A stretch of DNA of 64,000 nucleotides from a virus. Taxonomy: Duplodnaviria > Caudoviricetes. The notes beneath the pieces were generated by a model, which saw only the letters and a program-made list of their open reading frames with translations, had not been told where the DNA came from and did not search any database. The stretch is from IMG/VR virus record IMGVR_UViG_3300005459_000006, positions 4,721 to 68,720 of that record, one strand, 5' to 3'. Below, in pieces: positions 1-64,000 of this stretch. Each line of letters starts with the position of its first letter. Positions within the stretch are counted from its first letter, which is position 1. The position numbers and the translations under genes are program-made.

Positions 1-98
1 GAGTCCCGAGAAAGCCGAGGTATTCAGGACCAGATCGTCGGCAATCAGATCGTCGTTCGCTGGTCACTGATAAGAATCTTCCCGTATGGGCTAGGATT

Positions 99-329
99 AT
101 GGCGCTGGTAGGAATTCCAGGTACTATCGCCTTCTTCCTGGTCTGGACAACATCACAGACTCTTCCATCTCTTCAGTCAGAACTTTACTCAATGAGGGTA
201 GAGAATCAAAGATTAAGCCAGCTGATCAGTTTGAACCAATCCAGGACGGAAGAGAACCATCGCCTTCTCATTCGAATTTGTTCAGCAGTAACGAAAGGGG
301 ATGAACGAGCGCGCTGCTTTGATCCTTAG
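99..329 (+). CDS. small membrane-anchored protein (N-terminal hydrophobic helix plus coiled coil), function unknown
   Basis: ORF track; LVGIPGTIAFFLVW hydrophobic stretch; AGGA upstream of the ATG. Confidence 0.55.
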   Translation: MALVGIPGTIAFFLVWTTSQTLPSLQSELYSMRVENQRLSQLISLNQSRTEENHRLLIRICSAVTKGDERARCFDP

Positions 330-331
330 AT

Positions 332-517
332 ATGCCAAGTGGAGTTCTACGATTTCCTTGTATTGATAGCCGTGGACTATCCTATAAGACACATCGCTAT
401 CTAGGAGATTCTACGGTGTGTTGTCGTTGTGGAAAAGAGCTAAGCGAATCAGGGCATTGGCATCGTCGACAGAAGTTAAATGCTAAATATCTTCGATCTA
501 CTCGATCCTCCTCCTAG
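332..517 (+). CDS. small Cys/His-rich protein, possibly Zn-binding
   Basis: CCRC and HWH residues; starts 2 nt after the previous stop. Confidence 0.4.
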   Translation: MPSGVLRFPCIDSRGLSYKTHRYLGDSTVCCRCGKELSESGHWHRRQKLNAKYLRSTRSSS

Positions 518-2375
518 GCAGTTCGACTGGAAGCCAGAGCCTCCACCGAGTTCCCTCGATGGTGTGGATGAAATTTTTCTCAACTTCGAGACCACTGGAT
601 TTCGGTGGTGGGCTGGCGACAAACCTATTAGCGCATCTATCACGTATGGCGACCCAGCTAACGGATACAAGACTCACTTCATGCCGTGGGGCTTCACTGG
701 TGGAAATCTAGACGAAGCTCAAGTCAAACGATTCTTCAAGGAGCAAATTCGAGGAAAGAAAATAACGAACACGAATACCAAGTTCGAAGTCCATATGGCC
801 CGCGTCTGGGGTATAGACTTAGAAGAACAGGGAAATCGTGTTGCAGACGTTGCTCACTATGCAGCCCTCCTTGATGACCACCGGCAGCGTTTCAAGCTAG
901 ACCTTCTCATTCCAGATTTCCTCGGTCATCCTCCCGAAGTCCCTCGATTAGACGAATCGCGCATGGCCTCGTACGATGCGGCGCAAGCCGCTCCGAGAGC
1001 AATGTATCAGACATCTGTCATTCGTGAGCTCAAGGATGTAATGTGGCCTGAGCTCCAGCGACAGAATCTGGATCGTGTGCGCCTACTCGAAGAAGAACTC
1101 ATCTTTGCTACTGCCGACATGGAGTATCAAGGTGAGAAAATAGATGTTGAGAAGCTTGAGTTGTGGATCAAACAGGCCACTCAAGCTATGCAAGACATCT
1201 ACATGGAGATCTATAAGGAGACTGGACTGAAAGTTGAGTTCGGCTCCTCCGATGATAAGACCGCTCTGTTCCAGAAGCTTGGCATTCCGTTCGGTGGGAC
1301 TACTGCGACGGGTAAGGCCAGCTTCACCGATCTCATCCTGAAGCAGATTGAACATCCCACGGTTAAGAAACTCCGGCGAGGCATTCGGCTTAAGAGCCTC
1401 CTCTCGAAATATCTCCTGAAATATCGCAGAAACGTGGACAGCAATGGCATCCTTCGATATGCACTACATCAGTTGAAGGAGGCCCGGGAGGGCGAATTCG
1501 AGGAGGGCGAGGCTGGAACAGGGTTCGGTCGATTCTCTAGCACTGGCCTGTCGCGGACAGAAGGCACGAACATCCAGCAGACGATTAAGGTAGCGAAGCA
1601 GCTATCTTCGTATGGCGATGAGTTCATCATTCGCGAGCTTCACATTCCAGGAACACCTGGATATGACTATCTCTCTGCTGATGCTATGCAGATTGAGTAT
1701 AGGCTATTCGCGAATGAGGCTGGCAACCCGAAGACAATTCAGGCATACAAAGAGAATCCTGAGCTGAGCTTTCACAAGTTCATGCACGGACTTGTCAAGG
1801 AATATCAGCCCAACTTTCAGTATCGACAGCAGAAGGATCTGAACTTCGCCAAGCTCTACAACGCTGGCCTCAAGAAGATGGCGTTGATGCTGGAGTTCAT
1901 TTCCAAGGAGCAGTATCTTCAACTCGTACGAGATCAGGCAACTTCCAATCATCCTCTGCTCCAATCCACGGTTGCCATCAACAGCCTCTACAACAAGCTA
2001 GTTCCTGAGGTCAAGCCAGTCAACGACAAGGCAATGGAGATTGCCAAGACTCGAGGATACATCAAGACTATTCTCGGTCGTCGTGGCCGGTTCCCCGATG
2101 GCGTAGAGATTCATAAGGCTCTCAATCGGCGCATTCAAGGCAGTGGCGCCGATATCATGAAGGCAAAAATTGTTGAGCTTCGCAGGCATCGTAAGGAAAC
2201 TGGATTCGTGCTTCGTTATCCAGTTCATGACTCTGTTAACGGCGATATTCCTGATGCACATCACGCAGACAAAGTTCGAGAGATCCTCAATCGACAGACG
2301 TTTCCATCGCTGAAAATTCCCATTCTATGGGATCTAAAGATTGGAAAGAACTGGCGTGAATGCGGAGACGAATAG
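480..2375 (+). CDS. polA: family A DNA polymerase with a degenerate 3'-5' exonuclease domain
   Basis: Motif A SADAMQIEYR, motif B KDLNFAKLY, motif C PVHDS, GRFSS, TILGRRGRF, RRIQGSGADIMK. Confidence 0.95.
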   Translation: MLNIFDLLDPPPRQFDWKPEPPPSSLDGVDEIFLNFETTGFRWWAGDKPISASITYGDPANGYKTHFMPWGFTGGNLDEAQVKRFFKEQIRGKKITNTNTKFEVHMARVWGIDLEEQGNRVADVAHYAALLDDHRQRFKLDLLIPDFLGHPPEVPRLDESRMASYDAAQAAPRAMYQTSVIRELKDVMWPELQRQNLDRVRLLEEELIFATADMEYQGEKIDVEKLELWIKQATQAMQDIYMEIYKETGLKVEFGSSDDKTALFQKLGIPFGGTTATGKASFTDLILKQIEHPTVKKLRRGIRLKSLLSKYLLKYRRNVDSNGILRYALHQLKEAREGEFEEGEAGTGFGRFSSTGLSRTEGTNIQQTIKVAKQLSSYGDEFIIRELHIPGTPGYDYLSADAMQIEYRLFANEAGNPKTIQAYKENPELSFHKFMHGLVKEYQPNFQYRQQKDLNFAKLYNAGLKKMALMLEFISKEQYLQLVRDQATSNHPLLQSTVAINSLYNKLVPEVKPVNDKAMEIAKTRGYIKTILGRRGRFPDGVEIHKALNRRIQGSGADIMKAKIVELRRHRKETGFVLRYPVHDSVNGDIPDAHHADKVREILNRQTFPSLKIPILWDLKIGKNWRECGDE

Positions 2376-2384
2376 GAGAACAGC

Positions 2385-3335
2385 ATGGCTGACGTCACAA
2401 TTCCTCCACCTCCCTCGACTGTTGAAGAAGCGGTGAGGTTGTCCAACCTGATGGCCTACGGCTTCGAGAAACATCAGGACATCGGGTACTGGAATCGCTA
2501 CACCGAGGATCCCGTCTACTTCTGGAAGCGGATGCTTGGCTGGCAGGCAGGTCAAGAGGATGCTCCACGATTTGGGTTCTACGCAAATCCCAGGACACCG
2601 TGGAATGGAGGCAGAATGCAGGACTACAGAAGAATCTTCACAGAGACACTGGCCGATTTCGAATCGCCGATCGTTCCGAAGGATCAAGCCGACGCTGGAA
2701 AGGGTCAGCTCCTCGTCCGTGCAGGTTTCAAGATCTACACCGCCGGGGATACCAACGTCGGCTACATCAAGAAGAATCCCGGCCAGACGCAATACCTCGG
2801 TGTCTCTGTTGACTCGCTCAAGGACAAGAGAGACGGATCCTGGGACGACTATATCACCGACGTGGCAGTCGAGGGAGACCCGAACTCGCGCGAAATCAGG
2901 GTCACCCGTACCGCTCATCCCGCCGAGGGAACGCCGCCGTATGCTGACTGGGTTGAGCCGACGGTGATGTATACGCAGCAGTCCGGGCCGATGAAGCTCA
3001 AGGACCGGCCGTCGCCAAACCCGGAACCGTCGGACGCCATCGTCATCAAGAAGCTCGACGAGATCCAGCTTGCCCTGTCCGCGATGGACCAGAAGCTGAA
3101 CCAGTTGGCCCTTCAGGCCGACCAGAACACCGAGAAGATCCAGACCCAGATCCACGATCTGGTTGAGGACGTCGAGGACAGCATGAAGCAGGTGCTCCCG
3201 CTCATCACCTGCCGTTATCAGGCAGATCCCTCGACTGGTCCTTCCGGTGGTCTGGCGGGGACAATCGGCTCAACGGTCGGTACGATTCTGGGTGGCTTGT
3301 TTGCGAGAACGAGAGCGCGAAGGGCGAAGCAGTAG
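2385..3335 (+). CDS. hypothetical protein with C-terminal coiled coil and Gly-rich hydrophobic/basic tail
   Basis: 316-aa ORF with AGGAG RBS; no family recognised. Confidence 0.7.
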   Translation: MADVTIPPPPSTVEEAVRLSNLMAYGFEKHQDIGYWNRYTEDPVYFWKRMLGWQAGQEDAPRFGFYANPRTPWNGGRMQDYRRIFTETLADFESPIVPKDQADAGKGQLLVRAGFKIYTAGDTNVGYIKKNPGQTQYLGVSVDSLKDKRDGSWDDYITDVAVEGDPNSREIRVTRTAHPAEGTPPYADWVEPTVMYTQQSGPMKLKDRPSPNPEPSDAIVIKKLDEIQLALSAMDQKLNQLALQADQNTEKIQTQIHDLVEDVEDSMKQVLPLITCRYQADPSTGPSGGLAGTIGSTVGTILGGLFARTRARRAKQ

Positions 3336-3400
3336 GCATAGGAGTCGGGCGTGAGCAGCGCCCGACTCAACTTTTATCTGGACTATGTACGAATTTGGAT

Positions 3401-3429
3401 TTGCTTTTTTAACCGTTTTGTGCTATACT
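3401..3429 (+). promoter_or_regulatory. sigma70-type promoter for the VRR-NUC/DNA-modification operon
   Basis: TTGCTT-17 nt-TATACT with extended -10 TG. Confidence 0.7.
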
Positions 3430-3443
3430 GTATTGGTGGTCTA

Positions 3444-3824
3444 ATGAATGAAGCGTTTGTGAAGGCAAACCTCACGACGTATCTGCGAGCTAACTTATTG
3501 CGCGCAGTCATTCTTAGACACGAAGATCGTTCAACATATGGCATACCAGATCTTAGCGTCACGATGTGTGGATCCACATCGTGGTGGGAGGTCAAGTTTG
3601 CCAATCCTGATTGCAGATCGCGAGGCGCTCAGGATCTTACAATGCGACGTCTCGGAAATGTGGGAAAGGCGTACTACCTTATTTTCGAGATCGATAAAAC
3701 AAAGGAGAAACGAATGCACATAGTCACTCCCAATGACTATGTGAAGTGGGAACAGTCCGGGGATATGATGATTGGCTTTGACCACGCTTGGGTCACGGAC
3801 TTCATCAAGGCGGTTCACAAATGA
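3444..3824 (+). CDS. VRR-NUC (PD-(D/E)xK) nuclease
   Basis: YGIPDL...WWEVK...Q motif; start reassigned to ATG 3444, downstream of the promoter. Confidence 0.8.
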   Translation: MNEAFVKANLTTYLRANLLRAVILRHEDRSTYGIPDLSVTMCGSTSWWEVKFANPDCRSRGAQDLTMRRLGNVGKAYYLIFEIDKTKEKRMHIVTPNDYVKWEQSGDMMIGFDHAWVTDFIKAVHK

Positions 3825-4027
3825 TTATGTCAGATCGCGACGTCTTTGCAGGTGCCCATGTCACGCCGGAGGTGAAAGATGCACTCCGGCAACTATCGCT
3901 GAAGCAGAACAAGTCCATGTCGGCTTTGATCTACGAAGCCATCAAAGATAAACTGGCGAAGGAAGGTGTCGAGGTAACTCGTGCATCTTCCAACGAAGAA
4001 GACGTTCCGCTGCCGTTCGTGCATTAA
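3821..4027 (+). CDS. ribbon-helix-helix (CopG/Arc-like) DNA-binding protein
   Basis: beta strand VFAGAHV followed by PEVKDALRQLS and SMSALIYEAI helices. Confidence 0.65.
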   Translation: MIMSDRDVFAGAHVTPEVKDALRQLSLKQNKSMSALIYEAIKDKLAKEGVEVTRASSNEEDVPLPFVH

Positions 4028-4642
4028 ATGCCCGGCCCGGCGACCCAGACGCTCATCCGGACGTATTCCGGGCTTGAGCTAGACGTGTGCCGTCTCGAGC
4101 CTGACTTAATCCGCATTGAAGACATAGCTCACGCTCTCGCCCTTTGTAATCGTTTCGCTGGTCACACCAAGCGACCGATTTCTGTCGCGCAGCACTCCGT
4201 CTATGCTGCGCGAATTGTTGCTGAGCTTCTTGCTAGAGGCCCAGACTCTGCCGTTAATCATCATAGTATTATTCGTCAGGCTCTTCTACATGACGCCGCA
4301 GAAGCGTATGTCGGTGACGTCACTAAGTGGCTGAAGCAGACCAAGATCTTCGAGAATTATCGTATTCTTGAAGATATCATACAAGCCAAGATCTACAGAA
4401 AGTTCGGCTGCCCTGTTGACCAACACGAATTCGTTAGCTACGCAGACCGCATCCTAGTCCTATTCGAGGGAAGGAAAGGGTTCGGTCCTGGATTTGTCAT
4501 TGACCATCCTGACTATCCCAATCTCAGCCAATCAGAAATCGATCTAATCGGGCCGTGGTCTCCGTGGTCCTGGAAGTCAGCCGAAGAACTCTTCCTTGTT
4601 CACTATCGAATGTATGCTGAGGTGATGGGTGCTGGAACTTAA
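4028..4642 (+). CDS. HD-domain phosphohydrolase (YfbR/5'-deoxynucleotidase-like)
   Basis: EDIAHALALCNRFAGH, SVAQHS, LLHDAAEAYVGD, YADRI. Confidence 0.9.
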   Translation: MPGPATQTLIRTYSGLELDVCRLEPDLIRIEDIAHALALCNRFAGHTKRPISVAQHSVYAARIVAELLARGPDSAVNHHSIIRQALLHDAAEAYVGDVTKWLKQTKIFENYRILEDIIQAKIYRKFGCPVDQHEFVSYADRILVLFEGRKGFGPGFVIDHPDYPNLSQSEIDLIGPWSPWSWKSAEELFLVHYRMYAEVMGAGT

Positions 4643-5492
4643 ATACGCCACCGGCTTCTTCGAGACAGCTCGTGAACGCTACAATATCAAGCTGAAGCGT
4701 GAAGCCGGTGAGCCACCTCCATGGACTACTGACAAGCAATTCCGTCAGTGGCGGTTCTGTCACGTTCACAGAGAGCACGACAAGACAACTCGGTGGTTCC
4801 GTGAGACTGTCCGTAAGCATCTGGACGAGCTCGCAGCCACTCGTGCGACCGTGGCCTTTCGATGGTTCAACCGAATCGAGACCGGGGAGCTCATTGTAGA
4901 TCTGCTGGTTGACAAGTGGGATTCCCAAGAAGCTGAACGCCGTCTCCGAGGAGTTGCTCCGATAGTCACCGGCGCCTACATCATCAAAGGCTATGATGGA
5001 TACCCAAAACTAGAGGGTGTCCTCAAGTGCATCGATGAGGCTTTTCCACGACTTCCTCCGATGGTTGAAAAGTGGAAGGCCAAACCCTCCCTCGAAGCCG
5101 CGTGGCGGGATCTCACGACCCTGAACTATCTGGGCGGTTTCATGGCCTATGAGATCGTCTCTGATCTGCGCTGGACACCGTTCTTATCAGTCGCGCCCGA
5201 TATACTCACATGGGCGAACGCTGGTCCCGGCTGTGCTCGAGGACTCAGCTGGACTGTGGATGGGCATGTCGGTCGCTTTGGCACTGGTCCCAGCGATCAG
5301 AGAACCATGCTCAGCCTGATGCGTGAGATTCTCGCCATGAGCCGGGACGAACAGTACTGGCCGCAGAAATGGCACACGTGGGAAATGAGGGAGGTAGAGC
5401 ACTGGATGTGCGAGTGGGACAAGTATTGTCGCGCTCGCAGCGGTGAGTCGATGAAACGAAAGTTCGTAGCTCCTCGGACAGCGTATGCTTGA
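4629..5492 (+). CDS. 5-hmdU DNA kinase family (formerly alpha-glutamyl/putrescinylthymine pyrophosphorylase clade 1)
   Basis: WTTDKQFRQWRFCHVHREHDKTT, FRWFN, GGFMAYEIVSDL, NAGPGCARGL, EVEHWMCEWDKY; lies next to a dUMP-modifying TS homolog. Confidence 0.8.
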   Translation: MLELKYATGFFETARERYNIKLKREAGEPPPWTTDKQFRQWRFCHVHREHDKTTRWFRETVRKHLDELAATRATVAFRWFNRIETGELIVDLLVDKWDSQEAERRLRGVAPIVTGAYIIKGYDGYPKLEGVLKCIDEAFPRLPPMVEKWKAKPSLEAAWRDLTTLNYLGGFMAYEIVSDLRWTPFLSVAPDILTWANAGPGCARGLSWTVDGHVGRFGTGPSDQRTMLSLMREILAMSRDEQYWPQKWHTWEMREVEHWMCEWDKYCRARSGESMKRKFVAPRTAYA

Positions 5493-6225
5493 TACGGTTA
5501 TCTGCATTCCGTCCCGTCGCAAGCCTCCGCTGAAGAGCTTGATGAGCTACCAGACTGCTCCATTCGAGGTGATTATCGTCGCAGACCCTGAGTTCGTAGG
5601 CATACACGAGCAGTTCTATCATGCTATCCGTAATATTACCGTAGTCGAGGGAGGTCGTGGAAACGGTCCTCAGTGTGCGGCGTGCTATCGTGCCGCAGCG
5701 AAGGCTGGATTCCCCTATTTCTTCAAGATGGATGACGACCTCTTACCGAAGACCTTTGTTGGGATGGACGGCTTTATCGATTTACCCATCGCAATTCGTG
5801 TCGCTCGTGAATGCTTAGATGTCACCAAGACCACTCATGCGGGCTTCTGCAATACCTCCCGAAGAGATTGGCTCGGTGATGGCTACGCCAGAACTTGGGG
5901 GCTAATCCATGGCGGAGGAAACATCGGAATCAGCGCCGAAGACCCCTCGCGTTTCATCGACGAACGACTTGTACGAGCGGAAGATGTATATCGAACATGC
6001 GCTCACCGCGAACTCGACGGTGCCGTCGGACGGGTCAAGTTTATCGGATTTGATAAGAAAGGGTCTGCTGATACCTCTGCGGATTCTAGCTCCAGAACGA
6101 TACGACAAGAAGACTTTGATCGAACCCGCGACATCGTCCTCCAACGGTTCTCCCGATACGTCAGTTGTGAAGGAACCAGAAAAGTCAACGGAATAGATAT
6201 ACCGAACTGGAAGATGAAGCGATAG
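5485..6225 (+). CDS. GT-A fold glycosyltransferase (TET-associated/JGT-like), copy 1
   Basis: ICIPSR N-terminal strand, KMDDDL metal motif, RAEDVY catalytic region. Confidence 0.7.
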   Translation: MLDTVICIPSRRKPPLKSLMSYQTAPFEVIIVADPEFVGIHEQFYHAIRNITVVEGGRGNGPQCAACYRAAAKAGFPYFFKMDDDLLPKTFVGMDGFIDLPIAIRVARECLDVTKTTHAGFCNTSRRDWLGDGYARTWGLIHGGGNIGISAEDPSRFIDERLVRAEDVYRTCAHRELDGAVGRVKFIGFDKKGSADTSADSSSRTIRQEDFDRTRDIVLQRFSRYVSCEGTRKVNGIDIPNWKMKR

Positions 6226-6236
6226 AGGTTATCATA

Positions 6237-7085
6237 ATGGATCTAACTGTGTTCATCCCAACTCGGGGACGCAGTTCAATGGAACATATCACGATCAATG
6301 AGATGAAGAAGTTTTCATCTCGCAAGCCCATCGTGGTTTGTCCATCCAAAGAAGCCTTCCACTACAAGAACTACGCCAATTCCGAGGTGATGGAATGCCC
6401 GCACGACGGGATTGGCCCGACTCGTCAGTTCATTCTGGAGAACAGTCCAACCCGCGGTGTCGTCATGCTCGACGACGACATGTATTTTTCCTACCGACCC
6501 ATCCCTACGCTTGGAGGAGCGGGCTGCTTGGAGCGAGTTACTGATATCGATCCAATGTTCCAATGGATTAGTGACCAGCTTGACTCGGGCTTCATGCACG
6601 GCGGTATTTCAGCACGACAGGGCAATCAGAACATCGAGCTTCAATCCGCCGATTGCATTCGGGTCAACAATGCTCACTTCTTCGATGCACAGGTCTATCG
6701 TAATCTCGGTCTCCGATTCGATGTCCTCCCCGTCATGGAAGATTTCTACGTTACGCTTTCACTTCTCTGTATGGGTTATCCAAATCGCGTGGCATACCAC
6801 TATTGTTGGAGTCAACGAGGCAGTGGTGCAAAGGGTGGATGCTCACTGTATCGAACTGCAGACCTCCAAGCGACCGCAGCCGAGCAGCTCCGTACTCTCT
6901 TTCCATCATACGTCAAAGTGGTCGAAAAAGAAAGTGACTCGCAGGTTGGCGTCATGGCGAAAAGAAAAGATGTCAACATCGCGTGGCTCGAGGCATGGAA
7001 GCGCGAGGGAATCCCTAACCACATCAAACTGACAGCATCCGACAACGGCTACAAGCCGGGGACTCCAGACTTGAGGAGACGATGA
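6237..7085 (+). CDS. GT-A fold glycosyltransferase (TET-associated/JGT-like), copy 2
   Basis: VFIPTRGR, GIGPTRQFIL, MLDDDM, MEDFYVTLSLL..G, GGCSLYR. Confidence 0.8.
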   Translation: MDLTVFIPTRGRSSMEHITINEMKKFSSRKPIVVCPSKEAFHYKNYANSEVMECPHDGIGPTRQFILENSPTRGVVMLDDDMYFSYRPIPTLGGAGCLERVTDIDPMFQWISDQLDSGFMHGGISARQGNQNIELQSADCIRVNNAHFFDAQVYRNLGLRFDVLPVMEDFYVTLSLLCMGYPNRVAYHYCWSQRGSGAKGGCSLYRTADLQATAAEQLRTLFPSYVKVVEKESDSQVGVMAKRKDVNIAWLEAWKREGIPNHIKLTASDNGYKPGTPDLRRR

Positions 7086-8182
7086 AAGTTCTTGAGGTTA
7101 GGAACGTCCACGAAGCTCTTCCTCGAGCCTTGCGCTTACTGCGACAGGAAGCTGTGTATCGCGAGAGTCGCAATGGACCGGTCTACGTGACGCCCTATCC
7201 AGTCACTACGGTCTACAACAGGCCATCCGAGCGAGTCATGCTCTGGCCTCAGCGGGATGCCAACCCCTTCTTCCACCTCTATGAATCGTTGTGGATGCTG
7301 GCAGGCCGCAACGATGTCGCTTCGCTCATCAAGTATGCGAAGCAGATGGCACAGTATTCGGACGACGGTAAGATCTTGCACGGTGCTTACGGGAAGCGAT
7401 GGCGCGATTGGTTCTCCCTTGGCTCTTCGAGGGACCAACTCCAAGTCATCGCCGAGCGCTTGACCAAAGATCCCAATGATCGTCGCTGTGTCCTACAGAT
7501 GTGGGACTCGGAGAAAGATCTTGGGAAGCCGTTCAAGGATGTGCCATGTAATACCATCACCACCTTCCAGAGAAATCTGGATGGGTCCTTGGACCTGACA
7601 ATCTTCTGCCGTTCCAATGACATCATCTGGGGTGCCTACGGAGCGAACGCAGTCCATTTCTCGATGCTCCTCGAATACATGGCAAATTGGATTGAATGTC
7701 CAGTGGGCCGTATGTATCAAGTGAGTACGAACTGGCACGCATACGCTGATATCTTGAAGGGCGTCATCAGTCTTGCCGAGATGATGGAATACAGTGGTTT
7801 CATCCATCAGCCATATCAAGAGGGATCTAAAGTTGATGTGACTGATTCCAGTACGATTGGCAAGAAGTACATCGAGACACCACGACTTCGGGTCTATCCC
7901 ATTCAAGGCACGATCAAAGAGGTGGACCGCAACATCGAGCTGATTTTGAAAGCTGCCGATGCGGATGGGATGGATGAAGCACTTCATTTCCGATATCGTT
8001 ATGCTGTTAACTGGTATGTGATGCTCCAAGCACATCAGGCATACCGCCAACGATCATCGGATGGAAGTCATTATCGTAAGGCGCTGGAATGCTTGGAGAC
8101 GGGCGACCAAGATTGTGACTGGATCGTCGCTGGCCAGGAATGGATGTCACGGCGGCTCAGCGCACATCTTGCCAAGGCATGA
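7082..8182 (+). CDS. thymidylate synthase family protein, probably dUMP hydroxymethylase
   Basis: NPFFHLYESLWMLAG, GAYGKRW, RRCVLQMWD, catalytic PCN, RSNDIIWGAYGAN (Asn at the dUMP-specificity position). Confidence 0.85.
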   Translation: MKVLEVRNVHEALPRALRLLRQEAVYRESRNGPVYVTPYPVTTVYNRPSERVMLWPQRDANPFFHLYESLWMLAGRNDVASLIKYAKQMAQYSDDGKILHGAYGKRWRDWFSLGSSRDQLQVIAERLTKDPNDRRCVLQMWDSEKDLGKPFKDVPCNTITTFQRNLDGSLDLTIFCRSNDIIWGAYGANAVHFSMLLEYMANWIECPVGRMYQVSTNWHAYADILKGVISLAEMMEYSGFIHQPYQEGSKVDVTDSSTIGKKYIETPRLRVYPIQGTIKEVDRNIELILKAADADGMDEALHFRYRYAVNWYVMLQAHQAYRQRSSDGSHYRKALECLETGDQDCDWIVAGQEWMSRRLSAHLAKA

Positions 8183-8715
8183 AGATAAGCTCGAAGAGAG
8201 AGTTCTTCGAGAAGTGGAAACAAGGACTTCTCGGTAACGCGACGCGTCTATGGTGGGATCCAAATGAGGCATGGGCTTCAGACGCCAAAGAGTTCGGTTT
8301 CCGTGAACATCGTGCTGGCGGAGGGACATGGGAGCGTGTACCACGCGACAGTTTTTGGGAGACTGTCACGATATGGCGAATCGCGGGGCGCACTTTCACT
8401 ATGGACGACGTCTGTCCAGACGAGCATCAAACCATCCAGGGTGAAATTTGTAGAACTTTCCGTGGCCTCGAAGGATATATTGGAGCAAGTCATCTTCCTA
8501 TGCGAAAGGCGATGGCCGCGGGAATCCTTAGGCATCGTAGCTCTCTCGAGACCCTTGTGCTTATTAATGAATTCATGGACCCATCATCTCGAGATGATGT
8601 TGACGCCTTCTTCGAACTTTTCCCTGACGCTACCATTGAGTTTACCTGTTTCTCGGTCAACGTTGGGAACATCCCGAACCGCAACACACTCTTCTGGGAA
8701 GTGAGGAACTATTAA
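8179..8715 (+). CDS. hypothetical protein translationally coupled to the TS homolog
   Basis: ATGA overlap with the upstream stop; 178 aa ending FWEVRNY. Confidence 0.7.
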   Translation: MKISSKREFFEKWKQGLLGNATRLWWDPNEAWASDAKEFGFREHRAGGGTWERVPRDSFWETVTIWRIAGRTFTMDDVCPDEHQTIQGEICRTFRGLEGYIGASHLPMRKAMAAGILRHRSSLETLVLINEFMDPSSRDDVDAFFELFPDATIEFTCFSVNVGNIPNRNTLFWEVRNY

Positions 8716-8990
8716 TGGGCATCAATAGCGACCGTTGGCGTATCGAAGATGGAAAGATTGTTAAGGTTAGCAACGGTCAGCCCATCCCAGACGACGAGCC
8801 AATCTTCATCCTGCGCGCTCGAGATCGACTTGCCGTTGCTGCCCTCTCTCACTACATCGAGCTTGCGGAAGGAGATGGTTGCAATGACTATCTTCTGGAC
8901 AGTGTCCGTGAAATGCTTGGACGATTTCAGGACTTCGCTTGGAATAATCCGCAGAAGATGAAGCAGCCTGGAGTCACACGTGGAAAATAG
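8715..8990 (+). CDS. conserved-looking phage hypothetical protein (EPIFILRARD motif)
   Basis: TAATG coupling to the upstream gene; motif recalled from small phage proteins. Confidence 0.65.
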   Translation: MGINSDRWRIEDGKIVKVSNGQPIPDDEPIFILRARDRLAVAALSHYIELAEGDGCNDYLLDSVREMLGRFQDFAWNNPQKMKQPGVTRGK

Positions 8991-9255
8991 AATGAGAGCG
9001 GTGAAAGTTAGTTCCTGGGATGAGCTCTACGAGAAACCTGGGAACTATATGTTCAACGCCAACAACGAAGGGATAGTTGCGAATTGTCCCAACGGCTGTG
9101 GCGATATCATCGCTATCCCATTTGTCAAGGCAAATACAGTCTGGCAATGGGATGGCAACACTAACGAACCAACTATCACGCCGAGTATCCAAAGACGTGG
9201 TGAGAAATGCAACTGGCACGGATTTCTCACCAAAGGTGAATGGGTGACCGTCTAG
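8980..9255 (+). CDS. DUF6527-like Cys/His metal-binding protein
   Basis: CPNGCG...WDGN..PTITPSI....C.WHGFLTKGEW pattern. Confidence 0.65.
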   Translation: MENRMRAVKVSSWDELYEKPGNYMFNANNEGIVANCPNGCGDIIAIPFVKANTVWQWDGNTNEPTITPSIQRRGEKCNWHGFLTKGEWVTV

Positions 9256-9265
9256 GAGAAGCACC

Positions 9266-9451
9266 ATTACTGAATACTACTGCACACTCTGTCGCATCGT
9301 TGTCCAGGAGCGGGACGTATTGTTGAATCAGCATCTACTCATACGTCCGGATGGCGTAAAAGAATATCATTATCTTTTCCCGATTCCTGATGATCCTGAC
9401 GAGCGTCGGCTGTTCCTCATTGCTCGAGGAGTCATAAAGGAGAAGAGATGA
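9266..9451 (+). CDS. 61-aa CxxC protein, apparently starting at ATT
   Basis: AGGAG at 9254-9258, 7 nt before ATT; open to TGA 9449-9451, which overlaps the next ATG. Confidence 0.4.
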   Translation: MTEYYCTLCRIVVQERDVLLNQHLLIRPDGVKEYHYLFPIPDDPDERRLFLIARGVIKEKR

Positions 9452-9547
9452 AACGATTCATTCTGTGGATTTACCGGAAGATTCAGCACTACAACTATGT
9501 CAGGGATTCGGATTACGTAAGTGTCCGTCCGGAGTGGAAAGAATATC

Positions 9548-9796
9548 ATGCCAAACGGTAGAAGCAAGGGCGTCATCATCACCTTGTTACCGAACCGCGG
9601 GTTTGGTTTCATTCGTGGGGATGATTCGATGACGCGATTCTTCCATGTGGATGATGTTACGAACCGCCGGGACTTCGACCTGATGCATGAGGGTCAGCAA
9701 GTCTCCTTCGTGCCGGTCGACATGGGCGAGAAGAATCCGGCAATGCAAAAGGGTAATGGACTAAGAGCGAGTAGCGTCGAACCTCTTCAATCATGA
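9548..9796 (+). CDS. cold-shock-domain (OB-fold) nucleic-acid-binding protein
   Basis: RNP-1 RGFGFI and RNP-2 FFHV motifs, plus QQVSF. Confidence 0.85.
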   Translation: MPNGRSKGVIITLLPNRGFGFIRGDDSMTRFFHVDDVTNRRDFDLMHEGQQVSFVPVDMGEKNPAMQKGNGLRASSVEPLQS

Positions 9797-10563
9797 TCCA
9801 TGATCTCATCACTCTAGAACGTCCGCTGATTTCAGTGGACCTAGAGACAACTGGAATCTATCCAAACGTAGATCGGATCGTCCAGATCGGTCTGCTAAAG
9901 CTCTATCCAGACGGTGAGCTAAACGAATGGGAGACTCTGATTGATCCAGATATCCCCATTCCGGACAACGCCTCCGCCGTTCATCACATCACTGACGCTA
10001 CCGTAAAGGATGCGCCCTACTTTAAAGACATCGCTCCTGTCTTGTACAAGGGTTTCCAGGGTTGTGACTTCTGTGGCTACAACTGCAAGTCGTTCGACAT
10101 ACGCTTCTTTATCGAGGAGTTCCGCCGCTGCGGGATAAACTTCGTTCCAGGATGCATAATCGACTCGTTCCTTATCTTCAAGAAGTATAGTCCACGGAAT
10201 CTATCCGCCGCCCTGAAGCACTATACTGGTAAAGATCTTCTGGATGCCCACTCCGCCCTTGCAGATGCACGAGCATCGATGCAGGTCCTACGTGAGCAGC
10301 TTCTTCAGCACAAGGACCTCCCTCGGAACATCGCCGAGATCGAGCGGTGCTTCAAGGGAGGAGGCAACAACGTCGATGATGAAGGCAAGCTCGTCTGGAA
10401 AAATGGCGAGGTCGTCATAAACTTCGGCGCCAAGGCTGGCACGACTCTCAAACAATGTGATCCAGCCTATCTTCAATGGATACTTCGGTCGAACTTTTCG
10501 GCTGAAGTTAAAGCTATCATCACCAAAGCACTCGCTGGTAAATATCCGACGAGGAGTTCGTGA
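9793..10563 (+). CDS. DEDDh 3'-5' exonuclease (DnaQ/epsilon-like) with ExoX-like C-terminal domain
   Basis: VDLETTG, GYNCKSFD, AHSALADA; C-terminal INFGAKAG...YLQWI. Confidence 0.9.
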   Translation: MIHDLITLERPLISVDLETTGIYPNVDRIVQIGLLKLYPDGELNEWETLIDPDIPIPDNASAVHHITDATVKDAPYFKDIAPVLYKGFQGCDFCGYNCKSFDIRFFIEEFRRCGINFVPGCIIDSFLIFKKYSPRNLSAALKHYTGKDLLDAHSALADARASMQVLREQLLQHKDLPRNIAEIERCFKGGGNNVDDEGKLVWKNGEVVINFGAKAGTTLKQCDPAYLQWILRSNFSAEVKAIITKALAGKYPTRSS

Positions 10564-10745
10564 TGGCTGAAGTCCATTCTTACAAGGTCGACGATCAAAA
10601 AGGCGTGCCCGACCGCCTGATCAGGGAATTTCTGAACGAATGTGAAGAGAAACTGGGTCGCATCAACATCAACATGGTCCCAGTTGTGACTGGAACCGCT
10701 ACGCTTTTGACAATTATCGTGACGAAAAGTGGAGATGCAACCTAG
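10560..10745 (+). CDS. hypothetical protein
   Basis: coupled ORF with GAGGAG RBS. Confidence 0.55.
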   Translation: MMAEVHSYKVDDQKGVPDRLIREFLNECEEKLGRININMVPVVTGTATLLTIIVTKSGDAT

Positions 10746-11008
10746 TGGAACCAGTTGATCCCCGGATTAACCCGATCTATACACCGGCTGGCACCGTCCC
10801 GAAGATGTATGGACGGGGTCAGCCGGGAGTTAAGGAGCTTCCAACGATACTGACTCCTCGTGGCTACATGATCACGAGGTGGTCACCGACAGATGAAGAA
10901 CGGCAGCGCATACTCGAGGGCGAAGATATCTATGTCTCCATCCAAAATGGCGGCATAGTCAACCCAATGTTTGTCACGATAGGGCCAATTGATTGGAACA
11001 CGCGCTAA
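10745..11008 (+). CDS. hypothetical protein
   Basis: coupled ORF in the operon. Confidence 0.55.
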   Translation: MEPVDPRINPIYTPAGTVPKMYGRGQPGVKELPTILTPRGYMITRWSPTDEERQRILEGEDIYVSIQNGGIVNPMFVTIGPIDWNTR

Positions 11009-12591
11009 TTCGTGAGCAAATAAGGTCGGCGTTTCCACCTTTCGATCACCAGATCGTAGGAATCGATGCGCTTGTCAAGTGGGATGACCCGCACATTGGC
11101 CGAATCTTCGGTGGGTGTTTCGCACTCTTCGATGAGATGGGTGTGGGAAAGACTTATCAGGTGATCAATGCAGCCCAAATCCTATTTGAGGCTAATGCTT
11201 TGGATCGGGTTTTTGTTGTTGCTCCTGCCCCTATTCGCACTGTTTGGTTTCATCCTGAATTGGGTGAACTGAAGAACCACCTGTGGCCTGACCTCCCTGT
11301 CTGGGTCACAGAATACCACAGTCGTAGGCGGCAGTGGAAGCAGGGAAAGCCTCGTCCTGATGGTCGTGTTTTGAAGTGGGTTGTGACGAACTACGATTTT
11401 ATACGTGATCCTGATCGCCGTGCGGTGCTCCTCCAGCTAGCATCGAAGCGATCATGGATTATTTTGGATGAGTCAACGGCGATCAAGAATCCGTCTGCCA
11501 TCCAGACGAAGGCTTGCCTAGAAATTCGTAAAAAATGCGGACGTGCAAGCATCCTCAATGGCACGCCCTCGCCCAACGGACCCGGTGACCTCTTCTCTCA
11601 GGCATACTTCCTCGACCCGCGCATCTTCGGATGCAAGTCCTACTATCATTTCAAAGCTCGCTACGGAGTGATGGGAGGCTGGCAAGGTCGTCAGGTTGTC
11701 GCGTGGCGCGATATCCCAGATATCCAGCGACGATTTGCACCCTACATCCTTCGTAGACTCAAGGAACAGTGCGTAGATCTTCCAGAGAAGCTTCCTCCAG
11801 TTATCATGGAAGCGACAATGAAGCCCTCAACCTGGAATATCTACAAACAAATGCGCGACGACATGGTCGCGTGGCTCAGCGAGGATACTCTTGCCACGGC
11901 GCAACAAGCGATCGTTCGAATCCTACGTCTATCCCAGATTACGAGCGGCTTTCTTGGAGGCGTGCAACAGGGAGATGTCGATTATTGTGAAACGACTGAA
12001 GAACCAGAAGTTCAGAGTCAAGATCTCAAGACGAACATCACGAAAGAGATCGGCTCGGAGAAGCTAGATCTCTTCATGGAGCTTTTCAAGATCCTACTCG
12101 AGGGAGACGACGGTCTCAAGCTCCTCGTCTGGTGCAGGTTCCGTGCAGAGCTCAATAGACTTCATGCACGTCTGTCTACCATGTATCCTACGATCCCATT
12201 GGGCCGGATTCATGGCGGACAAAAGAGAGATGAACGTGATGCAGCACTTAGGCTATTGGATCCTCGAGTTTGTCCTTCTGGTCCCGTTGTGGTGGTTGGC
12301 ACTCCGGCTAGCGGAGCGATGGGGCTTAATCTCACTGCTTCCCATACAGTCGTCTACCTCTCCAACGACTATAATCTTAAAACCAGACTCCAATCAGAGG
12401 ATCGTGTGCATCGTCCAGGCCAAACCTCTCCAGTATCTTACTTTGATATTGTTGCAGAAGGTCCGAACGGCCAGAAGACAATCGACCACACGATCATGAA
12501 AGCACTGAAGGCGAAGGACGATCTTGCGAAATGGACAGCGAGTGCATGGCTGAGCGAACTCAAGGAAGAGCTAACAGTCGAGGTGACGTGA
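10993..12591 (+). CDS. SNF2-family (SF2) helicase
   Basis: DEMGVGKT, ILDEST, NGTP, GLNLT, QSEDRVHRPGQ. Confidence 0.93.
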   Translation: MEHALIREQIRSAFPPFDHQIVGIDALVKWDDPHIGRIFGGCFALFDEMGVGKTYQVINAAQILFEANALDRVFVVAPAPIRTVWFHPELGELKNHLWPDLPVWVTEYHSRRRQWKQGKPRPDGRVLKWVVTNYDFIRDPDRRAVLLQLASKRSWIILDESTAIKNPSAIQTKACLEIRKKCGRASILNGTPSPNGPGDLFSQAYFLDPRIFGCKSYYHFKARYGVMGGWQGRQVVAWRDIPDIQRRFAPYILRRLKEQCVDLPEKLPPVIMEATMKPSTWNIYKQMRDDMVAWLSEDTLATAQQAIVRILRLSQITSGFLGGVQQGDVDYCETTEEPEVQSQDLKTNITKEIGSEKLDLFMELFKILLEGDDGLKLLVWCRFRAELNRLHARLSTMYPTIPLGRIHGGQKRDERDAALRLLDPRVCPSGPVVVVGTPASGAMGLNLTASHTVVYLSNDYNLKTRLQSEDRVHRPGQTSPVSYFDIVAEGPNGQKTIDHTIMKALKAKDDLAKWTASAWLSELKEELTVEVT

Positions 12592-12842
12592 TGGCGATGC
12601 ATCGCTTCTGTGACCTGTGCAACCATGAGATTCCACCAGACGATATCTACTTTTATATCTCCCTCGAAGGGAGGGTCGGCACAGCGATGGTCGCCAAGGC
12701 TTTCTCGGAGTACTGTAAGGAATGCGTGATGGATGGGAAAGCGACGAAGGATCTCTACACCGCCTTCGATACATTTGTCACGGCCGAGAGGGATAAGAAG
12801 GACGGGAAGGTCAAGCCCAACGGTGATCAGAGAAATTCCTAA
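12591..12842 (+). CDS. Zn-finger protein (CDLC...CKEC)
   Basis: two CxxC pairs; GAGGTG RBS. Confidence 0.65.
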   Translation: MAMHRFCDLCNHEIPPDDIYFYISLEGRVGTAMVAKAFSEYCKECVMDGKATKDLYTAFDTFVTAERDKKDGKVKPNGDQRNS

Positions 12843-12902
12843 TGGGCTGATGACGTCTGCCAACGGTGGTCAAAAATTCGGGTTTTGGGCATTTAACCTA
12901 AT

Positions 12903-13280
12903 ATGAGTAAGCAAGCCGCGCAAATCGTTAATCTGATTCAAAACTGGGTGAACTACGAGCTATCATTGCGCGAGTTCTCGGTGTTGCGTGCCAGCGATGG
13001 CGCTGTCGTTCGAGACATCGCTCCGCAACTTGCGACGTATCTGGCTGAACACCTTGCCGCCTCGCCCTCTGTCGTCTCGGCGCCTGCAAGGCATCGTTAT
13101 GAGCCAGACGTTTACGTGGGAAGTCCCTGCAAAGTGTGTCGTCTAGAGCCGACGCATCACAGCCATGCCGTCGTCTCGGCGCCGCCAAAGAAGCGACACG
13201 ATCGTTCTTGTCCAGCATACGGCAATTACCAGCCACCGTACGAAGAATGTAATTGTGGCTACGAGTCCGCCAATGAATGA
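12903..13280 (+). CDS. hypothetical protein with Cys/His-rich C-terminus
   Basis: ORF track; CKVC, C...CNC. Confidence 0.5.
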   Translation: MSKQAAQIVNLIQNWVNYELSLREFSVLRASDGAVVRDIAPQLATYLAEHLAASPSVVSAPARHRYEPDVYVGSPCKVCRLEPTHHSHAVVSAPPKKRHDRSCPAYGNYQPPYEECNCGYESANE

Positions 13281-13485
13281 CGCACCTTGCTCCAACGGCC
13301 ATACCTGGACTCATCAGTGGGGTGACGACTGGACGCCCGACGTGGGCACGCCTTGCGATTGTGGCAAGAAGAAATGGGGAATCCCGCTGACAGTCACGCG
13401 AGAGCATCAGTGGGAATTCTACGCGAATGGCAGCTTCTGTAAGCGATGTGGGGCACAGATTGGATCTGGGACACCGTGTCGATAG
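13273..13485 (+). CDS. small Zn-binding protein
   Basis: C..H, CDC, HQW, CKRC; overlaps the previous stop. Confidence 0.5.
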   Translation: MNDAPCSNGHTWTHQWGDDWTPDVGTPCDCGKKKWGIPLTVTREHQWEFYANGSFCKRCGAQIGSGTPCR

Positions 13486-13494
13486 GAGGATTTC

Positions 13495-13641
13495 ATGAAA
13501 CCGACTGATGAGGACGTGACCAAGTCCAACCAGGATCTGGATGAATCCAGTGAAGATCCAGACACCGACGAATTCGATGACGACGAGGACGAAGACAGCG
13601 AGTATGACGAATCGGACATGGAGGATGAAGAGGACGAATGA
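13495..13641 (+). CDS. 48-aa extremely acidic peptide (not in ORF track)
   Basis: AGGAGG RBS; MKPTDEDVTKSNQDLDESSEDPDTDEFDDDEDEDSEYDESDMEDEEDE; stop overlaps the next ATG. Confidence 0.75.
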   Translation: MKPTDEDVTKSNQDLDESSEDPDTDEFDDDEDEDSEYDESDMEDEEDE

Positions 13642-13844
13642 CTAGACTGGTCGCTCGTAACGGCAGAATCGAGAAGGAGTCAACCGTGGAATCAAAGGAA
13701 CCCGTCCCTCACAGTCTTACTCCCGCCCTCGAAGCGGTGCTGGCGGAGCTGAAAAAGCAGACTGAACTGATGGAGAAGATCAGCTCGGTCCTGAGCAGAC
13801 TGGCTGACATCCTCGACAAGGTCAGCGATGTCAAGGGACAGTAA
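13638..13844 (+). CDS. hypothetical coiled-coil protein
   Basis: ATGA coupling; amphipathic C-terminal helix. Confidence 0.55.
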   Translation: MTRLVARNGRIEKESTVESKEPVPHSLTPALEAVLAELKKQTELMEKISSVLSRLADILDKVSDVKGQ

Positions 13845-14025
13845 CGCGAAGCCCGACACGTTCATCGTCGTGCTCCGCTACGCGCGTGGCTCCGAGGAGA
13901 TATCCAAGGTCGTCTCGCTCGACATCAGTCTAGAACCGAACAACGCGGTCGCTCGTTTAGCCTTTACTGATGGTCACTCCGAGTGCTATCAAGGCTTTAA
14001 GGGCGTCAAGGTGCGAAATCCATAA
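13828..14025 (+). CDS. hypothetical protein
   Basis: overlapping, coupled ORF. Confidence 0.5.
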   Translation: MSRDSNAKPDTFIVVLRYARGSEEISKVVSLDISLEPNNAVARLAFTDGHSECYQGFKGVKVRNP

Positions 14026-14285
14026 TGGGACGCCGATACACTTATAGTCCATCCAATGTATGGGAGTGGACTCGTCAACGTAACTTCCGTTTTGCGTGCT
14101 GTGATTGTGGACTGGTCCATGTATTGGACTTCAAGATTGAACATACGCCCTTCTTCGCAAAGCTCTTCATGAAGGCGCGGCGAGATAATCGCGCGACCGG
14201 CCAGATACGCCGATGGGATCGCGCCAAGAAAAAGCGTGCAATAAATGATGTGCCACGATCTTCCAAACGCCGTCGTTTACCCTAA
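14025..14285 (+). CDS. small basic protein with CCDCGLVH motif
   Basis: TAATG coupling; metal-binding motif. Confidence 0.6.
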   Translation: MGRRYTYSPSNVWEWTRQRNFRFACCDCGLVHVLDFKIEHTPFFAKLFMKARRDNRATGQIRRWDRAKKKRAINDVPRSSKRRRLP

Positions 14286-14311
14286 TACTCTGTACGGAAC
14301 AGACAAAACAC

Positions 14312-14340
14312 TTGCAAAAGGTTAAAAAACGTGGTATAAT
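14312..14340 (+). promoter_or_regulatory. sigma70-type promoter of the primase gene
   Basis: TTGCAA-17 nt-TATAAT preceded by GTGG. Confidence 0.85.
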
Positions 14341-14374
14341 ATAAGTTTCCTCTGTCTACTCCGCATACTAGCGT

Positions 14375-16462
14375 ATGGCCGCCCTTCCAGTCTGGCTAGC
14401 CGACTATTATAAACGTGGATTTCGGCTTATCTTTTATCCCCCTCAGCAAAAAGGCCCAAGTGGTCTTGAAGCGAAAGATTGGCAGAAGCAGAGTCACACC
14501 ACCGAAGATTACGAAAAGTGGCTCGCAAAAGGAGTTCAACCGAATGTAGGCGTTTTCCTTGGAGTCGAGATTCAGCCAGGGAAATATTTAGCTGACGTGG
14601 ATTTCGACTGGTCGGAGGGACTCCGCCTTCATCGAACGATCTTACCACCCACCGGATTCGGCTTCGGTCGTGACTCCCGCCGTATCTCCCATGTTTTCTA
14701 TACGACTCCTGAACCGATCATCAATGAAGCTTTCAAAGATATCGATGAGAAGACGACTTTCGTCGAAATCCGAGGAGCTACGAAGGACGGCGATATCGGT
14801 CAGCAAACGATGGTCCCTCCCTCGATTCATCCCTCCGGGGAGAAGGTTGAAATTCGTTCTGATGACGAGATAGGCCACGCGACTAATCTTCGCAGAGCTA
14901 TTGTCCTTTACGCCGTCGCCTGTATCTTATTCAAGCATCTGGGCGATCGAGGTCTCCTCCACGACACAAGACTTGGCACCGCAGGTTTCCTTCTCAAAGA
15001 AGGCGTCTCAGAAGCTGAGGTCATCAGTATCTGTACTGCCGTAGCAGAGGTCACTAGGAACGATGTAACGGACGTCGCCACAGCCGTCAAATCCACCGCC
15101 AACCGCCTCAAAGCGCACGAACCGGTCAAAGGTCGCAGCGAGCTGATCAAGGCCATCGGTAAGCAGGGTCAGCAAGTCCTCAACCGAATCATGCGATGGC
15201 TCGGCCGCGAGGATTTCGTCTACAACGATAAGGGCAAGATCCTTCCAGACAACGAATCGAACATAACCATCGCCCTAGACAAGATGGATGTCCGACTCGC
15301 CTACGATGAGTTCAACAACCATCAATATATCAAGTATAACGGCTACGAGGGACAGAACAAGGGCATCATCAACAACCAAGTCTGGCTTGATATCCAGTCT
15401 AATTTCCACTTCAAGCCCGGCCTGGAGTTCTACTATATCGTCACTGACTCGATCGCCTATAAGCGGAAATTCCACCCAGTCCGCGACTACTTGGATAGCC
15501 TGAAGTGGGATGGGATCCCCCGGCTCGAGGAGTGGCTAATCAAATACGGACAGGCCGCCGATTCGCCCTATACGCGCGCAGTGAGCGCGATCGTTCTGAT
15601 TGCGGCCGTTCGACGAATCCGTCAACCGGGATGCAAGTTCGACGAGCTCATGGTCCTTGAGAGCGAGCAGGGGATGTTCAAATCTTCTGCCCTGCGAGCC
15701 TTGTGCCCGAGGGAGGAATGGTTTTCCGATGATTTGCCACTGTATGCTGATGCGAAGGAAATCATCGAGAGGACGACTGGGAAATGGATCATCGAGGCTT
15801 CTGAGTTGAGCGGAATGAGCGCACGAAATATAGATCACCTGAAGTCTATGTTGAGCCGTGAGAAAGACGAAAGCAGACTGGCCTATGGCCGAACGAGGGA
15901 ATCGTATCCACGTCAATTTATCATCATTGGGACCACGAATTCCCATAAATATCTGCAGGATGAGACCGGGAACCGCCGATTCTGGCCCATCCGTCTGCAA
16001 CAATTCAACATACCCGGTTTGAAAGCCGAGCGGGATCAGCTCTGGGCCGAGGCCGCTTCGAGGGAGGCTCAGGGCGAATCAATTCGCCTTGATCCCGGGC
16101 TGTATGGACAAGCTACCGTCCAGCAAGAGCGACGACGAATCGAAGATCCTTGGGAGATCACCCTCCGAACTCAGTTCGGCCAGCCCTGCCCCGATGAAGG
16201 ATGCGAATACGATCCCGTCAAAGATCGTCGTCATAAGCGAATTTGTAAGATCTGTGGTTACATCGATACGGGTGGCTGTCAGGTATCTGTGGACGCCGTC
16301 TACTCCGCCCTAGCTCTCCCCGTATCTCACCGAACGCCTGCCATGAGCAAGCGAATCAGCGCTATCATGCAAGGCCTCGGCTTCGTGTATGGCGTGTATA
16401 AAGATGCATCCACAAAGGGAATTAGCACGCGAGCCTGGATCAAGAAGCCGCCTGAATCTTGA
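14375..16462 (+). CDS. bifunctional primase-polymerase fused to a VapE/VirE-like helicase
   Basis: N-terminal NVGVFLG..LADVDFD, RISH..Y, MVPPSIHPSG; C-terminal EQGMFKS, IIEASE, FIIIGTTN, DETGNRRFWP. Confidence 0.9.
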   Translation: MAALPVWLADYYKRGFRLIFYPPQQKGPSGLEAKDWQKQSHTTEDYEKWLAKGVQPNVGVFLGVEIQPGKYLADVDFDWSEGLRLHRTILPPTGFGFGRDSRRISHVFYTTPEPIINEAFKDIDEKTTFVEIRGATKDGDIGQQTMVPPSIHPSGEKVEIRSDDEIGHATNLRRAIVLYAVACILFKHLGDRGLLHDTRLGTAGFLLKEGVSEAEVISICTAVAEVTRNDVTDVATAVKSTANRLKAHEPVKGRSELIKAIGKQGQQVLNRIMRWLGREDFVYNDKGKILPDNESNITIALDKMDVRLAYDEFNNHQYIKYNGYEGQNKGIINNQVWLDIQSNFHFKPGLEFYYIVTDSIAYKRKFHPVRDYLDSLKWDGIPRLEEWLIKYGQAADSPYTRAVSAIVLIAAVRRIRQPGCKFDELMVLESEQGMFKSSALRALCPREEWFSDDLPLYADAKEIIERTTGKWIIEASELSGMSARNIDHLKSMLSREKDESRLAYGRTRESYPRQFIIIGTTNSHKYLQDETGNRRFWPIRLQQFNIPGLKAERDQLWAEAASREAQGESIRLDPGLYGQATVQQERRRIEDPWEITLRTQFGQPCPDEGCEYDPVKDRRHKRICKICGYIDTGGCQVSVDAVYSALALPVSHRTPAMSKRISAIMQGLGFVYGVYKDASTKGISTRAWIKKPPES

Positions 16463-16554
16463 TGGAATGCGCGAACCGGCAAATTATGTTACCTAGTTTG
16501 GTCGTAGATACGACCAGTTCATCACGATCGACGAAATGCACGAGGAGGTCAACA

Positions 16555-16890
16555 ATGGAACGCCGACTGTTTCTACAAGGACTCGTCACGAGCGTTGTTG
16601 GGACTTCAGTAGGAGTGGAACTCGCCACTCCGAGGGAGGTCGCCGCGGTCGTTTCTGGCGACAAGCTCGCGATGACCAAGCTCGAGGAAGGGCCGATACC
16701 TGTCCCGTTCTTCGGTGACGGGAAAGTATACTCGAGGGATAGTGACGGGAATTACGTCATGATCGGCGTGATGACCGAGCTTCGTGTTGAGTCGCAGGTA
16801 ATGGATGCGACATCTGGCTGGGATGGCGAGGTTCGTCTGGTCCCAGGACTTCTGAGGAACCCGAAATTGTTGTTTAGCGGGCCTTTCTGA
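16555..16890 (+). CDS. protein with a twin-arginine (Tat)-like signal peptide
   Basis: GAGGAGG RBS; begins MERRLFLQGLVTSVVG. Confidence 0.65.
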   Translation: MERRLFLQGLVTSVVGTSVGVELATPREVAAVVSGDKLAMTKLEEGPIPVPFFGDGKVYSRDSDGNYVMIGVMTELRVESQVMDATSGWDGEVRLVPGLLRNPKLLFSGPF

Positions 16891-17044
16891 GGAATTCACG
16901 ACCAACGAAACGATGAAAGGTGGGAACGACCAACGAAACATGAGCCGAGTGGAGGTCTGTTTAGCCGCTAGAATCGAGGGAACTGGCACGGCCTCGCGCG
17001 GTTTGGATGGCTTATCGTGTAATTCTTACGCTCTTTCAGTGGTT

Positions 17045-17398
17045 GGGTTACATATGGGTTACGTCGGGTTACGCGCGTTTTTTGCCTTCCGAGAGGGCTC
17101 TAAGTGCTCTAGATGCAACAGGTTAGCGTCTTTGAACTTGCAATAGGTATACAGGTTACACTGCGGTTCTCAACAGTTGCCAGAAATATGCCCGGTCATG
17201 TATCGCCCTATACTGTGCCACGTAACCTAGTAACCTATGTAACATATATAAGAATAGGGAAATAGGGATAAATCCTCGATGGCTGTAAGTGGCTGCAAAC
17301 AAAGCACTTACGGCCGTTCAGCAAGCGTCCCAATCGCAAAATATTGGGTTACATCAGCACTTGTAACCCAATTTTAAATCACTAAACCGGCGTAACCC
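17045..17398. repeat. GGTTAC/GTAACC iteron-like repeats in a non-coding stretch; candidate replication origin
   Basis: GGGTTAC at 17045, 17056, 17066, 17346; GGTTAC at 17154; GTAACC at 17222, 17230, 17363, 17392; directly downstream of the primase-helicase. Confidence 0.5.
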
Positions 17399-17853
17399 TT
17401 CTCTTGATAGCAAGAATATGCGATTCACGATTTCGCCGTTGACCTCCCTCGACCCGCCTGCCGCATCCCGAGGTCCGCCTCCCTCGAACCGATGCCCAGA
17501 TGGACGATTGGACAGAATTCAAAAATGGAAAAGATTGGAAACGCGGATATCAACCGAACTTTAAGAGCGTCCAACGTTGAAACTCAGTGTAATAAAACGA
17601 TGCAGATTGCACAAAATTGCACACTTCTGCACATCTTACATATCTGTAATTAGAGGCCCTTGACCTTTCCTACGTTCCCTCGATTAGTTGGGAGGATGGG
17701 ATAGGAAGTCGGGGATTTCGGTGACCTCAATGCCCCAATATCGGGCAGGGCGATGTCGGGCTCCTATCCAATTGGCACGATCTATGCTAGGAGCCTCCCA
17801 CTTACAATATTGGTAGTTGCAAACGGTTTAAAACTGTGGTATCATGCTTTCCT

Positions 17854-18591
17854 ATGGCAATCGAAGCTGGTCAACGGTATACGGCAGGGCATAGCGGCTG
17901 CCGGAAGTTTCCCCTTCCGGTGCAAGTAGTGTGCCTGAACCCTGTCAAACCGTGGGTCACGGTCAGGGACGAGCTCGGCGTGCGAAGTGTACGACTTAGC
18001 ACGATGTTGCACTGCATTGCCCACGGTTGCATTGCGCTCCTGGATAGCAAGAATCGTGCCACCAATTCTTACAAAATTGGTGCTTGCAATCCAGCAAAAA
18101 CTGTGGTAGAATGCTCTCATGCTGGCGCACGGGACGCGTCGGCAAACAACGGCAGGCCAATAACGGCCGAAAAGGAGATTAGCATGGCGGAAAACAACGG
18201 CGTTCAGACCCTCACGTTCTACAAGAACCACAAGGGCATCTACAGCTCGTTCAGGCTCGCGGGCGTTCGCGGCTCGGTCAACATCACCAACAAGATGTTC
18301 GTCGACGGGGTCATCCCGCAGACCATCCAGGTCAGCGGCCTCGTGCCGGAGGGCAGCGGCGAGGTCCCGGCGGACGTCGACCGCGCGGCGGCAGCGGCGG
18401 CGAAGGCGCAGGAGCGCGCGGAAAAGGCCAAGGCGAAAGCCGAGGCGCGGGCGGCGAAGGCGCAGGCCATCGCCGACAAGGCCAAGGCAGCGGCCGAAGC
18501 GGCTCTGGCTCGGGCGGCCAAGGCGCAGGAGGCGGCAAGCAAGTCCGGTGCCACGTCCGGCGAGCAGACCGGCGAGACGGCGGGCATGTAG
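17854..18591 (+). CDS. possible N-terminally extended form of the Ala/Lys-rich protein, from a near-leaderless start
   Basis: ATG 8 nt after the -10 box at 17840-17845; frame stays open through the next promoter into the 18184 ORF. Confidence 0.3.
   Translation: MAIEAGQRYTAGHSGCRKFPLPVQVVCLNPVKPWVTVRDELGVRSVRLSTMLHCIAHGCIALLDSKNRATNSYKIGACNPAKTVVECSHAGARDASANNGRPITAEKEISMAENNGVQTLTFYKNHKGIYSSFRLAGVRGSVNITNKMFVDGVIPQTIQVSGLVPEGSGEVPADVDRAAAAAAKAQERAEKAKAKAEARAAKAQAIADKAKAAAEAALARAAKAQEAASKSGATSGEQTGETAGM
18184..18591 (+). CDS. Ala/Lys-rich helical-tail protein, paralog A
   Basis: AAGGAG RBS; N-terminal beta domain QTLTFYKNHKGIYSSFRL plus AAAAKAQERAEKAKAK tail. Confidence 0.85.
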   Translation: MAENNGVQTLTFYKNHKGIYSSFRLAGVRGSVNITNKMFVDGVIPQTIQVSGLVPEGSGEVPADVDRAAAAAAKAQERAEKAKAKAEARAAKAQAIADKAKAAAEAALARAAKAQEAASKSGATSGEQTGETAGM

Positions 18592-18601
18592 TTTGCAGGG
18601 A

Positions 18602-18627
18602 CCGGGCTGACCTTCGGGTTGGCCCGG
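18602..18627 (+). terminator. GC hairpin with C(UUCG)G loop after paralog A
   Basis: CCGGGCTGACC-TTCG-GGTTGGCCCGG. Confidence 0.6.
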
Positions 18628-18967
18628 TCCTTGCAGACGAGGATTTCGGGCACGGAGCTTGCAGGGACGGCCTGAGCGTATGCAAGTTCCGTGCCACTGA
18701 TTTCCGTTAGTCGCAAGGCGACTTCCTACGATCTTCGCGACGACCGCGAGGATGCGATGGGAGGTCGGGTTCTTCCCTCCTCGGATATTGGGGCTATCGG
18801 CTCCTGGACCTCGGCAAATCTGCACGATTCTGCACAGACCTGCACACATTCTAGCATCTTACAATTTTGGTACTTGCATTCTGGCGGGCACCGTGCTAGA
18901 ATGGTCTTACGTTGGGCGCACGGTTCGCGACCTAACAAACAAGCGGCAAGGCCGCTGAAAGGTGTGT

Positions 18968-19339
18968 ATGGATACCATTCTGCAGACGCTGACGTTCCAC
19001 AAGACCCACAAGGGCATCTACAGCTCGTTCCGCCTGCCCGGAAACCGCGGGTCGGTCAACATCACCAACAGCCTGTTCATCGGCGGCGTGGTCCCCGCCA
19101 CGATCCAGGTGTCCTGCCTTGTGCCGGAGGGCTTCGGGCAGGTGCCCGATGACGCGGAAAAGGCCGCCGTGGCGGCTGCGCGGGCACAGGAAAAGGCCGA
19201 CAAGGCGCGCGAGAAGGCCGAAGCGCGGGTGGCGCGCGCGAACGCCATCGCCGAGAAGGCGCAGGCGGCTGCGGCCGCTGCGCTCGCTCGGGCGCAGGCT
19301 GCGGCGGAGCGGGTCAGCGGCGACGAAGCTGGCGCGTAG
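18968..19339 (+). CDS. Ala/Lys-rich helical-tail protein, paralog B
   Basis: QTLTFHKTHKGIYSSFRL..RGSVNITN, clearly homologous to 18184-18591; followed by a similar hairpin. Confidence 0.85.
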   Translation: MDTILQTLTFHKTHKGIYSSFRLPGNRGSVNITNSLFIGGVVPATIQVSCLVPEGFGQVPDDAEKAAVAAARAQEKADKAREKAEARVARANAIAEKAQAAAAAALARAQAAAERVSGDEAGA

Positions 19340-19557
19340 TTTGCAAGGGACGGGTCAGCCTCCGGGCTGGCCCGTTTCCTACGTTCCTCGCCTGAGGTCG
19401 TAGGATGGGATAGAAATCACGATCATCGATACCACGGATACTAGGGCTATTGGCGATCCTCCTGCACAATCCTGCACAGAGAACTCCCGGATTACAAAGA
19501 TAGTAGTTGCATCCAGTTTAAAACTGTGGTATCATGCTCTTACATTGGAGGTGGGCA

Positions 19558-19884
19558 TTGAACGCGATTAACTTCATCGAGGCCATCAAGTCGGTTCGGA
19601 CGCTCGGTCACAACCGTTACGAGGTCCGTCAAGGCATCAACGGTCAGGTCATCCTCGAGCCGGTCCCGTCGGTTGGCCTGAAGGAGGCCAAGGACTTCAT
19701 CGAGGAGGTCATGGCGATGGGCGTCCGTCGTTATCTGCAAGAGCAGATCAACGACTCCGACCGGAAGCTGGCTGATCGCATCCGCGAGCGGGACTATCAG
19801 GCACGGCGGGAGCAGCAGTCGTCGGCTTTTATCTCGGCTGATGATGCGGCTCCGCATCGCTACGACGACGACATCAAGTTCTAG
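19558..19884 (+). CDS. hypothetical protein with a ribosomal L7/L12 C-terminal-like motif (VGLKEAKDFIE)
   Basis: GGAGG RBS then TTG start; motif similarity only. Confidence 0.55.
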   Translation: MNAINFIEAIKSVRTLGHNRYEVRQGINGQVILEPVPSVGLKEAKDFIEEVMAMGVRRYLQEQINDSDRKLADRIRERDYQARREQQSSAFISADDAAPHRYDDDIKF

Positions 19885-19955
19885 CAAGAATCGTGCCGGA
19901 TGCGATTACAATCTTTGTAGTTGCATCCGGCAGAATTCTGTGGTAGAATGTTCTC

Positions 19956-20063
19956 ATGGTTAAGCACTGCGCCGCCTGTCACGCCGAAACGGAATTCGTG
20001 GTTACGCCGAACGGGCTCCGGTGCCTGATCTGCAAACTGATGAGAATGAGGTGGATCCGATGA
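19956..20063 (+). CDS. 35-aa leaderless Zn-finger peptide (not in ORF track)
   Basis: ATG 6 nt after TAGAAT; MVKHCAACHAETEFVVTPNGLRCLICKLMRMRWIR. Confidence 0.6.
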   Translation: MVKHCAACHAETEFVVTPNGLRCLICKLMRMRWIR

Positions 20064-20260
20064 GTGATGACCGCTCGATCAAGATGCACTGCGACGAGGA
20101 GATGCGCTCGCAGATCGAGTTCTGTGTCCGTCGCTATCGCTGGGAGGTCGAGCGATGGATTGAGCGGAAGCGAGCTGCGGGGCAGCCGATTGGCGACCTC
20201 CAGCGTGAGCTCGAGCTCACCGACAAATGCCTGAAGGAGGCACAGGAGGCGGGGACCTAG
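20060..20260 (+). CDS. small helical hypothetical protein
   Basis: ATGA coupling and GAGGTGG RBS. Confidence 0.65.
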   Translation: MSDDRSIKMHCDEEMRSQIEFCVRRYRWEVERWIERKRAAGQPIGDLQRELELTDKCLKEAQEAGT

Positions 20261-20475
20261 CATGAAACATGCCATCGCCTACGGGCTGACGCTCCGGAAA
20301 GACGGAGTAATTTCTTAGATTCCCTCTGGGCGAGCTGAGGACTCGCCCAGAGGCGTCGTGCAATGAACTCCTCGATGCCCCAGTCCGCAAGGCTCTTTTC
20401 CTCTTCAATTACAAAATTAGTGGTTGCAAACCGTTTAAAACTGTGGTATAATGCTTTCATGATGAGGGAGGTCAA

Positions 20476-20814
20476 ATGGACGGACTCGTAACGGTGGAGG
20501 TCAAGCTGCGGGCGGTGATTCGGATCCCGCGCAACATCAACTTCCGGCTGAAGCAGGGCAACGACGCCACGTTCCAGCTCTGGGAGACAGACCTCGGGAA
20601 TCGGCTCGGGGGACAGGCGGTCGTCGACGAGGTGAACGAGGTCATCGCCCTCGCCGTGGGACAGCGAAATCACGCTCAGGGCGAGCGGGCCAACGAAACG
20701 CCTGTCGAGAACCTCGGCGACGTGACGCGCGAGACGCTGGCGGAGCATCTCGCCGACCGCGTGGTCGAGATGACGATCGCCGGTCGTCGCGGGCAGAAGC
20801 GGAGGAAGAAGTAG
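20476..20814 (+). CDS. hypothetical protein with basic C-terminus
   Basis: own promoter and GGAGG RBS. Confidence 0.75.
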   Translation: MDGLVTVEVKLRAVIRIPRNINFRLKQGNDATFQLWETDLGNRLGGQAVVDEVNEVIALAVGQRNHAQGERANETPVENLGDVTRETLAEHLADRVVEMTIAGRRGQKRRKK

Positions 20815-20885
20815 CACGAAATATGCCAGATGCAATTACAATCTTTGTAGTTGCATCTGGCGATGTTCTGTGGTAGAATGCTCTT

Positions 20886-21122
20886 ATGCCAAACAACGTT
20901 CCGACCGCACGCTTCAACATCGCCGTCGACGAATACGAACTCGAAATTGTTCGTCAGGCTCTTCGCGCCTACCGCAGCAAGCTCCTTGCTGAGCTCGATG
21001 AACTCATCGAAACGAGCAAGGACCTCTGCCCGACGGACAATCCGGAGAACAATCCGGACGTCTCGACGACTCGTGAATGGCTGGACCGTCTCGCTGTGCT
21101 TCGCGAGCGCGTCGCTGCCTAA
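20886..21122 (+). CDS. leaderless hypothetical protein
   Basis: ATG 6 nt after TAGAAT. Confidence 0.75.
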   Translation: MPNNVPTARFNIAVDEYELEIVRQALRAYRSKLLAELDELIETSKDLCPTDNPENNPDVSTTREWLDRLAVLRERVAA

Positions 21123-21317
21123 AGCAAGAATCGGGCCAGTTCTGCAAACGGACTGGCCCGACCTCTTTCCCTCTTCCTCGAGGGAGTCGGGAGGATTGGA
21201 CAGAAATCGGTCTGGGCGATTCTGGAAATGCCCCAATACGAACAACGAAATATGAACAACGAAAAACGAAACATGAAATGGCTTGCATTTCCCGGGAACC
21301 TGTGGTAGAATGCTCTT

Positions 21318-21533
21318 ATGCCGAAAACGAAACTCGTTTCATGGGTTGTGTACCACGTTCACGTCAAGATCAAGGCGGACACGAAGGAGCGCATCGAGGA
21401 GGTCGCCAAGAAGACTCGCCGGGACATCGGCTTCGATATTCGAGGCCGCGGCATTTGCTTGGAGGTGGAAGATGATTCGCTAATCGTCAATCTCGAGAAG
21501 ATCTGCGACGCCGAGGAAGTCCGGGTGGACTGA
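21318..21533 (+). CDS. leaderless hypothetical protein
   Basis: ATG 6 nt after TAGAAT. Confidence 0.75.
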   Translation: MPKTKLVSWVVYHVHVKIKADTKERIEEVAKKTRRDIGFDIRGRGICLEVEDDSLIVNLEKICDAEEVRVD

Positions 21534-21600
21534 ACACTTACAGAATTGGTAGTTGTCAATTACCACGTTCTGTGTTACAATGCTCTGCATGGAGGTCAGC

Positions 21601-21807
21601 ATGGCATACGTCAGGCCGAATTTCAAGTCGAAGAAAGAGCTGAAGGACGCGGTCGCCGCCGGTCGCACGGTCACGGTCTTCCAGCCTGGACTGGGCTCGG
21701 TTCCAGTCAACGGTGAGATTGACGTCGAGGGACCTCACTTCCCTCAGCCTCATCGTTGGTATGGATACGTGACGCTGGAGGCGGGTCGGGTCGTCAAGGT
21801 CCGCTAA
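21601..21807 (+). CDS. small phage protein (RPNFKSKKELKDAV...EGPHFP.PHRWY)
   Basis: GGAGG RBS and own promoter; motif recalled from small early phage proteins. Confidence 0.8.
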   Translation: MAYVRPNFKSKKELKDAVAAGRTVTVFQPGLGSVPVNGEIDVEGPHFPQPHRWYGYVTLEAGRVVKVR

Positions 21808-22228
21808 GGGACCGGAGTGAGGTTGGCCGAGCGCTGACCTCACTCTGCTCAGTTTTCGTTTTGATTGGAAATCGCCCGCAAATCCCGCCTTTAGAGCGCA
21901 TCACGATGGCTCCCCGGCTCAACTTGAGCCAGATCGTGCAATTCCGTCCGCCCATCCGTTAACGCCCATCGCCACCAATCCCGCCAGAACTCGCCAAAAG
22001 GGGATAGGAACGTCCAGCCGAAGTATGCCCGATACTCGGGGTATCGGTCCTATCCCATCCCCGATATGCAACGGTCGTGCCAGACCGTGTTCTACCAAAA
22101 TGTAACACGAAGTACGGAAATGGCACACTTTCCTTTACGGAAGTGCACATCGTTGCACGATTTCGCGCTGGCATCGGCCATGCACTCTTAGTCGGCGGCA
22201 ATTACGCCAGCTTCGAGGTAAAACTTAC

Positions 22229-22429
22229 ATGACCAAATTTGTTATCCAGGCGCATACCAACGGCACGAAGATTGCAATCCCCGCTCCGGGCCATACGGCC
22301 GAACGCGCCCTGCATAACGTGCGCCGGAACCGCTGGGTCCGCCACGCCGCCGTGCTTACCGTTTTTGAACGCAAAACCGGAAATTTGGTTTTGGCGGTCA
22401 ACGGTCCGCGCCGCGCGGCTTCCTACTAG
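22229..22429 (+). CDS. small basic hypothetical protein
   Basis: GAGGT RBS; sigma54-like motif at 22169 upstream. Confidence 0.55.
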   Translation: MTKFVIQAHTNGTKIAIPAPGHTAERALHNVRRNRWVRHAAVLTVFERKTGNLVLAVNGPRRAASY

Positions 22430-22437
22430 CAAAATCC

Positions 22438-22463
22438 GGGCCAGCCTTCGGGCTGGCCCTTTT
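22438..22463 (+). terminator. hairpin with C(UUCG)G loop and short U tract
   Basis: GGGCCAGCC-TTCG-GGCTGGCCC-TTTT. Confidence 0.7.
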
Positions 22464-22480
22464 CTGCAAGGGATGTACCA

Positions 22481-22738
22481 ATGACGAATAACCAATTTGA
22501 CATTTACGATACTGCCCTCCTCGAGATGGCATGTGATTTGTATCAGTCTATCGGCCACGACCTCCAGGCCGCGGCCGGTCTTGGCACGGAAGATGCATAC
22601 GTCGAGGATGAGGAAGTGGCATCCATCTTGCAGGACCGGATGCGCGATTATCTGCTGGAACATGGCACGAATCTTGTTCCGCTCTGGGATGCCCTGTCCG
22701 ACGACAAGCGCTTTCGCTTGTGCCTGATGGCACTATAG
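22481..22738 (+). CDS. acidic hypothetical protein
   Basis: AAGGGA upstream; 85 aa. Confidence 0.55.
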   Translation: MTNNQFDIYDTALLEMACDLYQSIGHDLQAAAGLGTEDAYVEDEEVASILQDRMRDYLLEHGTNLVPLWDALSDDKRFRLCLMAL

Positions 22739-22950
22739 GTTAGAATCCCGCTGGAAGTCGCCAAACGGCGATATCCAGTGGGTTGATTTTAAGCTGCAGA
22801 CTCGGGGTATCGGGTCCAGGCCATGCGCCGTTCCTGTCTGTGTTCACCCAAGATGTAACACAGGCGCCAGAATTGTACACAGCTCGTGCACGATCTTGCG
22901 CGGACCTGCACACTTCTATACGTGGCACGACCCATGCTTATCTATAGGGC

Positions 22951-23064
22951 ATGGCAAACAAGGCATCGACCAAAATCGTAATCACCCAGTATTACAAAAT
23001 CGGTAACGACATCTATGCTCCGATTCAGTACATCCCGCTTGTGCTGGTCGCTAGCAAGAACTAG
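22951..23064 (+). CDS. 37-aa peptide (not in ORF track)
   Basis: ATG about 2 nt after the start site predicted from the sigma54 motif at 22923. Confidence 0.35.
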   Translation: MANKASTKIVITQYYKIGNDIYAPIQYIPLVLVASKN

Positions 23065-23068
23065 GCCA

Positions 23069-23185
23069 ATGGCAAAATACACAATCGTAATGACGCGGTC
23101 CGAGTTTAGCAAAAAGCCTGCCAAAAAGCGTATCAAATCTATGCTCAAGGCAGGCGGCGGCGTCCGTGTAATTTTTACTCGGTAA
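23069..23185 (+). CDS. 38-aa basic peptide (not in ORF track)
   Basis: MAKYTIVMTRSEFSKKPAKKRIKSMLKAGGGVRVIFTR, starts 4 nt after the previous stop. Confidence 0.35.
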   Translation: MAKYTIVMTRSEFSKKPAKKRIKSMLKAGGGVRVIFTR

Positions 23186-23212
23186 ACACGTAACCCTAGC
23201 AAAGGATGTGCC

Positions 23213-23401
23213 ATGAAGGATACCATTATTGTAATCATCGTCTTGGCGTGCCTCTGGCTCGCTTCTTGCAGTTCGCCCGTCGCGCCTGCACACATCTGCA
23301 CGACCCAGCCGAGGGCATATGCCCTACCTGACGGAAGTGTAAGTATGGAGGTGGACACGTATGCAAGTCCCGTGCCGTGTCCTGCTGTGCCCATCCTGTA
23401 A
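23213..23401 (+). CDS. small lipoprotein
   Basis: MKD plus hydrophobic core plus lipobox LAS-C; AAGGA RBS. Confidence 0.6.
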   Translation: MKDTIIVIIVLACLWLASCSSPVAPAHICTTQPRAYALPDGSVSMEVDTYASPVPCPAVPIL

Positions 23402-23629
23402 CACATACGGTAAACCCTTGATACGCAATGGTTTACCGTGCTCCGTTTTGGTAGGCACGGGAACCAAAATGCAACATGGTCCTACACGAAGTAGCACAGG
23501 GTTGCACACCTCTACACATGGTACGGATGGTGCAGTAGTCAATGGCATGGCATACGGTAAACAGCATCCTAACCCACGCGTCCCTTACAAGGTTGTAAGT
23601 GCGCTCAAGCGCACAAAGGCAGGTAAATA

Positions 23630-23896
23630 ATGACTCTTGGCACCGTTCTTGCTCGTGGTTGGCAGGCTCCCTCCGGTTTGGCCGCATACCCGCAGGTCCC
23701 CGTTGGCACGGACATTGCAGCGGCTACCTACCGCTACAATGCCTCCTTGGCACGGTTCCTGCGGCTTACAGAAATGGCAGTGGCACGGCGCAGCAAGATT
23801 CGTGCCGCCCATCGCCGCTACCTGCGCCGCATTGGCATGCCTCTTGCTCCCCTGCCCAAGGGTAGCAAGTATCGTGCCAAGGGTCGTAAACCCTAG
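23630..23896 (+). CDS. basic hypothetical protein; may be secondary to the RpoN-motif array it overlaps
   Basis: ORF track; six sigma54-like motifs inside. Confidence 0.35.
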   Translation: MTLGTVLARGWQAPSGLAAYPQVPVGTDIAAATYRYNASLARFLRLTEMAVARRSKIRAAHRRYLRRIGMPLAPLPKGSKYRAKGRKP

Positions 23897-24242
23897 CACT
23901 AGCAAGGGCCGTGCCATCACCTCCGGTGGCACGGCTTATTTCCACGTACTAATTCTGTAATACATATCTGTAAGTACCATCCTGTAATTACAATCCTGTT
24001 CTTACAATTTCGTTCGGCGGGTTCCGGGTTTCGCGTCGCTCGTCCATCGCGCATCCCCAATCCCGCTCCCCAAATTGACTTCACCTATTCCCGGAAACCG
24101 AAACCCGCCAGCTAAATCACGGAATTCCCAACCCGCCTCCCAAAGCCAACCGGAACAGCCCTTGACATTATTATTCGCGCGGGCGCGAGCGCGTAGCAAG
24201 GAACATGCCAAGCACCGTTCACCGTGTAACTCTTACATGGGC

Positions 24243-24271
24243 TTGCAATCGAAGACGTCTTGTGGTATACT
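24243..24271 (+). promoter_or_regulatory. sigma70-type promoter upstream of the packaging genes
   Basis: TTGCAA-17 nt-TATACT preceded by TGTGG. Confidence 0.75.
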
Positions 24272-24492
24272 GAATTTTTCCGTAGGGTTGAGCACGCTCC
24301 AAGGGTGAATTCGGTGACAAACACCTTCCCTCGAATAGCGGCGATTCTGGTATTCCTTCTGCTTGCGTGGCAGATCTATATCAGTATCTGGGATTGTCGT
24401 AACGCTGGCTCACTCGTAGCGTGCAAAGCGATTACGATTGGCAACCACACTTTCGCCGCCGAGTTCACGAGTCGAAGGCACTAGGTATAGGA

Positions 24493-24906
24493 ATGACCAA
24501 CATTTTTGACGAGCACCTGCCTCCTCTTCCCTCGAAGGAGGAGTCCGCGACGGAGGAACGGTCACGTTCCAACAAGCGAGATGTGGAAGGGGTGGGAGTG
24601 CTCGCGCTGCGACGTGGGCAGATCCGGCTGCAAGAACTCAGTGGTGAGGCGTTTGATACTCTGCGGGAAGCTATGAGATTCGCGGAGTATCCGGTGGCTG
24701 TATCCGCGGCCAAGGCTGTGCTGGATCGGTCGGGGTTTGGGCCGACATCGACGCTCAAGATTCAGGAAGGCGATCTGGAAGAACTGTCGACTTCGGAGCT
24801 TGCCGCTCTGGCGATCAAGCTCGCTTCTCGTTTAGCACCAAATCATCAATCCGAATCGAACGTATCAGTTGAAACGCCGGGACCGACTCTGAAACGAGTC
24901 CATTAG
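24493..24906 (+). CDS. putative terminase small subunit
   Basis: helical protein directly upstream of TerL; AAKAVLDRSG motif typical of TerS-like proteins. Confidence 0.6.
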   Translation: MTNIFDEHLPPLPSKEESATEERSRSNKRDVEGVGVLALRRGQIRLQELSGEAFDTLREAMRFAEYPVAVSAAKAVLDRSGFGPTSTLKIQEGDLEELSTSELAALAIKLASRLAPNHQSESNVSVETPGPTLKRVH

Positions 24907-24993
24907 GACTTGTCGGTCTAGGACACAACGATACCCTCCTCCTCTGCACTTCTGGCGGACCAGAATCCGCGCGCAGCCGCGCGGCTGGAAGAG

Positions 24994-26487
24994 TTGCCGC
25001 CGGAAGATGCACTGATCTTAATCACAAGAGAACTGGAACGACGGCGATTTTTGGAACGGCCCGACGAGTGGGTACGGGAACGTCTGCGCGAACATATGTG
25101 GTCGTTCCAGAAACAAGTTATTCTGGCTGTGCAGCAGCATCGTTTGGTGCTGGTAAAGACTTGTCATGGGGTGGGCAAATCGTGGACGGCGGCTCGGACA
25201 GCCGGTCACTGGTTGGATGTTCATCCGCGGGGTAAGGCTTTCGTAGTGACGAGCGCTCCATCTGCGCCGCAGATCAAGGCGATTCTGTGGAGGGAGATCG
25301 GGCGGGTTCACGACATTGGAGGGCTAGACGGACGGGTCAATCAGTTGGAGTGGTACATGACGGTTGCGTCGGGGAGGGAGGAACTCGTCGCATTCGGTCG
25401 TAAACCTGATGACTATGATCCGGCGGCTTTTCAGGGTATCCATGCACGATTCGTTTTAGTCATCCTCGATGAGGCTAACGGGATTCGAGGAGCTTTGCAT
25501 GAAGCCGCGTCGTCGCTCATTGCGAACGACTATGGGCGCATGCTCATGATCGGGAATCCGGACGATCCTCAGGGGGAATACTTTGAAGCGTCGAAGCCAG
25601 GATCAGGATGGTTCGTCCTCCAAGTCGGGGCATTCGACTCGCCGAACTTTACGGGCGAAGAAATCCCAGCTGAGCTTCGGCATGACCTTATCGGCAGACT
25701 CTACGTTGAAGAGAAAAGGCGGAAATGGGCGCCGAAATGGGTCTGGGTTGACAAAGAAGGTCAGCCTTCGAGTCCTGAAGAAGGAGTTAGGGTAGTCCCA
25801 CCGGCAGACATCAGGCCAGAAGAGATCAATCCGTTCTGGTCGTCAAAAATACTCGGCGAATTCCCAGCCGTCTCCCTCGAGCAGTCCCTCATTCCTCTTT
25901 CCTGGATCCTTGCAGCTCAAAAACGGACTCTGATGAGGCGCGGAGGCGGCACCATCGGGTTAGACGTTGGGGCGGGCGGGGATGCATCGTGCGGAGCACA
26001 CAACGATTCGGGTGTTTGCCGGATTCTTTGGGAGGACAACAACCCTGACACGATGCAGACGTGTGGTAAGGCCGTGGAGGCGTTGCATGAAGTCGGGGCG
26101 GAGAAGGTTCATGTAGACGTAATCGGAATCGGTCGGGGAGTGGTGGATCGGGGGAAGGAACTTGGTGAGCCTTTCTTTGAAGTCAACGTTTCTGATGCAC
26201 CAGATGACCCGAAGCGATTCCTCAACCACCGATCCGAGATTTGGTGGGATGTACGGACTGCTTTTGAGCGTGGTCAGATCGATTTGGACCCTGAAGACGA
26301 GGATACTGCGGCGGAACTCGTTGAAATTAGGTATAAGAGGTCCTCCGTTGGCAAAATCCAGATTGAATCAAAGCAGGAGGCCAAAAATCGAGGTGTGAAG
26401 TCGCCGAATCGCGCAGAATCTATCATGCTGTCGTATGCGAAGATTCGGAAAAAGTATACTGAAGCAACATGGGGAGCTAAGAACTAA
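24994..26487 (+). CDS. terL: terminase large subunit
   Basis: Walker A HGVGKS, Walker B VILDEA, GNP, nuclease GLDVG and VDVIG, SPNRAES. Confidence 0.93.
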   Translation: MPPEDALILITRELERRRFLERPDEWVRERLREHMWSFQKQVILAVQQHRLVLVKTCHGVGKSWTAARTAGHWLDVHPRGKAFVVTSAPSAPQIKAILWREIGRVHDIGGLDGRVNQLEWYMTVASGREELVAFGRKPDDYDPAAFQGIHARFVLVILDEANGIRGALHEAASSLIANDYGRMLMIGNPDDPQGEYFEASKPGSGWFVLQVGAFDSPNFTGEEIPAELRHDLIGRLYVEEKRRKWAPKWVWVDKEGQPSSPEEGVRVVPPADIRPEEINPFWSSKILGEFPAVSLEQSLIPLSWILAAQKRTLMRRGGGTIGLDVGAGGDASCGAHNDSGVCRILWEDNNPDTMQTCGKAVEALHEVGAEKVHVDVIGIGRGVVDRGKELGEPFFEVNVSDAPDDPKRFLNHRSEIWWDVRTAFERGQIDLDPEDEDTAAELVEIRYKRSSVGKIQIESKQEAKNRGVKSPNRAESIMLSYAKIRKKYTEATWGAKN

Positions 26488-26489
26488 TC

Positions 26490-27896
26490 ATGGGATCAGG
26501 AATGGAGGCACTCCGTACGTTGGCGTCCATTATTGGCCCACGAGCGGCTCTCTCAGCTGCTTTAGGAAAGACTTTCGGTGGAATGCGGGACCTCGCACGG
26601 GTCCTGGGCTACAAATCAAGTCTCGATATCAACGACTATCGCCTATGTGCGCGACGGAATCCTTTGGGCAGTCGCATCATTCGGGCATTCCCTCAAGGGA
26701 CATGGAGGGGTGGCGGGGAGCTGATCGAGGACGATGAGAAGCAGGATTACACGCCGTTCGAGAAGCAGTGGCACGATCTTGCTGTGCGCCTCAGGTTGTG
26801 GCGCGTGTTTTATCGTGCTGATGTCCTTGCTGGCCTGGATCGCTATTCTTGCATTCTCCTCGGAGCACCCGGTGCGCTGAACACTCCGCTACAAGATGCT
26901 CGCGGACCTGAAGATTTGGTCTACGCGAAGCCTTACGCGGACGATATCCTCACAATTGAGGAGTTGGAGTCCAATTCCAACGATATTCGGTTCGGCAAGC
27001 CGAAAATGTATCGTCTGAAGCCTCCAAAGCTCGATAAAGAAGTCAAAGTCGTGAAATTTCCGACTTTGGAAGACAAGATGGTCCATTGGACCCGCGTAAT
27101 CCACGTTTGCGACGACTTGGAAGACGATTTATACGGTTCTCCTCGACTGGAATGCGTTTGGAACCGACTGGATGACCTGGATAAGGTCACTGGTGGAGGC
27201 GCAGAGGCGTTCTGGTTGAGGGCGAATCAGGGGATTCAGGTTGACGTTGAGAAAGAGATCGATCTCTCCACTGAGGCGGAAAAGAGACTCGATGAAGAGG
27301 TCGATCGCTATATCCACGAAATTTCGCGAGTTTTGCGAACTCGTGGCACAACGGTCAACACGTTGGGAAGCGAAGTTGCGGACTTTAAGAACCCGGTAGC
27401 CGCGATTATCGCTCAAATTTGCAGCGGAACTGGAATTCCGCAGCGAATTTTGATGGGTTCGGAGCGTGGTGAGCTCGCATCGACTCAGGATCGAGACAAT
27501 TGGTTCGATCAGATCGGTGATAGGCGCTTACAGTTCGCGGAACCGAATCTTATCAACGTTTTGACCGACCGTTTGATTGAATTTAAGTTCCTCGGAAAGC
27601 CCGCACAGTACGAAACTCGCTGGTCGCAGCTGAAAAGTCTGGATGACGGACAAAAAGCCGACTTGGCGATCAAAATCGCGACCGTTAACAAGTATCAGGG
27701 CGAAACGGTCGTTACGGCGGACGAAATTCGGGACCGCGTGTTTGGTTATCCGAAGTTGACCGAGGAACAGAAGAAAGAAGAGGCGGCTAAGGCCGCGGCG
27801 AAGAAGCCAGCTTTCGGTCAACCTCCAGGACAGCCCGGTTCTCGTAAGAATCCGGCTCTTCCGGAGGATGCAAATCAGGTGCGGGCACAGCAATGA
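26490..27896 (+). CDS. portal protein (DUF1073-like)
   Basis: position after TerL; YGSPRLE, TGIPQRILMG..GELASTQDRDNW. Confidence 0.85.
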   Translation: MGSGMEALRTLASIIGPRAALSAALGKTFGGMRDLARVLGYKSSLDINDYRLCARRNPLGSRIIRAFPQGTWRGGGELIEDDEKQDYTPFEKQWHDLAVRLRLWRVFYRADVLAGLDRYSCILLGAPGALNTPLQDARGPEDLVYAKPYADDILTIEELESNSNDIRFGKPKMYRLKPPKLDKEVKVVKFPTLEDKMVHWTRVIHVCDDLEDDLYGSPRLECVWNRLDDLDKVTGGGAEAFWLRANQGIQVDVEKEIDLSTEAEKRLDEEVDRYIHEISRVLRTRGTTVNTLGSEVADFKNPVAAIIAQICSGTGIPQRILMGSERGELASTQDRDNWFDQIGDRRLQFAEPNLINVLTDRLIEFKFLGKPAQYETRWSQLKSLDDGQKADLAIKIATVNKYQGETVVTADEIRDRVFGYPKLTEEQKKEEAAKAAAKKPAFGQPPGQPGSRKNPALPEDANQVRAQQ

Positions 27897-28273
27897 TTCA
27901 TCAATATGTGTCAACGGCGTGTCAGCATGGTTTGCATGCTCGGTGCAGACAGAAGTGCAAATTCTGCGATGTGGACTGTTTGTGTCTCTGTCATCGCAGC
28001 AACATCCAGAACTCATTGAATCGTATCGAGGCGGCGCTCACAGCAGTTCAAAAACAAGGAGTCGTAGTCATGCAGGAATTGGATGATCTCAAGGCACAGG
28101 TCGAGGAGACGACGACGGTCGAACAGTCGGCGATCGAGCTCCTCAACGGACTCAGTTCACAGATCGAATCACTGAAAACCGATCCCACCGCCTTACAGGG
28201 CCTCGCCGATCAGCTCAGGTCGAAATCGGGCGAGCTCGCGGCTGCGGTCGCCGCCAACACGCCGAGCGCGTAG
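27893..28273 (+). CDS. hypothetical protein: Cys/His-rich N-terminus plus helical domain, with probable internal start at 28070
   Basis: AAGGAG 8 nt before the in-frame ATG 28070. Confidence 0.65.
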   Translation: MIHQYVSTACQHGLHARCRQKCKFCDVDCLCLCHRSNIQNSLNRIEAALTAVQKQGVVVMQELDDLKAQVEETTTVEQSAIELLNGLSSQIESLKTDPTALQGLADQLRSKSGELAAAVAANTPSA

Positions 28274-28286
28274 CGCCGGATCGACA

Positions 28287-29786
28287 ATGAGCACGGCTGG
28301 GACCATAAAATTTCCGTTCACGACGGATTTTCCAAACAATCCGGCGTACGACATTTCCGCTGATGTCGTCAATGAAGGAACGTTTAAGGTCGCTGGTGGT
28401 CCTGACGGGGAAGTGCTCGTTGTCGATTCGACCCATCCGAGCGGATTCGGAACTATCCCACAGCCAATCGGGGAACAGGGAGAACAGGGTATCCAAGGCC
28501 CGCAGGGAGAACAGGGTATCCAAGGGATTCAGGGGCCTCAAGGACCAGCTGGAGCGGATGGGGCTGATGGAGCCGATGGAGCGGATGGCGCAACTGGACC
28601 TCAAGGCCCACAGGGTCCTCAGGGTGTTCAAGGTCCGCAGGGCATACAGGGAATTCCCGGACCAGTTGCTGACCCACTGACAACGTCAACGCTGATCGGT
28701 GGGACGGGAACTACTTCCACTCTTACTCTGAAACCAACGAGTGGAGTTGGCGCTGCCGGTGCGGATATCATTCTGAAGGTCGGCAACAACGGTGCGACCG
28801 AAGCGTTACGGCTTCAAAATGACGGTAGCCTGCTTCTCCAGAAAGACGCGTGGATCTACGGACTGCATACGAACGGATCCACACAGCGTCAAGTCATTCG
28901 ATATTCGAACGATCGCACTGAAATCGGCTCAGCGACTGGACGAGGAGTAACAGGTCCATCCGGTGCTGCGCTGATTGTTGACCGTCTGTACATGGACAAT
29001 GAAATTCTCCATGGACAGGACAGCTATGGAGGTTTCACCAATCGACTGACATGGCGGGCACCTGCGAATGGTGTCCTGACTTTACTGAATTGGAATGAAA
29101 CTACTTTTGATCGACTCCAGTTCGGTGGCACGTCCGCTTCGTTCCCAGCGCTGAAACGATCTGGCGCAGATCTTAAGATCCGTTTAGCCGATGATTCTGC
29201 TGCCGCTATTCTCTTTGCAAAAGCTCTGCGGATTGATTACAATCAATACATAACCGGTCGCAATTCTACCGATACCGCTGACATCAATATGTTCCGCACC
29301 AATTCGAGCAATCGGATTGATGTTGGGGCAGGATTGGATTGCAGCACGATTACAGCCTCTGGTGCGATCACAGGCACACAGTTCAACGGCAGCGTCAGTG
29401 CGGCGGCGTCAGGATTTCTCAGCATTGGCACACGCGGCTATTTCGATGCGACGGCTGATGGTGTTTGGCGTCTTCAGAACGCAGCAGGAACAAGTTTTGG
29501 CAGACTTGGATTCGGTGGGCTGACTTCATCATTCCCTGCGCTCAAACGCTCTGGTGCAAATCTCCAGGTCCGACTTGGGGATGACACTGGTTTCACTGAA
29601 ATTGGTGCCTTGGCAGTCGGGGATGCTTCGATCGCCTTCCGTATTCGTACTTCCCTCGGAACGCCGTCCAGTCTGGCGGAGGGCGACGTCTGGGTCGAGG
29701 GATCTGGCACCTCGCCTGCGCGGGTTTTAGCAGTGAAAGCGTATGATGGAGGAGCGACGCGAACCATTGCGTCGATCACATACTGA
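28287..29786 (+). CDS. collagen-repeat virion fibre protein
   Basis: Gly-X-Y run (GEQGIQGPQ...), duplicated FGG..SSFPALKRSGA.L..RL.DD motif. Confidence 0.8.
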   Translation: MSTAGTIKFPFTTDFPNNPAYDISADVVNEGTFKVAGGPDGEVLVVDSTHPSGFGTIPQPIGEQGEQGIQGPQGEQGIQGIQGPQGPAGADGADGADGADGATGPQGPQGPQGVQGPQGIQGIPGPVADPLTTSTLIGGTGTTSTLTLKPTSGVGAAGADIILKVGNNGATEALRLQNDGSLLLQKDAWIYGLHTNGSTQRQVIRYSNDRTEIGSATGRGVTGPSGAALIVDRLYMDNEILHGQDSYGGFTNRLTWRAPANGVLTLLNWNETTFDRLQFGGTSASFPALKRSGADLKIRLADDSAAAILFAKALRIDYNQYITGRNSTDTADINMFRTNSSNRIDVGAGLDCSTITASGAITGTQFNGSVSAAASGFLSIGTRGYFDATADGVWRLQNAAGTSFGRLGFGGLTSSFPALKRSGANLQVRLGDDTGFTEIGALAVGDASIAFRIRTSLGTPSSLAEGDVWVEGSGTSPARVLAVKAYDGGATRTIASITY

Positions 29787-31426
29787 TGAAGAGATTCCTC
29801 GGCGTCATTTCGGTGGTTCTGCTTGGCACGATCGGGTTGGCGCAAGAACGCCAGATCATGCCACATGGCGATGTTCTTCCAGCGAATTGTGCCGTCGGTG
29901 AGATCTTTATCTTGGGTTCCGGCCCTGTAATTGGTCTCCATGAGTGCATCAGTCCGAACGTGTGGCGTCCTGTTCGGACCGATCCAGCGACAATTCCAGG
30001 TGCTTCTGCGCCGGTATGGGGCGACATCACTGGAACTGTTGCCAATCAGACCGATCTTCAATCTGCTCTGGACGCAAAGGTCGCGACCAACGATGCACGG
30101 TTATCAGATTCTCGTAGTCCAACGGCTCACACTCATCCACAGTCGGATATTACCAATCTCGTCACGGCATTATCAGGTAAAGTTGATACGAGTGATGCGC
30201 GACTTACCGATGCGCGAACTCCAGTCGCCCACACCCATCTTCAGCCAGAAATTACTGGACTTTCTGCTACACTTTTAACGAAGTCCAACACTGGTCACAC
30301 TCATACTCAAGGTGAAATTACAGGACTTGCTGCTGCGCTTTTAACGAAGATAGACACCAATGATGCTCGTCTCACGGATGCACGCACTCCGTTATCACAT
30401 ACCCATGTGGATGCGGATATTCCTAATACCATCACGATTGATTTGGCGGCTACGGCGACGGCTCTAGCGGCTAATCCAGCAGACTGTGCAGCAAATCAGT
30501 TTGCGACAGCAATTGGCGCTAATGGCGACTTGACGTGTGTCGCGCTGACCGATGCTGCTATCCCAGACACCATTACGGTCAATAATGCAACTCTAGCGGC
30601 CACCGCGACGGCTCTAGCGGCCAACCCGACAGATTGTGCTGCGAATCAGTTTGCGACGACGATTGCGGCTAATGGAAATCTTACCTGTGCTGCAATCACC
30701 GACGCAGATGTCCCAGATAACATCACCGTCAGTTTAGCAGCGGCTGCGACTGCACTGGCCGCGAATCCAACAGATTGTGCCGCGAATCAATTCGCAACGA
30801 CGATTGGCGCTAACGGGAATCTAACCTGCGCCGCGTTGACAGACGCTGATATCCCTGATACGATCACGGTCAATTCCGCTACTACAGCAGCGACAGCGAC
30901 AGCCTTAGCTTCTGATCCTGCGGATTGTACTGGTGGGCAGTTTGCGGTAGGAATCACTGCAAACGGCACCGCGACGTGTCAGACGCCATCTGCTGGAACA
31001 GCACCGACTTTCCTGCGCGTAACAGCTGATGTCAGTAACAGCACGGTCAATTTCTCCAACGTAACCGGACTCACTCTTGCGGTTGGGTCTGGAGTCACAG
31101 TAAATTTCAGCTGCAATTTGATCGCATTTGCAGCAGCGACTACGACGGCACCACAGTTCGGCATCAATGGACCTACGGCCTCTGCTATCGATCTTGCAAC
31201 GACGCAAGCGACGACATCTACTGCTGTTTTCAATTCTGTGGTGACAGCCTACGATACGAATGTGAATCCGGTCTCTGGTATCACAACTCCGGGAGGCCCT
31301 GTTCAATTGTATGGCTCGATAGTCACCACAGCTTCGGGCACATTCGCAGTCCGTATTCGTTCTGAAGTTGCGGCCAGTGCAGTCACGGTCAAACGTGGAT
31401 CGTGGTGTATGGTCAACTTGCAGTAG
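29786..31426 (+). CDS. repeat-rich fibre/spike-like protein with N-terminal signal-like peptide
   Basis: DARLTDARTP.AHTH repeats; four ATALA.NP.DC..NQFA..I.ANG..TC repeats. Confidence 0.8.
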   Translation: MKRFLGVISVVLLGTIGLAQERQIMPHGDVLPANCAVGEIFILGSGPVIGLHECISPNVWRPVRTDPATIPGASAPVWGDITGTVANQTDLQSALDAKVATNDARLSDSRSPTAHTHPQSDITNLVTALSGKVDTSDARLTDARTPVAHTHLQPEITGLSATLLTKSNTGHTHTQGEITGLAAALLTKIDTNDARLTDARTPLSHTHVDADIPNTITIDLAATATALAANPADCAANQFATAIGANGDLTCVALTDAAIPDTITVNNATLAATATALAANPTDCAANQFATTIAANGNLTCAAITDADVPDNITVSLAAAATALAANPTDCAANQFATTIGANGNLTCAALTDADIPDTITVNSATTAATATALASDPADCTGGQFAVGITANGTATCQTPSAGTAPTFLRVTADVSNSTVNFSNVTGLTLAVGSGVTVNFSCNLIAFAAATTTAPQFGINGPTASAIDLATTQATTSTAVFNSVVTAYDTNVNPVSGITTPGGPVQLYGSIVTTASGTFAVRIRSEVAASAVTVKRGSWCMVNLQ

Positions 31427-31432
31427 GCTACG

Positions 31433-31717
31433 ATGGCAGAAAAATTTACGCTTCAAGCGCCGATCGCAACATCTCGCACTTCTTACAGTCTGAACTTCTT
31501 GACAATGGACTGGAAGAATGCTGCGGTCCGTGCTGCTGTTGAAGGTGATGATGGCGTCATAGTTCCAATCGAATATGATGGGCCACCTGCAATCGCCGTG
31601 ATGCAATTTATCAACACTGCTGATTTCAGAACACAGTCGATGCATCGACGAGCTATGCTGCGATTCGCGCAAGACGGCAAACTTCCTGCTGGAACGGTTA
31701 GCGGGACTCCGGACTAA
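31433..31717 (+). CDS. hypothetical structural-region protein
   Basis: ORF in the operon. Confidence 0.6.
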   Translation: MAEKFTLQAPIATSRTSYSLNFLTMDWKNAAVRAAVEGDDGVIVPIEYDGPPAIAVMQFINTADFRTQSMHRRAMLRFAQDGKLPAGTVSGTPD

Positions 31718-31896
31718 TGGTCTTCGAAGATCACGTCCGGTTGGAGCTTGGTGAACTTCATTTTCGCATTGCGAAGATTAGGCAAGAAACTGAGCTTTTA
31801 GTGGAAGAAAACGCGAAACTCAGGGACGAAAATCGTAAACTGAAGGAAGAGCTTTCAAAGGAGATCAGGCTACCGATTGAGCTGGAGTCGAAGTGA
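31717..31896 (+). CDS. 59-aa coiled-coil protein, fibre-chaperone-like (not in ORF track)
   Basis: TAATG coupling; heptads LVEENAKLRDENRKLKEEL. Confidence 0.5.
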   Translation: MVFEDHVRLELGELHFRIAKIRQETELLVEENAKLRDENRKLKEELSKEIRLPIELESK

Positions 31897-32119
31897 CGAT
31901 TGGCATCTTTGATCCAGCAATTTTTGATCCAGCAATTTTTGACTCTGGGTTACTCCCATTTCCAGAGCCAACTATTATCGATATCAATGGAAGCGCGGCG
32001 AATCCAGTTTTTGATATTCTAGTTCGTACAACGGTCTCGATCGCAATCCAGGGTTCATCAAGTAATACGATCGATATCATGGCAGGAGTTGCTCCTCTCG
32101 AGTTAGCTGAAGTGTAACG

Positions 32120-32503
32120 ATGGCTACCGAGTTCAACATAACAGACGCGCATCGATTCTTCTTAGGCGAAGATAAGGTCCTTCGTCTGCAAGTCTTCGAG
32201 GAAGATCTCACTACTCCGTTGGACGTGAGTGGCTGGAATCTCGCATTCTATGTTCGCAAGAAAGACAAAGACGCTGACCCAGCACTTATCACAAAAACGC
32301 TCGGCGCTGGCATTCAAGTTGAGGGTACTTTTTCTTCGACTCCTAGTGAGAATCTCCAGAGAGTGCTTATCGATATCGAGAGCGACGATACGAATGGCCT
32401 TAAAGCATCTTCATACCGATACTCAGTGAAGCGCGTTGATGTCGGTAGCGAGACAATTCTGGTCTTCGGTTCGATCGTGTTTCTTCAAGCGACTGCACAC
32501 TGA
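32120..32503 (+). CDS. BppU-like beta-sandwich structural protein
   Basis: PLDVSGWNLAFYVRK...ALITKT motif. Confidence 0.55.
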   Translation: MATEFNITDAHRFFLGEDKVLRLQVFEEDLTTPLDVSGWNLAFYVRKKDKDADPALITKTLGAGIQVEGTFSSTPSENLQRVLIDIESDDTNGLKASSYRYSVKRVDVGSETILVFGSIVFLQATAH

Positions 32504-32504
32504 T

Positions 32505-34127
32505 ATGGCTAAAGAACATCGCTTCCTACGGCTCAAGGGACAAACCGGACAGGTTCGCGTCGCGAAGTATTGCGGGCGTGATCATGTCGTGGTACCTGTC
32601 GTCGGCCTAGTCGAGGGAGTGGTGAAATCGGCCAACTCCAAGCGATGGGAATACATCCCGGGATCTGAAATTTCAGCGATGGTCGCCAATGGCTGGAATG
32701 GACGACCGGTTCTGCCGGATCACCCACAAGTGGACGGCAACTATGTCTTGGCGAATAATCCCGACATTCTCGAGAAGTATCGATTCGGTGAACTCTTCAA
32801 TACGTCTACGTCGGACGAGAAGCTCACCTTCGAAGCGTGGCTGGATGCAGATCGTGCCAGTGTCGTCGGCCCAGACGCGGTTAGCGTCGTTGAGCGAGCG
32901 AAAGCTGGTCAACCGATCGAAATCTCTATCGGCGCTTTGATGGAAGCGGAAGAAAAGTCCGGCACTTTCGACGGCAAGCCGTACGATGCGATCTGGCGCA
33001 ACATCGTTGGCGATCATCTCGCCATGTTACAGGAAGGAAGGCGTGGAGCGTGCAACAACGATATGGGGTGTGGAGCTCCGCGCTTTGCAGCGGAGGAGTT
33101 CCAGATGGCTGACACGAATGAGACCGACGACAAGAAGAAGACCCTCCGCGAACGACTGATGTCACTCATCACTTTCAAGAGTGGCAAGGCCGAAGCGGAC
33201 ACGAGCGACTCCGATCTCCGGAGCATGCTCAGTCAGGCACTACGCGCCGTCGAGCCGGGATACATGGGAATCGATTCCGTGTTTCCCAACGAGAAGCTCG
33301 TCGTCTACGCCGTGATGCCCAAAGACGAATTCCAACTTTTCCGCCGTAGCTACGAAGTCAACAGCGGGGAAGTCAAGCTGGCGAAAGAGAAAGAGGAAGT
33401 CAAGCCAGTCACCAGATACGAACCACTCAGTGAGGCAGCGCCCGCTCCGTGCGGATGTCGCAACAATGCAGAAGGAGAACAAAACATGAAAACGAAGGCG
33501 GAGCGTGTCAAGGCACTCATCGACAACCCCAAGATGAAGCTTGCCAAGGAAAGTCAGGCCGCGCTGGAAGCATCGCCGGACACCGTCATCGATTCCCTCG
33601 AACAGGCGGCGGTCGTTCTCGAGGCAGGCGGCGGAACTGCTCGCGAACCCGAGGGCGAGAAGGGCGGCGACAAGAGCGGGCAGTCGTCTGTTTCGTCCAA
33701 TCCTGCCCAGCAGGGTGACAAGAGCGGGCAGACCGGTTCGCAGACTGGATCCGAAACCGACGCGACCCGTCACAACTCCTCGAGGGTGCTCTCGATGGAG
33801 GAGTTCCTCGCATCGGCGCCACCGGAGTTGCGCGACGGATTCCGTGCGACGGCGGCGTTCGCCAAGGAGCACAAGGCCGCGGCGATCAAGGTGCTCAAGG
33901 AATCCAAGCGGTGTGACTACAGCGACGCCGAGCTCGAGGCGATGGACGTCGTCGCGCTCGAGAAGATGGCGAAGCTCGTCGGCGCCACCGTTCCGGCAAC
34001 CGGTCGCGTGGATTACATGCCTCAGGGCGTGCGGTCCAACGTCGGCGAGACCCAGGAAGAGACCGTCCCCGATCCGCCGGATTTCTACCAGGACATCCGG
34101 GTCGCTGCGGCAGGCACCAAGAAGTAG
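32505..34127 (+). CDS. capsid maturation protease/scaffold (DUF2213-like), with probable internal scaffold starts at 33105 and 33486
   Basis: WNGRPVLPDHP, DHLAML..GRRGAC; in-frame ATGs preceded by GGAGGAG and AAGGAG. Confidence 0.85.
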   Translation: MAKEHRFLRLKGQTGQVRVAKYCGRDHVVVPVVGLVEGVVKSANSKRWEYIPGSEISAMVANGWNGRPVLPDHPQVDGNYVLANNPDILEKYRFGELFNTSTSDEKLTFEAWLDADRASVVGPDAVSVVERAKAGQPIEISIGALMEAEEKSGTFDGKPYDAIWRNIVGDHLAMLQEGRRGACNNDMGCGAPRFAAEEFQMADTNETDDKKKTLRERLMSLITFKSGKAEADTSDSDLRSMLSQALRAVEPGYMGIDSVFPNEKLVVYAVMPKDEFQLFRRSYEVNSGEVKLAKEKEEVKPVTRYEPLSEAAPAPCGCRNNAEGEQNMKTKAERVKALIDNPKMKLAKESQAALEASPDTVIDSLEQAAVVLEAGGGTAREPEGEKGGDKSGQSSVSSNPAQQGDKSGQTGSQTGSETDATRHNSSRVLSMEEFLASAPPELRDGFRATAAFAKEHKAAAIKVLKESKRCDYSDAELEAMDVVALEKMAKLVGATVPATGRVDYMPQGVRSNVGETQEETVPDPPDFYQDIRVAAAGTKK

Positions 34128-34178
34128 CTCAGTCCCACTGGTCGTCGTGAAGTAAACGTAGAGAACAAAGGAGCAGAC

Positions 34179-34601
34179 ATGGCAAAGCGAGTAATCGCTC
34201 TGCTCGGTGAGCCGATCCAGACCGAGGACTGGGCTGCCGCAGAAGCGATCACCCCTGGGATGCTCGTCAATATCAACGGAAGCGGCCTCCTGATCAAGCA
34301 GGCGACTGCTGCCGCGGATTGCGCTCACATGTATGCCATGGAGCGTGACGAGATGGGCGACGATATCGATGTCGCCTACGCGATCGGCGATACGGTCAAA
34401 GTCGGTTGCTTCCACGCCGGGATGCGAGTGAATGCGTTCATCGCTTCCGGTCAGAACATCGCGCTCGGCGCGTATCTCGAATCCGCTGGCGGCGGAGCAT
34501 TTCGTGTTCTGGCCGCGGGCAAGGTCAAGCTCCAGGCCCTGGAAGCGGTGAACAACGCCGCGGGACCTGGACCTGCTCGGATTCGCGGGCTCGTAGTCTA
34601 A
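34179..34601 (+). CDS. capsid decoration/cement protein
   Basis: AAEAITPGMLV, position between scaffold and MCP. Confidence 0.7.
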   Translation: MAKRVIALLGEPIQTEDWAAAEAITPGMLVNINGSGLLIKQATAAADCAHMYAMERDEMGDDIDVAYAIGDTVKVGCFHAGMRVNAFIASGQNIALGAYLESAGGGAFRVLAAGKVKLQALEAVNNAAGPGPARIRGLVV

Positions 34602-34659
34602 CGAACGAGTCATCTCGTCACCAGCAGTTCTCGAGATTGTCTGACAAGGAGTGATGCAA

Positions 34660-35667
34660 ATGGCGGAAACTGCAAGGGTCGACGGTGGCCGAGCTTTCTG
34701 GGGATCCGGAAAGTGGGCAACCGAGCGCATGTTGCGCGCGATGAAGGAAGGGCGGTCGTTGACGCCGAAGGAGCTTCGGACAAACGACACCCTTCGGAAC
34801 GAGGAGTGGAAGGCGTTCGACACCGCTCTGGTGGAAGGTATTCGGACTCGGCTCCGCGCAGTTGCGGATCTCATCGGAGCCGGGCTGACGATCCCTCTGC
34901 CGAATGCGATGGCAAAAACGGTTCTGTCGTACGACAAGATCGGCGACATGGATCCGGCGACCGTATCGATGGACGGCATGGCTCGCTCCGAGAACGACCG
35001 GGTCGAGTTCGAAGCTGGCGCGCTGCCCATCCCGATCACCCACAAGGACTTCTTCATCAACATCCGGAAGCTGATGGCTTCTCGGCTGGGTGTCGAAGCC
35101 CTCGACACGATTCAGATTCGAATCGCCGGTCGCCTCGTGGGTGAGGAGATCGAACGGATGCTTTTGATCGGTGGCAAGCAGTTCCAGAGCCTTCCGATCT
35201 ACGGCTACACCACGCATCCCAATCGCAACACCATTGGCTTCAGCGGAAGCAAGCCGTGGTCAGATCTCACCAAGGACGGCGCTGGCATCCTCACCGACGT
35301 CCAGGCCATGATGTCGGCGGCTGAAGCGGACGGATTCTACGGCCCGTACTGGATCTACTTCAGCAAGAACGCTTCGGTCCGCATGGAAGGCGACTACAGT
35401 GCGACGTCGGATCTCACGATCCGTCAACGCATCGAGGCGGTCGACGGCATCTCTCGTTTCACGTCGCTGGACATGCTGCCGACCAACAGCGCGATCCTGA
35501 TCCAGCCGACGTCGGATGTCGTGCAGCTTGTTGACGGCGAGCGGCCGCAGAACGTTCAGTGGGATGTCAACGGCGGCTTCGGCGTCAACTTCAAGGTCTT
35601 CGCGATTCAGGTGCCTCTGATTCGCGCGGACGCGGACGGGAACAGCGGCATCGTTCACATGTCGTAA
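34660..35667 (+). CDS. major capsid protein (HK97 fold, encapsulin/linocin-like branch)
   Basis: LPIPITHKDF.INIR.L.ASR, IYGYTTHPNR, GPYWIY; strong RBS. Confidence 0.9.
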   Translation: MAETARVDGGRAFWGSGKWATERMLRAMKEGRSLTPKELRTNDTLRNEEWKAFDTALVEGIRTRLRAVADLIGAGLTIPLPNAMAKTVLSYDKIGDMDPATVSMDGMARSENDRVEFEAGALPIPITHKDFFINIRKLMASRLGVEALDTIQIRIAGRLVGEEIERMLLIGGKQFQSLPIYGYTTHPNRNTIGFSGSKPWSDLTKDGAGILTDVQAMMSAAEADGFYGPYWIYFSKNASVRMEGDYSATSDLTIRQRIEAVDGISRFTSLDMLPTNSAILIQPTSDVVQLVDGERPQNVQWDVNGGFGVNFKVFAIQVPLIRADADGNSGIVHMS

Positions 35668-35691
35668 GGAGGTGGGGCGTGGCCCCATGTA

Positions 35692-35705
35692 GAGCCTTCG
35701 GGCTC
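35692..35705 (+). terminator. C(UUCG)G hairpin after the MCP gene
   Basis: GAGCC-TTCG-GGCTC. Confidence 0.45.
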
Positions 35706-35761
35706 ATCTTAGCGTTGTCTGAACTCTGGACAACGCAGATCCTTACCAACGGAGGAAGCAG

Positions 35762-36274
35762 ATGAGAGTGAAAGAGTTCAAGCTGCGTGACGATGCCGTG
35801 CATTATCACGATGGTGAGCAGGTCCAGCCCGGTGACACCGTGCATCTCACCGAGGCTCAGTCGCGCGCGTGGCAGGACAAGTTCGTTCCTGTCGGTGACG
35901 GTGACTTCGAGGAGATGGATGAAGTCCCCAAGTACGATCCCAAGAAGAGCTCCAAGTCCAAGGGCGCCAAATCCAAGGACGAAGGGAACGACAAGGGACC
36001 GACCAAAGAGGCTCCTCAGGGCCAGCCGGTCGCGGCACCGGCGATTCACGTCGAGGGCACCGGCGGATTCAGTGGTCCGGTCGATCCGCACGTCATGGAC
36101 CCGGCTCGTCAGGGACAGCAGTCCCGCGAGCAGCGGCAGATCATCGATTCCGGCAAAGCGCCGGTTCCTGCCGTGTTCAGTGGCAAACAGGCCGAAACCG
36201 GAAAACCGGCTCCGGCTCAGGCTGCCAGCGGCGCGCGTCCGTCCGGCACTGCGCCTGCCGAAGAGAAGAAGTAG
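35762..36274 (+). CDS. hypothetical head-associated protein with low-complexity tail
   Basis: position after MCP; GGAGG RBS. Confidence 0.7.
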   Translation: MRVKEFKLRDDAVHYHDGEQVQPGDTVHLTEAQSRAWQDKFVPVGDGDFEEMDEVPKYDPKKSSKSKGAKSKDEGNDKGPTKEAPQGQPVAAPAIHVEGTGGFSGPVDPHVMDPARQGQQSREQRQIIDSGKAPVPAVFSGKQAETGKPAPAQAASGARPSGTAPAEEKK

Positions 36275-36289
36275 CGAGGAGAAGGGACG

Positions 36290-36628
36290 ATGTCTGCAAG
36301 CTATGATCCGTCACTCGAGGAAGAAAAGGACTGGGTCCGTCTCCTTGTTGGCGATCGAGATGTAGCTCGTCCCTTCTTTCAGGATGAAGAGCTAGAAGCG
36401 ATTCTCGCGTCAGAGGGGAATCGCTATCTTGCTGCTGCTCGTGCAGCAGAAGTGATCCTTGCTAAGGATCGTGGGCTCGTCGAGAAGGCCGTCGATGATC
36501 TTCGTCTCCGCTGGTCAGATAATGCGAAGTCCGCATACCACGAATACATCAACAGCCTCCGCGCCAAAGGGATGGCGATGGCAGCTGGTACGAGTTTCGT
36601 GTTTCGGGTCGCAGGAACCCAGCCATGA
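36290..36628 (+). CDS. head-tail adaptor
   Basis: VRLLVGD....FQDEEL motif. Confidence 0.75.
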   Translation: MSASYDPSLEEEKDWVRLLVGDRDVARPFFQDEELEAILASEGNRYLAAARAAEVILAKDRGLVEKAVDDLRLRWSDNAKSAYHEYINSLRAKGMAMAAGTSFVFRVAGTQP

Positions 36629-36972
36629 GCGACTTCATCGAACACATGATGGAGATGTTTCCTGATACGGTTACTGTCGTCATAAATAGTCCTCCTGATG
36701 CGTTCGGTGCGGTGACGCCAATTTCACAAATCGATTATCCTGCTCGTGTAGATGGTAAAGTCAGACAGATTAAGGACGCTGGTGGACAGACGGTAATGAG
36801 CTCGGTGATGGCAATCTTCCCAACGGCAAAGGGACTTTCGATCGACTATACGTATATTCTTCCGGCACATTTCGTTCCTCGAGATCCCAAGCCGATCGCT
36901 GTCGGCCATGCAAGTGACGAGACTGGTGAGTCGCACGAACGGGTCTACTTCTTCTGGACACAGACGGGCTGA
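36625..36972 (+). CDS. head closure/stopper protein
   Basis: synteny; DAGGQTVMSS motif. Confidence 0.65.
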   Translation: MSDFIEHMMEMFPDTVTVVINSPPDAFGAVTPISQIDYPARVDGKVRQIKDAGGQTVMSSVMAIFPTAKGLSIDYTYILPAHFVPRDPKPIAVGHASDETGESHERVYFFWTQTG

Positions 36973-37358
36973 TGGGTAGACCTAGAGCGACACTGAAAGG
37001 CTTGGCGGAGATGCAGCGCAAGATTTTGAATATTGCGCGTAGATTCCCCAAGCAGGTTGGAAAGGCACTGTATGATGAACTGGATAAAGTCGAGAAGCCT
37101 GAAAGCATGGCACGGACTCCAGTTCGCTATGGCGATCTTCGAGATTCTCATACGACGCGCGGCCCGGTCATTCGAATGAATAAGATCAGCGCGTGGATTG
37201 AAGTCGGGGAAGGGCTCGACTATGCAGTTCGGGTTCATGAAGATTTGGAGGCATTTCATCCAGTAGGTCAGGCGAAATTTCTCGAATCTACTATGAATGA
37301 GAGTGCGCCATACATTCTTCGTCGTGTGGCGGCTCGTATCAAGCTTGGGCAAGAATAA
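36972..37358 (+). CDS. HK97 gp10-like tail completion protein
   Basis: PVRYGDLRDS, YAVRVHE, GQAKFLES. Confidence 0.8.
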   Translation: MGRPRATLKGLAEMQRKILNIARRFPKQVGKALYDELDKVEKPESMARTPVRYGDLRDSHTTRGPVIRMNKISAWIEVGEGLDYAVRVHEDLEAFHPVGQAKFLESTMNESAPYILRRVAARIKLGQE

Positions 37359-37774
37359 TGCCGTTCATGGAAGATGTTGCATTTCTGCTAGTCGCCAATG
37401 GATTTGGCACTGTAGGAACAAATATTTTCTATTCTACTCGTGCAAAGATTCCGGTTGGAAACGGGCCATATGTTAGTCTAATCGAGACAGGAGGGTTAGC
37501 GCCAGAGAAAACACAGAATCGCAAAACCAAACCGGCTTATCAGAGACCTGGACTCCAGGTTATCGTCCGTGCGACAGATTATATTGTTGCACGAAACCGT
37601 GCAGTTGAAGTCTATAACACAATTTCAGCTGTAAGAAATCAATTTGTAGGCAATGCGCCAGGAACATGGTATTTGAATATGGCCCCTCAACAGGAGCCAT
37701 TTGATGGTGGCAGTGATGAGCAGGGCCGACCGAAGGTTCTATTCAATATCATTGCCTACAAGAGAGCAGCATGA
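37358..37774 (+). CDS. tail terminator/minor capsid-like protein
   Basis: QRPGLQVIVRA, DEQGR..VLFN; synteny. Confidence 0.75.
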   Translation: MPFMEDVAFLLVANGFGTVGTNIFYSTRAKIPVGNGPYVSLIETGGLAPEKTQNRKTKPAYQRPGLQVIVRATDYIVARNRAVEVYNTISAVRNQFVGNAPGTWYLNMAPQQEPFDGGSDEQGRPKVLFNIIAYKRAA

Positions 37775-38964
37775 AAAAACTTTTGTGGATCGGTGACGCA
37801 GCCTGTGATAGTGGCTTCTCCAATGTCACTCACAGTGTCCTTTCCTTTCTGCACAACTCGTGGGACGTCAGTGTTCTTGGCGTCAATTATCGCGGCGATC
37901 CGCACAACTATCCGTATCGCATTTATCCAGCCTTTGTGGTTGGATGTCGCAATTTTCTTGGAACCTCTCGGGTAAAGGACGTCCTCGAGGCCGAGAAGCC
38001 AGACGTGGTCGTTCTTCAGACGGATCCATGGAATGTGCCAACCTACGATGCTTTGATTGGATGTGGAATTCCAGTCATTGGTATTATTCCGGTCGATGGT
38101 CGGAACTGCGCTGGTGATCAGCTCAACACCTTGGATCGAGTCATCTTCTGGACGCACTTCGGCAGGAATGAAGCGATCAAGGGTGGCCTGAAAAAGCCGT
38201 CAACGGTCATTCCGCTCGGCGTCGATACAACGATTTTCGTTCCTGGCTTTCAACAAGCGGCTCGACAATTTCTTGGTCTGCCACAAGAGATGGTCGATGG
38301 CTTTATCGTTGGCTGTGTCAATCGCAACCAACCTCGCAAGCGATTCGATCTTTTGATCCGCTATTTCTGCATGTGGGTCAAGAGCCACAACATCGAGAAC
38401 GCGTATCTGTTTCTCCACATCGGACCAACTGGTGAGAACGGATACGATTGCGTCCGCTTGATGAAATATTACGGCATCGAGCGACGTCTATTCCTGGCCT
38501 TACCCGAGGTCTGGAAAGGCGTACCGATACCAGAGCTCGTTGCCACATATCAGGCTTTCGATGTTCAAATGACCACCACTCAGGGTGAAGGGTGGGGTCT
38601 GACGACGATGGAAGGGATGGCCTGTGGCATTCCACAGATTGTTCCTGACTGGGCTGCTCTTGGGGAATGGACCGAAGACGCAGCCTGGAAGATCAGCTGC
38701 CCAACCACTATCGCCACTCCTGGTCACGCAAATCCGATTGGCGGCATTGCGGATCAGTATCGCTGTATTTCTGCTTTGGATCGGCTCTATCGTCTTCAAG
38801 ATCTACGACAGGAGTATGGGGCACGAGGCCTTGCTCTTGTCAATCAAGAACGGTTCCGTTGGTGGAAGATCGCGTCACAAATCGAAGCCGAGCTAGCGAT
38901 TGCTTACTCCTCGGAGGACTCACACCTGCCTGATTTGCAGGTCGTAGGAGGGACAGATGCCTAG
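37771..38964 (+). CDS. GT-B (GT4-like) glycosyltransferase
   Basis: SGFSNVT, GCVNRNQPRKRFD, TTQGEGWGLTTMEGMACGIPQIVPD. Confidence 0.9.
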   Translation: MKKLLWIGDAACDSGFSNVTHSVLSFLHNSWDVSVLGVNYRGDPHNYPYRIYPAFVVGCRNFLGTSRVKDVLEAEKPDVVVLQTDPWNVPTYDALIGCGIPVIGIIPVDGRNCAGDQLNTLDRVIFWTHFGRNEAIKGGLKKPSTVIPLGVDTTIFVPGFQQAARQFLGLPQEMVDGFIVGCVNRNQPRKRFDLLIRYFCMWVKSHNIENAYLFLHIGPTGENGYDCVRLMKYYGIERRLFLALPEVWKGVPIPELVATYQAFDVQMTTTQGEGWGLTTMEGMACGIPQIVPDWAALGEWTEDAAWKISCPTTIATPGHANPIGGIADQYRCISALDRLYRLQDLRQEYGARGLALVNQERFRWWKIASQIEAELAIAYSSEDSHLPDLQVVGGTDA

Positions 38965-39385
38965 TGTTACCACAGGTCTCGAGAGCAATGCCATATCCGC
39001 ACATGGCACTCTCATCTCGCGGAACGGTACGGAAATTGCCGAGCTCCGCGACATCACGCCGCCAACGCTTACCCGCAACACGATCGAGACGACTTCGCAG
39101 AACTCCAGCGATGACAGCTACGTCGTCGGCGTTCGGCGAAAGGGCGAGTTGTCCATGACGATGGGCTTCTTGCCGAGCGGCGAGAGCACCCACGATTCGT
39201 TGACCGGCCTCGTCAAGGCGTGGCACGACGGATCCAAGGATCTCTATCTTCTGACGTTCCCGGATGGCGCCACATGGCAGTTCTCCGGATTCGTCACCAA
39301 TATCGCACCGACGGCTCCGGTGGACGGCGGCCTCGAGGCGACGGTCAACATTCGGCCGAGCGGCGGACACATCCTGTTGCCGTAG
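38957..39385 (+). CDS. major tail (tube) protein
   Basis: IETT....SYVVG.RR.GE, FPDG..W.FSGFVT, TVNIRPSG. Confidence 0.85.
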   Translation: MPSVTTGLESNAISAHGTLISRNGTEIAELRDITPPTLTRNTIETTSQNSSDDSYVVGVRRKGELSMTMGFLPSGESTHDSLTGLVKAWHDGSKDLYLLTFPDGATWQFSGFVTNIAPTAPVDGGLEATVNIRPSGGHILLP

Positions 39386-39417
39386 CGTCGGCTTTCACCG
39401 AGAGGACGAGCGAGCTT

Positions 39418-40133
39418 ATGAGCGAAACTAAATATCTCACGCCAGAGGATGTCGAAACGGTCAATGACATCCGTTATATCGATGCGACCGCTTGGGGCGG
39501 CACGCTTCGCTTCGGCTCCCTGCCAGCCGAGGACATGATCGAGTTCCTGGAATCCAACGAAGGCCCAGCGAAAAAGACGGCTGCGATTCGCATCATCGTC
39601 AAAAGCTGGGTCGACGCGGATGGAAAGCGCATCGGAACCGAGAAACACATCCAGATGCTCAAGAAGAAGGACTCGGCTACGATTTCCGAGCTCGTCGGCG
39701 TGATTCTCAAGCTGAACAAGCTGGGACAGAAAGGACAGCTCGAAGAAATAAAAAACGAATCCGGCGAAGCGATTACCGACGCTTCGCGTACCGTCTTGCA
39801 CTGAAGACAGGCCAGACTGACGTACGGCGGATGCTTCGAGGGATGTCCTGGGAAGGCTTCCTCGGATGGTTTGCCTACGACCAGATTGAGCCATTTAGTG
39901 AGAAGCGTGCAGATCTTCGGGCGGCTTCTATCTGCTCTCTTCTCGCTAACATCCATCGTGATGCTCGTAGAAAACCACGGCCTTTCACGATAGATGATTT
40001 CGTACTCGTATTCGGTGACGAGGTAAAGAAGGAAGCGCCCAAACAGACATGGCAACAACAGAAGGCCGTCGCCCATCTTTGGGTTGCTGCTCTGTCTGGT
40101 AGCAAAGCAAAGTCCAAGAAAGAAGCAGCATGA
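39418..40133 (+). CDS. tail assembly chaperone G (39418-39804) and -1 frameshift product GT (to 40133)
   Basis: in-frame slippery heptamer A AAA AAC at 39750-39756; the -1 frame is open to 40133; lies between tube and tape measure genes. Confidence 0.8.
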
Positions 40134-43100
40134 GTATCAATGTCGGTAATCTGGCCGGTGGCATTGAACTAAATGATGCTCTGTCTTCTGCACTCGAAAA
40201 GATCCATGCCCGCTTGACCTTAACTGGTGTTGATTTCCAGGAACTGGACAAGAAAGTTCAAGCTTCCAGCACCGTCTTTGGTCAAGCGGCAAACGTTCAA
40301 ACACAACTTCAGGCTGAACTCGCCAAAAGCCAAATCCTTGTAGCCGGTTATACGAAAAGTTTGGACGACGCGACCAAGGTTGCAATGACGGGAGCTCGTG
40401 CAGCGAAAGAGTTGCAGCCCGTCATTCAAGCTGAAGCTCAAGCACTCCTACAGGCTAAATCCCAAGCCGATGCACTTCGCGCTTCAATGAAACTCCTCGA
40501 TAAGGAGTTCAACACCGTTAAGGAATCTGCACAGATTACCAGCCAGCAGATCGTGGCCTTTGGTCGCGGTATGCAGGAAGCTGGAGTTGTAGTTAGCACG
40601 GCATTTTCAATTCCTATGGCTGCCGCTGGAGCAGCTTCTCTCAGCTTTGCTGGCGATTTTGAAAAAGCGATGACCAAGGCTTCTATCTTGGGCGGCTTGA
40701 CCGCCAACGAGATGAAAGCCTTTGAGTCCACTGTCATTAGCACTGCTGAAACGATGGGCAAAGCCCCGGCTGAAGTTGCGCTGGGTCTTGACGTTATCGG
40801 CTCAGCAATGTATAAAGGAGCGGAGGCTGCTGGCATTCTCGAGAAGGCGACCAAAATGTCAGCCCTCGGAATGGGCACAGTCGAGGAGACAACGCGAGCA
40901 GTCGTTGGCGCGATGCTCGCATATAAGAATGAAAATTTGGATGCCGCGGCAGCTAGTGATATCTTGCTGAAAACGGTTCAGCTTGGTAACATGAAGATTG
41001 GTGACTTGGTTGGTGCGCTGGCTAAGATCAATCCTCTTGCTGCTGCGATGGGCGTCAAATTTGCAGATGTGAATGCCGCTATTGCGACTTTCACCCATCT
41101 TGGAGCTCCTGCAGAAGTCGCTGCTACTGGTGTTCGAGCGGTTCTTTCCAATATCCTGAACGACAGTGCAAAGACCGAGAAAGGCCTGAAGGCACTCAAC
41201 ATTTCTATGGTTGATCTGCAGGCCGCGATGCGGGATAACTTCGCAAAAGCCTTGACAGATCTAGTTGCCGCCGCTGAGAAAGTTCCAGGCGGAATGGCGA
41301 AACTAAATGATGTCTTCCCGAACATCCGCGCTCTGACTCTTGTCTTGGCTGATGCCAAGGCACAAGGAGAATCTTTCTTAGATACAGCCAACGCAATTCG
41401 TAATTCAGCTGGAACACTGGATACCGCTTTCACGCAAGTTCAGCAAACTTGGACACAGCAGTGGAATGAGTTCAAGGCCAGTCTGGAGGCAGTAGGAATC
41501 CAGTTTGGTCAAGCTCTCCTGCCAATGATGAAAACTCTAATCAGTTTCATCACTGACTATGCCCTGCCAGCCGTGAAAAAGCTCATCGATCTTTTCACGT
41601 CGTTGCCACAGCCTCTACAAATCGCTGGAGTTGCTTTCGGTGGTTTCATGATTGCTGCTGGGCCGACATTGATTTTTGTTGGCGAGATGATTCGCGCTTG
41701 GGGACATCTCAGTGCCGCGATGAAAACTGAGACCTTCAAGAATGCGATTGCTGGATTGATAGCATTCGGCGAACGTATAGCTGAGACAACTACGTTCGCA
41801 TGGGCATTGAATACTGCATTACTCGCTGTTGGAGCGACTGCGGTTGCTGGTGGGGTCTACGGAATTTTCAAGATCGTCGAACAGTTTACGTTGCTACAAG
41901 CTGAAAATGCCAATCGTGCATCAGCGGCTGCAAGACAGGCAACTGTCGATGAATCCAATCTGATTCGGATTCAGGAACAAGCAAACAAGGTGCTTGGTGA
42001 CAAAGCAACCAAGTTTAAGGATCTCAACGAGGCAGTGAAGTGGGCCAACGAGAACTCTGCGAAGTTAAGAACTGATGATGAAATTTTGAACTTCGTGATG
42101 AACGAGTTAGCGGATTCCCAGAATAGAGTCTCAGAGACCTCAAAGATCTGGGCCGCTGAAGCTGATATCGCCAAATTCTCTACATCAAATCTCTCGGTAT
42201 CCATGCAGGATCTCGTCAAGAAGCTCTTTGACGTAGGCATGAGCTCAGCAGAAGCAGTAACGTTCCTCAAGGAGCATAATCTCTTCAACGATGAGATGAA
42301 GGTCGGTATCGAGAACCTCCACGAAGCTTACACTAAAGAACAGAAAGCCCTTAAAGACGTGGCCGATGCTGAGCTTGCTGCTCACATGGCTTCTGTCCCA
42401 TTGTATGAAGCACAGGAGAAGGAAGTTAGACGGCTCCTCGATTTGGGGTTGGGACACAAACAAATCGCTGACTATCTTGGTGTTCATATCGCTCAAGTAA
42501 ATGCACTTGTCAAAGTTAAAGCTGACGAGGAAAAATCCCTCAAGGCTGAACTGAAAGCTATTGATGACCTCGAGAAAGAGTGGAATTCGTACTACAAGGA
42601 CAAAGACCTTCTTGGGGCAACCGACAGCGAAAAGATCCGTATCAAAGCCGATGCAGACTACGCGAAAATCGTTGAGAAACTTCAAGACGCTGGAGTTGCT
42701 CAAGTTGAGTACTACAATCAAGCTTGGGCTCTGCGTGAGCTCGACATTAAGAAAGAGGAGGAGTCTCGCATCCTGAAAGATACCAAGTCCAAGGCTCATC
42801 TTGACCAAGAGCTGAGGGAAGCTAAGGACAAGTACGATTTCATGCGGATGCATTCTGATCAGTATCATGCTGCTGACATTGAGAATCAGAAAAAGTCCGT
42901 TGAGCACCTCAAGAGCATGAGAGACCATTGGTATGATGTCGGTCATGCGATTGACAAGAATATCGAGAAGGTTCGCACTCTTTCCGGTGAAATTCTTACC
43001 CTCAAGGAATACGAGGCCCGCCAGCTCGCAGGTGGCACTTTCGACGTCACGTCTCAGAACTTTGAACAGACCGCACGTGGTCTGAATCTTGGTATACGAC

Positions 43101-43444
43101 GTGCAACGGAGTTGGCTCACAAGGGCTACTCGTTGCAAGAGATCGTTCAAATCCTGAACAGCAAAGCTACTGGTCCAGTCCCTCCACCACAGGGGCCAAA
43201 GATCCCCGGCTTCATCGAGGGAGGTGTCGGAGACTTCAAGGCTGGCACTTTAGCGATGCTACACGGTCGCGAGGCAATCGTCCCTCTCGATAGGGCGGGA
43301 TATGGAGGCAAGGTCAACATCGAGGCGGGTGCCTTCGTTTTCCAATACCCGATTATGAAAGATCGTCGGTCAATGGAGGAATTTGCCAGCGTAATCGACG
43401 AAGTGCTCTCTAATCGCTTGATGAATATGGGGGCTCGTAACTAA
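40130..43444 (+). CDS. tape measure protein
   Basis: 1104 aa, Ala-rich helical, TP901-like core, C-terminal MLHGREAIVPL. Confidence 0.95.
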   Translation: MSINVGNLAGGIELNDALSSALEKIHARLTLTGVDFQELDKKVQASSTVFGQAANVQTQLQAELAKSQILVAGYTKSLDDATKVAMTGARAAKELQPVIQAEAQALLQAKSQADALRASMKLLDKEFNTVKESAQITSQQIVAFGRGMQEAGVVVSTAFSIPMAAAGAASLSFAGDFEKAMTKASILGGLTANEMKAFESTVISTAETMGKAPAEVALGLDVIGSAMYKGAEAAGILEKATKMSALGMGTVEETTRAVVGAMLAYKNENLDAAAASDILLKTVQLGNMKIGDLVGALAKINPLAAAMGVKFADVNAAIATFTHLGAPAEVAATGVRAVLSNILNDSAKTEKGLKALNISMVDLQAAMRDNFAKALTDLVAAAEKVPGGMAKLNDVFPNIRALTLVLADAKAQGESFLDTANAIRNSAGTLDTAFTQVQQTWTQQWNEFKASLEAVGIQFGQALLPMMKTLISFITDYALPAVKKLIDLFTSLPQPLQIAGVAFGGFMIAAGPTLIFVGEMIRAWGHLSAAMKTETFKNAIAGLIAFGERIAETTTFAWALNTALLAVGATAVAGGVYGIFKIVEQFTLLQAENANRASAAARQATVDESNLIRIQEQANKVLGDKATKFKDLNEAVKWANENSAKLRTDDEILNFVMNELADSQNRVSETSKIWAAEADIAKFSTSNLSVSMQDLVKKLFDVGMSSAEAVTFLKEHNLFNDEMKVGIENLHEAYTKEQKALKDVADAELAAHMASVPLYEAQEKEVRRLLDLGLGHKQIADYLGVHIAQVNALVKVKADEEKSLKAELKAIDDLEKEWNSYYKDKDLLGATDSEKIRIKADADYAKIVEKLQDAGVAQVEYYNQAWALRELDIKKEEESRILKDTKSKAHLDQELREAKDKYDFMRMHSDQYHAADIENQKKSVEHLKSMRDHWYDVGHAIDKNIEKVRTLSGEILTLKEYEARQLAGGTFDVTSQNFEQTARGLNLGIRRATELAHKGYSLQEIVQILNSKATGPVPPPQGPKIPGFIEGGVGDFKAGTLAMLHGREAIVPLDRAGYGGKVNIEAGAFVFQYPIMKDRRSMEEFASVIDEVLSNRLMNMGARN

Positions 43445-44289
43445 TGCCTTCATTAACAGCATCGGCTAGCCCAAGCGAAGAATTCTATCTCTCTGTCGAT
43501 GAGAGCGATCTTGCAGTTTATTTTCTAGCTGAGGTAGCCGGTGATCATGTTGCTGAAGCTGGAGCATCTCTTCAGGTCTTTCCTAGTACAGGGGCATTCT
43601 CTGATGATTGGATAGACGATACTCTTACGTTCGCTTGCTTCATCTATAAATTCGGTCCAAACTATGACGCCGAAGGAAACCCTGTCACTGGTATCGGCCA
43701 TGACGGTAACGAGTACGATACCGGATATGCTAGCACGACAGGTATCTTCTTCTGGGGCACTTTCGCAATCCAGCCATTTCGCGTTCAAGCCAGTGTTCCT
43801 GCTCCTCGAGATGCAACGATTACTTACGAGGTCACGAGCCCTTCAGATGATTTTCCTATCGTTGAGAATCCTGAACCTCCCAGCGTTAACGACCCTGATC
43901 CTTTCCTCGCTGCTCCGAGCAACCTAAGAGCGATCTATTCGATCAATGCTTCTGGAGTGGCCCATGTTCGTTTAACATGGATTGATAATTCCGATTCAGA
44001 AGACGGTTTTGTTATTGAATTCGGTAATGGAACATGGCAGGAGCTTGTTCGTGTTGATGCTGGCATCGAGCTCTACGATGATACCTATGCGGTCAGCATC
44101 GCCAATGCGCTCAGTCATCTCGGCATGAGCAACGTCTATTCGATCTTTTCATACCGTGGCTCTAAACGCTCTGCTAAAGTTTTCACTACTTGTGAACGAC
44201 CTGAATTCACACCAGATCCAGTTAGCGGATTGACCACTGGTGGTGAAACGATTGTCTTGACGATGTCCTATCCCGTCTTCGGTGTATAG
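43444..44289 (+). CDS. tail protein with fibronectin type III-like domain
   Basis: APSNLRA...VRLTWIDNSDSEDGFVIE. Confidence 0.7.
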   Translation: MPSLTASASPSEEFYLSVDESDLAVYFLAEVAGDHVAEAGASLQVFPSTGAFSDDWIDDTLTFACFIYKFGPNYDAEGNPVTGIGHDGNEYDTGYASTTGIFFWGTFAIQPFRVQASVPAPRDATITYEVTSPSDDFPIVENPEPPSVNDPDPFLAAPSNLRAIYSINASGVAHVRLTWIDNSDSEDGFVIEFGNGTWQELVRVDAGIELYDDTYAVSIANALSHLGMSNVYSIFSYRGSKRSAKVFTTCERPEFTPDPVSGLTTGGETIVLTMSYPVFGV

Positions 44290-45989
44290 TGCCAACTATC
44301 GATTGTGATGCAGCTGGAATTGGCGATTACTTTAGCGCCACGGAGGTAATGGTAGATCCAGTTGATCCTGGTGTCGAGAGGAATGCTATCTACACTGTTC
44401 GACTCCAGGTCTTTGTTGACACTGCAATTACAGCAACTCCTGGCGATGGAAGCCACTACGCATTCGGGGATGTTGCTCCTCCTTTTACTGCGATTGGCAC
44501 GATTCGCTCTCCTGCCAGCGGACCTTGGCCTGATAATCGATCTAGTTACTACTATGTTGAAAGTCATTTCGTAGGGGATTGGCAAGAAACAAAGGATCGT
44601 TTCGACGCTGGCGCTGTCTCCATTGGAACTGTTGGTGCTAGGATTATCGATAGTCTTGGCGATCCAACGACTACCATGGATGTTACGGTTTCAGGAGTTG
44701 AAACCGTCAGCTATGTTCTTGCCAGTCCAGAAGTTATTAGTGTAGATCCTCCTGTTGGCCCACCGGACGAAGTCACCTCAGTTACCATTCATGGTCATCA
44801 TTTCGACGAAAGTGCCACTGTAGATTTTAACGGTATCGCTGCGACAAGCGTCGTCGTAGTTGATTCTGATACTATCACGTGCGATACGCCTGCTCTCAGT
44901 CAAGGCTTGGCTGCAGTCAAAGTCACGATTGATAATGAAGGCCTGAAAAGCGGCACTCTTGATCCGGGTTTTGATTTCACTACTCTCACGGTTAAATTCG
45001 GTTCTACCTTTGGTATCGGTGCGACCGTCATCGATTCCACCCATATGTCCGTCATTGCTCCAGCACACGCTGCTGGAACTGTGCGGATGGAAGTTCTCAA
45101 AGACGGCGACGTATTCGCTTTCCTCGATGATGCCTACGAATTCATTCAAGCTGGCATCTCGATCAGTCCAACAATCGGTTCATCCTTTGGCGACACTCTA
45201 ATCACGCTTACTGGTGAAGACCTTGTTCCAGGTGCCACAATCACTATCGATGGCGAGCCTGCTGTTGACGTCACCTATGTAGACGCTGAAACGTATACGT
45301 TCAAGACATTCCCTCATTCGCCGGGAATGGTAGACATCGTCTATACGCCAGCTATAGGCGATCCCGAAACACGTCAGTTCCAATATCACGTCTTCCCGTC
45401 TTTCACACCTCCTGGCAGTTCTCCTGATGGTGGCGAACTAATCACAATCAAACGATGGTTCTCGGAAGAAGAGGATGGCACTGAATTTATCCCCGGTGCC
45501 AGTGTCACCATTGGCGGAACTCCTGCTACCGACGTCACATTTATCGATGTGGACACTTACACTTGTATTGCTCCTCCTCATGCTGCAGGTCTCGTTGATG
45601 TCGTAATTGAGGACATCAGCAGCCTTGGGCTGACGATGCTCTATGAGGATAGCTTTGCATACGGATCGTCTGTTGGTTCTGCAACGATTGATGCTGGTCC
45701 GGATAAAGTCGCACATGGCCCAGCTCCCAGTGTTGTTTCGGTTCTAGCGAAGACGTCGGATCCCTCGATGACCTTCTTGTGGGAACAGACTGGAGGTCCG
45801 CAAGCTGCTGTGATTTCTTCGCCAACGACTCTGGGAACTAATCTTACTTTCAATGAATACATCCCCGGAGTCTATACGTTTCGCATTACTGGCAGTTTCG
45901 TTGACATGCCATCTGTCGCGGATAGTATGGCGGTGACGATTCAACCGCCTGAAGTCCCTCGGATTAGGATCACGGTGGCAACGCCATGA
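44289..45989 (+). CDS. tail protein with IPT/TIG repeats and a PKD-like domain
   Basis: VISVDPPVGP..VTIHG, ISPTIGSSFGDTLITLTG; DAGPD..W.QTGGP. Confidence 0.75.
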   Translation: MPTIDCDAAGIGDYFSATEVMVDPVDPGVERNAIYTVRLQVFVDTAITATPGDGSHYAFGDVAPPFTAIGTIRSPASGPWPDNRSSYYYVESHFVGDWQETKDRFDAGAVSIGTVGARIIDSLGDPTTTMDVTVSGVETVSYVLASPEVISVDPPVGPPDEVTSVTIHGHHFDESATVDFNGIAATSVVVVDSDTITCDTPALSQGLAAVKVTIDNEGLKSGTLDPGFDFTTLTVKFGSTFGIGATVIDSTHMSVIAPAHAAGTVRMEVLKDGDVFAFLDDAYEFIQAGISISPTIGSSFGDTLITLTGEDLVPGATITIDGEPAVDVTYVDAETYTFKTFPHSPGMVDIVYTPAIGDPETRQFQYHVFPSFTPPGSSPDGGELITIKRWFSEEEDGTEFIPGASVTIGGTPATDVTFIDVDTYTCIAPPHAAGLVDVVIEDISSLGLTMLYEDSFAYGSSVGSATIDAGPDKVAHGPAPSVVSVLAKTSDPSMTFLWEQTGGPQAAVISSPTTLGTNLTFNEYIPGVYTFRITGSFVDMPSVADSMAVTIQPPEVPRIRITVATP

Positions 45990-48235
45990 TCATCACTTGG
46001 CCGGGGACAGCAACGCTGACAGCTAGTATCCCAGATGATCCGGGCTGGGTTCCGTTTGCTTACGAGTGGACGCAAATATCTGGGCCTGATACCGCCATAA
46101 TCGCTTCTCCTAACAGTCTTGTCACAAGCGTTACTTTTCCTGAAGTCCAAGGATACTACGCTTTTCAATTCACGGCCTTTGCGGATAGTTTCCCAGCAGA
46201 TTACGAGAGCTATCTGCTAACGGAAACCAACGAGCAGATCTTAACCGAGGATGGTCTGCCGCTTATCATCGATGAAGCGGAGACTGAAATTCTCGGTAGT
46301 GCTATTACGAGGGTCTTTCTTTTCACTGGAGCTCTTGTCTCAGACTACGGCCCGACTGCCATTGGTGGAGATCTGCACATTCTAATCAATGGCGTTGAAT
46401 ACGTGACTGGGGCACTTGATCCTACGAAGTATGTGCGGGCGGAAACCCTCTCGATACAGGAAAGTCAGGACGCAAATCCAAATCGAGCTTCATTCAATGT
46501 TCGTGGTTTCATACCAGAAATTGGTGATGAAGTTATAATCTTACTCGATGATGAGAGAATCTTTGCTGGCAATTTCTTTAGCGATTCGCATGATGCTGAA
46601 GAGAAGCTCAGTATCGATTACGATCAGATCACAGTAGTAGACTACAACTGGCATCTGAAGCGCCGGAAAATTAGCCGGAAATATGAGAATGTCTCCGGCA
46701 CTACTATTGTGAATGAAATCATCGGTATGGCTCCTGGCTTCACTAATTCGAGGGTGCAGGCCGGACTGGCGATGATCAGCATAGACTTCTCCAACGGCGT
46801 AGATCTTGCTACTGCCTTGGATCAGGTTGCCGCTCTTCTTCCAGGAACCTCATGGAAAGTCAATTACTATAAGGATCTCTTCTTTGGTGTGTTCGATGCT
46901 TCGGTCACGCCACCTAATCCTATCACGACGTCTCACCCAACCGTTCGGAATTTTGGCGTAGATCGCAATCTTGGTTCGTGGGTTACGCGTGTTCGAGTGA
47001 ATGGGCCAACGACGAATACAACCAAAGATCGTAACAGCGTAGGCTTCCTCTATGTAGACGAGATCAAGGGCTTCGAGGGAGGCGGTGACGTTAACGTTGA
47101 TGGCGTTGATACGACGTATACCGCGGCGAATCGTCGCCTAGTAACACCTGACACAGAAACGAACGAAGACGACATTGCACCGCCAGATATCGAGTGCGGC
47201 TCGTTCGAAGACATGCGTAAGCAGAAGCTACTAAAGATCAGTGCAAGACCAATTCGCACTGGCCTTGGAATTAATACCGGACTAACTTCCCAGTCCTATA
47301 AATACTACACGACCTATGTAACTTCCAAAGGCGAATCGAAGTGGCAGGAAGAGATTACAGTCTCTTTACCTAATATTCCGGTTATCTACGGAGGGTTCAC
47401 CTCCTCGATAGGCGGGGCCGTCGCGAGTGATTGGCAGACTCATCCAAAATACAATGCTGTGGAATTTGTCGCTGAAGCTATTCCGATGTCGATTTCTCGG
47501 ATTAATATCTATCGCTATAAGTCAGGTCCTATCGTCGCTGGGAAGAACGGCTATTTCATTGGTAGCCTTTCTGCGAAAGGTAAGTTCGGACGTATCGGTA
47601 ACAACTGGTCTTCTACGTATTCGGCGAGTTCAACTCCGTGGGACATCGGCTCGGTAATCACTCCGAGTAGTAACAGCCTCGTTGATGAAAAGAACGATGC
47701 TGAGATCGAGAAAGATCTTGAGAAGATTCCTGAAGAGGAGAAGGGCGCAGATCCTATTTGCGATGAGGAAGAACAGGACTACGAAGAGTGGCTCGAAGGA
47801 GTTCCGCACTACGGCAAGATCGATGCCCGCTCTCGAGCTCAACGTTTTACTATAGTAAATGATACTGAAGCGCAAGCAATTTTAGGTGCGAAGTTCGGCG
47901 ACGATGGCGTAATCGAGGATGTCTACACGGATACGGAGTTAGACAGCCTTGATAAGATGATTCGTGCAGGCCAAGATTATATGGCCGAGCGAAATCAGCT
48001 GGACGTTGGAATTCATTACGAAAGCCGTGACCGCAATACTCATCCTGGCAGATACGTGACCGTTGATCTTCCTGCTCCAACGAATTGCTCTGGCGAGTTC
48101 TTGATTCAAACCGTGACTATCAGCGGTTTCGGCTACGTAACTGAAGGCGGACCAATGAAGTCTTGGCCGCTTTATTCCGTCTCCAAAGCCGCACCGAGAC
48201 GGTTTAGTGCGATTAATCGTTTAGCGAATCGGTGA
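45986..48235 (+). CDS. large tail/baseplate hub protein
   Basis: N-terminal PKD-like WTQISGP; hub-like central region; synteny. Confidence 0.7.
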   Translation: MIITWPGTATLTASIPDDPGWVPFAYEWTQISGPDTAIIASPNSLVTSVTFPEVQGYYAFQFTAFADSFPADYESYLLTETNEQILTEDGLPLIIDEAETEILGSAITRVFLFTGALVSDYGPTAIGGDLHILINGVEYVTGALDPTKYVRAETLSIQESQDANPNRASFNVRGFIPEIGDEVIILLDDERIFAGNFFSDSHDAEEKLSIDYDQITVVDYNWHLKRRKISRKYENVSGTTIVNEIIGMAPGFTNSRVQAGLAMISIDFSNGVDLATALDQVAALLPGTSWKVNYYKDLFFGVFDASVTPPNPITTSHPTVRNFGVDRNLGSWVTRVRVNGPTTNTTKDRNSVGFLYVDEIKGFEGGGDVNVDGVDTTYTAANRRLVTPDTETNEDDIAPPDIECGSFEDMRKQKLLKISARPIRTGLGINTGLTSQSYKYYTTYVTSKGESKWQEEITVSLPNIPVIYGGFTSSIGGAVASDWQTHPKYNAVEFVAEAIPMSISRINIYRYKSGPIVAGKNGYFIGSLSAKGKFGRIGNNWSSTYSASSTPWDIGSVITPSSNSLVDEKNDAEIEKDLEKIPEEEKGADPICDEEEQDYEEWLEGVPHYGKIDARSRAQRFTIVNDTEAQAILGAKFGDDGVIEDVYTDTELDSLDKMIRAGQDYMAERNQLDVGIHYESRDRNTHPGRYVTVDLPAPTNCSGEFLIQTVTISGFGYVTEGGPMKSWPLYSVSKAAPRRFSAINRLANR

Positions 48236-48238
48236 TCC

Positions 48239-48997
48239 ATGCCAAAGATCCATTCATTGCCAGAGGTCACTGATCCAGATCCTGATGATGAACTTGCAAT
48301 AGTTCGTGACCCTGCTGGCACTCCAGTCACTAGTCGTATCACTGTTGCCAATCTGGCAGCACAGGGTCCAGTCGGTCCTACTGGACCTGCTGGCCCGACG
48401 GGTCCTGCTGGACCTACTGGACCAACAGGGGCGACGGGAGCAACTGGAGCGACTGGGGCCACTGGTCCTGCTGGGCCTGAAGGACCTGAAGGACCAGAAG
48501 GTCCCACAGGTCCAACGGGAGCAACCGGAGCTACAGGAGCGACTGGAGCAACTGGTGCAACTGGACCACAGGGTCCTCAGGGTGATCCAGGGACGACCTA
48601 CACCTCTTCATCAGTTGTTGAGCTTCTCCGCCTCGGACTGGGAACTCCAGCTGATTCTACTGCCAAGCTCAAGATCAATGGACAATACTATTCCCCTCTA
48701 ATCGATGATGGGAATAGCGGCACGGCCAAGACCATTGATTGGGATGCTGGAAACGAGCACTACCTTACGCTCACTGGAAACGTGACTCTCACTTTTGATC
48801 ACCCGAAGTCTGGTGGTCGTTACGTTCTATTGGTGAACACAGGCGCCGGTGGATTCACCATCACGTGGCCTGGAACTGTCGCGTGGAGTGGCTCAGCTCC
48901 TGTCAGCACGGCAGCAGCGGGTAAGCACGACCTCTACACTTTCATCTACGTCTCCGGTATCCCCAAGTATTTCGCGGCGTATCAGCAGAACTATTAG
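48239..48997 (+). CDS. collagen-repeat tail fibre
   Basis: long GPT/GAT Gly-X-Y run; C-terminal TIDWDAGN...TITWP.TV.W tip domain. Confidence 0.85.
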
Positions 48998-49008
48998 CCG
49001 GAGGAACA

Positions 49009-49890
49009 ATGGCTTCCCCTCTGTTAGTAACGACAACCCTCACCCCGGATAACACCAGCGACGCTTCTTTCCGGGCATGGGGAAGCGCAGTGAGTGCGAA
49101 ATTTGGCACCGCTGGAATGGTCCAGACTGGCGACACTGGTCAGATCAATTGGTCCACTGTCACAACGCCGGGTGCCGCTGCAACTGCACAAGGATATGAG
49201 ATTTGGCGGTTCAACGATTCGCTTCAAGGAACGGCTCCGGTCTTCTTCAAGATTGAATACGGCAGCGCCTCCGGCAGCGCGCTACGTCCTGGAATGTGGA
49301 TCACCTTTGGATCTGGATCCAATGGCTCCGGCACACTGACCGGTAATACCAGTGTTCGTCAGGCGTTTGGATCTTCTACGAACTCTGCTAGCGCTGGAAC
49401 CTGCTATTTCTGCGGCGACAACAATCGCTTCGTTGCTGCTCTGTGGGTAGCAGGAACGGGTTCTTCAGCGCTGCTCGCGACCATGCTTTCTTTCGAGCGC
49501 ACGGTCGATTCGAGCGGAGCAGTGACATCTGAGGGAGTGATGATCCTCGTCAAAACAGGATCATCCTCATACAGCCAAGTCCACTGGAACTGTACAACCG
49601 GCCCGACGTCTACGTGGGAAACAACCATTGGTGCGATGGGACCAGCACAGGGCACTGGAATATCGGGTTCACAGATTGCTGTCTACCCGATCTTTTTCAC
49701 GAAAGGCGTGTTTCTCAATCCAGGATTGAATCTACTCGCATACGTGGGATCAGATTTTTCGACTGGTTCTTCACTTTCTGTATCACACTACGCAACCAGT
49801 CACACATATATGCCGCTTGGAACGACAACAATTGCTGGTAGCCTTTCACGGACAATTGCTTCATCGTCACTGATGATGCGTTACGACTGA
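49009..49890 (+). CDS. Gly/Ser/Thr-rich virion structural protein
   Basis: beta-rich composition; GGAGG RBS. Confidence 0.7.
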   Translation: MASPLLVTTTLTPDNTSDASFRAWGSAVSAKFGTAGMVQTGDTGQINWSTVTTPGAAATAQGYEIWRFNDSLQGTAPVFFKIEYGSASGSALRPGMWITFGSGSNGSGTLTGNTSVRQAFGSSTNSASAGTCYFCGDNNRFVAALWVAGTGSSALLATMLSFERTVDSSGAVTSEGVMILVKTGSSSYSQVHWNCTTGPTSTWETTIGAMGPAQGTGISGSQIAVYPIFFTKGVFLNPGLNLLAYVGSDFSTGSSLSVSHYATSHTYMPLGTTTIAGSLSRTIASSSLMMRYD

Positions 49891-50498
49891 TGGCTGCTGA
49901 AGTCCAATTTGTCACTGTCAAGCCGGGGATAGTCGGCGCCCAAACAAGTGTCGCTGTCCCTCCGTTCGGCTTCTTCGTCACTCTCGAACATGGCGTTCCA
50001 GGAAATCCAGCCTCTTTTGTCCTGCCGTACAATGGTTCCCTCGGCGCACCGACGAGCCAAGAAATGGTTCAGGTCGCTGATGGACTTGGAAGTTTTACCG
50101 GATTTGCCCATGCCGTAATCACAGCTATCATCGCCGGAGTCGAAGGGCCAGCTAGCCCATCCGTTTCCAACGCAGTATCCGGAACAGATTCCTCTCGAGT
50201 TGCTTGGAACGCCGTTACCGGAGCGGATAGTTATCGGGTCTATTTCTTCGATGGGTCCACTTTCGATCCTCATTCAGGCTGGGGAACATCAACCAAAGCT
50301 CGTTTCGTTACCCATGATAATTCAACGTTTGACGGAATAGATGGTCGTGATTTTAGCGTACTTCTTCACGGATATACTCAAGGGACCGATTACAAGGAAG
50401 TATTATCCCAAATGAGAGTTCCTACAGCCGCGGGAGGTGGCGGCGGTGGTGGAGGTGGAGGCACACAGTCTGTCGTCGCTTTAATGCTCGCACCATGA
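49890..50498 (+). CDS. virion structural protein with FN3-like segment and poly-Gly linker
   Basis: VAWNAVTGADSYRVY; GGGGGGGGG. Confidence 0.65.
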   Translation: MAAEVQFVTVKPGIVGAQTSVAVPPFGFFVTLEHGVPGNPASFVLPYNGSLGAPTSQEMVQVADGLGSFTGFAHAVITAIIAGVEGPASPSVSNAVSGTDSSRVAWNAVTGADSYRVYFFDGSTFDPHSGWGTSTKARFVTHDNSTFDGIDGRDFSVLLHGYTQGTDYKEVLSQMRVPTAAGGGGGGGGGGTQSVVALMLAP

Positions 50499-50510
50499 TA
50501 GGACAATGCG

Positions 50511-51179
50511 ATGCAAGATCCCACACAGGGAACGAATACACCCCTGTACTTTTTCCTGGGAACGCTTGTCACAAACATCGCCGCCCTGATAACATTGTGG
50601 CTACGCGATCGCTCCGCCGTCCGCAGAGAAGAACGACGTCGGCAATATGAACTTGAGGACAGGGCCAGACTTGTCCGTGAAGTTCAAGAAAAAACTGATA
50701 AGGTGATACAGCCAATGGCAGCACAAATCAGTCAGGCAGCCGAAGACCGCGCCCGTCTTACGGAGCTCCTCGAAAGAAACAACCGCTTGACTGAAGAAAC
50801 GGCCAACAACGTGAAGCGGCAGAATCAGCCACGTGATAAAAGTGCTCGAGAAAGGGCAACCGATAAGATCCCTCCTTCGGAAGGTGATCAGCGACGAGTG
50901 ACGAGGCGTGCGGCTGACTCACACATCGTTGCCACCTCCAAGCTCGCTGATGCTACTACTCAAGCGGCAGCAGCGACCGAGAATCTCGCAAATACTATCG
51001 AGGAAACCGCTGAGGAACAAGCCGCGACAGCACGAGAAATCGCAATGGCAACCGCCAAGGTCGCCATACAAGCCGCTGAGCAAACGGAAAAAATTGCTGA
51101 CGGCACGGAAAAGGCCGTCCAGCGGTTGGATGAAATCGCTGGCACGGTAAAGAAGATGGAACAAAAGAAAAATGATTGA
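50511..51179 (+). CDS. membrane-anchored coiled-coil protein, holin-like by position
   Basis: one N-terminal TM helix; immediately upstream of the endolysin. Confidence 0.55.
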   Translation: MQDPTQGTNTPLYFFLGTLVTNIAALITLWLRDRSAVRREERRRQYELEDRARLVREVQEKTDKVIQPMAAQISQAAEDRARLTELLERNNRLTEETANNVKRQNQPRDKSARERATDKIPPSEGDQRRVTRRAADSHIVATSKLADATTQAAAATENLANTIEETAEEQAATAREIAMATAKVAIQAAEQTEKIADGTEKAVQRLDEIAGTVKKMEQKKND

Positions 51180-51702
51180 ACGACCGCTCATTCAAATCAT
51201 CTCATCCATCGCAGAGAGCTACGAACTAGATCCCCAGCTAGTTCTTGGCTTGGTGGATGTAGAATCCAGTGGGGATCGCTGGGCCTGGAATCCAGAGCCA
51301 CGCTATCGGTATTTCTGGAACGTCCGGGCCAATCTTCCCTTCCGCTCGGTCTCAGCCGCGGAGATCGCGACGGAGATCCCTCCCTCGGATTTCCCGTCGC
51401 TCGCTGGTGATAGGGATCAGGAGTGGTGGGCTCAGCAGGCGTCGTGGGGCTTGATGCAGATCATGGGCGCCACGGCTCGAGAGAACGGATTCAGCGGACG
51501 ATACCTCACTCAGCTATGCGAGATAGATCTCAATCTGCGGATTGGATGTACCATCCTGAAGAACTTGAAAGGATGGGCAAAGGGTGACATGGCCCGCATG
51601 CTCGCGGCCTACAATGGCGGACGTCGTGGCAATATTGTTCCGCCGTATCGCAATGTCGCTTACGCTACGAAGGTGATCAATCGGTCGATTCGCTATGCCT
51701 AG
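51172..51702 (+). CDS. lytic transglycosylase (SLT-like) endolysin
   Basis: VESSG, SWGLMQIM, NLRIG, LAAYNGG. Confidence 0.9.
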   Translation: MIERPLIQIISSIAESYELDPQLVLGLVDVESSGDRWAWNPEPRYRYFWNVRANLPFRSVSAAEIATEIPPSDFPSLAGDRDQEWWAQQASWGLMQIMGATARENGFSGRYLTQLCEIDLNLRIGCTILKNLKGWAKGDMARMLAAYNGGRRGNIVPPYRNVAYATKVINRSIRYA

Positions 51703-52282
51703 CAAATCACAATTAGATGCATATGAAACATCGCTCCGTGATGCAGAACTCAGCACGGATTGCTTTACCGAGCTCCTCGCACTCCTCCCCAACAGGCCCA
51801 AGACTTTCTTGGATATCGGTTGCGGGTGTGGGCATCTTCCTGTTGTTGCTGCTTCCATGCGTATTGATTCGATGGGCATCGATCTATGCCTACCACTGGC
51901 TGATGAGACCAAGATATTCGATGGAATCACCGCCAGACTGGTTCGAGCAGATCTCACTTCTGCCCTTTCCGTTGAGCCTGCCGATCTTGTTGTTTGTTGG
52001 GAAGTAGCGGAGCATCTGCCTGAATCTGCGGCTGATGATTTCTGCAAACTCTTGGTTCGTTCTACCGGTGAGTTTCTGGCTTTCACGGCGGCTGTTCCTG
52101 GCCAAGGAGGAATGGGCCATCTCAATGAACAGCCGAAACATTACTGGAGAGAAAAGCTGTTGGCTTCCGAGGAACTCTCCTATTTTCCTCACCTGACCAA
52201 ACAGGTGTCAGAGCGATTCTTACACGTTGCGCCACGAGCTCCGTGGTACGGCAATAACCTCCAAATCTTCAGGCGAATCTAA
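51695..52282 (+). CDS. class I SAM-dependent methyltransferase
   Basis: FLDIGCGCG, DLVVCWEVAEHL, PGQGGMGHLNEQ. Confidence 0.9.
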   Translation: MPSKSQLDAYETSLRDAELSTDCFTELLALLPNRPKTFLDIGCGCGHLPVVAASMRIDSMGIDLCLPLADETKIFDGITARLVRADLTSALSVEPADLVVCWEVAEHLPESAADDFCKLLVRSTGEFLAFTAAVPGQGGMGHLNEQPKHYWREKLLASEELSYFPHLTKQVSERFLHVAPRAPWYGNNLQIFRRI

Positions 52283-53031
52283 TGCGCGACATCGCATTAA
52301 CGATGATCACAATTGATCGTTCTCCGGGGACGAACTACCTCTACGATACATTGCGAAACTTACGTCGTGGTGGCGTCTGGGATGCTGAACGTTTCCACTC
52401 TCTTCATCTATGCAATTCTACTATTGAGTCACGATGGGCCAGACAGCAGTCCTACACTTTCGCTCTTAGTTTCCATCGGCCAAACAAGGATCTGCTACCG
52501 AGTTTGAATGTGGCAGCGGCTCTGCGAGCAGGTCATTCCACTAGCTGTAAGTGGATAGTCTTTCTCGAAGATGATATCGATGTCTGTGATTTCTTCATAG
52601 AATCTGTCAGTAAATGGCTGGATCTGCATCAGGCAGATCACTTCCGTGTCTACTCGTTCGGAGCCAACTACGATGCAGTGAAAATTACTGCTGCATCGGG
52701 TGGAACCTATTGGCAGTATCCAGTCACCGCTTTCTACGGAACTCAGTGCTTTGCCATTCGCCGGGACGATGCTCTCAGCTTGTCGCACTATCTTGAAGCC
52801 AATCCGCTCTATAAAGGGACATCAGCTGGAGCGTATGATCTAATCCTGCAAGAGTGGTCCAAGTACGAATATCCACAGCTGAAGAATTTCCTCGCCTCTG
52901 CACCTTCATTTGTTCAGCATATTGGTCGGCACAGTATCATCAATCCACGTCAGGATGTCCATTCATTTCCGTCGTGGCCCGGAAGGAATTGGACATTCAC
53001 CGGTCACAAGTCCGCGATGAACCGAACTTAG
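52282..53031 (+). CDS. GT-A fold glycosyltransferase
   Basis: VFLEDDI, YGTQCFAI, SFVQHIG. Confidence 0.75.
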   Translation: MRDIALTMITIDRSPGTNYLYDTLRNLRRGGVWDAERFHSLHLCNSTIESRWARQQSYTFALSFHRPNKDLLPSLNVAAALRAGHSTSCKWIVFLEDDIDVCDFFIESVSKWLDLHQADHFRVYSFGANYDAVKITAASGGTYWQYPVTAFYGTQCFAIRRDDALSLSHYLEANPLYKGTSAGAYDLILQEWSKYEYPQLKNFLASAPSFVQHIGRHSIINPRQDVHSFPSWPGRNWTFTGHKSAMNRT

Positions 53032-53042
53032 AAGGAGACCAC

Positions 53043-54401
53043 ATGAAGTTACTAATTGGAATGCTATTCTTTCTTGCCCTCGCACCATTTGGGCAGGATG
53101 TAACCAAGGCCATCAAACTCCTCGAAGAGGCCCTCGAGGCGCTGAAACCTCCGCCGACTCCAGTCGAGATTTCAACACCAGAAGCATTTGATCAAGCAAT
53201 TGCCGCTGGAAATCCAGTCATCTCTCTGACAACTTCGTTTGTTTACACCAAGTCTCTGACCTTGACAAAGCCTGTGACGATCCAGAGCAAGGTGCCAGAG
53301 GGACGGATGAAGCCGGATACTCCGCTGCCAAAGTTTACTGGCTCCATTCGAGTGGAAGCAAACGATGTCATTCTGCAGGGTATCGAGGTCACGAACGTCG
53401 GCAGTACCGCGGACATCTTGCTTCTCCTCGGAGCAAGGAATACCGTCGATCGTATTCGGGTTCGAGGGAACGATACTACCGGCTCTAAGCGATGCATCGC
53501 CGCCAACACGGAGGGCGCCGGGAAGATTGTTCAATCGCATATTTCGAATTGCTTCCTCCCATCGCCTGGAGCTGATTCGCAGGCAATCGGTGGGTGGAGC
53601 ATGCGTCCGGGTCTACTGATCGAAGACAACTATCTCGAGGGCGGCTCAGAGACCATCCTGTTCGGCGGAGCGGATAGTGCCATCGATCGTACACCAACCG
53701 ACATCACGATCCGTGGCAACACGATCACCAAGAACCCCGCGTGGTTCGGCCAGCCTATCGGCGTGAAGAACCTCGTCGAATTCAAGAATGCCAAGAATGT
53801 CCTCTTTGAGAACAACGATTGTTCCTATAGCTGGGTTCAGGGACAGGTCGGCTACCTGCTCGTATTGACCATACGAAACCAGGACGGCCGAGCTCCGTGG
53901 GCGACGCTTCAGGACTTGGTGTTTCGAGGGAACACTTGGCGGGATGGAGTCGGTGCCGTCAACATCCTTGGCCGGGATGATATCAAGGAATCAATTGTTG
54001 GTCGGCCAGTTCCGATAGGCACCGTTCGAGAAAGCATCCCGATGGCGCGGGTCAGCATCCAGAACGACACGTTCCTCCTGGACCCTGTGAAATACAATGG
54101 TGGAACGAACACCAAATCGATTATGATTAGCGGAGGTCCATCTGATCTGACGATCACCAACGTCACGATCAAGAGCGCATCCAAAGTTGGATCGTCGATG
54201 TATCTGTCTTCTTCTCCCTCGAATGCGCCGGTCACGAATTTTACGTTCACGACGAATACAGTTCCAGTCTCGACCTATGGACTGTTCGGCGCTGGCACGA
54301 CTGCAACGCCGACGAACTGGACATCGACGAATCCATCCTGGATTAGATGGACTCGTGATAGCACGATCTCAGGCGTTACCGTCGTACCGCTGACTCCCTA
54401 G
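53043..54401 (+). CDS. right-handed beta-helix (pectin-lyase-like) protein with signal-like N-terminus
   Basis: LLIEDNYLEGGSETILFGG, ITIRGNTITK, VLFENN; AAGGAG RBS. Confidence 0.75.
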   Translation: MKLLIGMLFFLALAPFGQDVTKAIKLLEEALEALKPPPTPVEISTPEAFDQAIAAGNPVISLTTSFVYTKSLTLTKPVTIQSKVPEGRMKPDTPLPKFTGSIRVEANDVILQGIEVTNVGSTADILLLLGARNTVDRIRVRGNDTTGSKRCIAANTEGAGKIVQSHISNCFLPSPGADSQAIGGWSMRPGLLIEDNYLEGGSETILFGGADSAIDRTPTDITIRGNTITKNPAWFGQPIGVKNLVEFKNAKNVLFENNDCSYSWVQGQVGYLLVLTIRNQDGRAPWATLQDLVFRGNTWRDGVGAVNILGRDDIKESIVGRPVPIGTVRESIPMARVSIQNDTFLLDPVKYNGGTNTKSIMISGGPSDLTITNVTIKSASKVGSSMYLSSSPSNAPVTNFTFTTNTVPVSTYGLFGAGTTATPTNWTSTNPSWIRWTRDSTISGVTVVPLTP

Positions 54402-54666
54402 CGGGAGATCCCTCGAAGGCCGCGGCCAAACACGCCAGGATGGATGTAGACGGAGCAGCAATTCAAAGGCCGCTGCACCGGATATCCTGGAAATGAACCA
54501 AATGGACCACTCGAGGAGTCGCCCCAGAGATAGACCACCTTCGGTCCCTCTGGGAGCGGCGCATGATAGACGTACTGGCCTGGAGCGAGGATCTTCGCTG
54601 CATCAGCCGGTGATGGCGCAGGCGCCGTGAGAAGGCAGCTTACGATCTTGCCGACGATCAAACACT

Positions 54667-54861
54667 TCATAGCATGTCCTCCGATACCTCGCTGATGACC
54701 CGCATTCCGCCGTCTGGTGTCCGTTCGATGCGTTGCGAATTGATCTTGCCGCGAAAGAATTTGCCAACGATAGCGAGTTTGGCGAACATCTTAACCGCCT
54801 CCTCCACCTGCTCGGCAGAGAATTCGTGAAGCTCGGTCCGGTCCTTGTATCGTGATGCCAT
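54667..54861 (-). CDS. hypothetical protein
   Basis: AAAGGTG RBS; last genes of the leftward operon. Confidence 0.5.
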   Translation of the reverse strand: MASRYKDRTELHEFSAEQVEEAVKMFAKLAIVGKFFRGKINSQRIERTPDGGMRVISEVSEDML

Positions 54862-54951
54862 TTAGAATTCACCTTTCGAAAAAATTGGGAACGCGCGTCT
54901 AATCCTTACTTTATGCTGCTCCTACGATGACCATTTTTGTAAACAAACTAC

Positions 54952-55167
54952 TCAGGCTCCTGGCATGGATTTTGCTGGGACTGGTGGCGGTGAAGTCTTT
55001 GCGATCCATTTGCTTGCCTGATACGGACTGAACCATCCCTTCGCTCCATCTCTCCATTCTACGAGGATGTAACCATGGAAGCCCACGCGGGCGACAATCC
55101 CTCGGATACCGACATCCGGCACCTGGAAATTGTCGCCCGTAAGAATTACGTGGTCGCCGACCTTCAT
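54952..55167 (-). CDS. SH3/KOW-like small protein
   Basis: MKVGDHV...GIRGIV...ILVEW. Confidence 0.6.
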   Translation of the reverse strand: MKVGDHVILTGDNFQVPDVGIRGIVARVGFHGYILVEWRDGAKGWFSPYQASKWIAKTSPPPVPAKSMPGA

Positions 55168-55550
55168 TCAGGTTCGACAGGAAGCTGCTCGAGGACGGTG
55201 GAGTAGTCAGGATCGTTGAACTCTTCCACCTCCATATCCAGGTCGTCCGGCTCCTCGAACTGGTCCTCTTCTTCCCATTTGCCGACGAACTCTTCGTCAC
55301 TGGGATCCGGGTTCTTCTTGGCATCCAGCTCGCCCCGCAGTCGCTTCGCCACCTCGTCGCGGAAGGAGTTCACCTCTTCGCAGATGCCGCCGTAGTCCTC
55401 GAGCGCGGTATTGTAGTCCGCCACTGCAGATTTCACTGCAGATTCGAACTTCCTGTAGGCGTTCTCGAGCTCGTTCTCACCCTGTCGGAGCTTCGCCTGA
55501 AGCTCGCTCTGTGTCTTCATCTCACCGTCGGTCAGTTTGATCTGTCCCAT
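55164..55550 (-). CDS. acidic coiled-coil protein
   Basis: AGGAGG RBS; D/E-rich C-terminal third. Confidence 0.75.
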   Translation of the reverse strand: MGQIKLTDGEMKTQSELQAKLRQGENELENAYRKFESAVKSAVADYNTALEDYGGICEEVNSFRDEVAKRLRGELDAKKNPDPSDEEFVGKWEEEDQFEEPDDLDMEVEEFNDPDYSTVLEQLPVEPE

Positions 55551-55860
55551 TCGCTGCCTCCTTCTGATAGATGCCTTTGAATCCGCCGCCCTGAATCCAT
55601 GCCTGAAACTTTTCTGGTGATCCGAAACACGCCGCCGGAGCATAGTTGTAGAGAAAAAAGATGTAGTCGTACAGCCGATAGCGGTTTTCTTCGTCAGCCC
55701 TGTTGCACGCTTCTTTGAGGTCGTTGGAGTAGATGGCGTTGAGGAAGTGCCCACACGGACGTCCTTGAAGGATGTATCGGACGATACCCTCGTGCGTGTG
55801 CGAAGGAATGTTACACTCTGACAATCGTGCGTGGAGCTCTTCATGCGTTATTGTCGCCAT
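55522..55860 (-). CDS. conserved-looking phage protein (CGHFL.AI..NDL..A..RAD..N)
   Basis: GGAGG RBS; motif recalled from phage hypotheticals. Confidence 0.7.
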   Translation of the reverse strand: MATITHEELHARLSECNIPSHTHEGIVRYILQGRPCGHFLNAIYSNDLKEACNRADEENRYRLYDYIFFLYNYAPAACFGSPEKFQAWIQGGGFKGIYQKEAANGTDQTDRR

Positions 55861-56107
55861 ACGTCCTCCAAGTGTATCCGCTCATATTGCGAGCGGCGAT
55901 TTCTGCTGGCACGGCAGACAGGATGAACGGTGCAGCTTCGGTCAAGCTGACTGCAATGCCAACGCCGATTTCATCCGCGAGCCGGTCGAAGTTCCATTCG
56001 ATACCGAGGTAATCGAGGAGTTCCCGCTGGGCGTCCAGCTCTGGGCTACTCGGAATCCCATCGGTCCCATCGGGGCTCTCGATAAGAGTGGTCAGGAGTT
56101 CGTTCAT
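55841..56107 (-). CDS. hypothetical protein
   Basis: start reassigned to ATG 56107. Confidence 0.5.
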   Translation of the reverse strand: MNELLTTLIESPDGTDGIPSSPELDAQRELLDYLGIEWNFDRLADEIGVGIAVSLTEAAPFILSAVPAEIAARNMSGYTWRTYGDNNA

Positions 56108-56897
56108 TGTATTCAATCCACAGCTTTCTGCCGATAAACGGCGGTTGTCCAGTTCGTTGTGCCTCCGCTTCTGCCTTGGCAATTTCAGCGTCGTTCCGGG
56201 TCTTGACTGTGGTATGAACGCCATCATCCCCACGAAGAAGGACTGTGGCATATTTACCACGGTAGTTCTTTTCGCCCTTGCTTTCGATCCAGCCAACCAC
56301 CGTCATCAACGCTGGCTGCTTCTTCTTGATCTTGATGAGATCCTTGCTGCGCTTTCCGATCTGATATAGACCGGTGCGCCGCTTTAGGATCAAACCCTCG
56401 CCGTCCCGTGCCCACACCTCGTCACGGACTCGGCAGACATCAATCATCGAATCCACCGGCCATGACGGAGCCAACGTGATTGGCCCTTTGAGATGCCCGA
56501 AATAACATTCCAGGCAGTGACGTCGTGTATCGTATTCCAACACAGTGTAGTCGTCCTCCTCGATACGTATGGCATCGAAGATGACGTATTGAAGGTCTGG
56601 TCCGTTTCCTAGTTCAGTGACCCCATACGACCGTTTGCCGGGGACCACTAACTCGCCATCCAGCAGCGAGTTCGGCAGTTCTGCGAACGCTTCGAGGAGG
56701 TGCGTCGGCAGCTTGCGCTCGATTCCGTATCTGGACCAAGCCATCACTCCTTTCTGTACGAATAAGGTTGGTTGTTGACCGTCGGAGATTTCGACCTCCA
56801 GACGGTGGCCGTCGTACTTTTCTTCCGCGCAAAACTCGCCCGGCTTCATGACAAAATTATCCGGTTTCGGCCGGGCGAGCATTGGGCTGACGAACAC
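56046..56897 (-). CDS. ATP-dependent DNA ligase
   Basis: motif I EEKYDGHR, LLDGEL, IFD, GEGLILK, IKIK. Confidence 0.92.
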   Translation of the reverse strand: MFVSPMLARPKPDNFVMKPGEFCAEEKYDGHRLEVEISDGQQPTLFVQKGVMAWSRYGIERKLPTHLLEAFAELPNSLLDGELVVPGKRSYGVTELGNGPDLQYVIFDAIRIEEDDYTVLEYDTRRHCLECYFGHLKGPITLAPSWPVDSMIDVCRVRDEVWARDGEGLILKRRTGLYQIGKRSKDLIKIKKKQPALMTVVGWIESKGEKNYRGKYATVLLRGDDGVHTTVKTRNDAEIAKAEAEAQRTGQPPFIGRKLWIEYNERTPDHSYREPRWDRWDSE

Positions 56898-57053
56898 TAG
56901 TCCTGCTCCTTCGACCGGACAACTACCTGTCCCATCAGTTCCTGCACGTTCTGGATTTCGTGGACGTCGCCGCCCTCGATGCCGCCCGCCTCCTCGTCGA
57001 TGACGATCTTGACCATCATGTCGTTTTCGTAATTTTTCAGCTCATCAATGAGC

Positions 57054-58154
57054 TCACCGACTGTCTTGACCATCCGTCACCTCCGGTTTGTGAACGTTGT
57101 AGTCCGACTTGACTTCCCCTTTCTGTCTGGTCCCTCGGACATGGGAGTCCCAGAAGAATGTCCCGACGGCCCGCCCGAGCAGTGGCTTCTCTTCCGTATA
57201 CGTCTTGAAATGCCCGCGGCATCGGTGCAGCGCCATCTTGATTCCGCTTTCTCCCGGCTGCTTCGCCGCCTCCAGCATTCGTTTGATCGGCCCAACTTCG
57301 ATGGTCCGGTAGCTGGATGTAATCTTGCCCGATGCCTGCCGTTTCTTCTTCCACTTCGCATCGGGATGCCGTGTCTTCATGACCACGTTCTTGCAGTGCA
57401 TGAAGCTGATTGCAAGCAAGAACGGATGAAGATAACCGTGGGCCTCGCCACGATGCTCGTCGTACTTTACTACTCCATCATCCCAATCTTGCGCCGCTTT
57501 CACTTTCGGCAAAGCCGCAGGCATTCCAGGCTGATTGAGAACTTTGAATAGATCCTCAATTTCCTTAGTTATTTCGCGGCGTGCCCTGACTGGATCAACT
57601 AGCTTCTTCACGTCAGGAATCAATGAGTACGATAATCCCGCCACGCGCTTGTTCAGCACGGTGTCATGCTTCGGCCAGATGGCTCCCTCTTTCGTCACCG
57701 GGATGGACCACGCCCAGATAGGCGTAATCGCATATCCCGGCCGCTGTACGAACATGACCACTTCGAGGAGCCATTCGAACTGCATCAGGTCCCATTGCGT
57801 AAACAGAACACCGCCCTTTTCAGGGTTGGTCAGGTGCTCCTTGGGGACTGTATAGAACAGCGCGCCCCATCGTGTCGGTCGAAGATTGCCGTCTGACTCC
57901 CATGCGAGTTCGCCAAACTCTTCGCTCTGAATCTTGCTCGGTCGGCTGGTCTCAATCCAGAACGACTCGAATGGAGGAGCCACATTGGGGAAGTCCGTGA
58001 TGTCCCAAACTTCCTTGTCGCTCAACGCATAGTAGTATTCCGTCACCTCGTCGCATACAATGATGGGTGCCTTCTTGAACTGCGCCGAAATGTTTGGGCC
58101 AAGCTGGACGACACGATTGTTCATGATGTCATCAAACAGTCTGGGTCTTGTCAT
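57054..58154 (-). CDS. hypothetical protein with C-terminal HxCRGH...W..HxRG motif
   Basis: 366-aa ORF; HRCRGHFKTY, FFWDSHVRG. Confidence 0.75.
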   Translation of the reverse strand: MTRPRLFDDIMNNRVVQLGPNISAQFKKAPIIVCDEVTEYYYALSDKEVWDITDFPNVAPPFESFWIETSRPSKIQSEEFGELAWESDGNLRPTRWGALFYTVPKEHLTNPEKGGVLFTQWDLMQFEWLLEVVMFVQRPGYAITPIWAWSIPVTKEGAIWPKHDTVLNKRVAGLSYSLIPDVKKLVDPVRARREITKEIEDLFKVLNQPGMPAALPKVKAAQDWDDGVVKYDEHRGEAHGYLHPFLLAISFMHCKNVVMKTRHPDAKWKKKRQASGKITSSYRTIEVGPIKRMLEAAKQPGESGIKMALHRCRGHFKTYTEEKPLLGRAVGTFFWDSHVRGTRQKGEVKSDYNVHKPEVTDGQDSR

Positions 58155-58339
58155 GACCGCCCCAACATCACGAGAAGAATGAAACCGAGAATCATGGACA
58201 TCAGCACACCGGCGAAGCCCACGATAAACAGAGTTCCACCGTTGCCATACACCAAGTCCGCATCGATTCGTTCACCGCGACGCCACAGCCAGCCGTGGCC
58301 GAGCGCTTTGAGCACGAGGATGCCATATAACTCAAACAT
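58151..58339 (-). CDS. small membrane protein
   Basis: GGAGG RBS; hydrophobic C-terminal helix. Confidence 0.55.
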   Translation of the reverse strand: MFELYGILVLKALGHGWLWRRGERIDADLVYGNGGTLFIVGFAGVLMSMILGFILLVMLGRS

Positions 58340-58403
58340 CTAGATCTCCCTCCTTGACGCACTTGTGGCAGAACCACGAGCCATCGATCACTGAGCCGTA
58401 GCT

Positions 58404-58838
58404 TCACCTTTGCCTCCTTTCATAGTATGCCAAAGCACATTCCAGGCAATGGCCCTTCGGCGTAACCCGTGGCCGGTCCGGATGACACCGTGCCATTGGC
58501 TGATTCACCGGCGCGAGCTCCTCCCTCGATTGCGGCCTGTCCCGCAGGTTGAGCTCCGCTGAGACGTTGAAGGTCTCGAGGGACTTCAGCATTATCGGGT
58601 TGTTCTTGGAAGTGAAGGCCATCTGTGCATGTGGCCCTTTCCGCTGCTCCGATAATATCTTTTCCGTCCCCGGCCCTGTGTAGAGTTCCGGTGCTGTCTT
58701 GTGGTGCCACAGCATGACGCCACGAATTCGCTCGACGTCTCCTGCTGCCTCGATGCAGGCAACGCACCATTTTTCTTCTGGCGCTGCGGCCATCCGGGCG
58801 GCGCTTAGCGGTTGTCCACAGTTCTCGCAGGTCCTCAT
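58404..58838 (-). CDS. TraR/DksA-like C4 zinc-finger protein with C-terminal extension
   Basis: CENCGQPLSAARMAAAPEEKWCVAC matches the C4 TraR/DksA pattern. Confidence 0.65.
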   Translation of the reverse strand: MRTCENCGQPLSAARMAAAPEEKWCVACIEAAGDVERIRGVMLWHHKTAPELYTGPGTEKILSEQRKGPHAQMAFTSKNNPIMLKSLETFNVSAELNLRDRPQSREELAPVNQPMARCHPDRPRVTPKGHCLECALAYYERRQR

Positions 58839-58848
58839 ACTTGGAACC

Positions 58849-58968
58849 ATTCTACCACAAGACGGGCCGGATTGCAACAATTATTTTAAACTTCAATGCT
58901 GTCGGATGCAGTGAACTAAAAACTTTTTGTTGTATTCACCAACGTCTTGTGGTATACTTGCTCTACGT
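58849..58968. promoter_or_regulatory. divergent sigma70-type promoters
   Basis: minus strand TTGCAA(58877)-17 nt-TAGAAT(58854); plus strand extended -10 TGTGGTATACT ending at 58968. Confidence 0.75.
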
Positions 58969-59021
58969 GGCAGCCCAATACGGACGCTTGTGTCCAACCA
59001 ATTACGCCACGTGGAGTTGAA

Positions 59022-60566
59022 ATGCAGAAACAGATTACGACGTGGTCGCCGCAGCAGGAAGCAATCTTCAGCTGGTTCGAGAACTCCGCTCCTCAGCCGT
59101 GGACGGTTGGGTCGGAAGTCTACGACAAAGTCGTGGCTCCCGCCGTTCGCACCAAGAACCTCATCGTCCGTGCCCGCGCTGGCACCGGCAAGACGACGAC
59201 CATCATCGAGGGAATCAATCGTGCGCCGGAACGGAACATCCTGCTCGCCGCGTTCAACAAGCGGATCGCGGATGAACTGAAGACGCGCATTACTAACCCG
59301 CGCGCACGTGCGAGCACGCTCCACGCCGTAGGTCTGGCCTGCGTCCGCAAGCAGCTCGGGCGGGTCATGGTCGAGGACACGCGTGACCGCGACAAGATCT
59401 CTCGCGCCGACAAGCTCGCGATGCAGGCGTGCCCGAGGGATACGCCACAGACCATCGTGCGCCTTGTTTCGAAGCTGCACACGAAGGGCCGCGAGATCGT
59501 ACCGCACGCTCGTGTTCAGGAAGACCTGATGGACATCGCGGTCAACTTCGAGTGCGAGCCCGACGAGGAGTTCCTCGGTACGGAGTGGGACACGGAGTTC
59601 GTCGTCGAGCACGCGCTGAAGGCGATGGAACTGGCGTCCAAGGTTCAGCCCGGTGATGAGATTGACTTCGCCGACATGATCTTCCTGCCGGTTCGTAACC
59701 GCTGGATGCAGAAGATCTACGACTTGGTCGTTGTCGACGAAGCGCAGGACATGACCACGGCCCAGCTCGAGCTCGGTCAGGGCGTTTGTAGCGGACGCAT
59801 CTGCGTCGTGGGCGATGACCGTCAGGCCATCTACGCCTTCCGCGGAGCGGACAGCGGTTCCCTCGACCGGCTCAAGCGCGAGCTTGGTGCTGCTGAGCTT
59901 GGCCTCACCGTGACGCGTCGCTGCGCCAAGGTGATCGTCACCCGCGCGCAGGTGCTCGTGGAAGATTTCGAAGCGCACGAGGAGAACGGCGAAGGCGAGA
60001 TGCTCAACATCCTTATGGGTGACTTGATTCCCTGTGCGGCTCCCGGCGACTACATCGTGTCGCGCCTGAACGCGCCGCTCGTGGGAGTTGCCCTCGGATT
60101 GCTGCGCCAGAACAAGCGCGCTCGCATCGCGGGTCGGGATATCGGCTCCGGTCTTATCCGTCTGGTTCGCAAGCTCGCCAAGGGCAAGGCGGGGAGCTCC
60201 ATGGTCGTGTTCATGGAGCGCATCAAGACTTGGGAAGAGAAAGAGCGGGAGCGTCTCCTCGCCGCTGGCAAAGAAGCGAAGGCCAGCGAGGTGAGCGATC
60301 AGGCGGCGATGCTGATCGAACTGTCTGAGGACGTGGACACGGTCCAGCAGGTCATCGACCGCATCGAGGGATTGTTCACCGATGACGGTTTGGGTCAGGC
60401 TGGCGTCATCACCTGCTCCTCGGTCCATAAGGCCAAGGGCATGGAAGCGCGCCGTGTCTTCGTGCTGTGGGACACGATGCGGAAGCACAGCCAGGAAGAG
60501 CTGAACATCCAGTACGTCGCTATCACTCGCGCCATCGAGTCGCTGGTCATGGTCAAAGGGCTGTGA
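59022..60566 (+). CDS. UvrD/Rep-like SF1 helicase
   Basis: ARAGTGKT, VDEAQD, GDDRQAIYAFRGA, SVHKAKGME, YVAITRA. Confidence 0.93.
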   Translation: MQKQITTWSPQQEAIFSWFENSAPQPWTVGSEVYDKVVAPAVRTKNLIVRARAGTGKTTTIIEGINRAPERNILLAAFNKRIADELKTRITNPRARASTLHAVGLACVRKQLGRVMVEDTRDRDKISRADKLAMQACPRDTPQTIVRLVSKLHTKGREIVPHARVQEDLMDIAVNFECEPDEEFLGTEWDTEFVVEHALKAMELASKVQPGDEIDFADMIFLPVRNRWMQKIYDLVVVDEAQDMTTAQLELGQGVCSGRICVVGDDRQAIYAFRGADSGSLDRLKRELGAAELGLTVTRRCAKVIVTRAQVLVEDFEAHEENGEGEMLNILMGDLIPCAAPGDYIVSRLNAPLVGVALGLLRQNKRARIAGRDIGSGLIRLVRKLAKGKAGSSMVVFMERIKTWEEKERERLLAAGKEAKASEVSDQAAMLIELSEDVDTVQQVIDRIEGLFTDDGLGQAGVITCSSVHKAKGMEARRVFVLWDTMRKHSQEELNIQYVAITRAIESLVMVKGL

Positions 60567-60880
60567 TGAAGATCACTCGGTATTGCCCGATCTGCAAGCA
60601 CACGACGAAACACGAGTACGACGGGAAGGGCACGTTTACGTGCCTTTCCCGCACGCATGGGAAACATGCGAAGGAGCAGAAGAAGTGACATCACCTACAC
60701 TCCGGTCCAGCAGTCGCGCTGAGGCAATCCGACTGCTGGATCACTACATCACGTTGTTGATGGAAAGATCGGGATGTAAGGTCGACAGCGACACACATGC
60801 CGAGATCGAGCAACTCGTGGATGCCCTGATCGTGGCATCCTTCACCGAAATGGCGGAGGTCATCAAAAAGGCAGGAGAGC

Positions 60881-61108
60881 ATGGATGAGAGATTCAGTGT
60901 GTATCAGTTCTTTCCGGACGGTTCCTACGAGCAGGTCTGTAATCATGTGGGACCGATGGAAGCCTCGCGGCGAGCGGTTAACCTCACTATGAGTGTCGGC
61001 GCACAGGTCGGGACAACGGTGCGTGTCATTATCACGGACAGTGGTGACAGCATCAATTGGGAATGGGAATTCGGCAAGGGCGTGGTTTACCCGCCGAAGG
61101 AGAGCTGA
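60881..61108 (+). CDS. small phage protein (RVIITDSGD...EW..GKG)
   Basis: AGGAG RBS. Confidence 0.65.
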   Translation: MDERFSVYQFFPDGSYEQVCNHVGPMEASRRAVNLTMSVGAQVGTTVRVIITDSGDSINWEWEFGKGVVYPPKES

Positions 61109-61409
61109 GATGGGATTCGTAACGAAAGACAAGTATCCCACGCTGTTCAAAGCGATGGAAGAAGTTGGCTTCGACAACGGGATGCATCGTGAGATGGAGG
61201 CAAAGGGCGAACTTTTCGTCCTGGCCTCGCCTGATGAACTTCAAGAAGCGGAAGATGCGCTGAAGTCGCTCAGTCGGGAAGATCTTGAAAGCCTCACTAT
61301 CGGCGACGAAGACGAGGTCGAGGAAGTCGCAAGTAGGACGGCAGCCCTGAGGACGGCGTCTAACATCCTGCAGGACTTCTTCGACTACGAAGGAGACGTG
61401 CATAGCTGA
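61109..61409 (+). CDS. acidic hypothetical protein (start approximate)
   Basis: GGAG RBS; MGFVTKDKYP... Confidence 0.55.
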
Positions 61410-61422
61410 ATTGACAAACAGC

Positions 61423-61451
61423 TTGCAATTTTAACTGTTTTGTGCTATACT
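61423..61451 (+). promoter_or_regulatory. sigma70-type promoter
   Basis: TTGCAA-17 nt-TATACT with TGTGC extension. Confidence 0.8.
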
Positions 61452-61522
61452 AGCTCTTGCTGGTGACCGGTCTTAAGACCGGCGCCTTAGCCGAGTGGCC
61501 CAAGGCCACGGAAAGGAACTAG

Positions 61523-61876
61523 ATGACACCGATTCTACCGCGCAATCTCGAGAATATCTGGAACGGCGCAACCGACGCCCAGAAGCTCACGGCCCGAACA
61601 GAGGCCCGAGTCATGTTGGACAATCTTGTCCACTACTCGGGTCGCGCCAGCTACGAGAACGATATCGTGCTGGCAGCGGCCACCCTCCTCTGGTTTCGCA
61701 AGCTCTCAAGCGACAACCTCAACGACCAGTCCAACATCATGTCCGAGGAGCAGGTTGCCAAGCTCGCTCGCCAGTTGAACGACATCGTTCAGAAGTTCCA
61801 TCTTGGCATCACCGAGCCGAACGAGATGCTTGGCGACCTCGTTATCAGGCTCCAAGAAGCCGGAGTGAGGTTCTAA
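61523..61876 (+). CDS. hypothetical helical protein
   Basis: AAAGGA RBS. Confidence 0.65.
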   Translation: MTPILPRNLENIWNGATDAQKLTARTEARVMLDNLVHYSGRASYENDIVLAAATLLWFRKLSSDNLNDQSNIMSEEQVAKLARQLNDIVQKFHLGITEPNEMLGDLVIRLQEAGVRF

Positions 61877-62373
61877 TGCCACGCGGCAAATACGCCCACA
61901 TCATCGCTGCGCTGCCGAAGTTCAATGGTAACGAGCCGGACCATCAGGCCAAGATCAACGCGGTGAAGAAGGCCATGTTGGACGAGGAGCCAGCGCTCCG
62001 CAAGGCATCGGTCATCGCCGAGAAGTACGTCGAGATGCGTATGGAAGAGGACGCATACGCCGCCATCATGAAGGAGTTCGAACTTCGCAAGCAGGCCATT
62101 TGCGAACTCCTCGAGGAGGCCTACGAGGTCGAGGGAACGACCAGCCTCGGCCTACTGGACGGACAGACCGTTCGTGTCCAGTACGAGCCTCACGCCGTCG
62201 TGGTGGACCGGATCAAGAATCGCCTCTGGGCCATCAAGAACGGCTTCGAGGATACCCTCATGATGCCGTGGCAGACCCTGAATAAGGTCATGAAGGATGG
62301 TCTCCTCGAAGGCCAGCCTGAGCCGGACGGCGTCATTGCCCACGCGAAGTGGAAGATTGTGATGACGAAGTAA
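61876..62373 (+). CDS. replication-module protein of the type usually found next to phage SSB/PolA genes
   Basis: TAATG coupling; PWQTLNKVMKDGLLEG.P.PDG. Confidence 0.65.
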   Translation: MPRGKYAHIIAALPKFNGNEPDHQAKINAVKKAMLDEEPALRKASVIAEKYVEMRMEEDAYAAIMKEFELRKQAICELLEEAYEVEGTTSLGLLDGQTVRVQYEPHAVVVDRIKNRLWAIKNGFEDTLMMPWQTLNKVMKDGLLEGQPEPDGVIAHAKWKIVMTK

Positions 62374-62765
62374 TGCCACACAATCATTCGTTTAGCGATG
62401 ATGTAGAGGCAACTGATATCTACATCGTTACTGCCGGTGACTACAGCAACTACTCTGTTGTGGCTGCTTTCTCTACGGAAGAAGCAGCCAAAGCCTATGC
62501 TGATGAAATGAATCAGCGGAAAGAGGAGTGGGCTTCGTCCTACAAGTGTGAGCGAGTAGACTTCAATCCTCCGCTCCCGACGCTAGTCGAGGAGATCGTA
62601 CGGCCCAAGACCGTTCACGTTGCACGAATCGAGGAAGACAAGATCGTCGACGGACGACAGTTCTATCGAATTCACTGCACTTGCAATTTCGTCTCGGGTC
62701 CATTGTGGAGCAAGAAATCCGCTGAGGAATACAAGGACACGCACGAGAGAGGAAGTGTGTGGTGA
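62373..62765 (+). CDS. hypothetical protein (start approximate)
   Basis: IYIVTAGDYSNYSVVAAFST motif. Confidence 0.5.
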   Translation: MPHNHSFSDDVEATDIYIVTAGDYSNYSVVAAFSTEEAAKAYADEMNQRKEEWASSYKCERVDFNPPLPTLVEEIVRPKTVHVARIEEDKIVDGRQFYRIHCTCNFVSGPLWSKKSAEEYKDTHERGSVW

Positions 62766-62965
62766 ACTTCAAGGTCGGCGACAGGGTCTGGTATTGGCAG
62801 CGTCGTGTTGGCAGCGGCCTGTCACGTCGCGTCTACGGCACGATTCGGCAGACCGATGGAACTCACGCTCGGGTCCGCCGTGATGATCTGGACAGTGCTA
62901 TCCCGGTCATCACGGTGGAGGTGAAACGGTTGAACCACGCCGATGACACGGTGGGCCAGCAGTGA
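62759..62965 (+). CDS. SH3/KOW-like small protein
   Basis: FKVGDRVWY...VYGTI. Confidence 0.55.
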   Translation: MVNFKVGDRVWYWQRRVGSGLSRRVYGTIRQTDGTHARVRRDDLDSAIPVITVEVKRLNHADDTVGQQ

Positions 62966-63150
62966 GCCTGTTTGATTCCCTCGATGAGCCACCTATCAAG
63001 GTGACATCTGGGGCTCGGGTTTTCTCGTTCAAGCCTGAGAACTGTCCACACAAGAACGAGGAGAAGACAGAGACGGATTGGGGCAAGCCGTATGGCGTCC
63101 GCATGACGTGGACGTGTCGAGATTGCGGAAAAATAAGAGGGAGATGCTAA
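62962..63150 (+). CDS. small Zn-finger protein
   Basis: CPH...CRDC. Confidence 0.5.
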   Translation: MSLFDSLDEPPIKVTSGARVFSFKPENCPHKNEEKTETDWGKPYGVRMTWTCRDCGKIRGRC

Positions 63151-63935
63151 TGGCAGAGAATTCACTCGAGAAGACGCTCAAGGGTCCGCAAGGTTTGGCG
63201 GTGCCGGACTACTTGAAAGACATGGAGATGGAGGGTCTCGAGCACGTCACCGAGCAAGACATCGCCATGCCGCGTCTGCTGATCGCGCAGCAGATGTCGC
63301 CACAGCTGAATCCGGCGAAGCCCGAATACCTCGAAGACCTCCACAGCGGGGACTTCTTCAATAGCCTGACCGGTCAGGTCTACGGCCGCGGGCCACTGGT
63401 CTTCTCCGTTCTGCGCGGTGATCCGCCTCGCTGGGTGGAGTTCATTCCGAGGGATCAGGGCGGCGGCATCAAGGATCCCAACGTCAAGCACGGTGACCCT
63501 CGCACGGAGTGGCAGGCCGACGGCAAGCCGCCGATCGCGACGAAGTTCTACGACTTCATCATCATGCTACATGGCTTCAGCGGTCAGCTCGTCGCCCTCT
63601 CGTTCAAGTCCACCGGCTTGAAGGTGGCTCGTCAGCTGAACGGACTGATGCAGGCCCGGATGAAGCCGATCTACACCGGGACCTACGCCATCGACGCGCC
63701 GTCGGCGACGAACGCGAAGGGGACGTGGTTCATCCCGCGGGTCAAGAACCACGGCTGGATTCCGCCGGAGATGGCCAAGGACCTGAAGAAGATGTACGAA
63801 AACTTCAAGAACCGGGTCATCGAGATCGATCGACCGGAAGCGACGGGCGGGACCGCCGACGAGGGCGACCCCAGCTTCGATCCGGAAGAACTCGAGCGGC
63901 AGGCGCAGCAGGCCGGGAACGTCGAGCAGATGTAA
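63150..63935 (+). CDS. putative single-stranded DNA-binding protein
   Basis: EGLE.....DI.MPRL.IAQ.MSPQ, FFNS.T..VYG, aromatic C-terminal strand GTWF, acidic tail. Confidence 0.65.
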   Translation: MAENSLEKTLKGPQGLAVPDYLKDMEMEGLEHVTEQDIAMPRLLIAQQMSPQLNPAKPEYLEDLHSGDFFNSLTGQVYGRGPLVFSVLRGDPPRWVEFIPRDQGGGIKDPNVKHGDPRTEWQADGKPPIATKFYDFIIMLHGFSGQLVALSFKSTGLKVARQLNGLMQARMKPIYTGTYAIDAPSATNAKGTWFIPRVKNHGWIPPEMAKDLKKMYENFKNRVIEIDRPEATGGTADEGDPSFDPEELERQAQQAGNVEQM

Positions 63936-64000
63936 GGGTTCTGGTGGAGCAGTTATCGGCAGCTTCGTAATTGGAAGAAGGGACGCGTCGTAATACACTC

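Follow-up and report, generated by a model that had tools for sequence, protein, structure and literature searches.

In phages M6/YuA, PaMx11, ViI, PhiW-14 and SP10, 5-hmdU is formed before replication by a TS-family dUMP hydroxymethylase and decorated after replication, with a PF18723 gene adjoining the TS gene and an HD gene nearby (PMC5889632, PMC8989533). These M6-type pathways depend on a P-loop 5-hmdU DNA kinase, a PF18724 transferase and tailoring enzymes of the PLP, radical SAM or FAD type; in M6, ViI, PhiW-14 and SP10, it is the P-loop kinase that phosphorylates 5-hmdU (Lee et al. 2021, PMC8989533). Glycosylation of phage DNA is represented by the T2/T6 beta-glucosyl-HMC-alpha-glucosyltransferase and the phage TET-associated GT-A enzymes (Pyle et al. 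2023/2024). These known TAGT members act on 5-hmC or its glucoside, and T2/T6 illustrate that two glycosyltransferases can build a disaccharide. The motif of phage GT-A enzymes (R...DDD...EDY/F) and the structural relationship of these enzymes to the base-J glucosyltransferase of trypanosomes have been published (Pyle et al., bioRxiv 10.1101/2023.12.21.572611). In kinetoplastids, base J is made by the thymidine hydroxylases JBP1/2 and the glucosyltransferase JGT, a GT-A enzyme, and consists of 5-hydroxymethyluracil with an O-linked sugar.

The window analysed here (64,000 nt, positions 4,721 to 68,720 of IMG/VR record IMGVR_UViG_3300005459_000006) belongs to an uncultured soil phage and carries six coupled genes on the + strand. 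The original prediction had described them as an operon of an HD hydrolase, a 5-hmdU DNA kinase-family protein, two GT-A enzymes, a TS-family enzyme and a final unassigned ORF. The operon is real, and its coordinates (4028-4642, 4629-5492, 5485-6225, 6237-7085, 7082-8182 and 8140/8179-8715) were borne out, apart from the start of the last gene; the junctions comprise overlaps of 14, 8, 4 and 4 nt and one 11-nt gap, and a search inside the operon turned up no convincing promoter or terminator. Pfam, PHROG, fold and profile evidence upheld the HD, TS and both glycosyltransferase calls, but the ‘kinase’ proved to be a PF18723 protein only. We therefore read the locus as a kinase-free cassette in which 5-hmdU, made before replication, would be O-glycosylated in DNA to give a base-J-like mono- or disaccharide (probability of about 0.55). 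The glycosylated thymidine proposed originally thus survives as the best reading, resting on the TAGT-type enzymes and on the context of GT2 relatives, whereas the kinase premise attached to it was wrong. If this reading is correct, thymine in the phage DNA is replaced by hydroxymethyluracil carrying one or two sugars.

The first step would depend on the TS homologue (7082..8182, +; PF00303, 6.2e-21; phrog_5131, 6.5e-109), which is 42-43% identical to PaMx11 gp51 (42%) and PhiJL001 gp24. Its Cys nucleophile (VPCN) and the Asn equivalent to E. coli N177 (GAN) are invariant in 65/65 relatives, in agreement with the dUMP-type Asn noted previously, and the DNA of PaMx11 bears 5-hmdU-derived bases (PMC8989533). 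By homology, this enzyme would hydroxymethylate dUMP to 5-hmdUMP. The HD-domain phosphohydrolase (4028..4642, +; PF13023, 4.1e-6; YfbR-like, 7e-6) matches phrog_318 (‘deoxyribonucleoside 5' monophosphate phosphatase’) at 4.7e-40. An HD gene is found together with the TS homologue in 49 of the 80 related loci. From its matches, the phosphohydrolase is probably a (deoxy)nucleotidase shaping the pyrimidine dNTP pool, with a predicted dTMP/dNMP phosphatase activity that would tilt this pool away from dTTP. The family-A polymerase of the phage, which is encoded upstream of the operon, would then incorporate 5-hmdU into DNA.

The product of 4629..5492 (+) matches PF18723 (‘HMUDK_hel’, formerly aGPT-Pplase clade 1) at 4.3e-35 over positions 6-278 of 281, and belongs to a helix-hairpin-helix family paralogous to the amino acid:DNA transferase. 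It is 45% identical to both PaMx11 gp50 and PhiJL001 gp19 and is a homologue of PaMx11 gp50/M6 gp55. It is not homologous to the P-loop kinase PaMx11 gp49/M6 gp54, has no Walker A motif or P-loop, and matches PF18723 alone. Its motif VEHWMCEWDKY aligns with Cys247, the catalytic Cys of PaMx11 gp46 (PMC11472151). From its sequence, the protein is not a kinase and retains the catalytic Cys-Glu of the amino acid:DNA transferase. Since that transferase attacks C6 of a flipped base by means of this dyad, the PF18723 protein may be a base-flipping enzyme acting on 5-hmdU DNA, whichever decoration module the phage carries. In the PF18723 tree, the window protein groups, along with two TAGT-type proteins, inside the kinase-type members of its own lineage (SH-aLRT 99), which indicates that modules were swapped around a retained PF18723 gene.

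This dyad also underlies a different reading, namely that the PF18723 protein generates an exocyclic C5-methylene from 5-hmdU or glycosyl-5-hmdU without phosphate activation, and subsequently either joins a different nucleophile to the base or reduces it to T, the glycosyltransferases decorating the product or supplying the leaving group; the final base would then be no simple O-glycoside. Such chemistry is consistent with the Cys aligned to Cys247 and the following Glu and Lys, all invariant in 65/65 PF18723 proteins, with the retention of PF18723 in both kinase-type and TAGT-type modules, which argues for a real function on a common intermediate, and with the dispensability of M6 gp55 for amino-acid transfer in vitro (PMC8989533), which leaves room for another role. 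However, hydroxide and sugar alkoxide are worse leaving groups than phosphate, no activity of clade 1 is on record, and the TAGT relatives of GT2 are known to O-glycosylate hydroxymethyl-pyrimidine DNA or the sugar on it. We thus regard this reading as rather unlikely, even though, against the simple form of the O-glycosylation pathway, the catalytic-looking dyad means that another chemical step may precede or replace it.

The absence of the kinase does not depend on this one protein. Across the 68.7-kb contig, neither a P-loop kinase (tblastn, Walker-A scan and lineage HMMs) nor a PF18724 clade-2 transferase (tblastn and lineage HMMs) was detected, the custom HMMs having been run with --max over six frames with all E>1. 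Pfam scans covered the ORFs outside the virion-structural block (about 24-51 kb of the window) and, inside it, the GT4 gene, and no PLP, radical SAM or TET/JBP gene was found among these ORFs. Within this reach, the absences reported in the original prediction hold, with the qualification that ‘no transferase’ is right for clade 2 only, a clade 1 paralogue being present as PF18723. The HMM check that it had proposed likewise upheld the HD, GT2 and TS families and revealed no hidden clade-2 gene, but did not support the kinase family. Against our reading, CheckV estimates the completeness of the contig at 85%, so that a gene could lie outside it; the phage genome is nonetheless probably near complete, since independent assemblies of the same phage reach at most 69,141 bp versus 68,720 bp here.

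Both GT-A assignments made originally were confirmed. GT2 (6237..7085, +) matches PF20691, the TAGT family, at 1.6e-9 (38.4 bits for a cut-off of 27.5) and phrog_842 at 1.2e-32, carries the R...DDD...EDF motif, and is 29% identical to PhiJL001 gp22. Its homologues form at least 216 clusters, all but one assigned to PF20691, in which D79-D81 and D169 are invariant and E168 is kept in at least 90%. GT1 (5485..6225, +) has no match in Pfam or PHROGs, but its AF2 model (pLDDT 93) adopts a GT-A fold with Foldseek PDB matches to SpsA, RmlT and TarS; R12 and the DDD motif D83-D84-D85 are invariant in 46 homologue clusters, and its profile matches that of the GT2 family with 96.5% probability (hhalign, E 7.6e-10). 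GT1 is thus a new, divergent TAGT-like GT-A family, outside Pfam and PHROGs.

From family and context, GT2 is a probable first-sugar 5-hmdU DNA glycosyltransferase, which would use a host NDP-sugar to glycosylate 5-hmdU in DNA at its 5-hydroxymethyl oxygen and so produce a base-J-like nucleotide. No NDP-sugar synthesis genes are present to identify the sugar. More tentatively, GT1 may attach a further sugar to form a disaccharide, or else glycosylate a second subset of sites or produce a second anomer. Two observations count against this assignment of roles: the characterized TAGT member of T2/T6 attaches the second glucose, to glucosyl-hmC, and not the first (PMC13216743), and GT1 relatives normally have a PF18724-like transferase gene directly in front of them, in cassettes that also encode a kinase; their usual acceptor may therefore be an appended group rather than a sugar. 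The same association makes the operon of the window a hybrid.

The context of GT2 relatives was tallied in 80 IMG/VR loci, of which 65 contain PF18723 and 70 the TS homologue, and none (0/80 each) a kinase or a transferase. In most of them, GT2 is the sole TAGT-type enzyme found and would there have to attach the first sugar; tandem TAGT matches occur in four. Nor is the arrangement as singular as had been supposed: the kinase-free module recurs across many metagenomic phages and in two cultured ones. PhiJL001, an Alphaproteobacteria phage with a complete genome (gp19, gp22, gp24 and gp25), and Brevibacterium phage LuckyBarnes (gp38-gp41, in the order TS-GT-GT-PF18723) both possess PF18723, TAGT, a dUMP-type TS and HD, and neither a P-loop kinase nor a PF18724 transferase was found in the whole PhiJL001 genome or in the 14.8-kb LuckyBarnes region examined. 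LuckyBarnes likewise has two adjacent glycosyltransferases, but both are TAGT-type, whereas the second enzyme of the window comes from a separate family. PhiJL001 differs by an Nmad5 protein between the glycosyltransferase and TS genes, the window differs from both phages by its additional last ORF, and identities are only 29-45%.

The window thus shares with the M6-type phages the pre-replicative route to 5-hmdU, its PF18723-TS-HD neighbourhood and the later decoration (with 42-45% identity to the TS and PF18723 proteins of PaMx11), but has two glycosyltransferases in place of the kinase, transferase and tailoring enzymes. With T2/T6 and the TET-associated systems it shares the GT-A fold and the R...DDD...ED(Y/F) motif; here, however, the hydroxymethyl group would be installed before replication and not by TET/5mYOX, a PF18723 partner is present, and the dUMP-type TS homologue points to 5-hmU as the base. 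Its predicted product resembles base J, but no JBP/TET dioxygenase was detected in the Pfam scans of ORFs outside the virion-structural block, two glycosyltransferases are present, and 5-hmU should be drawn from the nucleotide pool and so could replace T genome-wide; its role would lie in phage counter-defence rather than in transcription control.

Both GT-A enzymes could instead act on a substrate other than DNA, for example proteins of the virion, glycans of the host envelope or a small molecule, leaving plain 5-hmdU or T in DNA. GT-A enzymes are very diverse, and this phage has further glycosylation genes that probably act off DNA, namely one for a GT4 GT-B enzyme in its tail module (37771-38964) and one for a methyltransferase, which adjoins a beta-helix protein gene close to the lysis genes. 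We consider such targets quite improbable, as PF18723 and the TS homologue flank the two genes within the replication and nucleotide module, this neighbourhood recurs in 65-70 of the 80 loci, which come from diverse phages, and the GT1 model is closer to phage TAGT proteins (Foldseek TM 0.6-0.72) than to cellular GT2-family enzymes (TM 0.45-0.55).

The last ORF (8179..8715, +), predicted to start at 8140, does exist, but most likely begins at 8179 (178 aa), since all homologues and the gene calls on sister contigs agree. It has no Pfam match even at E<=1; its AF2 model (pLDDT 91.7) retrieves only ATP-grasp enzymes as top Foldseek matches, and nearly all best VIA-align matches are ATP-grasp (synapsin Z 8.6, RimK, SCS-beta, ITPK1). 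That this ORF replaces the kinase, 5-hmdU being (pyro)phosphorylated in DNA and a GT-A using the DNA-linked phosphate or a sugar joining through it, would fit its translational coupling to the operon and a superfamily that includes the kinases ITPK1 and rifampin phosphotransferase, but is barely credible: without a P-loop kinase on the contig no enzyme is present to make the pyrophosphate and the original pyrophosphate-donor alternative loses its basis, the family occurs together with bona fide P-loop kinases and the transferase in sister phages L009, L010, L012 and L013 and so does not replace kinases, 76 of 80 TAGT-type loci lack it, and GT-A enzymes are not known to use a polymer-bound phosphate as donor. 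The family is broad (1,442 cluster representatives). Of its distant members, the two that were checked sit in unrelated contexts, neither near a TS gene. Nothing links the gene to sugars. In four sampled relatives it lies directly 3' of TS, and two of the four have the kinase and transferase as well. We take its product for a lineage accessory that probably uses ATP.

Six genes, all on the + strand, make up the operon: an HD protein (4028-4642), a PF18723 protein (4629-5492), two glycosyltransferases (GT1, 5485-6225, and GT2, 6237-7085), a thymidylate synthase (TS) homologue (7082-8182) and a last open reading frame (ORF; 8140/8179-8715). They are flanked by a family-A DNA polymerase gene (480-2375) on one side, and by genes for a DEDDh exonuclease, an SNF2 helicase and a primase on the other. 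Neighbouring genes share 14, 8, 4 and 4 nt at their start and stop codons, and one junction has a gap of 11 nt. The operon coordinates and the coupling of the genes were correctly predicted. Consensus scans gave no convincing promoter or terminator within the operon, the sole strong hairpin lying upstream of it (3342-3368). The contig itself (68,720 bp, of which the window represents bases 4721-68720) has a CheckV completeness of 85%; nevertheless, it is probably close to complete, as the same phage was assembled independently from many samples with an identical gene order and a length of up to 69,141 bp.

The original prediction as a whole was partly confirmed: the coordinates, the coupling, the two GT-A enzymes, the TS homologue and, over the sequence scanned, the list of absent enzymes stand, but the second gene, described as a 5-hmdU DNA kinase-family protein, does not encode a kinase. 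In a Pfam scan, its product matches PF18723 only (121.9 bits for a cut-off of 25, covering positions 6-278 of 281), a family once known as aGPT-Pplase clade 1 and currently named HMUDK_hel, ‘5-hmdU DNA kinase, helical domain’, and it displays no Walker A motif. Its homologues include PaMx11 gp50 and PhiJL001 gp19 (45% identity). The phosphorylation of 5-hmdU in DNA is carried out by a separate P-loop protein, namely M6 gp54, PaMx11 gp49 and ViI gp67/gp243 (PMC8989533). In Pfam, PaMx11 gp49 matches AAA_33 and PF18748, and the clade-2 amino acid:DNA transferase of the same phage, gp46, matches PF18724.

Neither of these two enzymes was retrieved from the contig. For the kinase, a tblastn search with PaMx11 gp49 returned no match, a hidden Markov model (HMM) built from sister-phage kinases and run with --max on the six frames of the whole contig reached a best E-value of 1.5, and the only Walker A motif located within a real gene was that of a UvrD helicase. 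For the transferase, tblastn of the contig with PaMx11 gp46 was equally negative, the custom HMM of PF18724-type transferases (ADDT), built from sister-phage sequences and run in the same way, gave a best E-value of 2.1, and PF18724 was absent from every Pfam scan of window ORFs. A profile search of the contig likewise yielded no PF18748, PF18724 or PF18757, a weak negative since the same search missed the TAGT gene. When ORFs lying outside the virion-structural block (approx. 24-51 kb of the window, from which only the GT4 gene was scanned) were searched with Pfam, no pyridoxal phosphate (PLP) enzyme, radical SAM enzyme or TET/JBP dioxygenase (PF12851) was detected. The predicted lack of a clade-2 transferase is thus borne out over the six frames of the contig, and that of PLP, radical SAM and TET/JBP enzymes over the ORFs scanned. 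Because no kinase was found, the proposed alternatives in which a DNA-linked pyrophosphate is needed, for instance as the activated donor, lose their basis.

The presence of two GT-A glycosyltransferases was verified by different routes. GT2 exceeds the gathering score of the Pfam TAGT family (PF20691; 38.4 versus 27.5 bits) and also matches phrog_842. For GT1, neither Pfam nor PHROG nor tblastn against cultured phages gave a match; its 46 homologue clusters share an invariant DDD motif, and its AlphaFold2 (AF2) model (pLDDT 93) matches the GT-A enzymes SpsA, RmlT and TarS in the PDB and, better still, phage TAGT proteins (TM 0.6-0.72). Profile comparison of the two families with hhalign (96.5% probability, E-value 7.6e-10, 202 columns) aligned their Arg, DDD and ED motifs, which read IPTRGR, LDDDMYF and MEDFYVT in GT2, and IPSRRKP, MDDDLLP and AEDVYRT in GT1. 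Both family alignments keep the motif Arg and the DDD without exception; within the ED pair, D169 is invariant and E168 present in at least 90% of the GT2 family, while in the GT1 family D167 is invariant and the Glu is absent from the invariant list. With these motifs present in each and aligned, both enzymes carry the R...DDD...ED(Y/F) site described for phage DNA GT-A enzymes and for the trypanosome base-J glucosyltransferase (Pyle et al., bioRxiv 10.1101/2023.12.21.572611).

The TS homologue matches PF00303 and phrog_5131 (6.5e-109), and shares 42-43% identity with PaMx11 gp51 and PhiJL001 gp24. As predicted, it possesses the Asn equivalent to E. coli N177, a residue that marks dUMP-specific TS enzymes; this Asn and the Cys nucleophile are both invariant in 65 relatives. 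The protein is accordingly annotated as a putative dUMP hydroxymethylase that may supply 5-hmdU, as the canonical pathway requires of its TS-family enzyme. The HD protein resembles PF13023/YfbR-like proteins and phrog_318, ‘deoxyribonucleoside 5' monophosphate phosphatase’ (4.7e-40).

Related loci were then annotated with custom HMMs. GT2 relatives were found in 80 IMG/VR loci (32-57% identity), where PF18723 adjoins the glycosyltransferase in 65 cases and a TS homologue occurs in 70. None of the 80 contains a kinase, a transferase or a GT1, relaxed thresholds included, and just one locus among the 65 with PF18723 has a small Walker-A ORF between this gene and the glycosyltransferase. The window cassette belongs to this widespread kinase-free module; among cultured phages, PhiJL001 and LuckyBarnes provide its closest examples. 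The complete genome of PhiJL001 encodes PF18723, TAGT, TS and HD proteins and neither kinase nor transferase; in the Brevibacterium phage LuckyBarnes, the order is TS-GT-GT-PF18723. With 517 aa, the LuckyBarnes TS homologue, gp41 (4604-6157 of the locus), is unusually long and possibly includes an additional domain; the two TAGT-type glycosyltransferases and the PF18723 protein come after it.

Duplicated variants of the kinase-free module recur, as one locus (L037, 8234-9996) displays two tandem PF18723 paralogues ahead of its TAGT gene, and four metagenomic loci (L040, L046, L051 and L057) two tandem TAGT matches, the second, weaker ORF directly following the first. Nine of the 80 loci are devoid of both PF18723 and TS; four of these (L030-L033) share a 204-aa Walker-A ORF approximately 2.5 kb downstream of the glycosyltransferase, and may correspond to a different DNA-modification context.

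The relatives of GT1 have another neighbourhood. As a rule, the gene immediately before them encodes a PF18724-like transferase, in cassettes with one or two P-loop kinases ordered transferase-GT1-HD-kinase(s)-PF18723-TS (L010, L012-L017), or, in the variant L006, with TS first and HD apart. Sugar-modifying genes occur near some of these cassettes, L006 and L007 carrying an NAD-dependent sugar epimerase and a GFO/IDH/MocA oxidoreductase. This proximity of the GT1 family to transferase, kinase(s), PF18723 and TS predicts phages in which an amino-acid-type thymidine adduct is glycosylated, or in which two kinds of modified thymidine are produced. By gene neighbourhood, the window is a hybrid of the GT2-type and GT1-type contexts, an arrangement common to sister contigs at 70-80% identity. 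In a quick maximum-likelihood tree of PF18723 (SH-aLRT support only), the window protein falls within a clade (SH-aLRT 99) of kinase-type members of its own lineage and two TAGT-type members, and the tree shows three or more changes of module label. Decoration modules thus appear to have been swapped around a retained PF18723-TS core. PF18723 can also stand with TS alone: a sister phage (L008, a 39 kb contig from JGI 3300072490) encodes an HD protein, a 246-aa FkbM-like protein (faint Methyltransf_21 match), PF18723, TS and the ORF that ends the operon in the window, with no glycosyltransferase, kinase or transferase within 8 kb.

The clade-1 paralogue, the PF18723 protein, was dispensable for amino-acid transfer in vitro (PMC8989533), and the catalytic residue of the clade-2 enzyme PaMx11 gp46 is Cys247 (PMC11472151). 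In our alignment, Cys247 coincides with the Cys of the C-terminal VEHWMCEWDKY of the window protein, and the Cys, Glu and Lys of the Cys-Glu-x-x-Lys motif (WMCEWDKY in the window) are invariant in all 65 PF18723 relatives. From this conservation, the family looks like an enzyme rather than a passive helical domain, and the window protein is probably one that acts on 5-hmdU after flipping it.

Two known pathways offer a comparison. The window shares with the M6/ViI type the predicted supply of 5-hmdU by a TS-family enzyme, but lacks its two defining features, the kinase and the clade-2 transferase. The base J pathway is defined by a JBP/TET dioxygenase, which was not found in the window (Pfam, outside the approx. 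24-51 kb block), where a TS-type, pre-replicative route would operate instead. In the pathway that we favour, the TS homologue would convert dUMP to 5-hmdUMP, the HD enzyme would bias the nucleotide pool, the phage polymerase would build 5-hmdU into DNA, and GT2 would glycosylate it there. GT2 relatives, being usually the sole TAGT-type glycosyltransferase of their module, would have to add the first sugar in those phages; GT1 would act second, on the sugar, which it would extend, or on other sites. In a bolder reading, thymine would be replaced by a 5-hydroxymethyluracil bearing a disaccharide, made by two different TAGT-like enzymes with no phosphate activation, and PF18723 proteins would be kinase-independent, 5-hmdU-flipping enzymes that use the Cys-C6 chemistry of amino acid:DNA transferases. 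We consider this bolder reading tentative, with a probability of about 0.3. The original interpretation is partly supported: glycosylated 5-hmdU is kept as a proposal, and the routes through a DNA-linked pyrophosphate are not.

Among phages, cytosines bearing sugars are familiar from T-even phages, RB69 and TET-linked clusters, and thymines decorated with amino acids or polyamines are known from M6, ViI, PhiW-14 and SP10. In the literature searched, base J of kinetoplastids is the only sugar-decorated hydroxymethyluracil demonstrated chemically, and we found no report of a glycosylated-5-hmU nucleoside in a phage, even if glycosylated 5hmU has already been predicted in published work downstream of phage T-dioxygenases. 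TS-associated GT-A contigs have also been mined previously (Pyle et al., bioRxiv 10.1101/2023.12.21.572611), and ‘solitary’ TAGT homologues reported in 288 of 753 phage genomes (PMC13216743). Specific to the window are the combination of GTs from two distinct TAGT-like families, the evidence that PF18723 has preserved a catalytic dyad and is itself retained across module swaps, and a last ORF whose fold is ATP-grasp-like. The operon and the wider module predict sugar-decorated hydroxymethyluracil in bacterial viruses, with the kinase step skipped. If the bolder reading is true, the disaccharide-bearing form would be one not yet described in any virus, and clade 1 would receive its first function. 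The kinase-free module offers a clean route to the function of PF18723, since the protein works there with neither kinase nor transferase, and the prediction is directly testable because the cultured PhiJL001 and LuckyBarnes carry the same module. Such bases would be relevant to the evasion of restriction and CRISPR, to therapeutic phages through their host range, and to tools for 5-hmU labelling.

The last ORF most likely starts at the Met at position 8179, the start retained in homologues and in sister-contig gene calls, and encodes 178 aa with no Pfam match even at E<=1. A profile search of PDB sequences returned nothing relevant, and ESM Atlas nothing useful. Its AF2 model (pLDDT 91.7) gave, in Foldseek against the PDB, listed matches that are all ATP-grasp proteins (best 4.9e-4, TM about 0.5). 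An independent search with VIA-align retrieved synapsin (Z 8.6 over 152 aligned residues), followed by RimK, SCS-beta, PPDK and ITPK1 (Z 6-8). Although these Z values are only middling, almost every top-ranking match is an ATP-grasp enzyme. The modelled structure is thus consistent with an ATP-grasp nucleotide-binding fold. In the family, K6, E89, D134, E154, E174 and R176 are invariant. This family comprises 1,442 representatives at 50% identity and has no tblastn match in cultured phages. The ORF lies just downstream of TS in all four sister phages looked up, whichever module is present, and is accompanied by kinase and transferase in two of them, as well as in L012 and L013. A role as substitute kinase was rejected, as the protein co-occurs with P-loop kinases in sister phages and as both distant members that were checked have unrelated gene neighbourhoods. 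We read it, from its modelled fold, as a putative ATP-using accessory of the phage lineage whose substrates may be nucleotides; a part in the sugar pathway is not demonstrated. Five relatives (P0329, P0332, P0333, P0381 and P0401) bear N-terminal extensions of 170-370 aa. The only fusion partner detected in the family was a borderline match in one member (22.5 bits for a cut-off of 22) to DUF4406, which we take to be a nucleoside 2-deoxyribosyltransferase-like family.

Three further regions deserve mention. A small ribbon-helix-helix protein (3788-4027, + strand; Antitox_RHH, 1.3e-7), for which gene callers give a shorter, 68-aa form in sister contigs, ends exactly at the start of the HD gene and could be a regulator of the module. 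Beside the lysis region, four coupled genes on the + strand encode an SLT-type transglycosylase (51172-51702), a SAM methyltransferase (51695-52282), a 249-aa protein with no match to Pfam or to the custom TAGT-like HMMs (52282-53031) and a beta-helix protein (52854-54401). Finally, a GT4-type GT-B glycosyltransferase gene (37771-38964, + strand; Glyco_trans_1_4 4.7e-7, Glycos_transf_1, Glyco_transf_4) is placed within the block of virion tail genes, and its product probably glycosylates the virion or a surface, separately from the DNA module.

Follow-up and report, generated by a model that had tools for sequence, protein, structure and literature searches.

Sigma-54 holoenzyme binds promoters stably without transcribing (PMC4591121; PMC7057263). 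Intragenic and antisense sigma-54 sites can be promoters, and an AAA+ domain without a DNA-binding domain activates them without enhancers (PMC3844500). At glmY, bound sigma-54 represses the overlapping sigma-70 promoter (PMC3045617), while roadblock repression by bound holoenzyme was tested and not seen in E. coli genes with intragenic sites (PMC4591121). Among phages, Pseudomonas phage YuA needs sigma-54 for some promoters (PMC10914365), and antisense promoters opposing early genes are found as well, such as P001 of LUZ19. Here we examined a 64-kb stretch (the window) of the 68.7-kb contig of an uncultured soil phage, IMG/VR record IMGVR_UViG_3300005459_000006, in which a dense cluster of sigma-54 consensus motifs lies in a block of small genes ahead of the DNA-packaging genes.

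Enrichment, identity and conservation of the motif

The original prediction described eight perfect TGGCAC-N5-TTGCW sites and about 19 near-perfect copies at 17773-24210, and this observation is confirmed and is stronger than first described. All eight perfect sites are present at the positions and strands given, and a ninth, at 18538-18553 on the minus strand, had been missed. Lack of enrichment over a shuffled background had been named in advance as an outcome that would count against the prediction. Instead, we found nine perfect sites against 0.11 expected, with at most one in any of 100 dinucleotide shuffles, and no perfect site elsewhere in the window or in the 4.7 kb of the contig outside it. 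The 19 near-perfect copies all exist with one or two mismatches and an intact GG-N10-GC core. With at most one mismatch there are 30 sites against 1.94 expected, of which 29 lie in 17773-24210 and one at 54961. With at most two mismatches, 41 of 74 sites lie in this 10% of the window. For comparison, a whole 4.5-Mb rpoN-positive genome has three perfect sites. Site density in the cluster is about one per 160 bp.

The motif is the sigma-54 consensus, also at positions that were not used to pick the sites (YTGGCACGr). A G follows TGGCAC in 23/29 sites of the window, 19/31 and 11/21 sites of the two closest relatives (L133 and L134, below), and 34/53 sites of unrelated phages. The next base is mostly a purine, the base before is mostly a pyrimidine, and the motif stays asymmetric. 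Unrelated viral contigs with GC contents of 0.34-0.57 carry clusters of the same motif but share no protein with this region, which favors a host factor as the reader.

The cluster is conserved at the same genome position in the two closest relatives, L133 (70% terminase identity), which has 31 sites, and L134 (67%), which has 21. In both, all sites lie in the pre-terminase small-gene block and none in the structural genes. The cluster fades in more distant kin, and most of about 130 other terminase relatives, which include prophages in rpoN-less Actinomycetota and Chloroflexi, have none. The 52 terminase relatives in GTDB genomes have 0 perfect and 9 one-mismatch sites in about 0.8 Mb, and 80 IMG/VR relatives show no general enrichment. 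Four of five host genomes tested for the motif-free relatives lack rpoN. The host of the present phage has not been identified and its possession of rpoN is inferred.

Architecture of the cluster

The sites and their neighboring features, in window coordinates, are as follows.

17773-24210, both strands: the whole cluster, in the small-gene block between the PrimPol/VapE primase (14375-16462) and the packaging genes (24493-26487).
17608-23517, plus strand: TGCAC-N5-TGCAC direct repeats at 10-bp period in eight clusters, next to both promoter types (14 found, 3.7 expected, all in this span).
17817-21581, plus strand: a row of strong sigma-70-type extended -10 promoters driving small plus-strand cassettes, called by a prediction tool at 17817, 18084, 20424 and 21553, with further copies read by eye near 18875, 19507, 19921, 20839 and 21285. 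At least three are leaderless (ATG 19956, 20886, 21318).
18046-18061, minus strand: perfect antisense box of a boundary module, 22 nt upstream of the -35 of the sigma-70 promoter at 18084-18112.
18538-18553, minus strand: perfect intragenic antisense site in gene 18184-18591; the L133 paralog has one at 2513.
18648-18696: face-to-face pair (18648 plus, with one mismatch; 18681 minus, perfect) after gene 18184-18591; the same pair with the same central spacer occurs in L133 (3617 plus/3666 minus).
19883-19898, minus strand: antisense box fused to the TAG stop of gene 19558-19884; the stem-loop starts in its -24 half, and the next sigma-70-type promoter follows.
20259-20274, minus strand: antisense box (two mismatches) fused to the TAG stop of gene 20060-20260; orthologous box in L133 at 5900; strain-specific gaps end here.
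20813-20828, minus strand: antisense box (two mismatches) fused to the TAG stop of gene 20476-20814; part of the 18-pair stem-loop 20824-20862.
21123-21138, minus strand: antisense box directly after the stop of gene 20886-21122; its -24 half (TGGCCC) is inside the terminator stem.
22067-22082, minus strand: perfect intergenic site facing left, at the left edge of the first sense module.
22101-22184, plus strand: sense module 1, with TGTAACAC (22101), TGCAC repeats (22144-22158) and the core TGGCATCGGCCATGCA (22169-22184); predicted start 22195, 34 nt before ATG 22229 with a GAGG ribosome-binding site; ortholog in L133 at 6956.
22428-22443, minus strand: antisense box fused to the TAG stop of gene 22229-22429; its -24 half is inside the intrinsic terminator 22438-22459.
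22854-22938, plus strand: sense module 2, with TGTAACAC (22854), TGCAC repeats (22887-22911) and the core TGGCACGACCCATGCT (22923-22938); predicted start 22949, 2 nt before ATG 22951 (leaderless 37-aa ORF).
23053-23068, minus strand: antisense box (two mismatches) overlapping the stop of ORF 22951-23064.
23198-23213, minus strand: perfect antisense box between ORF 23069-23185 and the lipoprotein-like ORF 23213-23401.
23397-23534, plus strand: sense module 3, with TGTAACAC (23397), TGCAC repeats (23493-23517) and the core TGGTACGGATGGTGCA (23519-23534; TGGCAC in other strains); predicted start 23545, 2 nt before the ATG of the conserved 27-aa ORF 23547-23630.
23630-23916, both strands: 88-aa basic ORF (23630-23896) holding seven sites in both orientations, plus the perfect box at 23901 (minus) inside its terminator stem; the gene and its three 3'-half sites are conserved in L133.
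24195-24210, minus strand: last antisense box, back to back with the sigma-70-type promoter 24243-24271 that heads the packaging/structural operon; counterparts in L133 (8641 minus) and L134 (2643 minus).
54961-54976, plus strand: the only site with at most one mismatch outside the cluster; it points into the 3' end of the minus-strand gene 55164-55844.

Two conserved module types could be distinguished. The sense modules at 22169, 22923 and 23519 are copies of one unit of about 150 bp, in which a distal element (TGTAACAC) is followed by 10-bp-phased TGCAC repeats that abut the -24 box and by a -24/-12 core with a weakened -12 element. They lie in a part of the block where no sigma-70-type promoter was found between 21.6 and 24.2 kb. 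The same geometry is conserved in relatives, and predicted starts in L134 lie 13-16 nt before ATGs. The core plus 12 nt plus the ATG of the 27-aa ORF is invariant in three phages while the flanks diverge. Five sense promoter regions align as one module, with TGCAC repeats and TGTAACAC both enriched, although the TGTAACAC element is not conserved in L133 and no classical enhancer has been shown.

The antisense boxes at gene ends are also strongly ordered. Of 16 stop-overlapping sites, 13 are antisense (p=0.02), and 11 share one register, with TAG fused to the -12 box, across three phages. Module copies are paralogous, so the counts of independent sites and the statistical tests overstate independence. 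TAGCA...TGC are the only invariant columns across eight boundaries, and stem-loops of -21 to -33 kcal/mol start in the -24 half. Intragenic sites, in contrast, show no strand bias (24 sense, 26 antisense), which fits occupancy as well as firing.

The boundary modules also match the layout of PeSLs (stop codon, stem-loop, strong sigma-70 promoter, next ORFan) in a hyperplastic block, and the box may be conserved mainly as shared homology that lets small genes be swapped, not for what binds it. In other soil strains, cassette-sized gaps and contig breaks fall at 20259, 20810/20814 and 22430, that is at boxes, and gene content between primase and terminase differs among relatives. However, homology for recombination could be any sequence, yet here it is the sigma-54 consensus, as in unrelated phages. 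The box is the only invariant part, also at boundaries without a promoter, and many sites are intragenic or lie in sense modules. We consider a recombination linker very unlikely as the whole explanation, though it is compatible with the promoter reading below and does not replace it.

Possible roles of the sites

The original prediction held that most copies are badly placed to be promoters (inside ORFs, antisense or convergent), and that the phage may instead titrate host sigma-54 polymerase or use it as a DNA-bound repressor or sensor of host nutrient state. This interpretation is partly supported. The motif is the sigma-54 consensus and is extremely enriched, about half of the copies are antisense or intragenic, and no enhancer-binding protein is encoded. 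That the copies are simply badly placed is not supported, given the spacing of the three sense sites and the register of the antisense boxes.

We favor real sigma-54 promoters, sense and antisense, over a pure sponge, with a probability of roughly 0.5. In this view, the cluster is a set of genuine docking sites for the host's sigma-54 holoenzyme, built into two regulatory modules of the variable block of small early/accessory genes, and most of them work as promoters. The sense modules would transcribe the 22.2-23.9 kb sub-block. The antisense boxes, fused to the stop codons of cassettes driven by strong sigma-70 promoters, would give antisense RNA and converging transcription that shut the early cassette down, and until activated would hold a silent polymerase. 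What the analysis itself establishes is the presence of the sites, their enrichment, consensus, conservation, placement and register; that sigma-54 reads them, that RNA starts there, and what turns them on are inferred, as neither binding nor RNA was measured and no start site has been observed for this phage. The density of sites, with seven in one 88-aa gene and face-to-face pairs, far exceeds what promoters need. The phage also carries a thymidine hypermodification operon, and modified T in the TTGC box could alter recognition.

Searches of the 68.7-kb contig, which is about 85% complete, found no Sigma54_activat AAA+ domain, Sigma54 DNA-binding domain or sigma-70-family factor, and no activator gene was found in five other array-bearing contigs. 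Activation must therefore come from a host enhancer-binding protein, possibly acting from solution on such strong sites, or from an unrecognized phage factor. A protein that binds the TGCAC repeats is one candidate.

The sponge proposed originally is not excluded, but appears unlikely. Under this reading, as the phage genome replicates, hundreds to thousands of near-perfect sites would soak up the scarce sigma-54 holoenzyme and starve host sigma-54-dependent stress or defense programs, with the few promoter-like copies being incidental. The excess of perfect sites in 6 kb over a whole rpoN-positive genome, the crowded 88-aa gene and face-to-face pairs, the lack of strand bias among intragenic sites, the absence of an activator gene and the stable, silent binding of the holoenzyme all fit this idea, as do unrelated phages with tandem arrays at a 25-bp period and overlapping palindromic pairs that cannot all fire. 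Conversely, a sponge needs neither orientation nor register, yet gene-end sites are 13:3 antisense, and sense sites keep exact promoter-to-ATG spacing across three phages. The sites are confined to regulatory positions of one gene block rather than spread over the genome or gathered in one array, and most terminase relatives have no cluster.

Occupancy could also act in cis, with silent holoenzyme parked at cassette boundaries blocking read-through or competing with the neighboring or overlapping sigma-70 promoter, so that early-gene output would depend on how much free sigma-54 holoenzyme the host has. The box sits at a fixed 22 nt from the -35 of the next sigma-70 promoter, in the position of its upstream element, and three boundaries (18046, 19883, 20813) have no U-tract terminator between the stop codon and the next promoter. 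Sense cores in L134 overlap TGC-TATAAT-like -10 elements, and repression at glmY offers a precedent. However, we regard this reading, which is not excluded either, as unlikely, since no roadblock repression was seen in E. coli, the box in the boundary modules does not overlap the sigma-70 -35 or -10 elements, and strong stem-loops already provide attenuation, as in PeSLs.

It is also possible, though unlikely, that the motif is bound by a different phage or host protein, or that the sense copies are sigma-70 extended -10 promoters whose upstream half binds a phage factor, with a convergent likeness to the sigma-54 consensus. Sense sites can be read as extended -10 promoters predicting nearly the same start, especially in L134 (TGC-TATAAT), whereas antisense boxes have no -10-like element. 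Phage-specific elements abut the -24 box, namely TGCAC repeats in the window and L133 and CTAAGRATTYT in L134, and the cluster is limited to a narrow clade, as the sites of a private factor would be. Against this, the match extends to unselected positions, and the same asymmetric 16-mer clusters in unrelated phages of very different GC content. No small protein is common to all cluster-bearing relatives and no sigma factor was found in the contig. A search for a single-subunit RNA polymerase was also blank, but it found nothing in its control genomes either and is uninformative. In favor of this alternative, the host and its rpoN status are not known and no binding data exist.

Comparison with phage YuA

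The original prediction stated that no phage system like this is described, which needs one qualification, as YuA uses a few sigma-54-type late promoters. YuA is the only published phage precedent we found, and we could not find the use of this host enzyme proposed here described for any phage. YuA has three weak late promoters and no array. In the phage studied here and its two closest relatives, 20 to 40 near-perfect sites are instead packed into the block of small genes ahead of the packaging genes, a few placed as forward promoters and many fused backwards onto the stop codons of early genes.

The site cluster and its sequence identity

Here we examined a cluster of sigma-54-type sites in a 68,720-bp IMG/VR viral contig that is about 85% complete and has linear ends; the window analysed is bases 4721-68720 of this contig. 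The same DNA is present in many rhizosphere and soil metagenome runs; no RNA run is listed among the public runs, and expression was not examined. The cluster lies between a PrimPol/VapE primase-helicase gene and the packaging genes. A codon-usage model trained on the long ORFs of the contig places all convincing genes of 17.4-24.7 kb on the + strand. This stretch holds 16 small genes of 27-135 codons, and none has a Pfam or PHROG family. Pfam and PHROGs searches of the small genes, the flanking genes and the contig start revealed no regulator, the only lead being a DksA/TraR zinc-finger hit below cut-off, and Rfam and tRNA searches returned nothing. Genes and elements in and around the block are as follows.

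14375-16462: PrimPol/VapE primase-helicase gene.
18184-18591 and 18968-19339: two paralogous genes with a conserved N-terminal domain of about 55 aa (TLTF.K.HKGIYSSFRL...) and a long Ala/Lys/Glu-rich helical tail; two copies occur in relative L133 and one in relative L135, with no family match.
19956-20063: leaderless 35-aa zinc-ribbon ORF (CxxC...CxxC) starting 6 nt after a -10 element, conserved in L133 (63% identity).
23213-23401: 62-aa ORF with a signal peptide and lipobox (LWLASC), a small lipoprotein within the sigma-54 sense block, of the kind phages use for superinfection exclusion.
23940-24010: four CTGTAA(T/G) repeats at a period of about 10-14 bp in the gene-free stretch between the last small gene and the packaging operon, followed by a C-rich tract. 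Other strains replace 24106-24219. This could be a packaging or replication signal.
24493-24906: small-terminase-like gene.
24994-26487: large terminase gene.
26490-27896: portal gene.
58404-58880, minus strand: 158-aa protein with a weak DksA/TraR C4 zinc-finger match (22.3 bits, cut-off 24.9), a possible binder of the RNA polymerase secondary channel.

The pattern TGGCAC-N5-TTGCW occurs 9 times against 0.11 expected, and no shuffle gave more than 1. Lack of enrichment over background had been named beforehand as one of the outcomes that would refute the original prediction, and the observation held: all eight perfect sites it reported are correct, although a ninth, at 18538 on the minus strand, was missed. 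With one mismatch allowed there are 30 sites against 1.94 expected, 29 of which lie in 17773-24210 and one at 54961. With two mismatches, 41 of 74 sites lie in this tenth of the window, and the -24 GG and -12 GC cores, 10 bp apart, are intact in the two-mismatch copies that were kept. The 4.7 kb of the contig outside the window has no perfect site. For scale, a 4.5-Mb rpoN-positive alphaproteobacterial genome has 3 perfect sites, and an 8.2-Mb Streptomyces genome has none. A longer repeat unit was considered and rejected, since the flanks of the sites are not conserved in general and only the boundary and sense modules described below are; the unit is therefore the 16-17-bp motif.

Positions that were not used to pick the sites agree with the extended sigma-54 consensus YTGGCACGr-N3-TTGCW (Barrios et al. 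1999). The base after TGGCAC is G in 23/29 window sites, in 19/31 sites of L133, in 11/21 sites of a second relative, L134, and in 34/53 sites of unrelated phages, and it is almost never T. The next base is mostly a purine, and the base before the motif is mostly a pyrimidine. A palindromic dimer site was rejected because the two halves stay different (GG against GC) in all sites, and an RNA-level motif was rejected because copies occur on both strands in nearly equal numbers.

A scan of IMG/VR for one 16-mer variant returned more than 118 loci, many of which, with GC from 0.34 to 0.57, have their own clusters, tandem arrays or face-to-face pairs of perfect sites. None shares a protein with this gene block. 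Among these unrelated contigs, L082 (15-130) has five identical sites in tandem at a 25-bp period at a contig end, L108 (11257-11326) has three in tandem, and L103/L073 (L103 7739-7993) and L022 (4152-4185) have overlapping face-to-face pairs, TGGCAC-N5-TTGCTAATGCAA-N5-GTGCCA. L082, L108 and a further contig, L026, share the junction TTGCTACGCG...GCGC with window site 24195. The simplest common reader across such different phages is a conserved host factor, and sigma-54 is the one known to read this sequence (PMC7057263).

Distribution among relatives and hosts

The terminase has thousands of uncultured homologs, and the motif was next sought around them, a comparison with related phages that the original prediction had proposed as a check. 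L133 (70% terminase identity) is syntenic, with the primase followed by about 9 kb of small genes and then terminase and portal, and it has 31 sites with at most 1 mismatch, all between 2513 and 8641. L134 (67%) has 21 sites, all within 2.6 kb upstream of its terminase. More distantly, L135 (57%) has 7 sites in the equivalent block, L189/L201 (57%) has 8, L188 has 2 perfect sites and L190 has none. In L189, six co-oriented sites lie just upstream of the terminase (1157-1430), three of them inside an 81-bp tandem repeat, next to TGTCAAATTT(T/C)TGAC palindromes. A single-protein terminase scan of IMG/VR found nothing, and a primase scan gave four distant loci without sites.

Two controls bound the phenomenon. 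Fifty-two terminase-related loci in named GTDB genomes (Actinomycetota, Chloroflexi, Alphaproteobacteria and others; about 0.8 Mb) have no perfect site and 9 one-mismatch sites, which is background. Eighty IMG/VR relatives (40-59% identity) show no general enrichment, with 36 sites upstream of terminase, 16 downstream, and 52 for the reversed-pattern control. Of five genomes that hold motif-free relatives, four show no rpoN match (Actinomadura, Streptomyces, a Chloroflexia MAG and an Actinomycetota MAG, although the two MAGs may be incomplete), while the fifth, Lacibacterium, has it. The dense cluster is therefore a conserved trait of a narrow clade, with weaker versions in a few cousins. It is missing where the host cannot supply sigma-54, but having rpoN in the host is evidently not sufficient.

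This is indirect evidence that the host carries rpoN, as the host of this phage was not identified and its gene content was not examined. A DNA-level search of the region against cultured phages gave no match, and a tblastn search with the terminase against cultured phages gave at most 40% identity, to phages of very different hosts, so that no host could be inferred. Hits in GTDB genomes are scattered over many phyla, and the nearest is a doubtful Saccharibacteria bin.

Arrangement of the boundary and sense modules

From 17.8 to 21.6 kb, each small gene has a strong sigma-70-type promoter (TTGCAA/T, 17 nt, TAGAAT with a TG extension). In at least three cases the ATG follows the -10 element by 6 nt, or 6-7 nt, giving leaderless mRNAs (19956, 20886, 21318). 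Sigma-54-type boxes lie on the opposite strand at the ends of the preceding genes. Across the window, L133 and L134, 16 sites overlap a stop codon, of which 13 are antisense (binomial p=0.02), and 11 of those are in exactly the same register: the TAG stop is the complement of the A that follows TTGCT plus the first bases of the box, T-AGCAAG. In an alignment of eight boundaries from two phages, including three that have no promoter after them, the only invariant columns are TAGCA and TGC, which are the -12 and -24 cores. Each boundary also folds into a strong stem-loop (-20.8 to -33 kcal/mol, z -4.4 to -8.0 in five promoter-bearing units of the window and L133; 22428 is weaker at z -2.9). The stem begins inside the -24 half of the box and is either a long hairpin that reaches the -35 of the next promoter or an intrinsic terminator. 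The layout is therefore maximally compact, with the stop codon overlapping the -12 box and the -24 box overlapping the stem.

This unit resembles the promoter-early stem-loops (PeSLs) of T4-type phages, in which recombination between units shuffles genes in a hyperplastic region (PMC2839356). In line with that, contigs from other soil and rhizosphere samples skip whole cassettes (20388-20865, 20124/20136-20259 and 22430-22799) and break at 20810/20814, so the small-gene block varies between co-occurring strains with junctions at the boxes, including 20259, 20810/20814 and 22430. Some of these joints have short flanks, and the comparison leaves gain and loss of ORFans by recombination between units undecided. 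A pure recombination linker is the least likely of the readings considered, although it is compatible with the promoter model discussed below. The genome itself has siphovirus-type packaging and tail genes and no T4-like core; the unit works like a PeSL but does not belong to that group.

Between 21.6 and 24.2 kb the promoter scan finds no sigma-70-type promoter on the + strand, and three sense sigma-54-type cores are present instead. The start rule used is 12 nt after the C of GC, which equals 19 nt from the motif centre as used in PMC4591121.

22169, sense: predicted start at 22195, 34 nt before an ATG that has a ribosome-binding site; an ortholog is present in L133.
22923, sense: predicted start at 22949, 2 nt before ATG 22951.
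23519, sense: predicted start at 23545, 2 nt before the ATG of a 27-aa ORF.

The 27-aa ORF with its core is present in L133 and L134, where GG-N10-GC, the 12-nt gap to the ATG and the first codons are invariant while the flanks diverge. As a marker of cluster-bearing phages this peptide failed, since a pattern search found it only in the window and L133 and tblastn also found it in L134, and it does not track the motif more widely. In three other strains a T>C change at 23522 turns TGGTAC into TGGCAC, whereas 22077 G>A gives TGGCAT; these are anecdotal, the strain differences examined being too few for a test of selection. Promoter geometry is thus satisfied for these three cores and for L134 sites 202, 684, 869, 1767 and 2281, but most other sites are antisense or intragenic and no start site has been observed, so the geometry does not settle whether the sites as a whole are placed as promoters.

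The five sense promoter regions of the window and L133 align over about 150 bp as copies of one module. The first part is the word TGTAACAC (4 found, 0.65 expected), which lies 68, 69 and 122 nt upstream of the cores, or 94-95 nt before the predicted start in two modules and 148 nt in the third. It is only a candidate activating sequence and is not conserved in L133. The second part is a set of TGCAC-N5-TGCAC direct repeats at a 10-bp period, all on the + strand, in eight clusters within 17608-23517 (14 found, 3.7 expected). These end 2-12 nt before the -24 box of the three sense cores, and they also lie 12-55 nt upstream of the TTACAA box or -35 of some sigma-70 promoters. L133 has them at the orthologous promoters, and they are probably the site of an unidentified DNA-binding protein. 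TGCAC with a 6-nt gap was not enriched, the true spacing being 5. The third part is the core itself.

L134 uses a different adjacent element, CTAAGRATTYT, in place of the TGCAC repeats, 14-15 nt upstream of three sense cores (170-200, 1735-1765 and 2250-2280), and its four gene-proximal cores predict starts 13-16 nt before ATGs with ribosome-binding sites. Sense gene-proximal cores usually have a weakened -12 box (ATGC, GTGC or TGGC), with TTGC intact in 2/11, against 16/22 in antisense gene-end boxes (Fisher p=0.008, although the copies are not independent). In L134 the -12 TGC is followed by TATAAT-like hexamers (4-6 of 6 matches), and those promoters could therefore also, or instead, be extended -10 sigma-70 promoters predicting nearly the same start. 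The window's sense cores are less -10-like (3-4 of 6). The antisense boxes are not -10-like in general, with mostly 2-3 of 6 matches and two at 4 of 6, one of them TAGAAC with a TG extension at 19883. A reader other than sigma-54 is considered unlikely.

About half of all sites are intragenic and show no strand bias (24 sense, 26 antisense). The 88-aa basic ORF 23630-23896 holds seven sites and is a real gene, conserved in L133 (51% identity). In its conserved half three sites are kept, one of which changes its spacer non-synonymously (SKIR to SNLR) while its core positions stay, and another of which loses a core base. A face-to-face pair after gene 18184-18591 is conserved in L133 with the same central spacer.

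Possible mechanisms and comparison with known systems

The contig has no Sigma54_activat AAA+ domain (PF00158), no sigma-54 and no sigma-70-family factor. A search for a single-subunit RNA polymerase also found nothing, but that search had no positive control. Five other array-bearing IMG/VR contigs, all incomplete, also lack the AAA+ domain; the activator content of L133-L135, L188 and L189 was not examined, nor was that of the host. Sigma-54 closed complexes cannot open without such an ATPase, which is normally bound 100-150 bp upstream (PMC7057263). However, an AAA+ domain without a DNA-binding domain activates Salmonella sigma-54 promoters in general, including some intragenic sites (PMC3844500). 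We infer that near-consensus phage sites could plausibly be fired by whatever host activator is active.

The orientation and register of the gene-end boxes, and the conserved promoter-to-ATG spacing of the sense modules, argue that direction matters, which fits promoters and is not needed for a sponge. We place a probability of about 0.5 on the promoter model, sense plus antisense. The analysis itself establishes that the cluster is real, statistically extreme, conserved in a clade and organized; that sigma-54 reads the motif is inferred, binding by the holoenzyme and dependence of transcription on rpoN were not assayed, and the activator and the host have not been demonstrated experimentally. 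The interpretation in the original prediction, that the sites may titrate host sigma-54, was only partly supported. The number and quality of the sites fit a titrating decoy array, while orientation and register at gene ends and the fixed promoter geometry do not, so these observations point both ways, and we regard a sponge as unlikely. Occupancy acting in cis, such as gating of neighbouring sigma-70 promoters, appears less likely still. Roadblock repression by silent holoenzyme at intragenic sites was looked for and not found in E. coli, although repression at overlapping promoters, and interference from active sites, are possible (PMC4591121). The very high density, the intragenic copies, the face-to-face pairs and the missing activator keep such occupancy-based roles open.

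A more speculative view, which we consider unlikely, is that phages of this clade, and many unrelated phages, use silent sigma-54 RNA polymerase itself as a structural and regulatory part. Parked holoenzymes at dozens of near-perfect sites would mark cassette boundaries and gate the adjacent sigma-70 promoters. As the genome replicates they would also drain the host's small sigma-54 pool, so that sigma-54-dependent stress and defence responses could not be mounted, and transcription from most sites would not be the point.

Sigma-54 is the one bacterial sigma factor that binds DNA and then waits for an ATP-driven activator, and it controls stress, envelope, nitrogen and motility programmes. Phage transcription studies have dealt almost entirely with sigma-70, phage sigma factors and phage polymerases. 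Our literature searches found no paper describing sigma-54 site arrays in phages, and the only sigma-54 precedent found is a handful of late promoters in Pseudomonas phage YuA. A phage clade that keeps 20-40 consensus sites in its early region, in fixed architectures, would imply a second host transcription route that phages exploit, either to time or silence early genes or to disarm the host. It also raises the question of what activates, or is blocked by, sigma-54 during infection when the phage brings no activator. The modules are short and synthesisable, and the stop-codon-fused antisense box and the leaderless sense module are compact parts that could be of use in synthetic biology.

Bacterial enhancer-dependent sigma-54 promoters such as glnAp2, nifH and pspA (reviewed in PMC7057263) share with the cluster the -24 GG and -12 GC boxes, their spacing and the extended consensus, and three sense copies here sit at the right distance from genes. 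The cluster differs in having no activator gene and no demonstrated enhancer at -100 to -150, in its density of about 40 sites in 6.4 kb against about 135-250 bound sites in all of E. coli (PMC4591121), in that half of the sites are antisense or intragenic, and in being carried by a phage.

YuA is a siphovirus without its own RNA polymerase that depends on host sigma-70 and sigma-54 (Ceyssens et al. 2008, as cited in PMC10914365), and one of its sigma-54-like promoters has a mapped start (PMC10914365). Its GenBank record (NC_010116) annotates three active promoter-trap fragments with '-24/-12 consensus', all sense and in the late structural genes, and the same scan finds no YuA site with at most 1 mismatch. 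Here there are 29 such sites, all in the early/accessory block and none in the structural genes, and many are antisense. The two phages share a related thymidine-hypermodification module: in window 4629-8182 against YuA 12652-15328, the putative hmdU kinase-like gene (31%) and the thymidylate-synthase-like gene (45%) match YuA gp14 and gp17, and PolA and the SNF2 helicase match more weakly. How modified T affects recognition of TTGC is not known. The DNA-modification module is therefore shared with the Yuavirus group, while the structural genes are not. Phage use of sigma-54 promoters is thus known in one case, whereas the dense early-region cluster, the stop-codon-fused antisense box and the leaderless sense module are not.

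In E. coli and Salmonella, holoenzyme sits silently at many sites inside genes and in antisense orientation; some are real promoters, and antisense RNA or interference has been proposed (PMC4591121, PMC3844500). Those sites are sparse, mostly weak and biased to the sense strand (68%), whereas here they are dense, near-consensus, unbiased inside genes and fixed in antisense orientation at stop codons. At the overlapping sigma-70/sigma-54 promoters of glmY and glmZ, a -12 TGC followed by a -10-like hexamer allows both holoenzymes to start at about the same base, and bound sigma-54 represses the sigma-70 promoter (PMC3045617). GlmY has defined GlrR enhancer sites and IHF sites, and in the present clade the overlap is clear only in L134 and weak in the window. 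The antisense promoter P001 of phage LUZ19 likewise points against the coding strand and is proposed to stop transcription from running into early genes, but it is a single copy, read by the phage's own RNA polymerase, and is not a host sigma-54 site (PMC10914365). Finally, the PeSLs of T4-type phages RB49 and phi1 are repeated units that run from the stop codon of one ORFan to the start of the next, each with a strong sigma-70 early promoter and a stem-loop, in a hyperplastic region with cassette gain and loss (PMC2839356). PeSLs have no sigma-54-type box, and this phage is not T4-like; here the box is the most conserved part of the unit and also occurs without the promoter.

Follow-up and report, generated by a model that had tools for sequence, protein, structure and literature searches.

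A repeated stop-to-start linker with a predicted sigma-54 box in the early ORFan region of an uncultured soil phage

The early region of an uncultured soil phage contains a 77-nt repeat that has TAG as its first and ATG as its last three bases. Four copies lie in the window, the 64,000-nt stretch of DNA analyzed here, which comes from an IMG/VR phage record of 68.7 kb estimated to be 85% complete. The order of parts within this linker is stop codon, minus-strand predicted sigma-54 box, hairpin, sigma-70 promoter and the ATG of the next gene. We observed this anatomy, its conservation between unrelated genes, the gain and loss of genes at its edge and selection on the cores of the box. In our judgment, there is about an even chance that the composite serves as a self-sufficient linker between the genes of a hyperplastic early ORFan region, functionally analogous to the promoter-early stem-loops (PeSLs) of T4-type phages, and that its predicted sigma-54 box comes from a larger array and is packed on the stop codon.

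The phage is siphovirus-like and GC-rich, with a general siphovirus make-up, and its portal and terminase are of other types than those of T4-type myoviruses. The isolates nearest by terminase are Arthrobacter phages (35% identity), and terminase relatives were found in genomes of many phyla, none of them with boxes. Many small ORFans are encoded, zinc-ribbon proteins among them. None of the ten cassette-flanked genes matched a Pfam family above the curated cut-off or gave an informative PHROG match; the genes flanking the cassettes are all ORFans.

Anatomy of the 77-nt linker

The reference copy in the repeat alignment occupies positions 19882 to 19958 of the plus strand. Its TAG stop (19882-19884) is followed by the minus-strand sigma-54 box (19883-19898), the hairpin or palindrome (approximately 19894-19932), the −35 TTGCAT (19921-19926), the extended −10 TGTGGTAGAAT ending at 19949 and, 6 nt past the −10 in a leaderless design, the ATG (19956-19958). 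The second copy (20812-20888, plus strand, 83% identity to the reference) repeats these parts, with the TAG at 20812-20814, the box at 20813-20828, the hairpin at 20824-20862, the −35 at 20851, the end of the −10 at 20879 and the ATG at 20886. The third copy (18045-18121, plus strand, 70% identical to the reference) has a perfect box (18046-18061), a −35 at 18084 and a −10 ending at 18112, while its hairpin (CACCAATT/AATTGGTG) differs from those of the other copies and is weaker. The fourth copy (20385-20461, plus strand, 65% identical) retains an intact promoter with its −35 at 20424; its box is decayed, retaining GCAAG but not GG, and the copy lacks an attached stop codon.

The invariant columns of the alignment are GCA (−12), TGCC (−24), a TTAC-A box, TTGCA (−35), the extended −10 and the ATG, and the columns between these blocks all vary. 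In all cassette copies the promoter consists of TTGCAA or TTGCAT, a 17-nt spacer and TGTGG-TAGAAT. An ATG lies 6 to 8 nt past the −10 in 17 of 24 promoters, and no Shine-Dalgarno sequence precedes the start codon in the cassette copies of the window, although ATG-GAGG-N5-ATG is present in some copies of a relative, L197 (described below). Since the ATG falls at the predicted transcription start, the downstream gene would be made as a leaderless message.

An earlier note on this DNA had described three of these cassettes as fixed composites that open with a stop codon. A 16-mer search of the window located the minus-strand boxes at the positions that it had given, and both anatomy and spacing are real; the three are, however, paralogous copies with 70 to 83% identity. 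As copies of one 77-nt repeat, they make the 22-nt spacing one inherited feature and not three independent coincidences. The cassette indeed opens with a stop at 19884 and 20814, but the TAG at 18045-18047 is the stop of no convincing gene. The DNA homology with L197 starts exactly at the box of this third copy (18047).

With −35 hexamers starting at 18084, 19921, 20851 and 24243, the gaps between box and −35 amount, as had been claimed, to 22, 22 and 22 nt in the three cassettes and to 32 nt at 24195. Box and promoter stand back to back at 22 to 23 nt in six cassette copies from two phages; the spacing is not fixed outside the repeat family, where the gaps are 10, 20, 23, 31, 32, 45 and 56 nt. 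All minus-box gaps of up to 32 nt (10, 20, 22, 23, 31 and 32) fall no more than 2 nt from multiples of 10.5 nt, which is compatible with the remark of the note that the longer gap adds one helical turn. Helical phasing of the gaps, drawn from about five independent cassette types, is only suggestive. Such near-whole-turn gaps hint at a face-of-helix constraint that packing does not predict.

The imperfect palindrome noticed earlier in the 19.9- and 20.8-kb copies was borne out by folding (−30.1 and −28.0 kcal/mol; z of −7.0 and −7.5), and cassette hairpins in general reach −28 to −31 kcal/mol (z of −6.4 to −7.5), with the 3′ arm overlapping the −35 of the next promoter. The hairpin shows two compensatory pairs across four copies and an invariant U:G pair, which fits a plus-strand RNA only. 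Because a U-tract is absent from the hairpins of the two best copies, terminator activity is doubtful.

Predicted sigma-54 boxes at gene ends and across the region

When the window was searched for TGGCAC-N5-TTGC with at most one mismatch, 33 matches were obtained compared with 4.0 ± 2.1 in shuffled sequences, and 30 of them lie within 17.7 to 24.3 kb, forming an array with about one box per 200 bp. Six sites fit the full 12-base curated consensus TGGCACG-N4-TTGCW. The GG and GC cores are spaced 10 nt apart and are invariant among the cassette copies. Among close strains (contigs at 94 to 99.9% identity), the box cores vary at 2.0% versus a background of 4.9% (p = 0.009), with 4.6% for the spacers, which indicates selection on the cores. 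The same sigma-54 consensus was also found in many unrelated viral contigs with 40 to 55% GC.

The minus-strand boxes, taken as TGGCAC-N5-TTGCW 16-mers, lie at 18046-18061, 19883-19898, 20259-20274, 20813-20828, 21123-21138, 22428-22443 and 24195-24210. As had been noticed, four ORFs, with ends at 19884, 20260, 20814 and 22429, terminate in a TAG whose overlap with the −12 end of a box is exact (offset 0), and the TAA at 21122 adjoins one (offset 2). The window, L197 and a further contig, L198, together contain 11 offset-0 overlaps, four of them at window genes and six at L197 genes. Other stops fall within box spacers (18591, 19339 and L197 7895) or in a −10 hexamer (L197 6312). At gene ends the minus orientation is commoner by about 3:1, a bias that could reflect function rather than compatibility with the stop codon.

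Several of these sites stand outside the repeat. At 20258-20274 (minus strand), the TAG of the ORF 20060-20260 overlaps the box TGGCATGTTTCATGCT; no promoter adjoins it and the next −35 is 150 nt away. At 21120-21160 (plus strand), a TAA adjoins the half-box AGCAAGAATC, whose −24 position forms the 5′ arm (GGGCCAGT) of a terminator-like hairpin. At 22427-22480 (plus strand), a TAG overlaps a TGGCCC... variant that is the 5′ arm of a bidirectional terminator (22438-22459), and a second minus-strand box follows at 22465-22480. The site at 24194-24271 (plus strand) combines the minus box 24195-24210 with the sigma-70 promoter 24243-24271, which precedes packaging and structural genes, and contains a small palindrome in the 32-nt gap. 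A tandem, not divergent, arrangement occurs at 17773-17845 (plus strand), where a plus-strand box (17773-17788) lies 28 nt upstream of a promoter (17817-17845), with a phased TGCAC cluster 145 to 165 nt upstream; the arrangement is orthologous in L197, with a gap of 29.

Gene gain and loss among relatives and strains

The relative L197, with a terminase 70% identical to that of the phage, carries the same cassette between unrelated ORFans. Its copies are 77 to 82% identical to those of the window and have gaps of 22 to 23 nt, and 13 of the 18 genes of this L197 region are without a homologue in the window. Whole genes also come and go among close strains. Two contigs (L204 and L208) contain an extra 73-codon gene between the upstream stop (20814) and the 20812 cassette. 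Another (L205) carries an additional ORF of 26 codons at the 20258 stop, ending in a TAA that once more overlaps the box, and in variant contigs 22431-22798 is swapped for 60 other bases. At 24195, the box is kept in L199 with a gap of 31, while in strain L207 (96% identical) it has been replaced and the promoter kept.

Gene content thus differs around the same cassettes across relatives, and whole-gene insertions abut the stop. The likeness to PeSLs that the earlier note had suggested is well supported by this recurrence in a relative and by the strain insertions abutting the stop codon. The strain junctions lie at the stop-codon edge, outside the cassettes, and show only GTAG microhomology; PeSL-type recombination between cassettes is therefore only hypothetical.

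Proposed mechanism, competing readings and known systems

In the model that we favor, the linker would give a stop codon to whichever gene lies upstream and would bear one putative docking site for host sigma-54 RNA polymerase, pointing back into the same gene. A very stable hairpin would be encoded in the read-through plus-strand RNA, its 3′ arm over the next −35, and transcription would be restarted by the near-consensus extended −10 sigma-70 promoter, with the next ATG at the predicted start. The box would be one of approximately 30 sites packed in wherever the region offers free or tolerant sequence, and its contact with the stop would follow from this tight packing, the flank TTGCTA reading TAG on the opposite strand; the lineage seems to take stops from the box spacer and the TAGAAT −10 as well. 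The 22 to 23 nt to the −35 would have been inherited with the repeat and would be the space that the TTAC-A box and the hairpin arm require. Assuming that the host has rpoN, its sigma-54 holoenzyme probably forms a closed complex on the box, back to back with the sigma-70 promoter, the predicted starts of the two promoters being about 83 bp apart. Possible local effects, such as damping of the promoter or blocked or opposed read-through, would be secondary.

The earlier note had instead proposed that sigma-54 polymerase on the box occludes the UP-element region of the early promoter or makes an antisense RNA as a temporal shut-off. In such a coupled divergent pair, the holoenzyme would purposely regulate the neighboring genes, whether by colliding with alpha-CTD/UP contacts at the sigma-70 promoter, by standing head-on in the way of read-through or, once an activator is present, by firing a shut-off RNA antisense to the upstream ORF. 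The back-to-back layout in six copies from two phages and the near-helical gaps speak for it, as do the predominance of the minus orientation at gene ends and the start of the box at the stop, from which an antisense RNA would span the whole ORF while the promoter stays noncoding; published precedents also exist in the dmp Po/Pr promoters, as presented in PMC3152329, and in Yersinia antisense RpoN sites (PMC7657599). We nevertheless consider this rather unlikely. Promoters persist where the box is replaced (L207) or decayed (20385), 11 of 24 lack a box within 60 nt, most boxes are not accompanied by a promoter and two boxes upstream of promoters (17773 and L197 2755) face the same way as these. 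Spacing varies outside the repeat family, and the same 16-mer in unrelated phages has no sigma-70 partner. The enhancer side of the cassette boxes, unlike that of plus-strand boxes, has no phased TGCAC cluster, and no PF00158 match to an enhancer-binding activator was found in the 85%-complete record, although the host may supply one. Each cassette box is directed into the 3′ end of the gene that precedes it, and the sequence at the predicted antisense start is unremarkable GC-rich coding DNA, different in each copy; none of the minus-strand ORFs shows conservation apart from that of the plus-strand genes, and no Rfam match was obtained. The version in which the backward box is a working part, with a sigma-54 polymerase parked at each gene boundary that insulates neighboring early genes from read-through and on an activator or stress signal fires one-ORFan antisense RNAs, is similarly improbable in our view; if true, every shuffled gene would carry along an off-switch dependent on the state of the host.

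Two further readings dispense with sigma-54. A phage or host protein, for example a repressor or a gene-boundary factor of the 'stoperator' type, might bind the near-dyad TAGCA-N7-TGCCA, an imperfect inverted repeat, and several copies fit a palindrome better than a sigma-54 site (GCATG-AAA-CATGC at 20259; GCACG-N3-CGTGC in L197). That the host has rpoN is an assumption, and the many small phage ORFans include zinc-ribbon proteins. We regard this as improbable: the asymmetry of the site is conserved, with an unvarying GG on one side and, following the −12 GC, an A or T where a dyad needs C, and six sites fit the complete 12-base consensus, whose recurrence in unrelated viral contigs is more in keeping with a universal host factor than with a protein specific to a phage. 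Less probable still is a purely RNA-level element, in which the A-rich stretch after the stop and the GC stem form the upstream half of a (possibly bidirectional) terminator or 3′-end stabilizer and the likeness to sigma-54 is incidental. The −24 is indeed the 5′ arm of a strong terminator-like hairpin at 21123, 22428 and 23901 in the window, at 2589, 3585 and 7321 in L197 and at 1139 and 1404 in L198, and the complement of the box spacer is T-rich, like the tail of a reverse-direction terminator. Yet boxes without hairpins exist (L197 3021, z of 0.2, and six inside ORF 23630-23896), and the invariant cassette columns are the sigma-54 cores, which are much less variable in close strains than the spacers. 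A U-tract is missing from the two best cassette hairpins, and a general test placed the −24 in a stem in just 49 cases compared with 36 expected.

Promoter/stem-loop linkers explain how phages can swap small accessory genes without breaking regulation, and to our knowledge those described so far carry sigma-70 promoters and hairpins only. The linker reported here adds a conserved and selected site of the type read by the enhancer-dependent sigma-54 polymerase, which is fused to the stop codon and faces backward. If the box binds the host enzyme, phages would use or neutralize the host sigma-54 route, which as far as we know is almost unstudied in phage biology, at each gene cassette.

PeSLs are known from the T4-type phages RB49/phi1, T4/PST and KVP40/nt-1 (Arbiol et al. 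2010, PMC2839356; Comeau et al. 2014, PMC4122927). Like them, the linker couples a strong sigma-70-type promoter to a stem-loop that may overlap the −35 and lies between ORFans of a hyperplastic region, where flanked genes are inserted, deleted or replaced among relatives. It belongs to an unrelated phage lineage and is thus an analogue, not a member by descent; unlike PeSLs, its best copies are leaderless, with no Shine-Dalgarno sequence, and have a hairpin without a U-tract, and the opposite-strand −24/−12 box fused to the stop lies outside the PeSL definition. The likeness lies in the layout and in the turnover of flanking genes, and crossovers inside the units or mini-circles would be conjecture for this phage.

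In the dmp system of Pseudomonas putida CF600, the activity of the sigma-54 promoter Po modulates the divergent sigma-70 promoter Pr in cis (Johansson et al. 2008, as cited in PMC3152329). According to the latter source, the two share an intergenic region with activator (UAS) sites, and IHF helps the activator to reach the polymerase. The promoters of the linker likewise point apart; in contrast to dmp as described there, the −24 box and the −35 are just 22 nt apart, no activator site can be discerned and what lies on the sigma-54 side is a completed gene, not an operon. Pseudomonas phage YuA, which shares with our phage a siphovirus make-up with PolA, has one confirmed sense-direction sigma-54-like promoter region (Ceyssens et al. 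2008, as cited in PMC10914365) and, as presented in that source, no arrays, stop-codon fusion or repeated linker. In Escherichia coli and Yersinia pseudotuberculosis, near-consensus intragenic or antisense RpoN sites can lie without a gene downstream and the holoenzyme can be transcriptionally silent there (PMC4591121, PMC7657599), and mutation of antisense RpoN sites in Yersinia altered sense-gene expression (PMC7657599). Near-consensus sites of the window similarly occur with no downstream gene, but in contrast to the scattered single sites of these chromosomes they form a dense array, a subset of which is fixed in the repeated linker.

Linker repeats and predicted sigma-54 sites in the cassette region

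The window spans bases 4721-68720 of an IMG/VR phage record (68.7 kb, rated as 85% complete), with nearly all genes in plus orientation. A replication block (family A DNA polymerase, SNF2 helicase and, ending at 16462, a primase/VapE protein) precedes a packaging and structural block that starts at about 24.4 kb and holds the terminase (24994-26487), then the portal and later genes. Between them lies the cassette region (17.7-24.3 kb) with about sixteen small genes, ten of which were scanned without any reaching a Pfam curated cut-off or giving an informative PHROG match; an Rfam search of 16.4-25.0 kb also returned no match. Allowing at most one mismatch to TGGCAC-N5-TTGC, we counted 33 predicted sigma-54 (RpoN) −24/−12 sites, here called boxes, in the window versus 4.0 ± 2.1 in shuffles. 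Thirty of them fall in 17.7-24.3 kb, on both strands, and six sites match the 12-base TGGCACG-N4-TTGCW exactly.

As the earlier note had claimed, four ORFs have TAG stop codons (at 19884, 20260, 20814 and 22429) that overlap, at offset 0, with the −12 end of a box on the minus strand, and the TAA stop at 21122 abuts one; the TAG at 18045, in correction of that note, is not a used stop. Because TAG ends 13 of the 35 large ORFs across the genome, its usage by itself is not special. The reported distance of 22 nt between the boxes at 18046, 19883 and 20813 and the next sigma-70 −35, and of 32 nt for the box at 24195, was borne out, as was the palindrome spanning the −24 element and the −35 (folding energies of −30.1 and −28.0 kcal/mol, with z scores of −7.0 and −7.5). 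The three cassettes proved to be copies of one 77-nt direct repeat, running from TAG to ATG: the reference copy at 19882-19958 and copies with 83% (20812-20888) and 70% (18045-18121) identity to it. The shared 22 nt was thus inherited with the repeat and counts as a single feature rather than as three independent events. A fourth copy (20385-20461, 65%) has an intact promoter and a box without the GG.

Six linker copies from two phages, the window phage and L197, a relative with 70% terminase identity, were then aligned. Invariant were GCA of the −12 core, TGCC of the −24 core, a TTAC-A box, TTGCA of the −35, the extended −10 and the ATG, while variation fell in the spacer of the box and in the outer stem. 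In two pairs of the hairpin stem both bases have changed together (G:C to A:U in one, A:U to C:G in the other), which preserves the stem; it also contains an invariant U:G pair that pairs validly only in plus-strand RNA. We read the gap of 22-23 nt as room for a hairpin arm and the TTAC-A box.

The ten plus-strand promoters (starting at 17817, 18084, 18874, 19507, 19921, 20424, 20851, 21283, 21553 and 24243) combine TTGCAA or TTGCAT with an extended −10 (TGTGG-TAGAAT or a variant of it) across a spacer of 17 nt. In the window and L197 together, 17 of 24 promoters have an ATG 6-8 nt past the −10 (e.g., window 19949-19958, 20879-20888 and 21311-21320), so that the predicted transcript begins at or beside the start codon, a leaderless design. 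Several L197 units and window promoter 21553 carry ATG-GAGG-N5-ATG, a start-site ATG followed by a Shine-Dalgarno-led, in-frame second ATG. Short GAACAACGAAA-like repeats lie upstream of promoter 21283 (window 21225-21282).

Relatives and strain variants

Searches of IMG/VR with terminase peptide patterns, the cassette pattern and the promoter pattern (72 single matches, at chance level) revealed no close relative, and isolated phages gave no DNA match to this phage. Of 52 bacterial genome contigs with a terminase relative, which come from Chloroflexota, Actinomycetota, Alphaproteobacteria, Saccharibacteria bins and other groups, none carries four boxes or more. Relatives were found as metagenome contigs via terminase homologues. 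L197 has the same primase-to-terminase layout as the window, with a window homologue for 5 of its 18 region genes, and DNA similarity between the two is almost restricted to the linkers: L197 4529-4615 and 4853-4942 match window 19875-19959 and 20812-20884 at 77-82%, and the homology at 18047 and 20812 begins at the box itself. The TAG overlap at offset 0 recurs in six independently called L197 genes and once in L198, a further terminase-related contig. In L197, the gaps between box and −35 are 22, 23 and 23 nt in homologous cassettes and 20, 10, 45 and 56 nt in other pairs. Another such contig, L199, retains the 24195-type unit, in which box and −35 are 31 nt apart, and the orthologous boxes at window 17773 and L197 2755 point in the same direction as the promoter, at gaps of 28 and 29 nt. 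Among more distant relatives, box clusters occur upstream of the terminase in L201 and L203, and L200 and L202 have none at all.

The same consensus, often as an identical 16-mer, is arrayed in many unrelated viral contigs. Of 120 exact 16-mer copies, only 4 have a sigma-70-like partner close by. Stop-codon fusion as a general feature was rejected, as TAG ends an open frame of at least 40 codons in 9% of these copies versus 10% of control TAGs. Thus, the fusion of the box with a stop and a promoter is specific to this lineage. Some unrelated IMG/VR contigs sharing the 16-mer (L084 15-130, L048 4226-4410 and L105 7739-7880 are examples of such contigs) carry a perfect sigma-54 site in a 25-bp unit that is repeated five times in tandem, and others carry convergent site-pair arrays (TGGCAC-N5-TTGCTAATGCAA-N5-ATGCCA) at 54-bp spacing.

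A pattern search of metagenome contigs yielded five strain variants with 94-99.9% identity, and contigs of four soil and rhizosphere runs supplied further variants; the contig joints 19182>24166 and 20388>20865 were left out owing to short sides and low depth. Two variants (L204 1260-1487 and L208 425-652) have a 73-codon zinc-ribbon gene inserted after the TAG at 20814, ahead of the cassette; this gene begins with TAG-ATG, and its own TAG stop again overlaps the box. L205 has a 26-codon ORF inserted at 20258, with a TAA that overlaps the box. Directly after the TAG, variant contigs have 60 other bases in place of 22431-22798, and L207 has unrelated sequence instead of the 24195 box but retains the promoter and the small palindrome. 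CxxC pairs and/or a C-terminal (K/R)WIR motif occur in the 73-codon insert, the L205 insert and the 35-codon window gene 19956-20063, and by sequence these three small genes look like one zinc-ribbon family with ongoing gain, loss and truncation. Contigs of three runs and L207 share a deletion of about 170-179 bp (window 24319-24499) just downstream of promoter 24243, which takes out most of a 74-codon ORF preceding gene 24421-24906.

Across strains and all boxes, variability was 2.0% at the ten core positions, compared with 4.6% in spacers and 4.9% in the rest of the region (Fisher p = 0.009), and four of the seven core changes sit in the lost 24195 site. Conservation is bipartite and asymmetric, with an invariant GG and A or T after GC, a pattern that fits sigma-54 better than a dyad-binding protein.

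Overlap of coding and regulatory signals

Stop codons in this lineage are also drawn from plus-strand box spacers, a −10 hexamer and a promoter spacer. The TAG of the upstream gene lies in the 5-nt spacer of a plus-strand box at 18591 (box 18582-18597) and 19339 (box 19330-19345), and L197 has a spacer stop at 7895 (box 7885-7900). In the two paralogous window genes concerned, a terminator-like hairpin comes immediately next, with another box (18620) as its 3′ arm. One L197 gene reads through a sigma-54 box and a −35 before it stops at the TAG of the next TAGAAT −10 (6310-6312), and another ends with a TGA within a promoter spacer (4197-4199). Starts are borrowed as well: the perfect minus-strand box at 23198-23213 provides the downstream ORF with a Shine-Dalgarno-like AAGGA in its spacer and an ATG after GTGCC. 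That ORF (23213-23401, 62 codons) is a putative lipoprotein gene with the lipobox LASC. Coding and regulatory signals overlap heavily in this lineage. Since stops and starts come from several such elements, we take the overlap of stop and box to reflect mainly the close packing of a site kept in many copies.

In a subclass of boxes, the −24 position doubles as the 5′ arm of a hairpin resembling a terminator (window 21123, 22428 and 23901; L197 2589, 3585 and 7321; L198 1139 and 1404). At gene ends, boxes and terminators therefore overlap or turn into one another. In a general test, the −24 lay within a stem in only 49 cases versus 36 expected. The hairpin and box spacer were also considered as a minus-strand terminator and rejected, as the tail is too U-poor and the invariant U:G becomes C:A on the minus strand; a terminator scan found this type only at 22438-22459. 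Some boxes have no hairpin and others lie within coding sequence, which rules out an explanation at the RNA level alone.

Possible gene shuffling and coupling to sigma-70 promoters

The shared modules had been likened to promoter-early stem-loops (PeSLs), the gene-shuffling cassettes of T4-type phages, which comprise a stop codon, an AT-rich stretch, a sigma-70 promoter, a stem-loop of variable register and a start codon and lie in a hyperplastic region (PMC2839356, PMC4122927). The linker's anatomy, its ORFan setting and the gene turnover around it support this likeness. Unlike PeSLs, the linker belongs to an unrelated lineage and has a leaderless start, a hairpin free of a U-tract and a sigma-54 box. 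The mosaic of conserved linkers amid unrelated genes makes recombination inside the cassettes plausible, but the strain junctions lie at the stop codon, with just GTAG as microhomology.

Alternatively, the box may work with the neighboring sigma-70 promoter in a dedicated regulatory coupling. Gene-end boxes are mostly in minus orientation, gaps of up to 32 nt gather near whole helical turns, and there are published precedents: a divergent sigma-70 promoter responds to sigma-54 polymerase (as cited in PMC3152329), and antisense RpoN sites influence sense genes (PMC7657599). However, L207 dropped a box and retained the promoter, the box has decayed in one copy of the repeat, some promoters lack a box and most boxes lack a promoter, and two boxes have the opposite orientation. 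Moreover, the cassette boxes lack phased TGCAC clusters on their enhancer side, and neither an activator nor a sigma-54 gene was found in the 85%-complete record. The regulatory coupling is a candidate reading, somewhat weakened.

TGCAC recurs at exact 10-nt steps in clusters at 17608-17632, 18821-18845, 19463-19477, 22144-22158, 22887-22911 and 23287-23301, which probably represent a regulator binding array. Phased clusters precede the plus-strand boxes at 17773, 22169, 22923 and 23519 and also lie upstream of the sigma-70 promoters at 18874 and 19507. Ahead of the 24195 box, the non-coding stretch 23940-24010 contains CTGTAA units about 11-13 nt apart.
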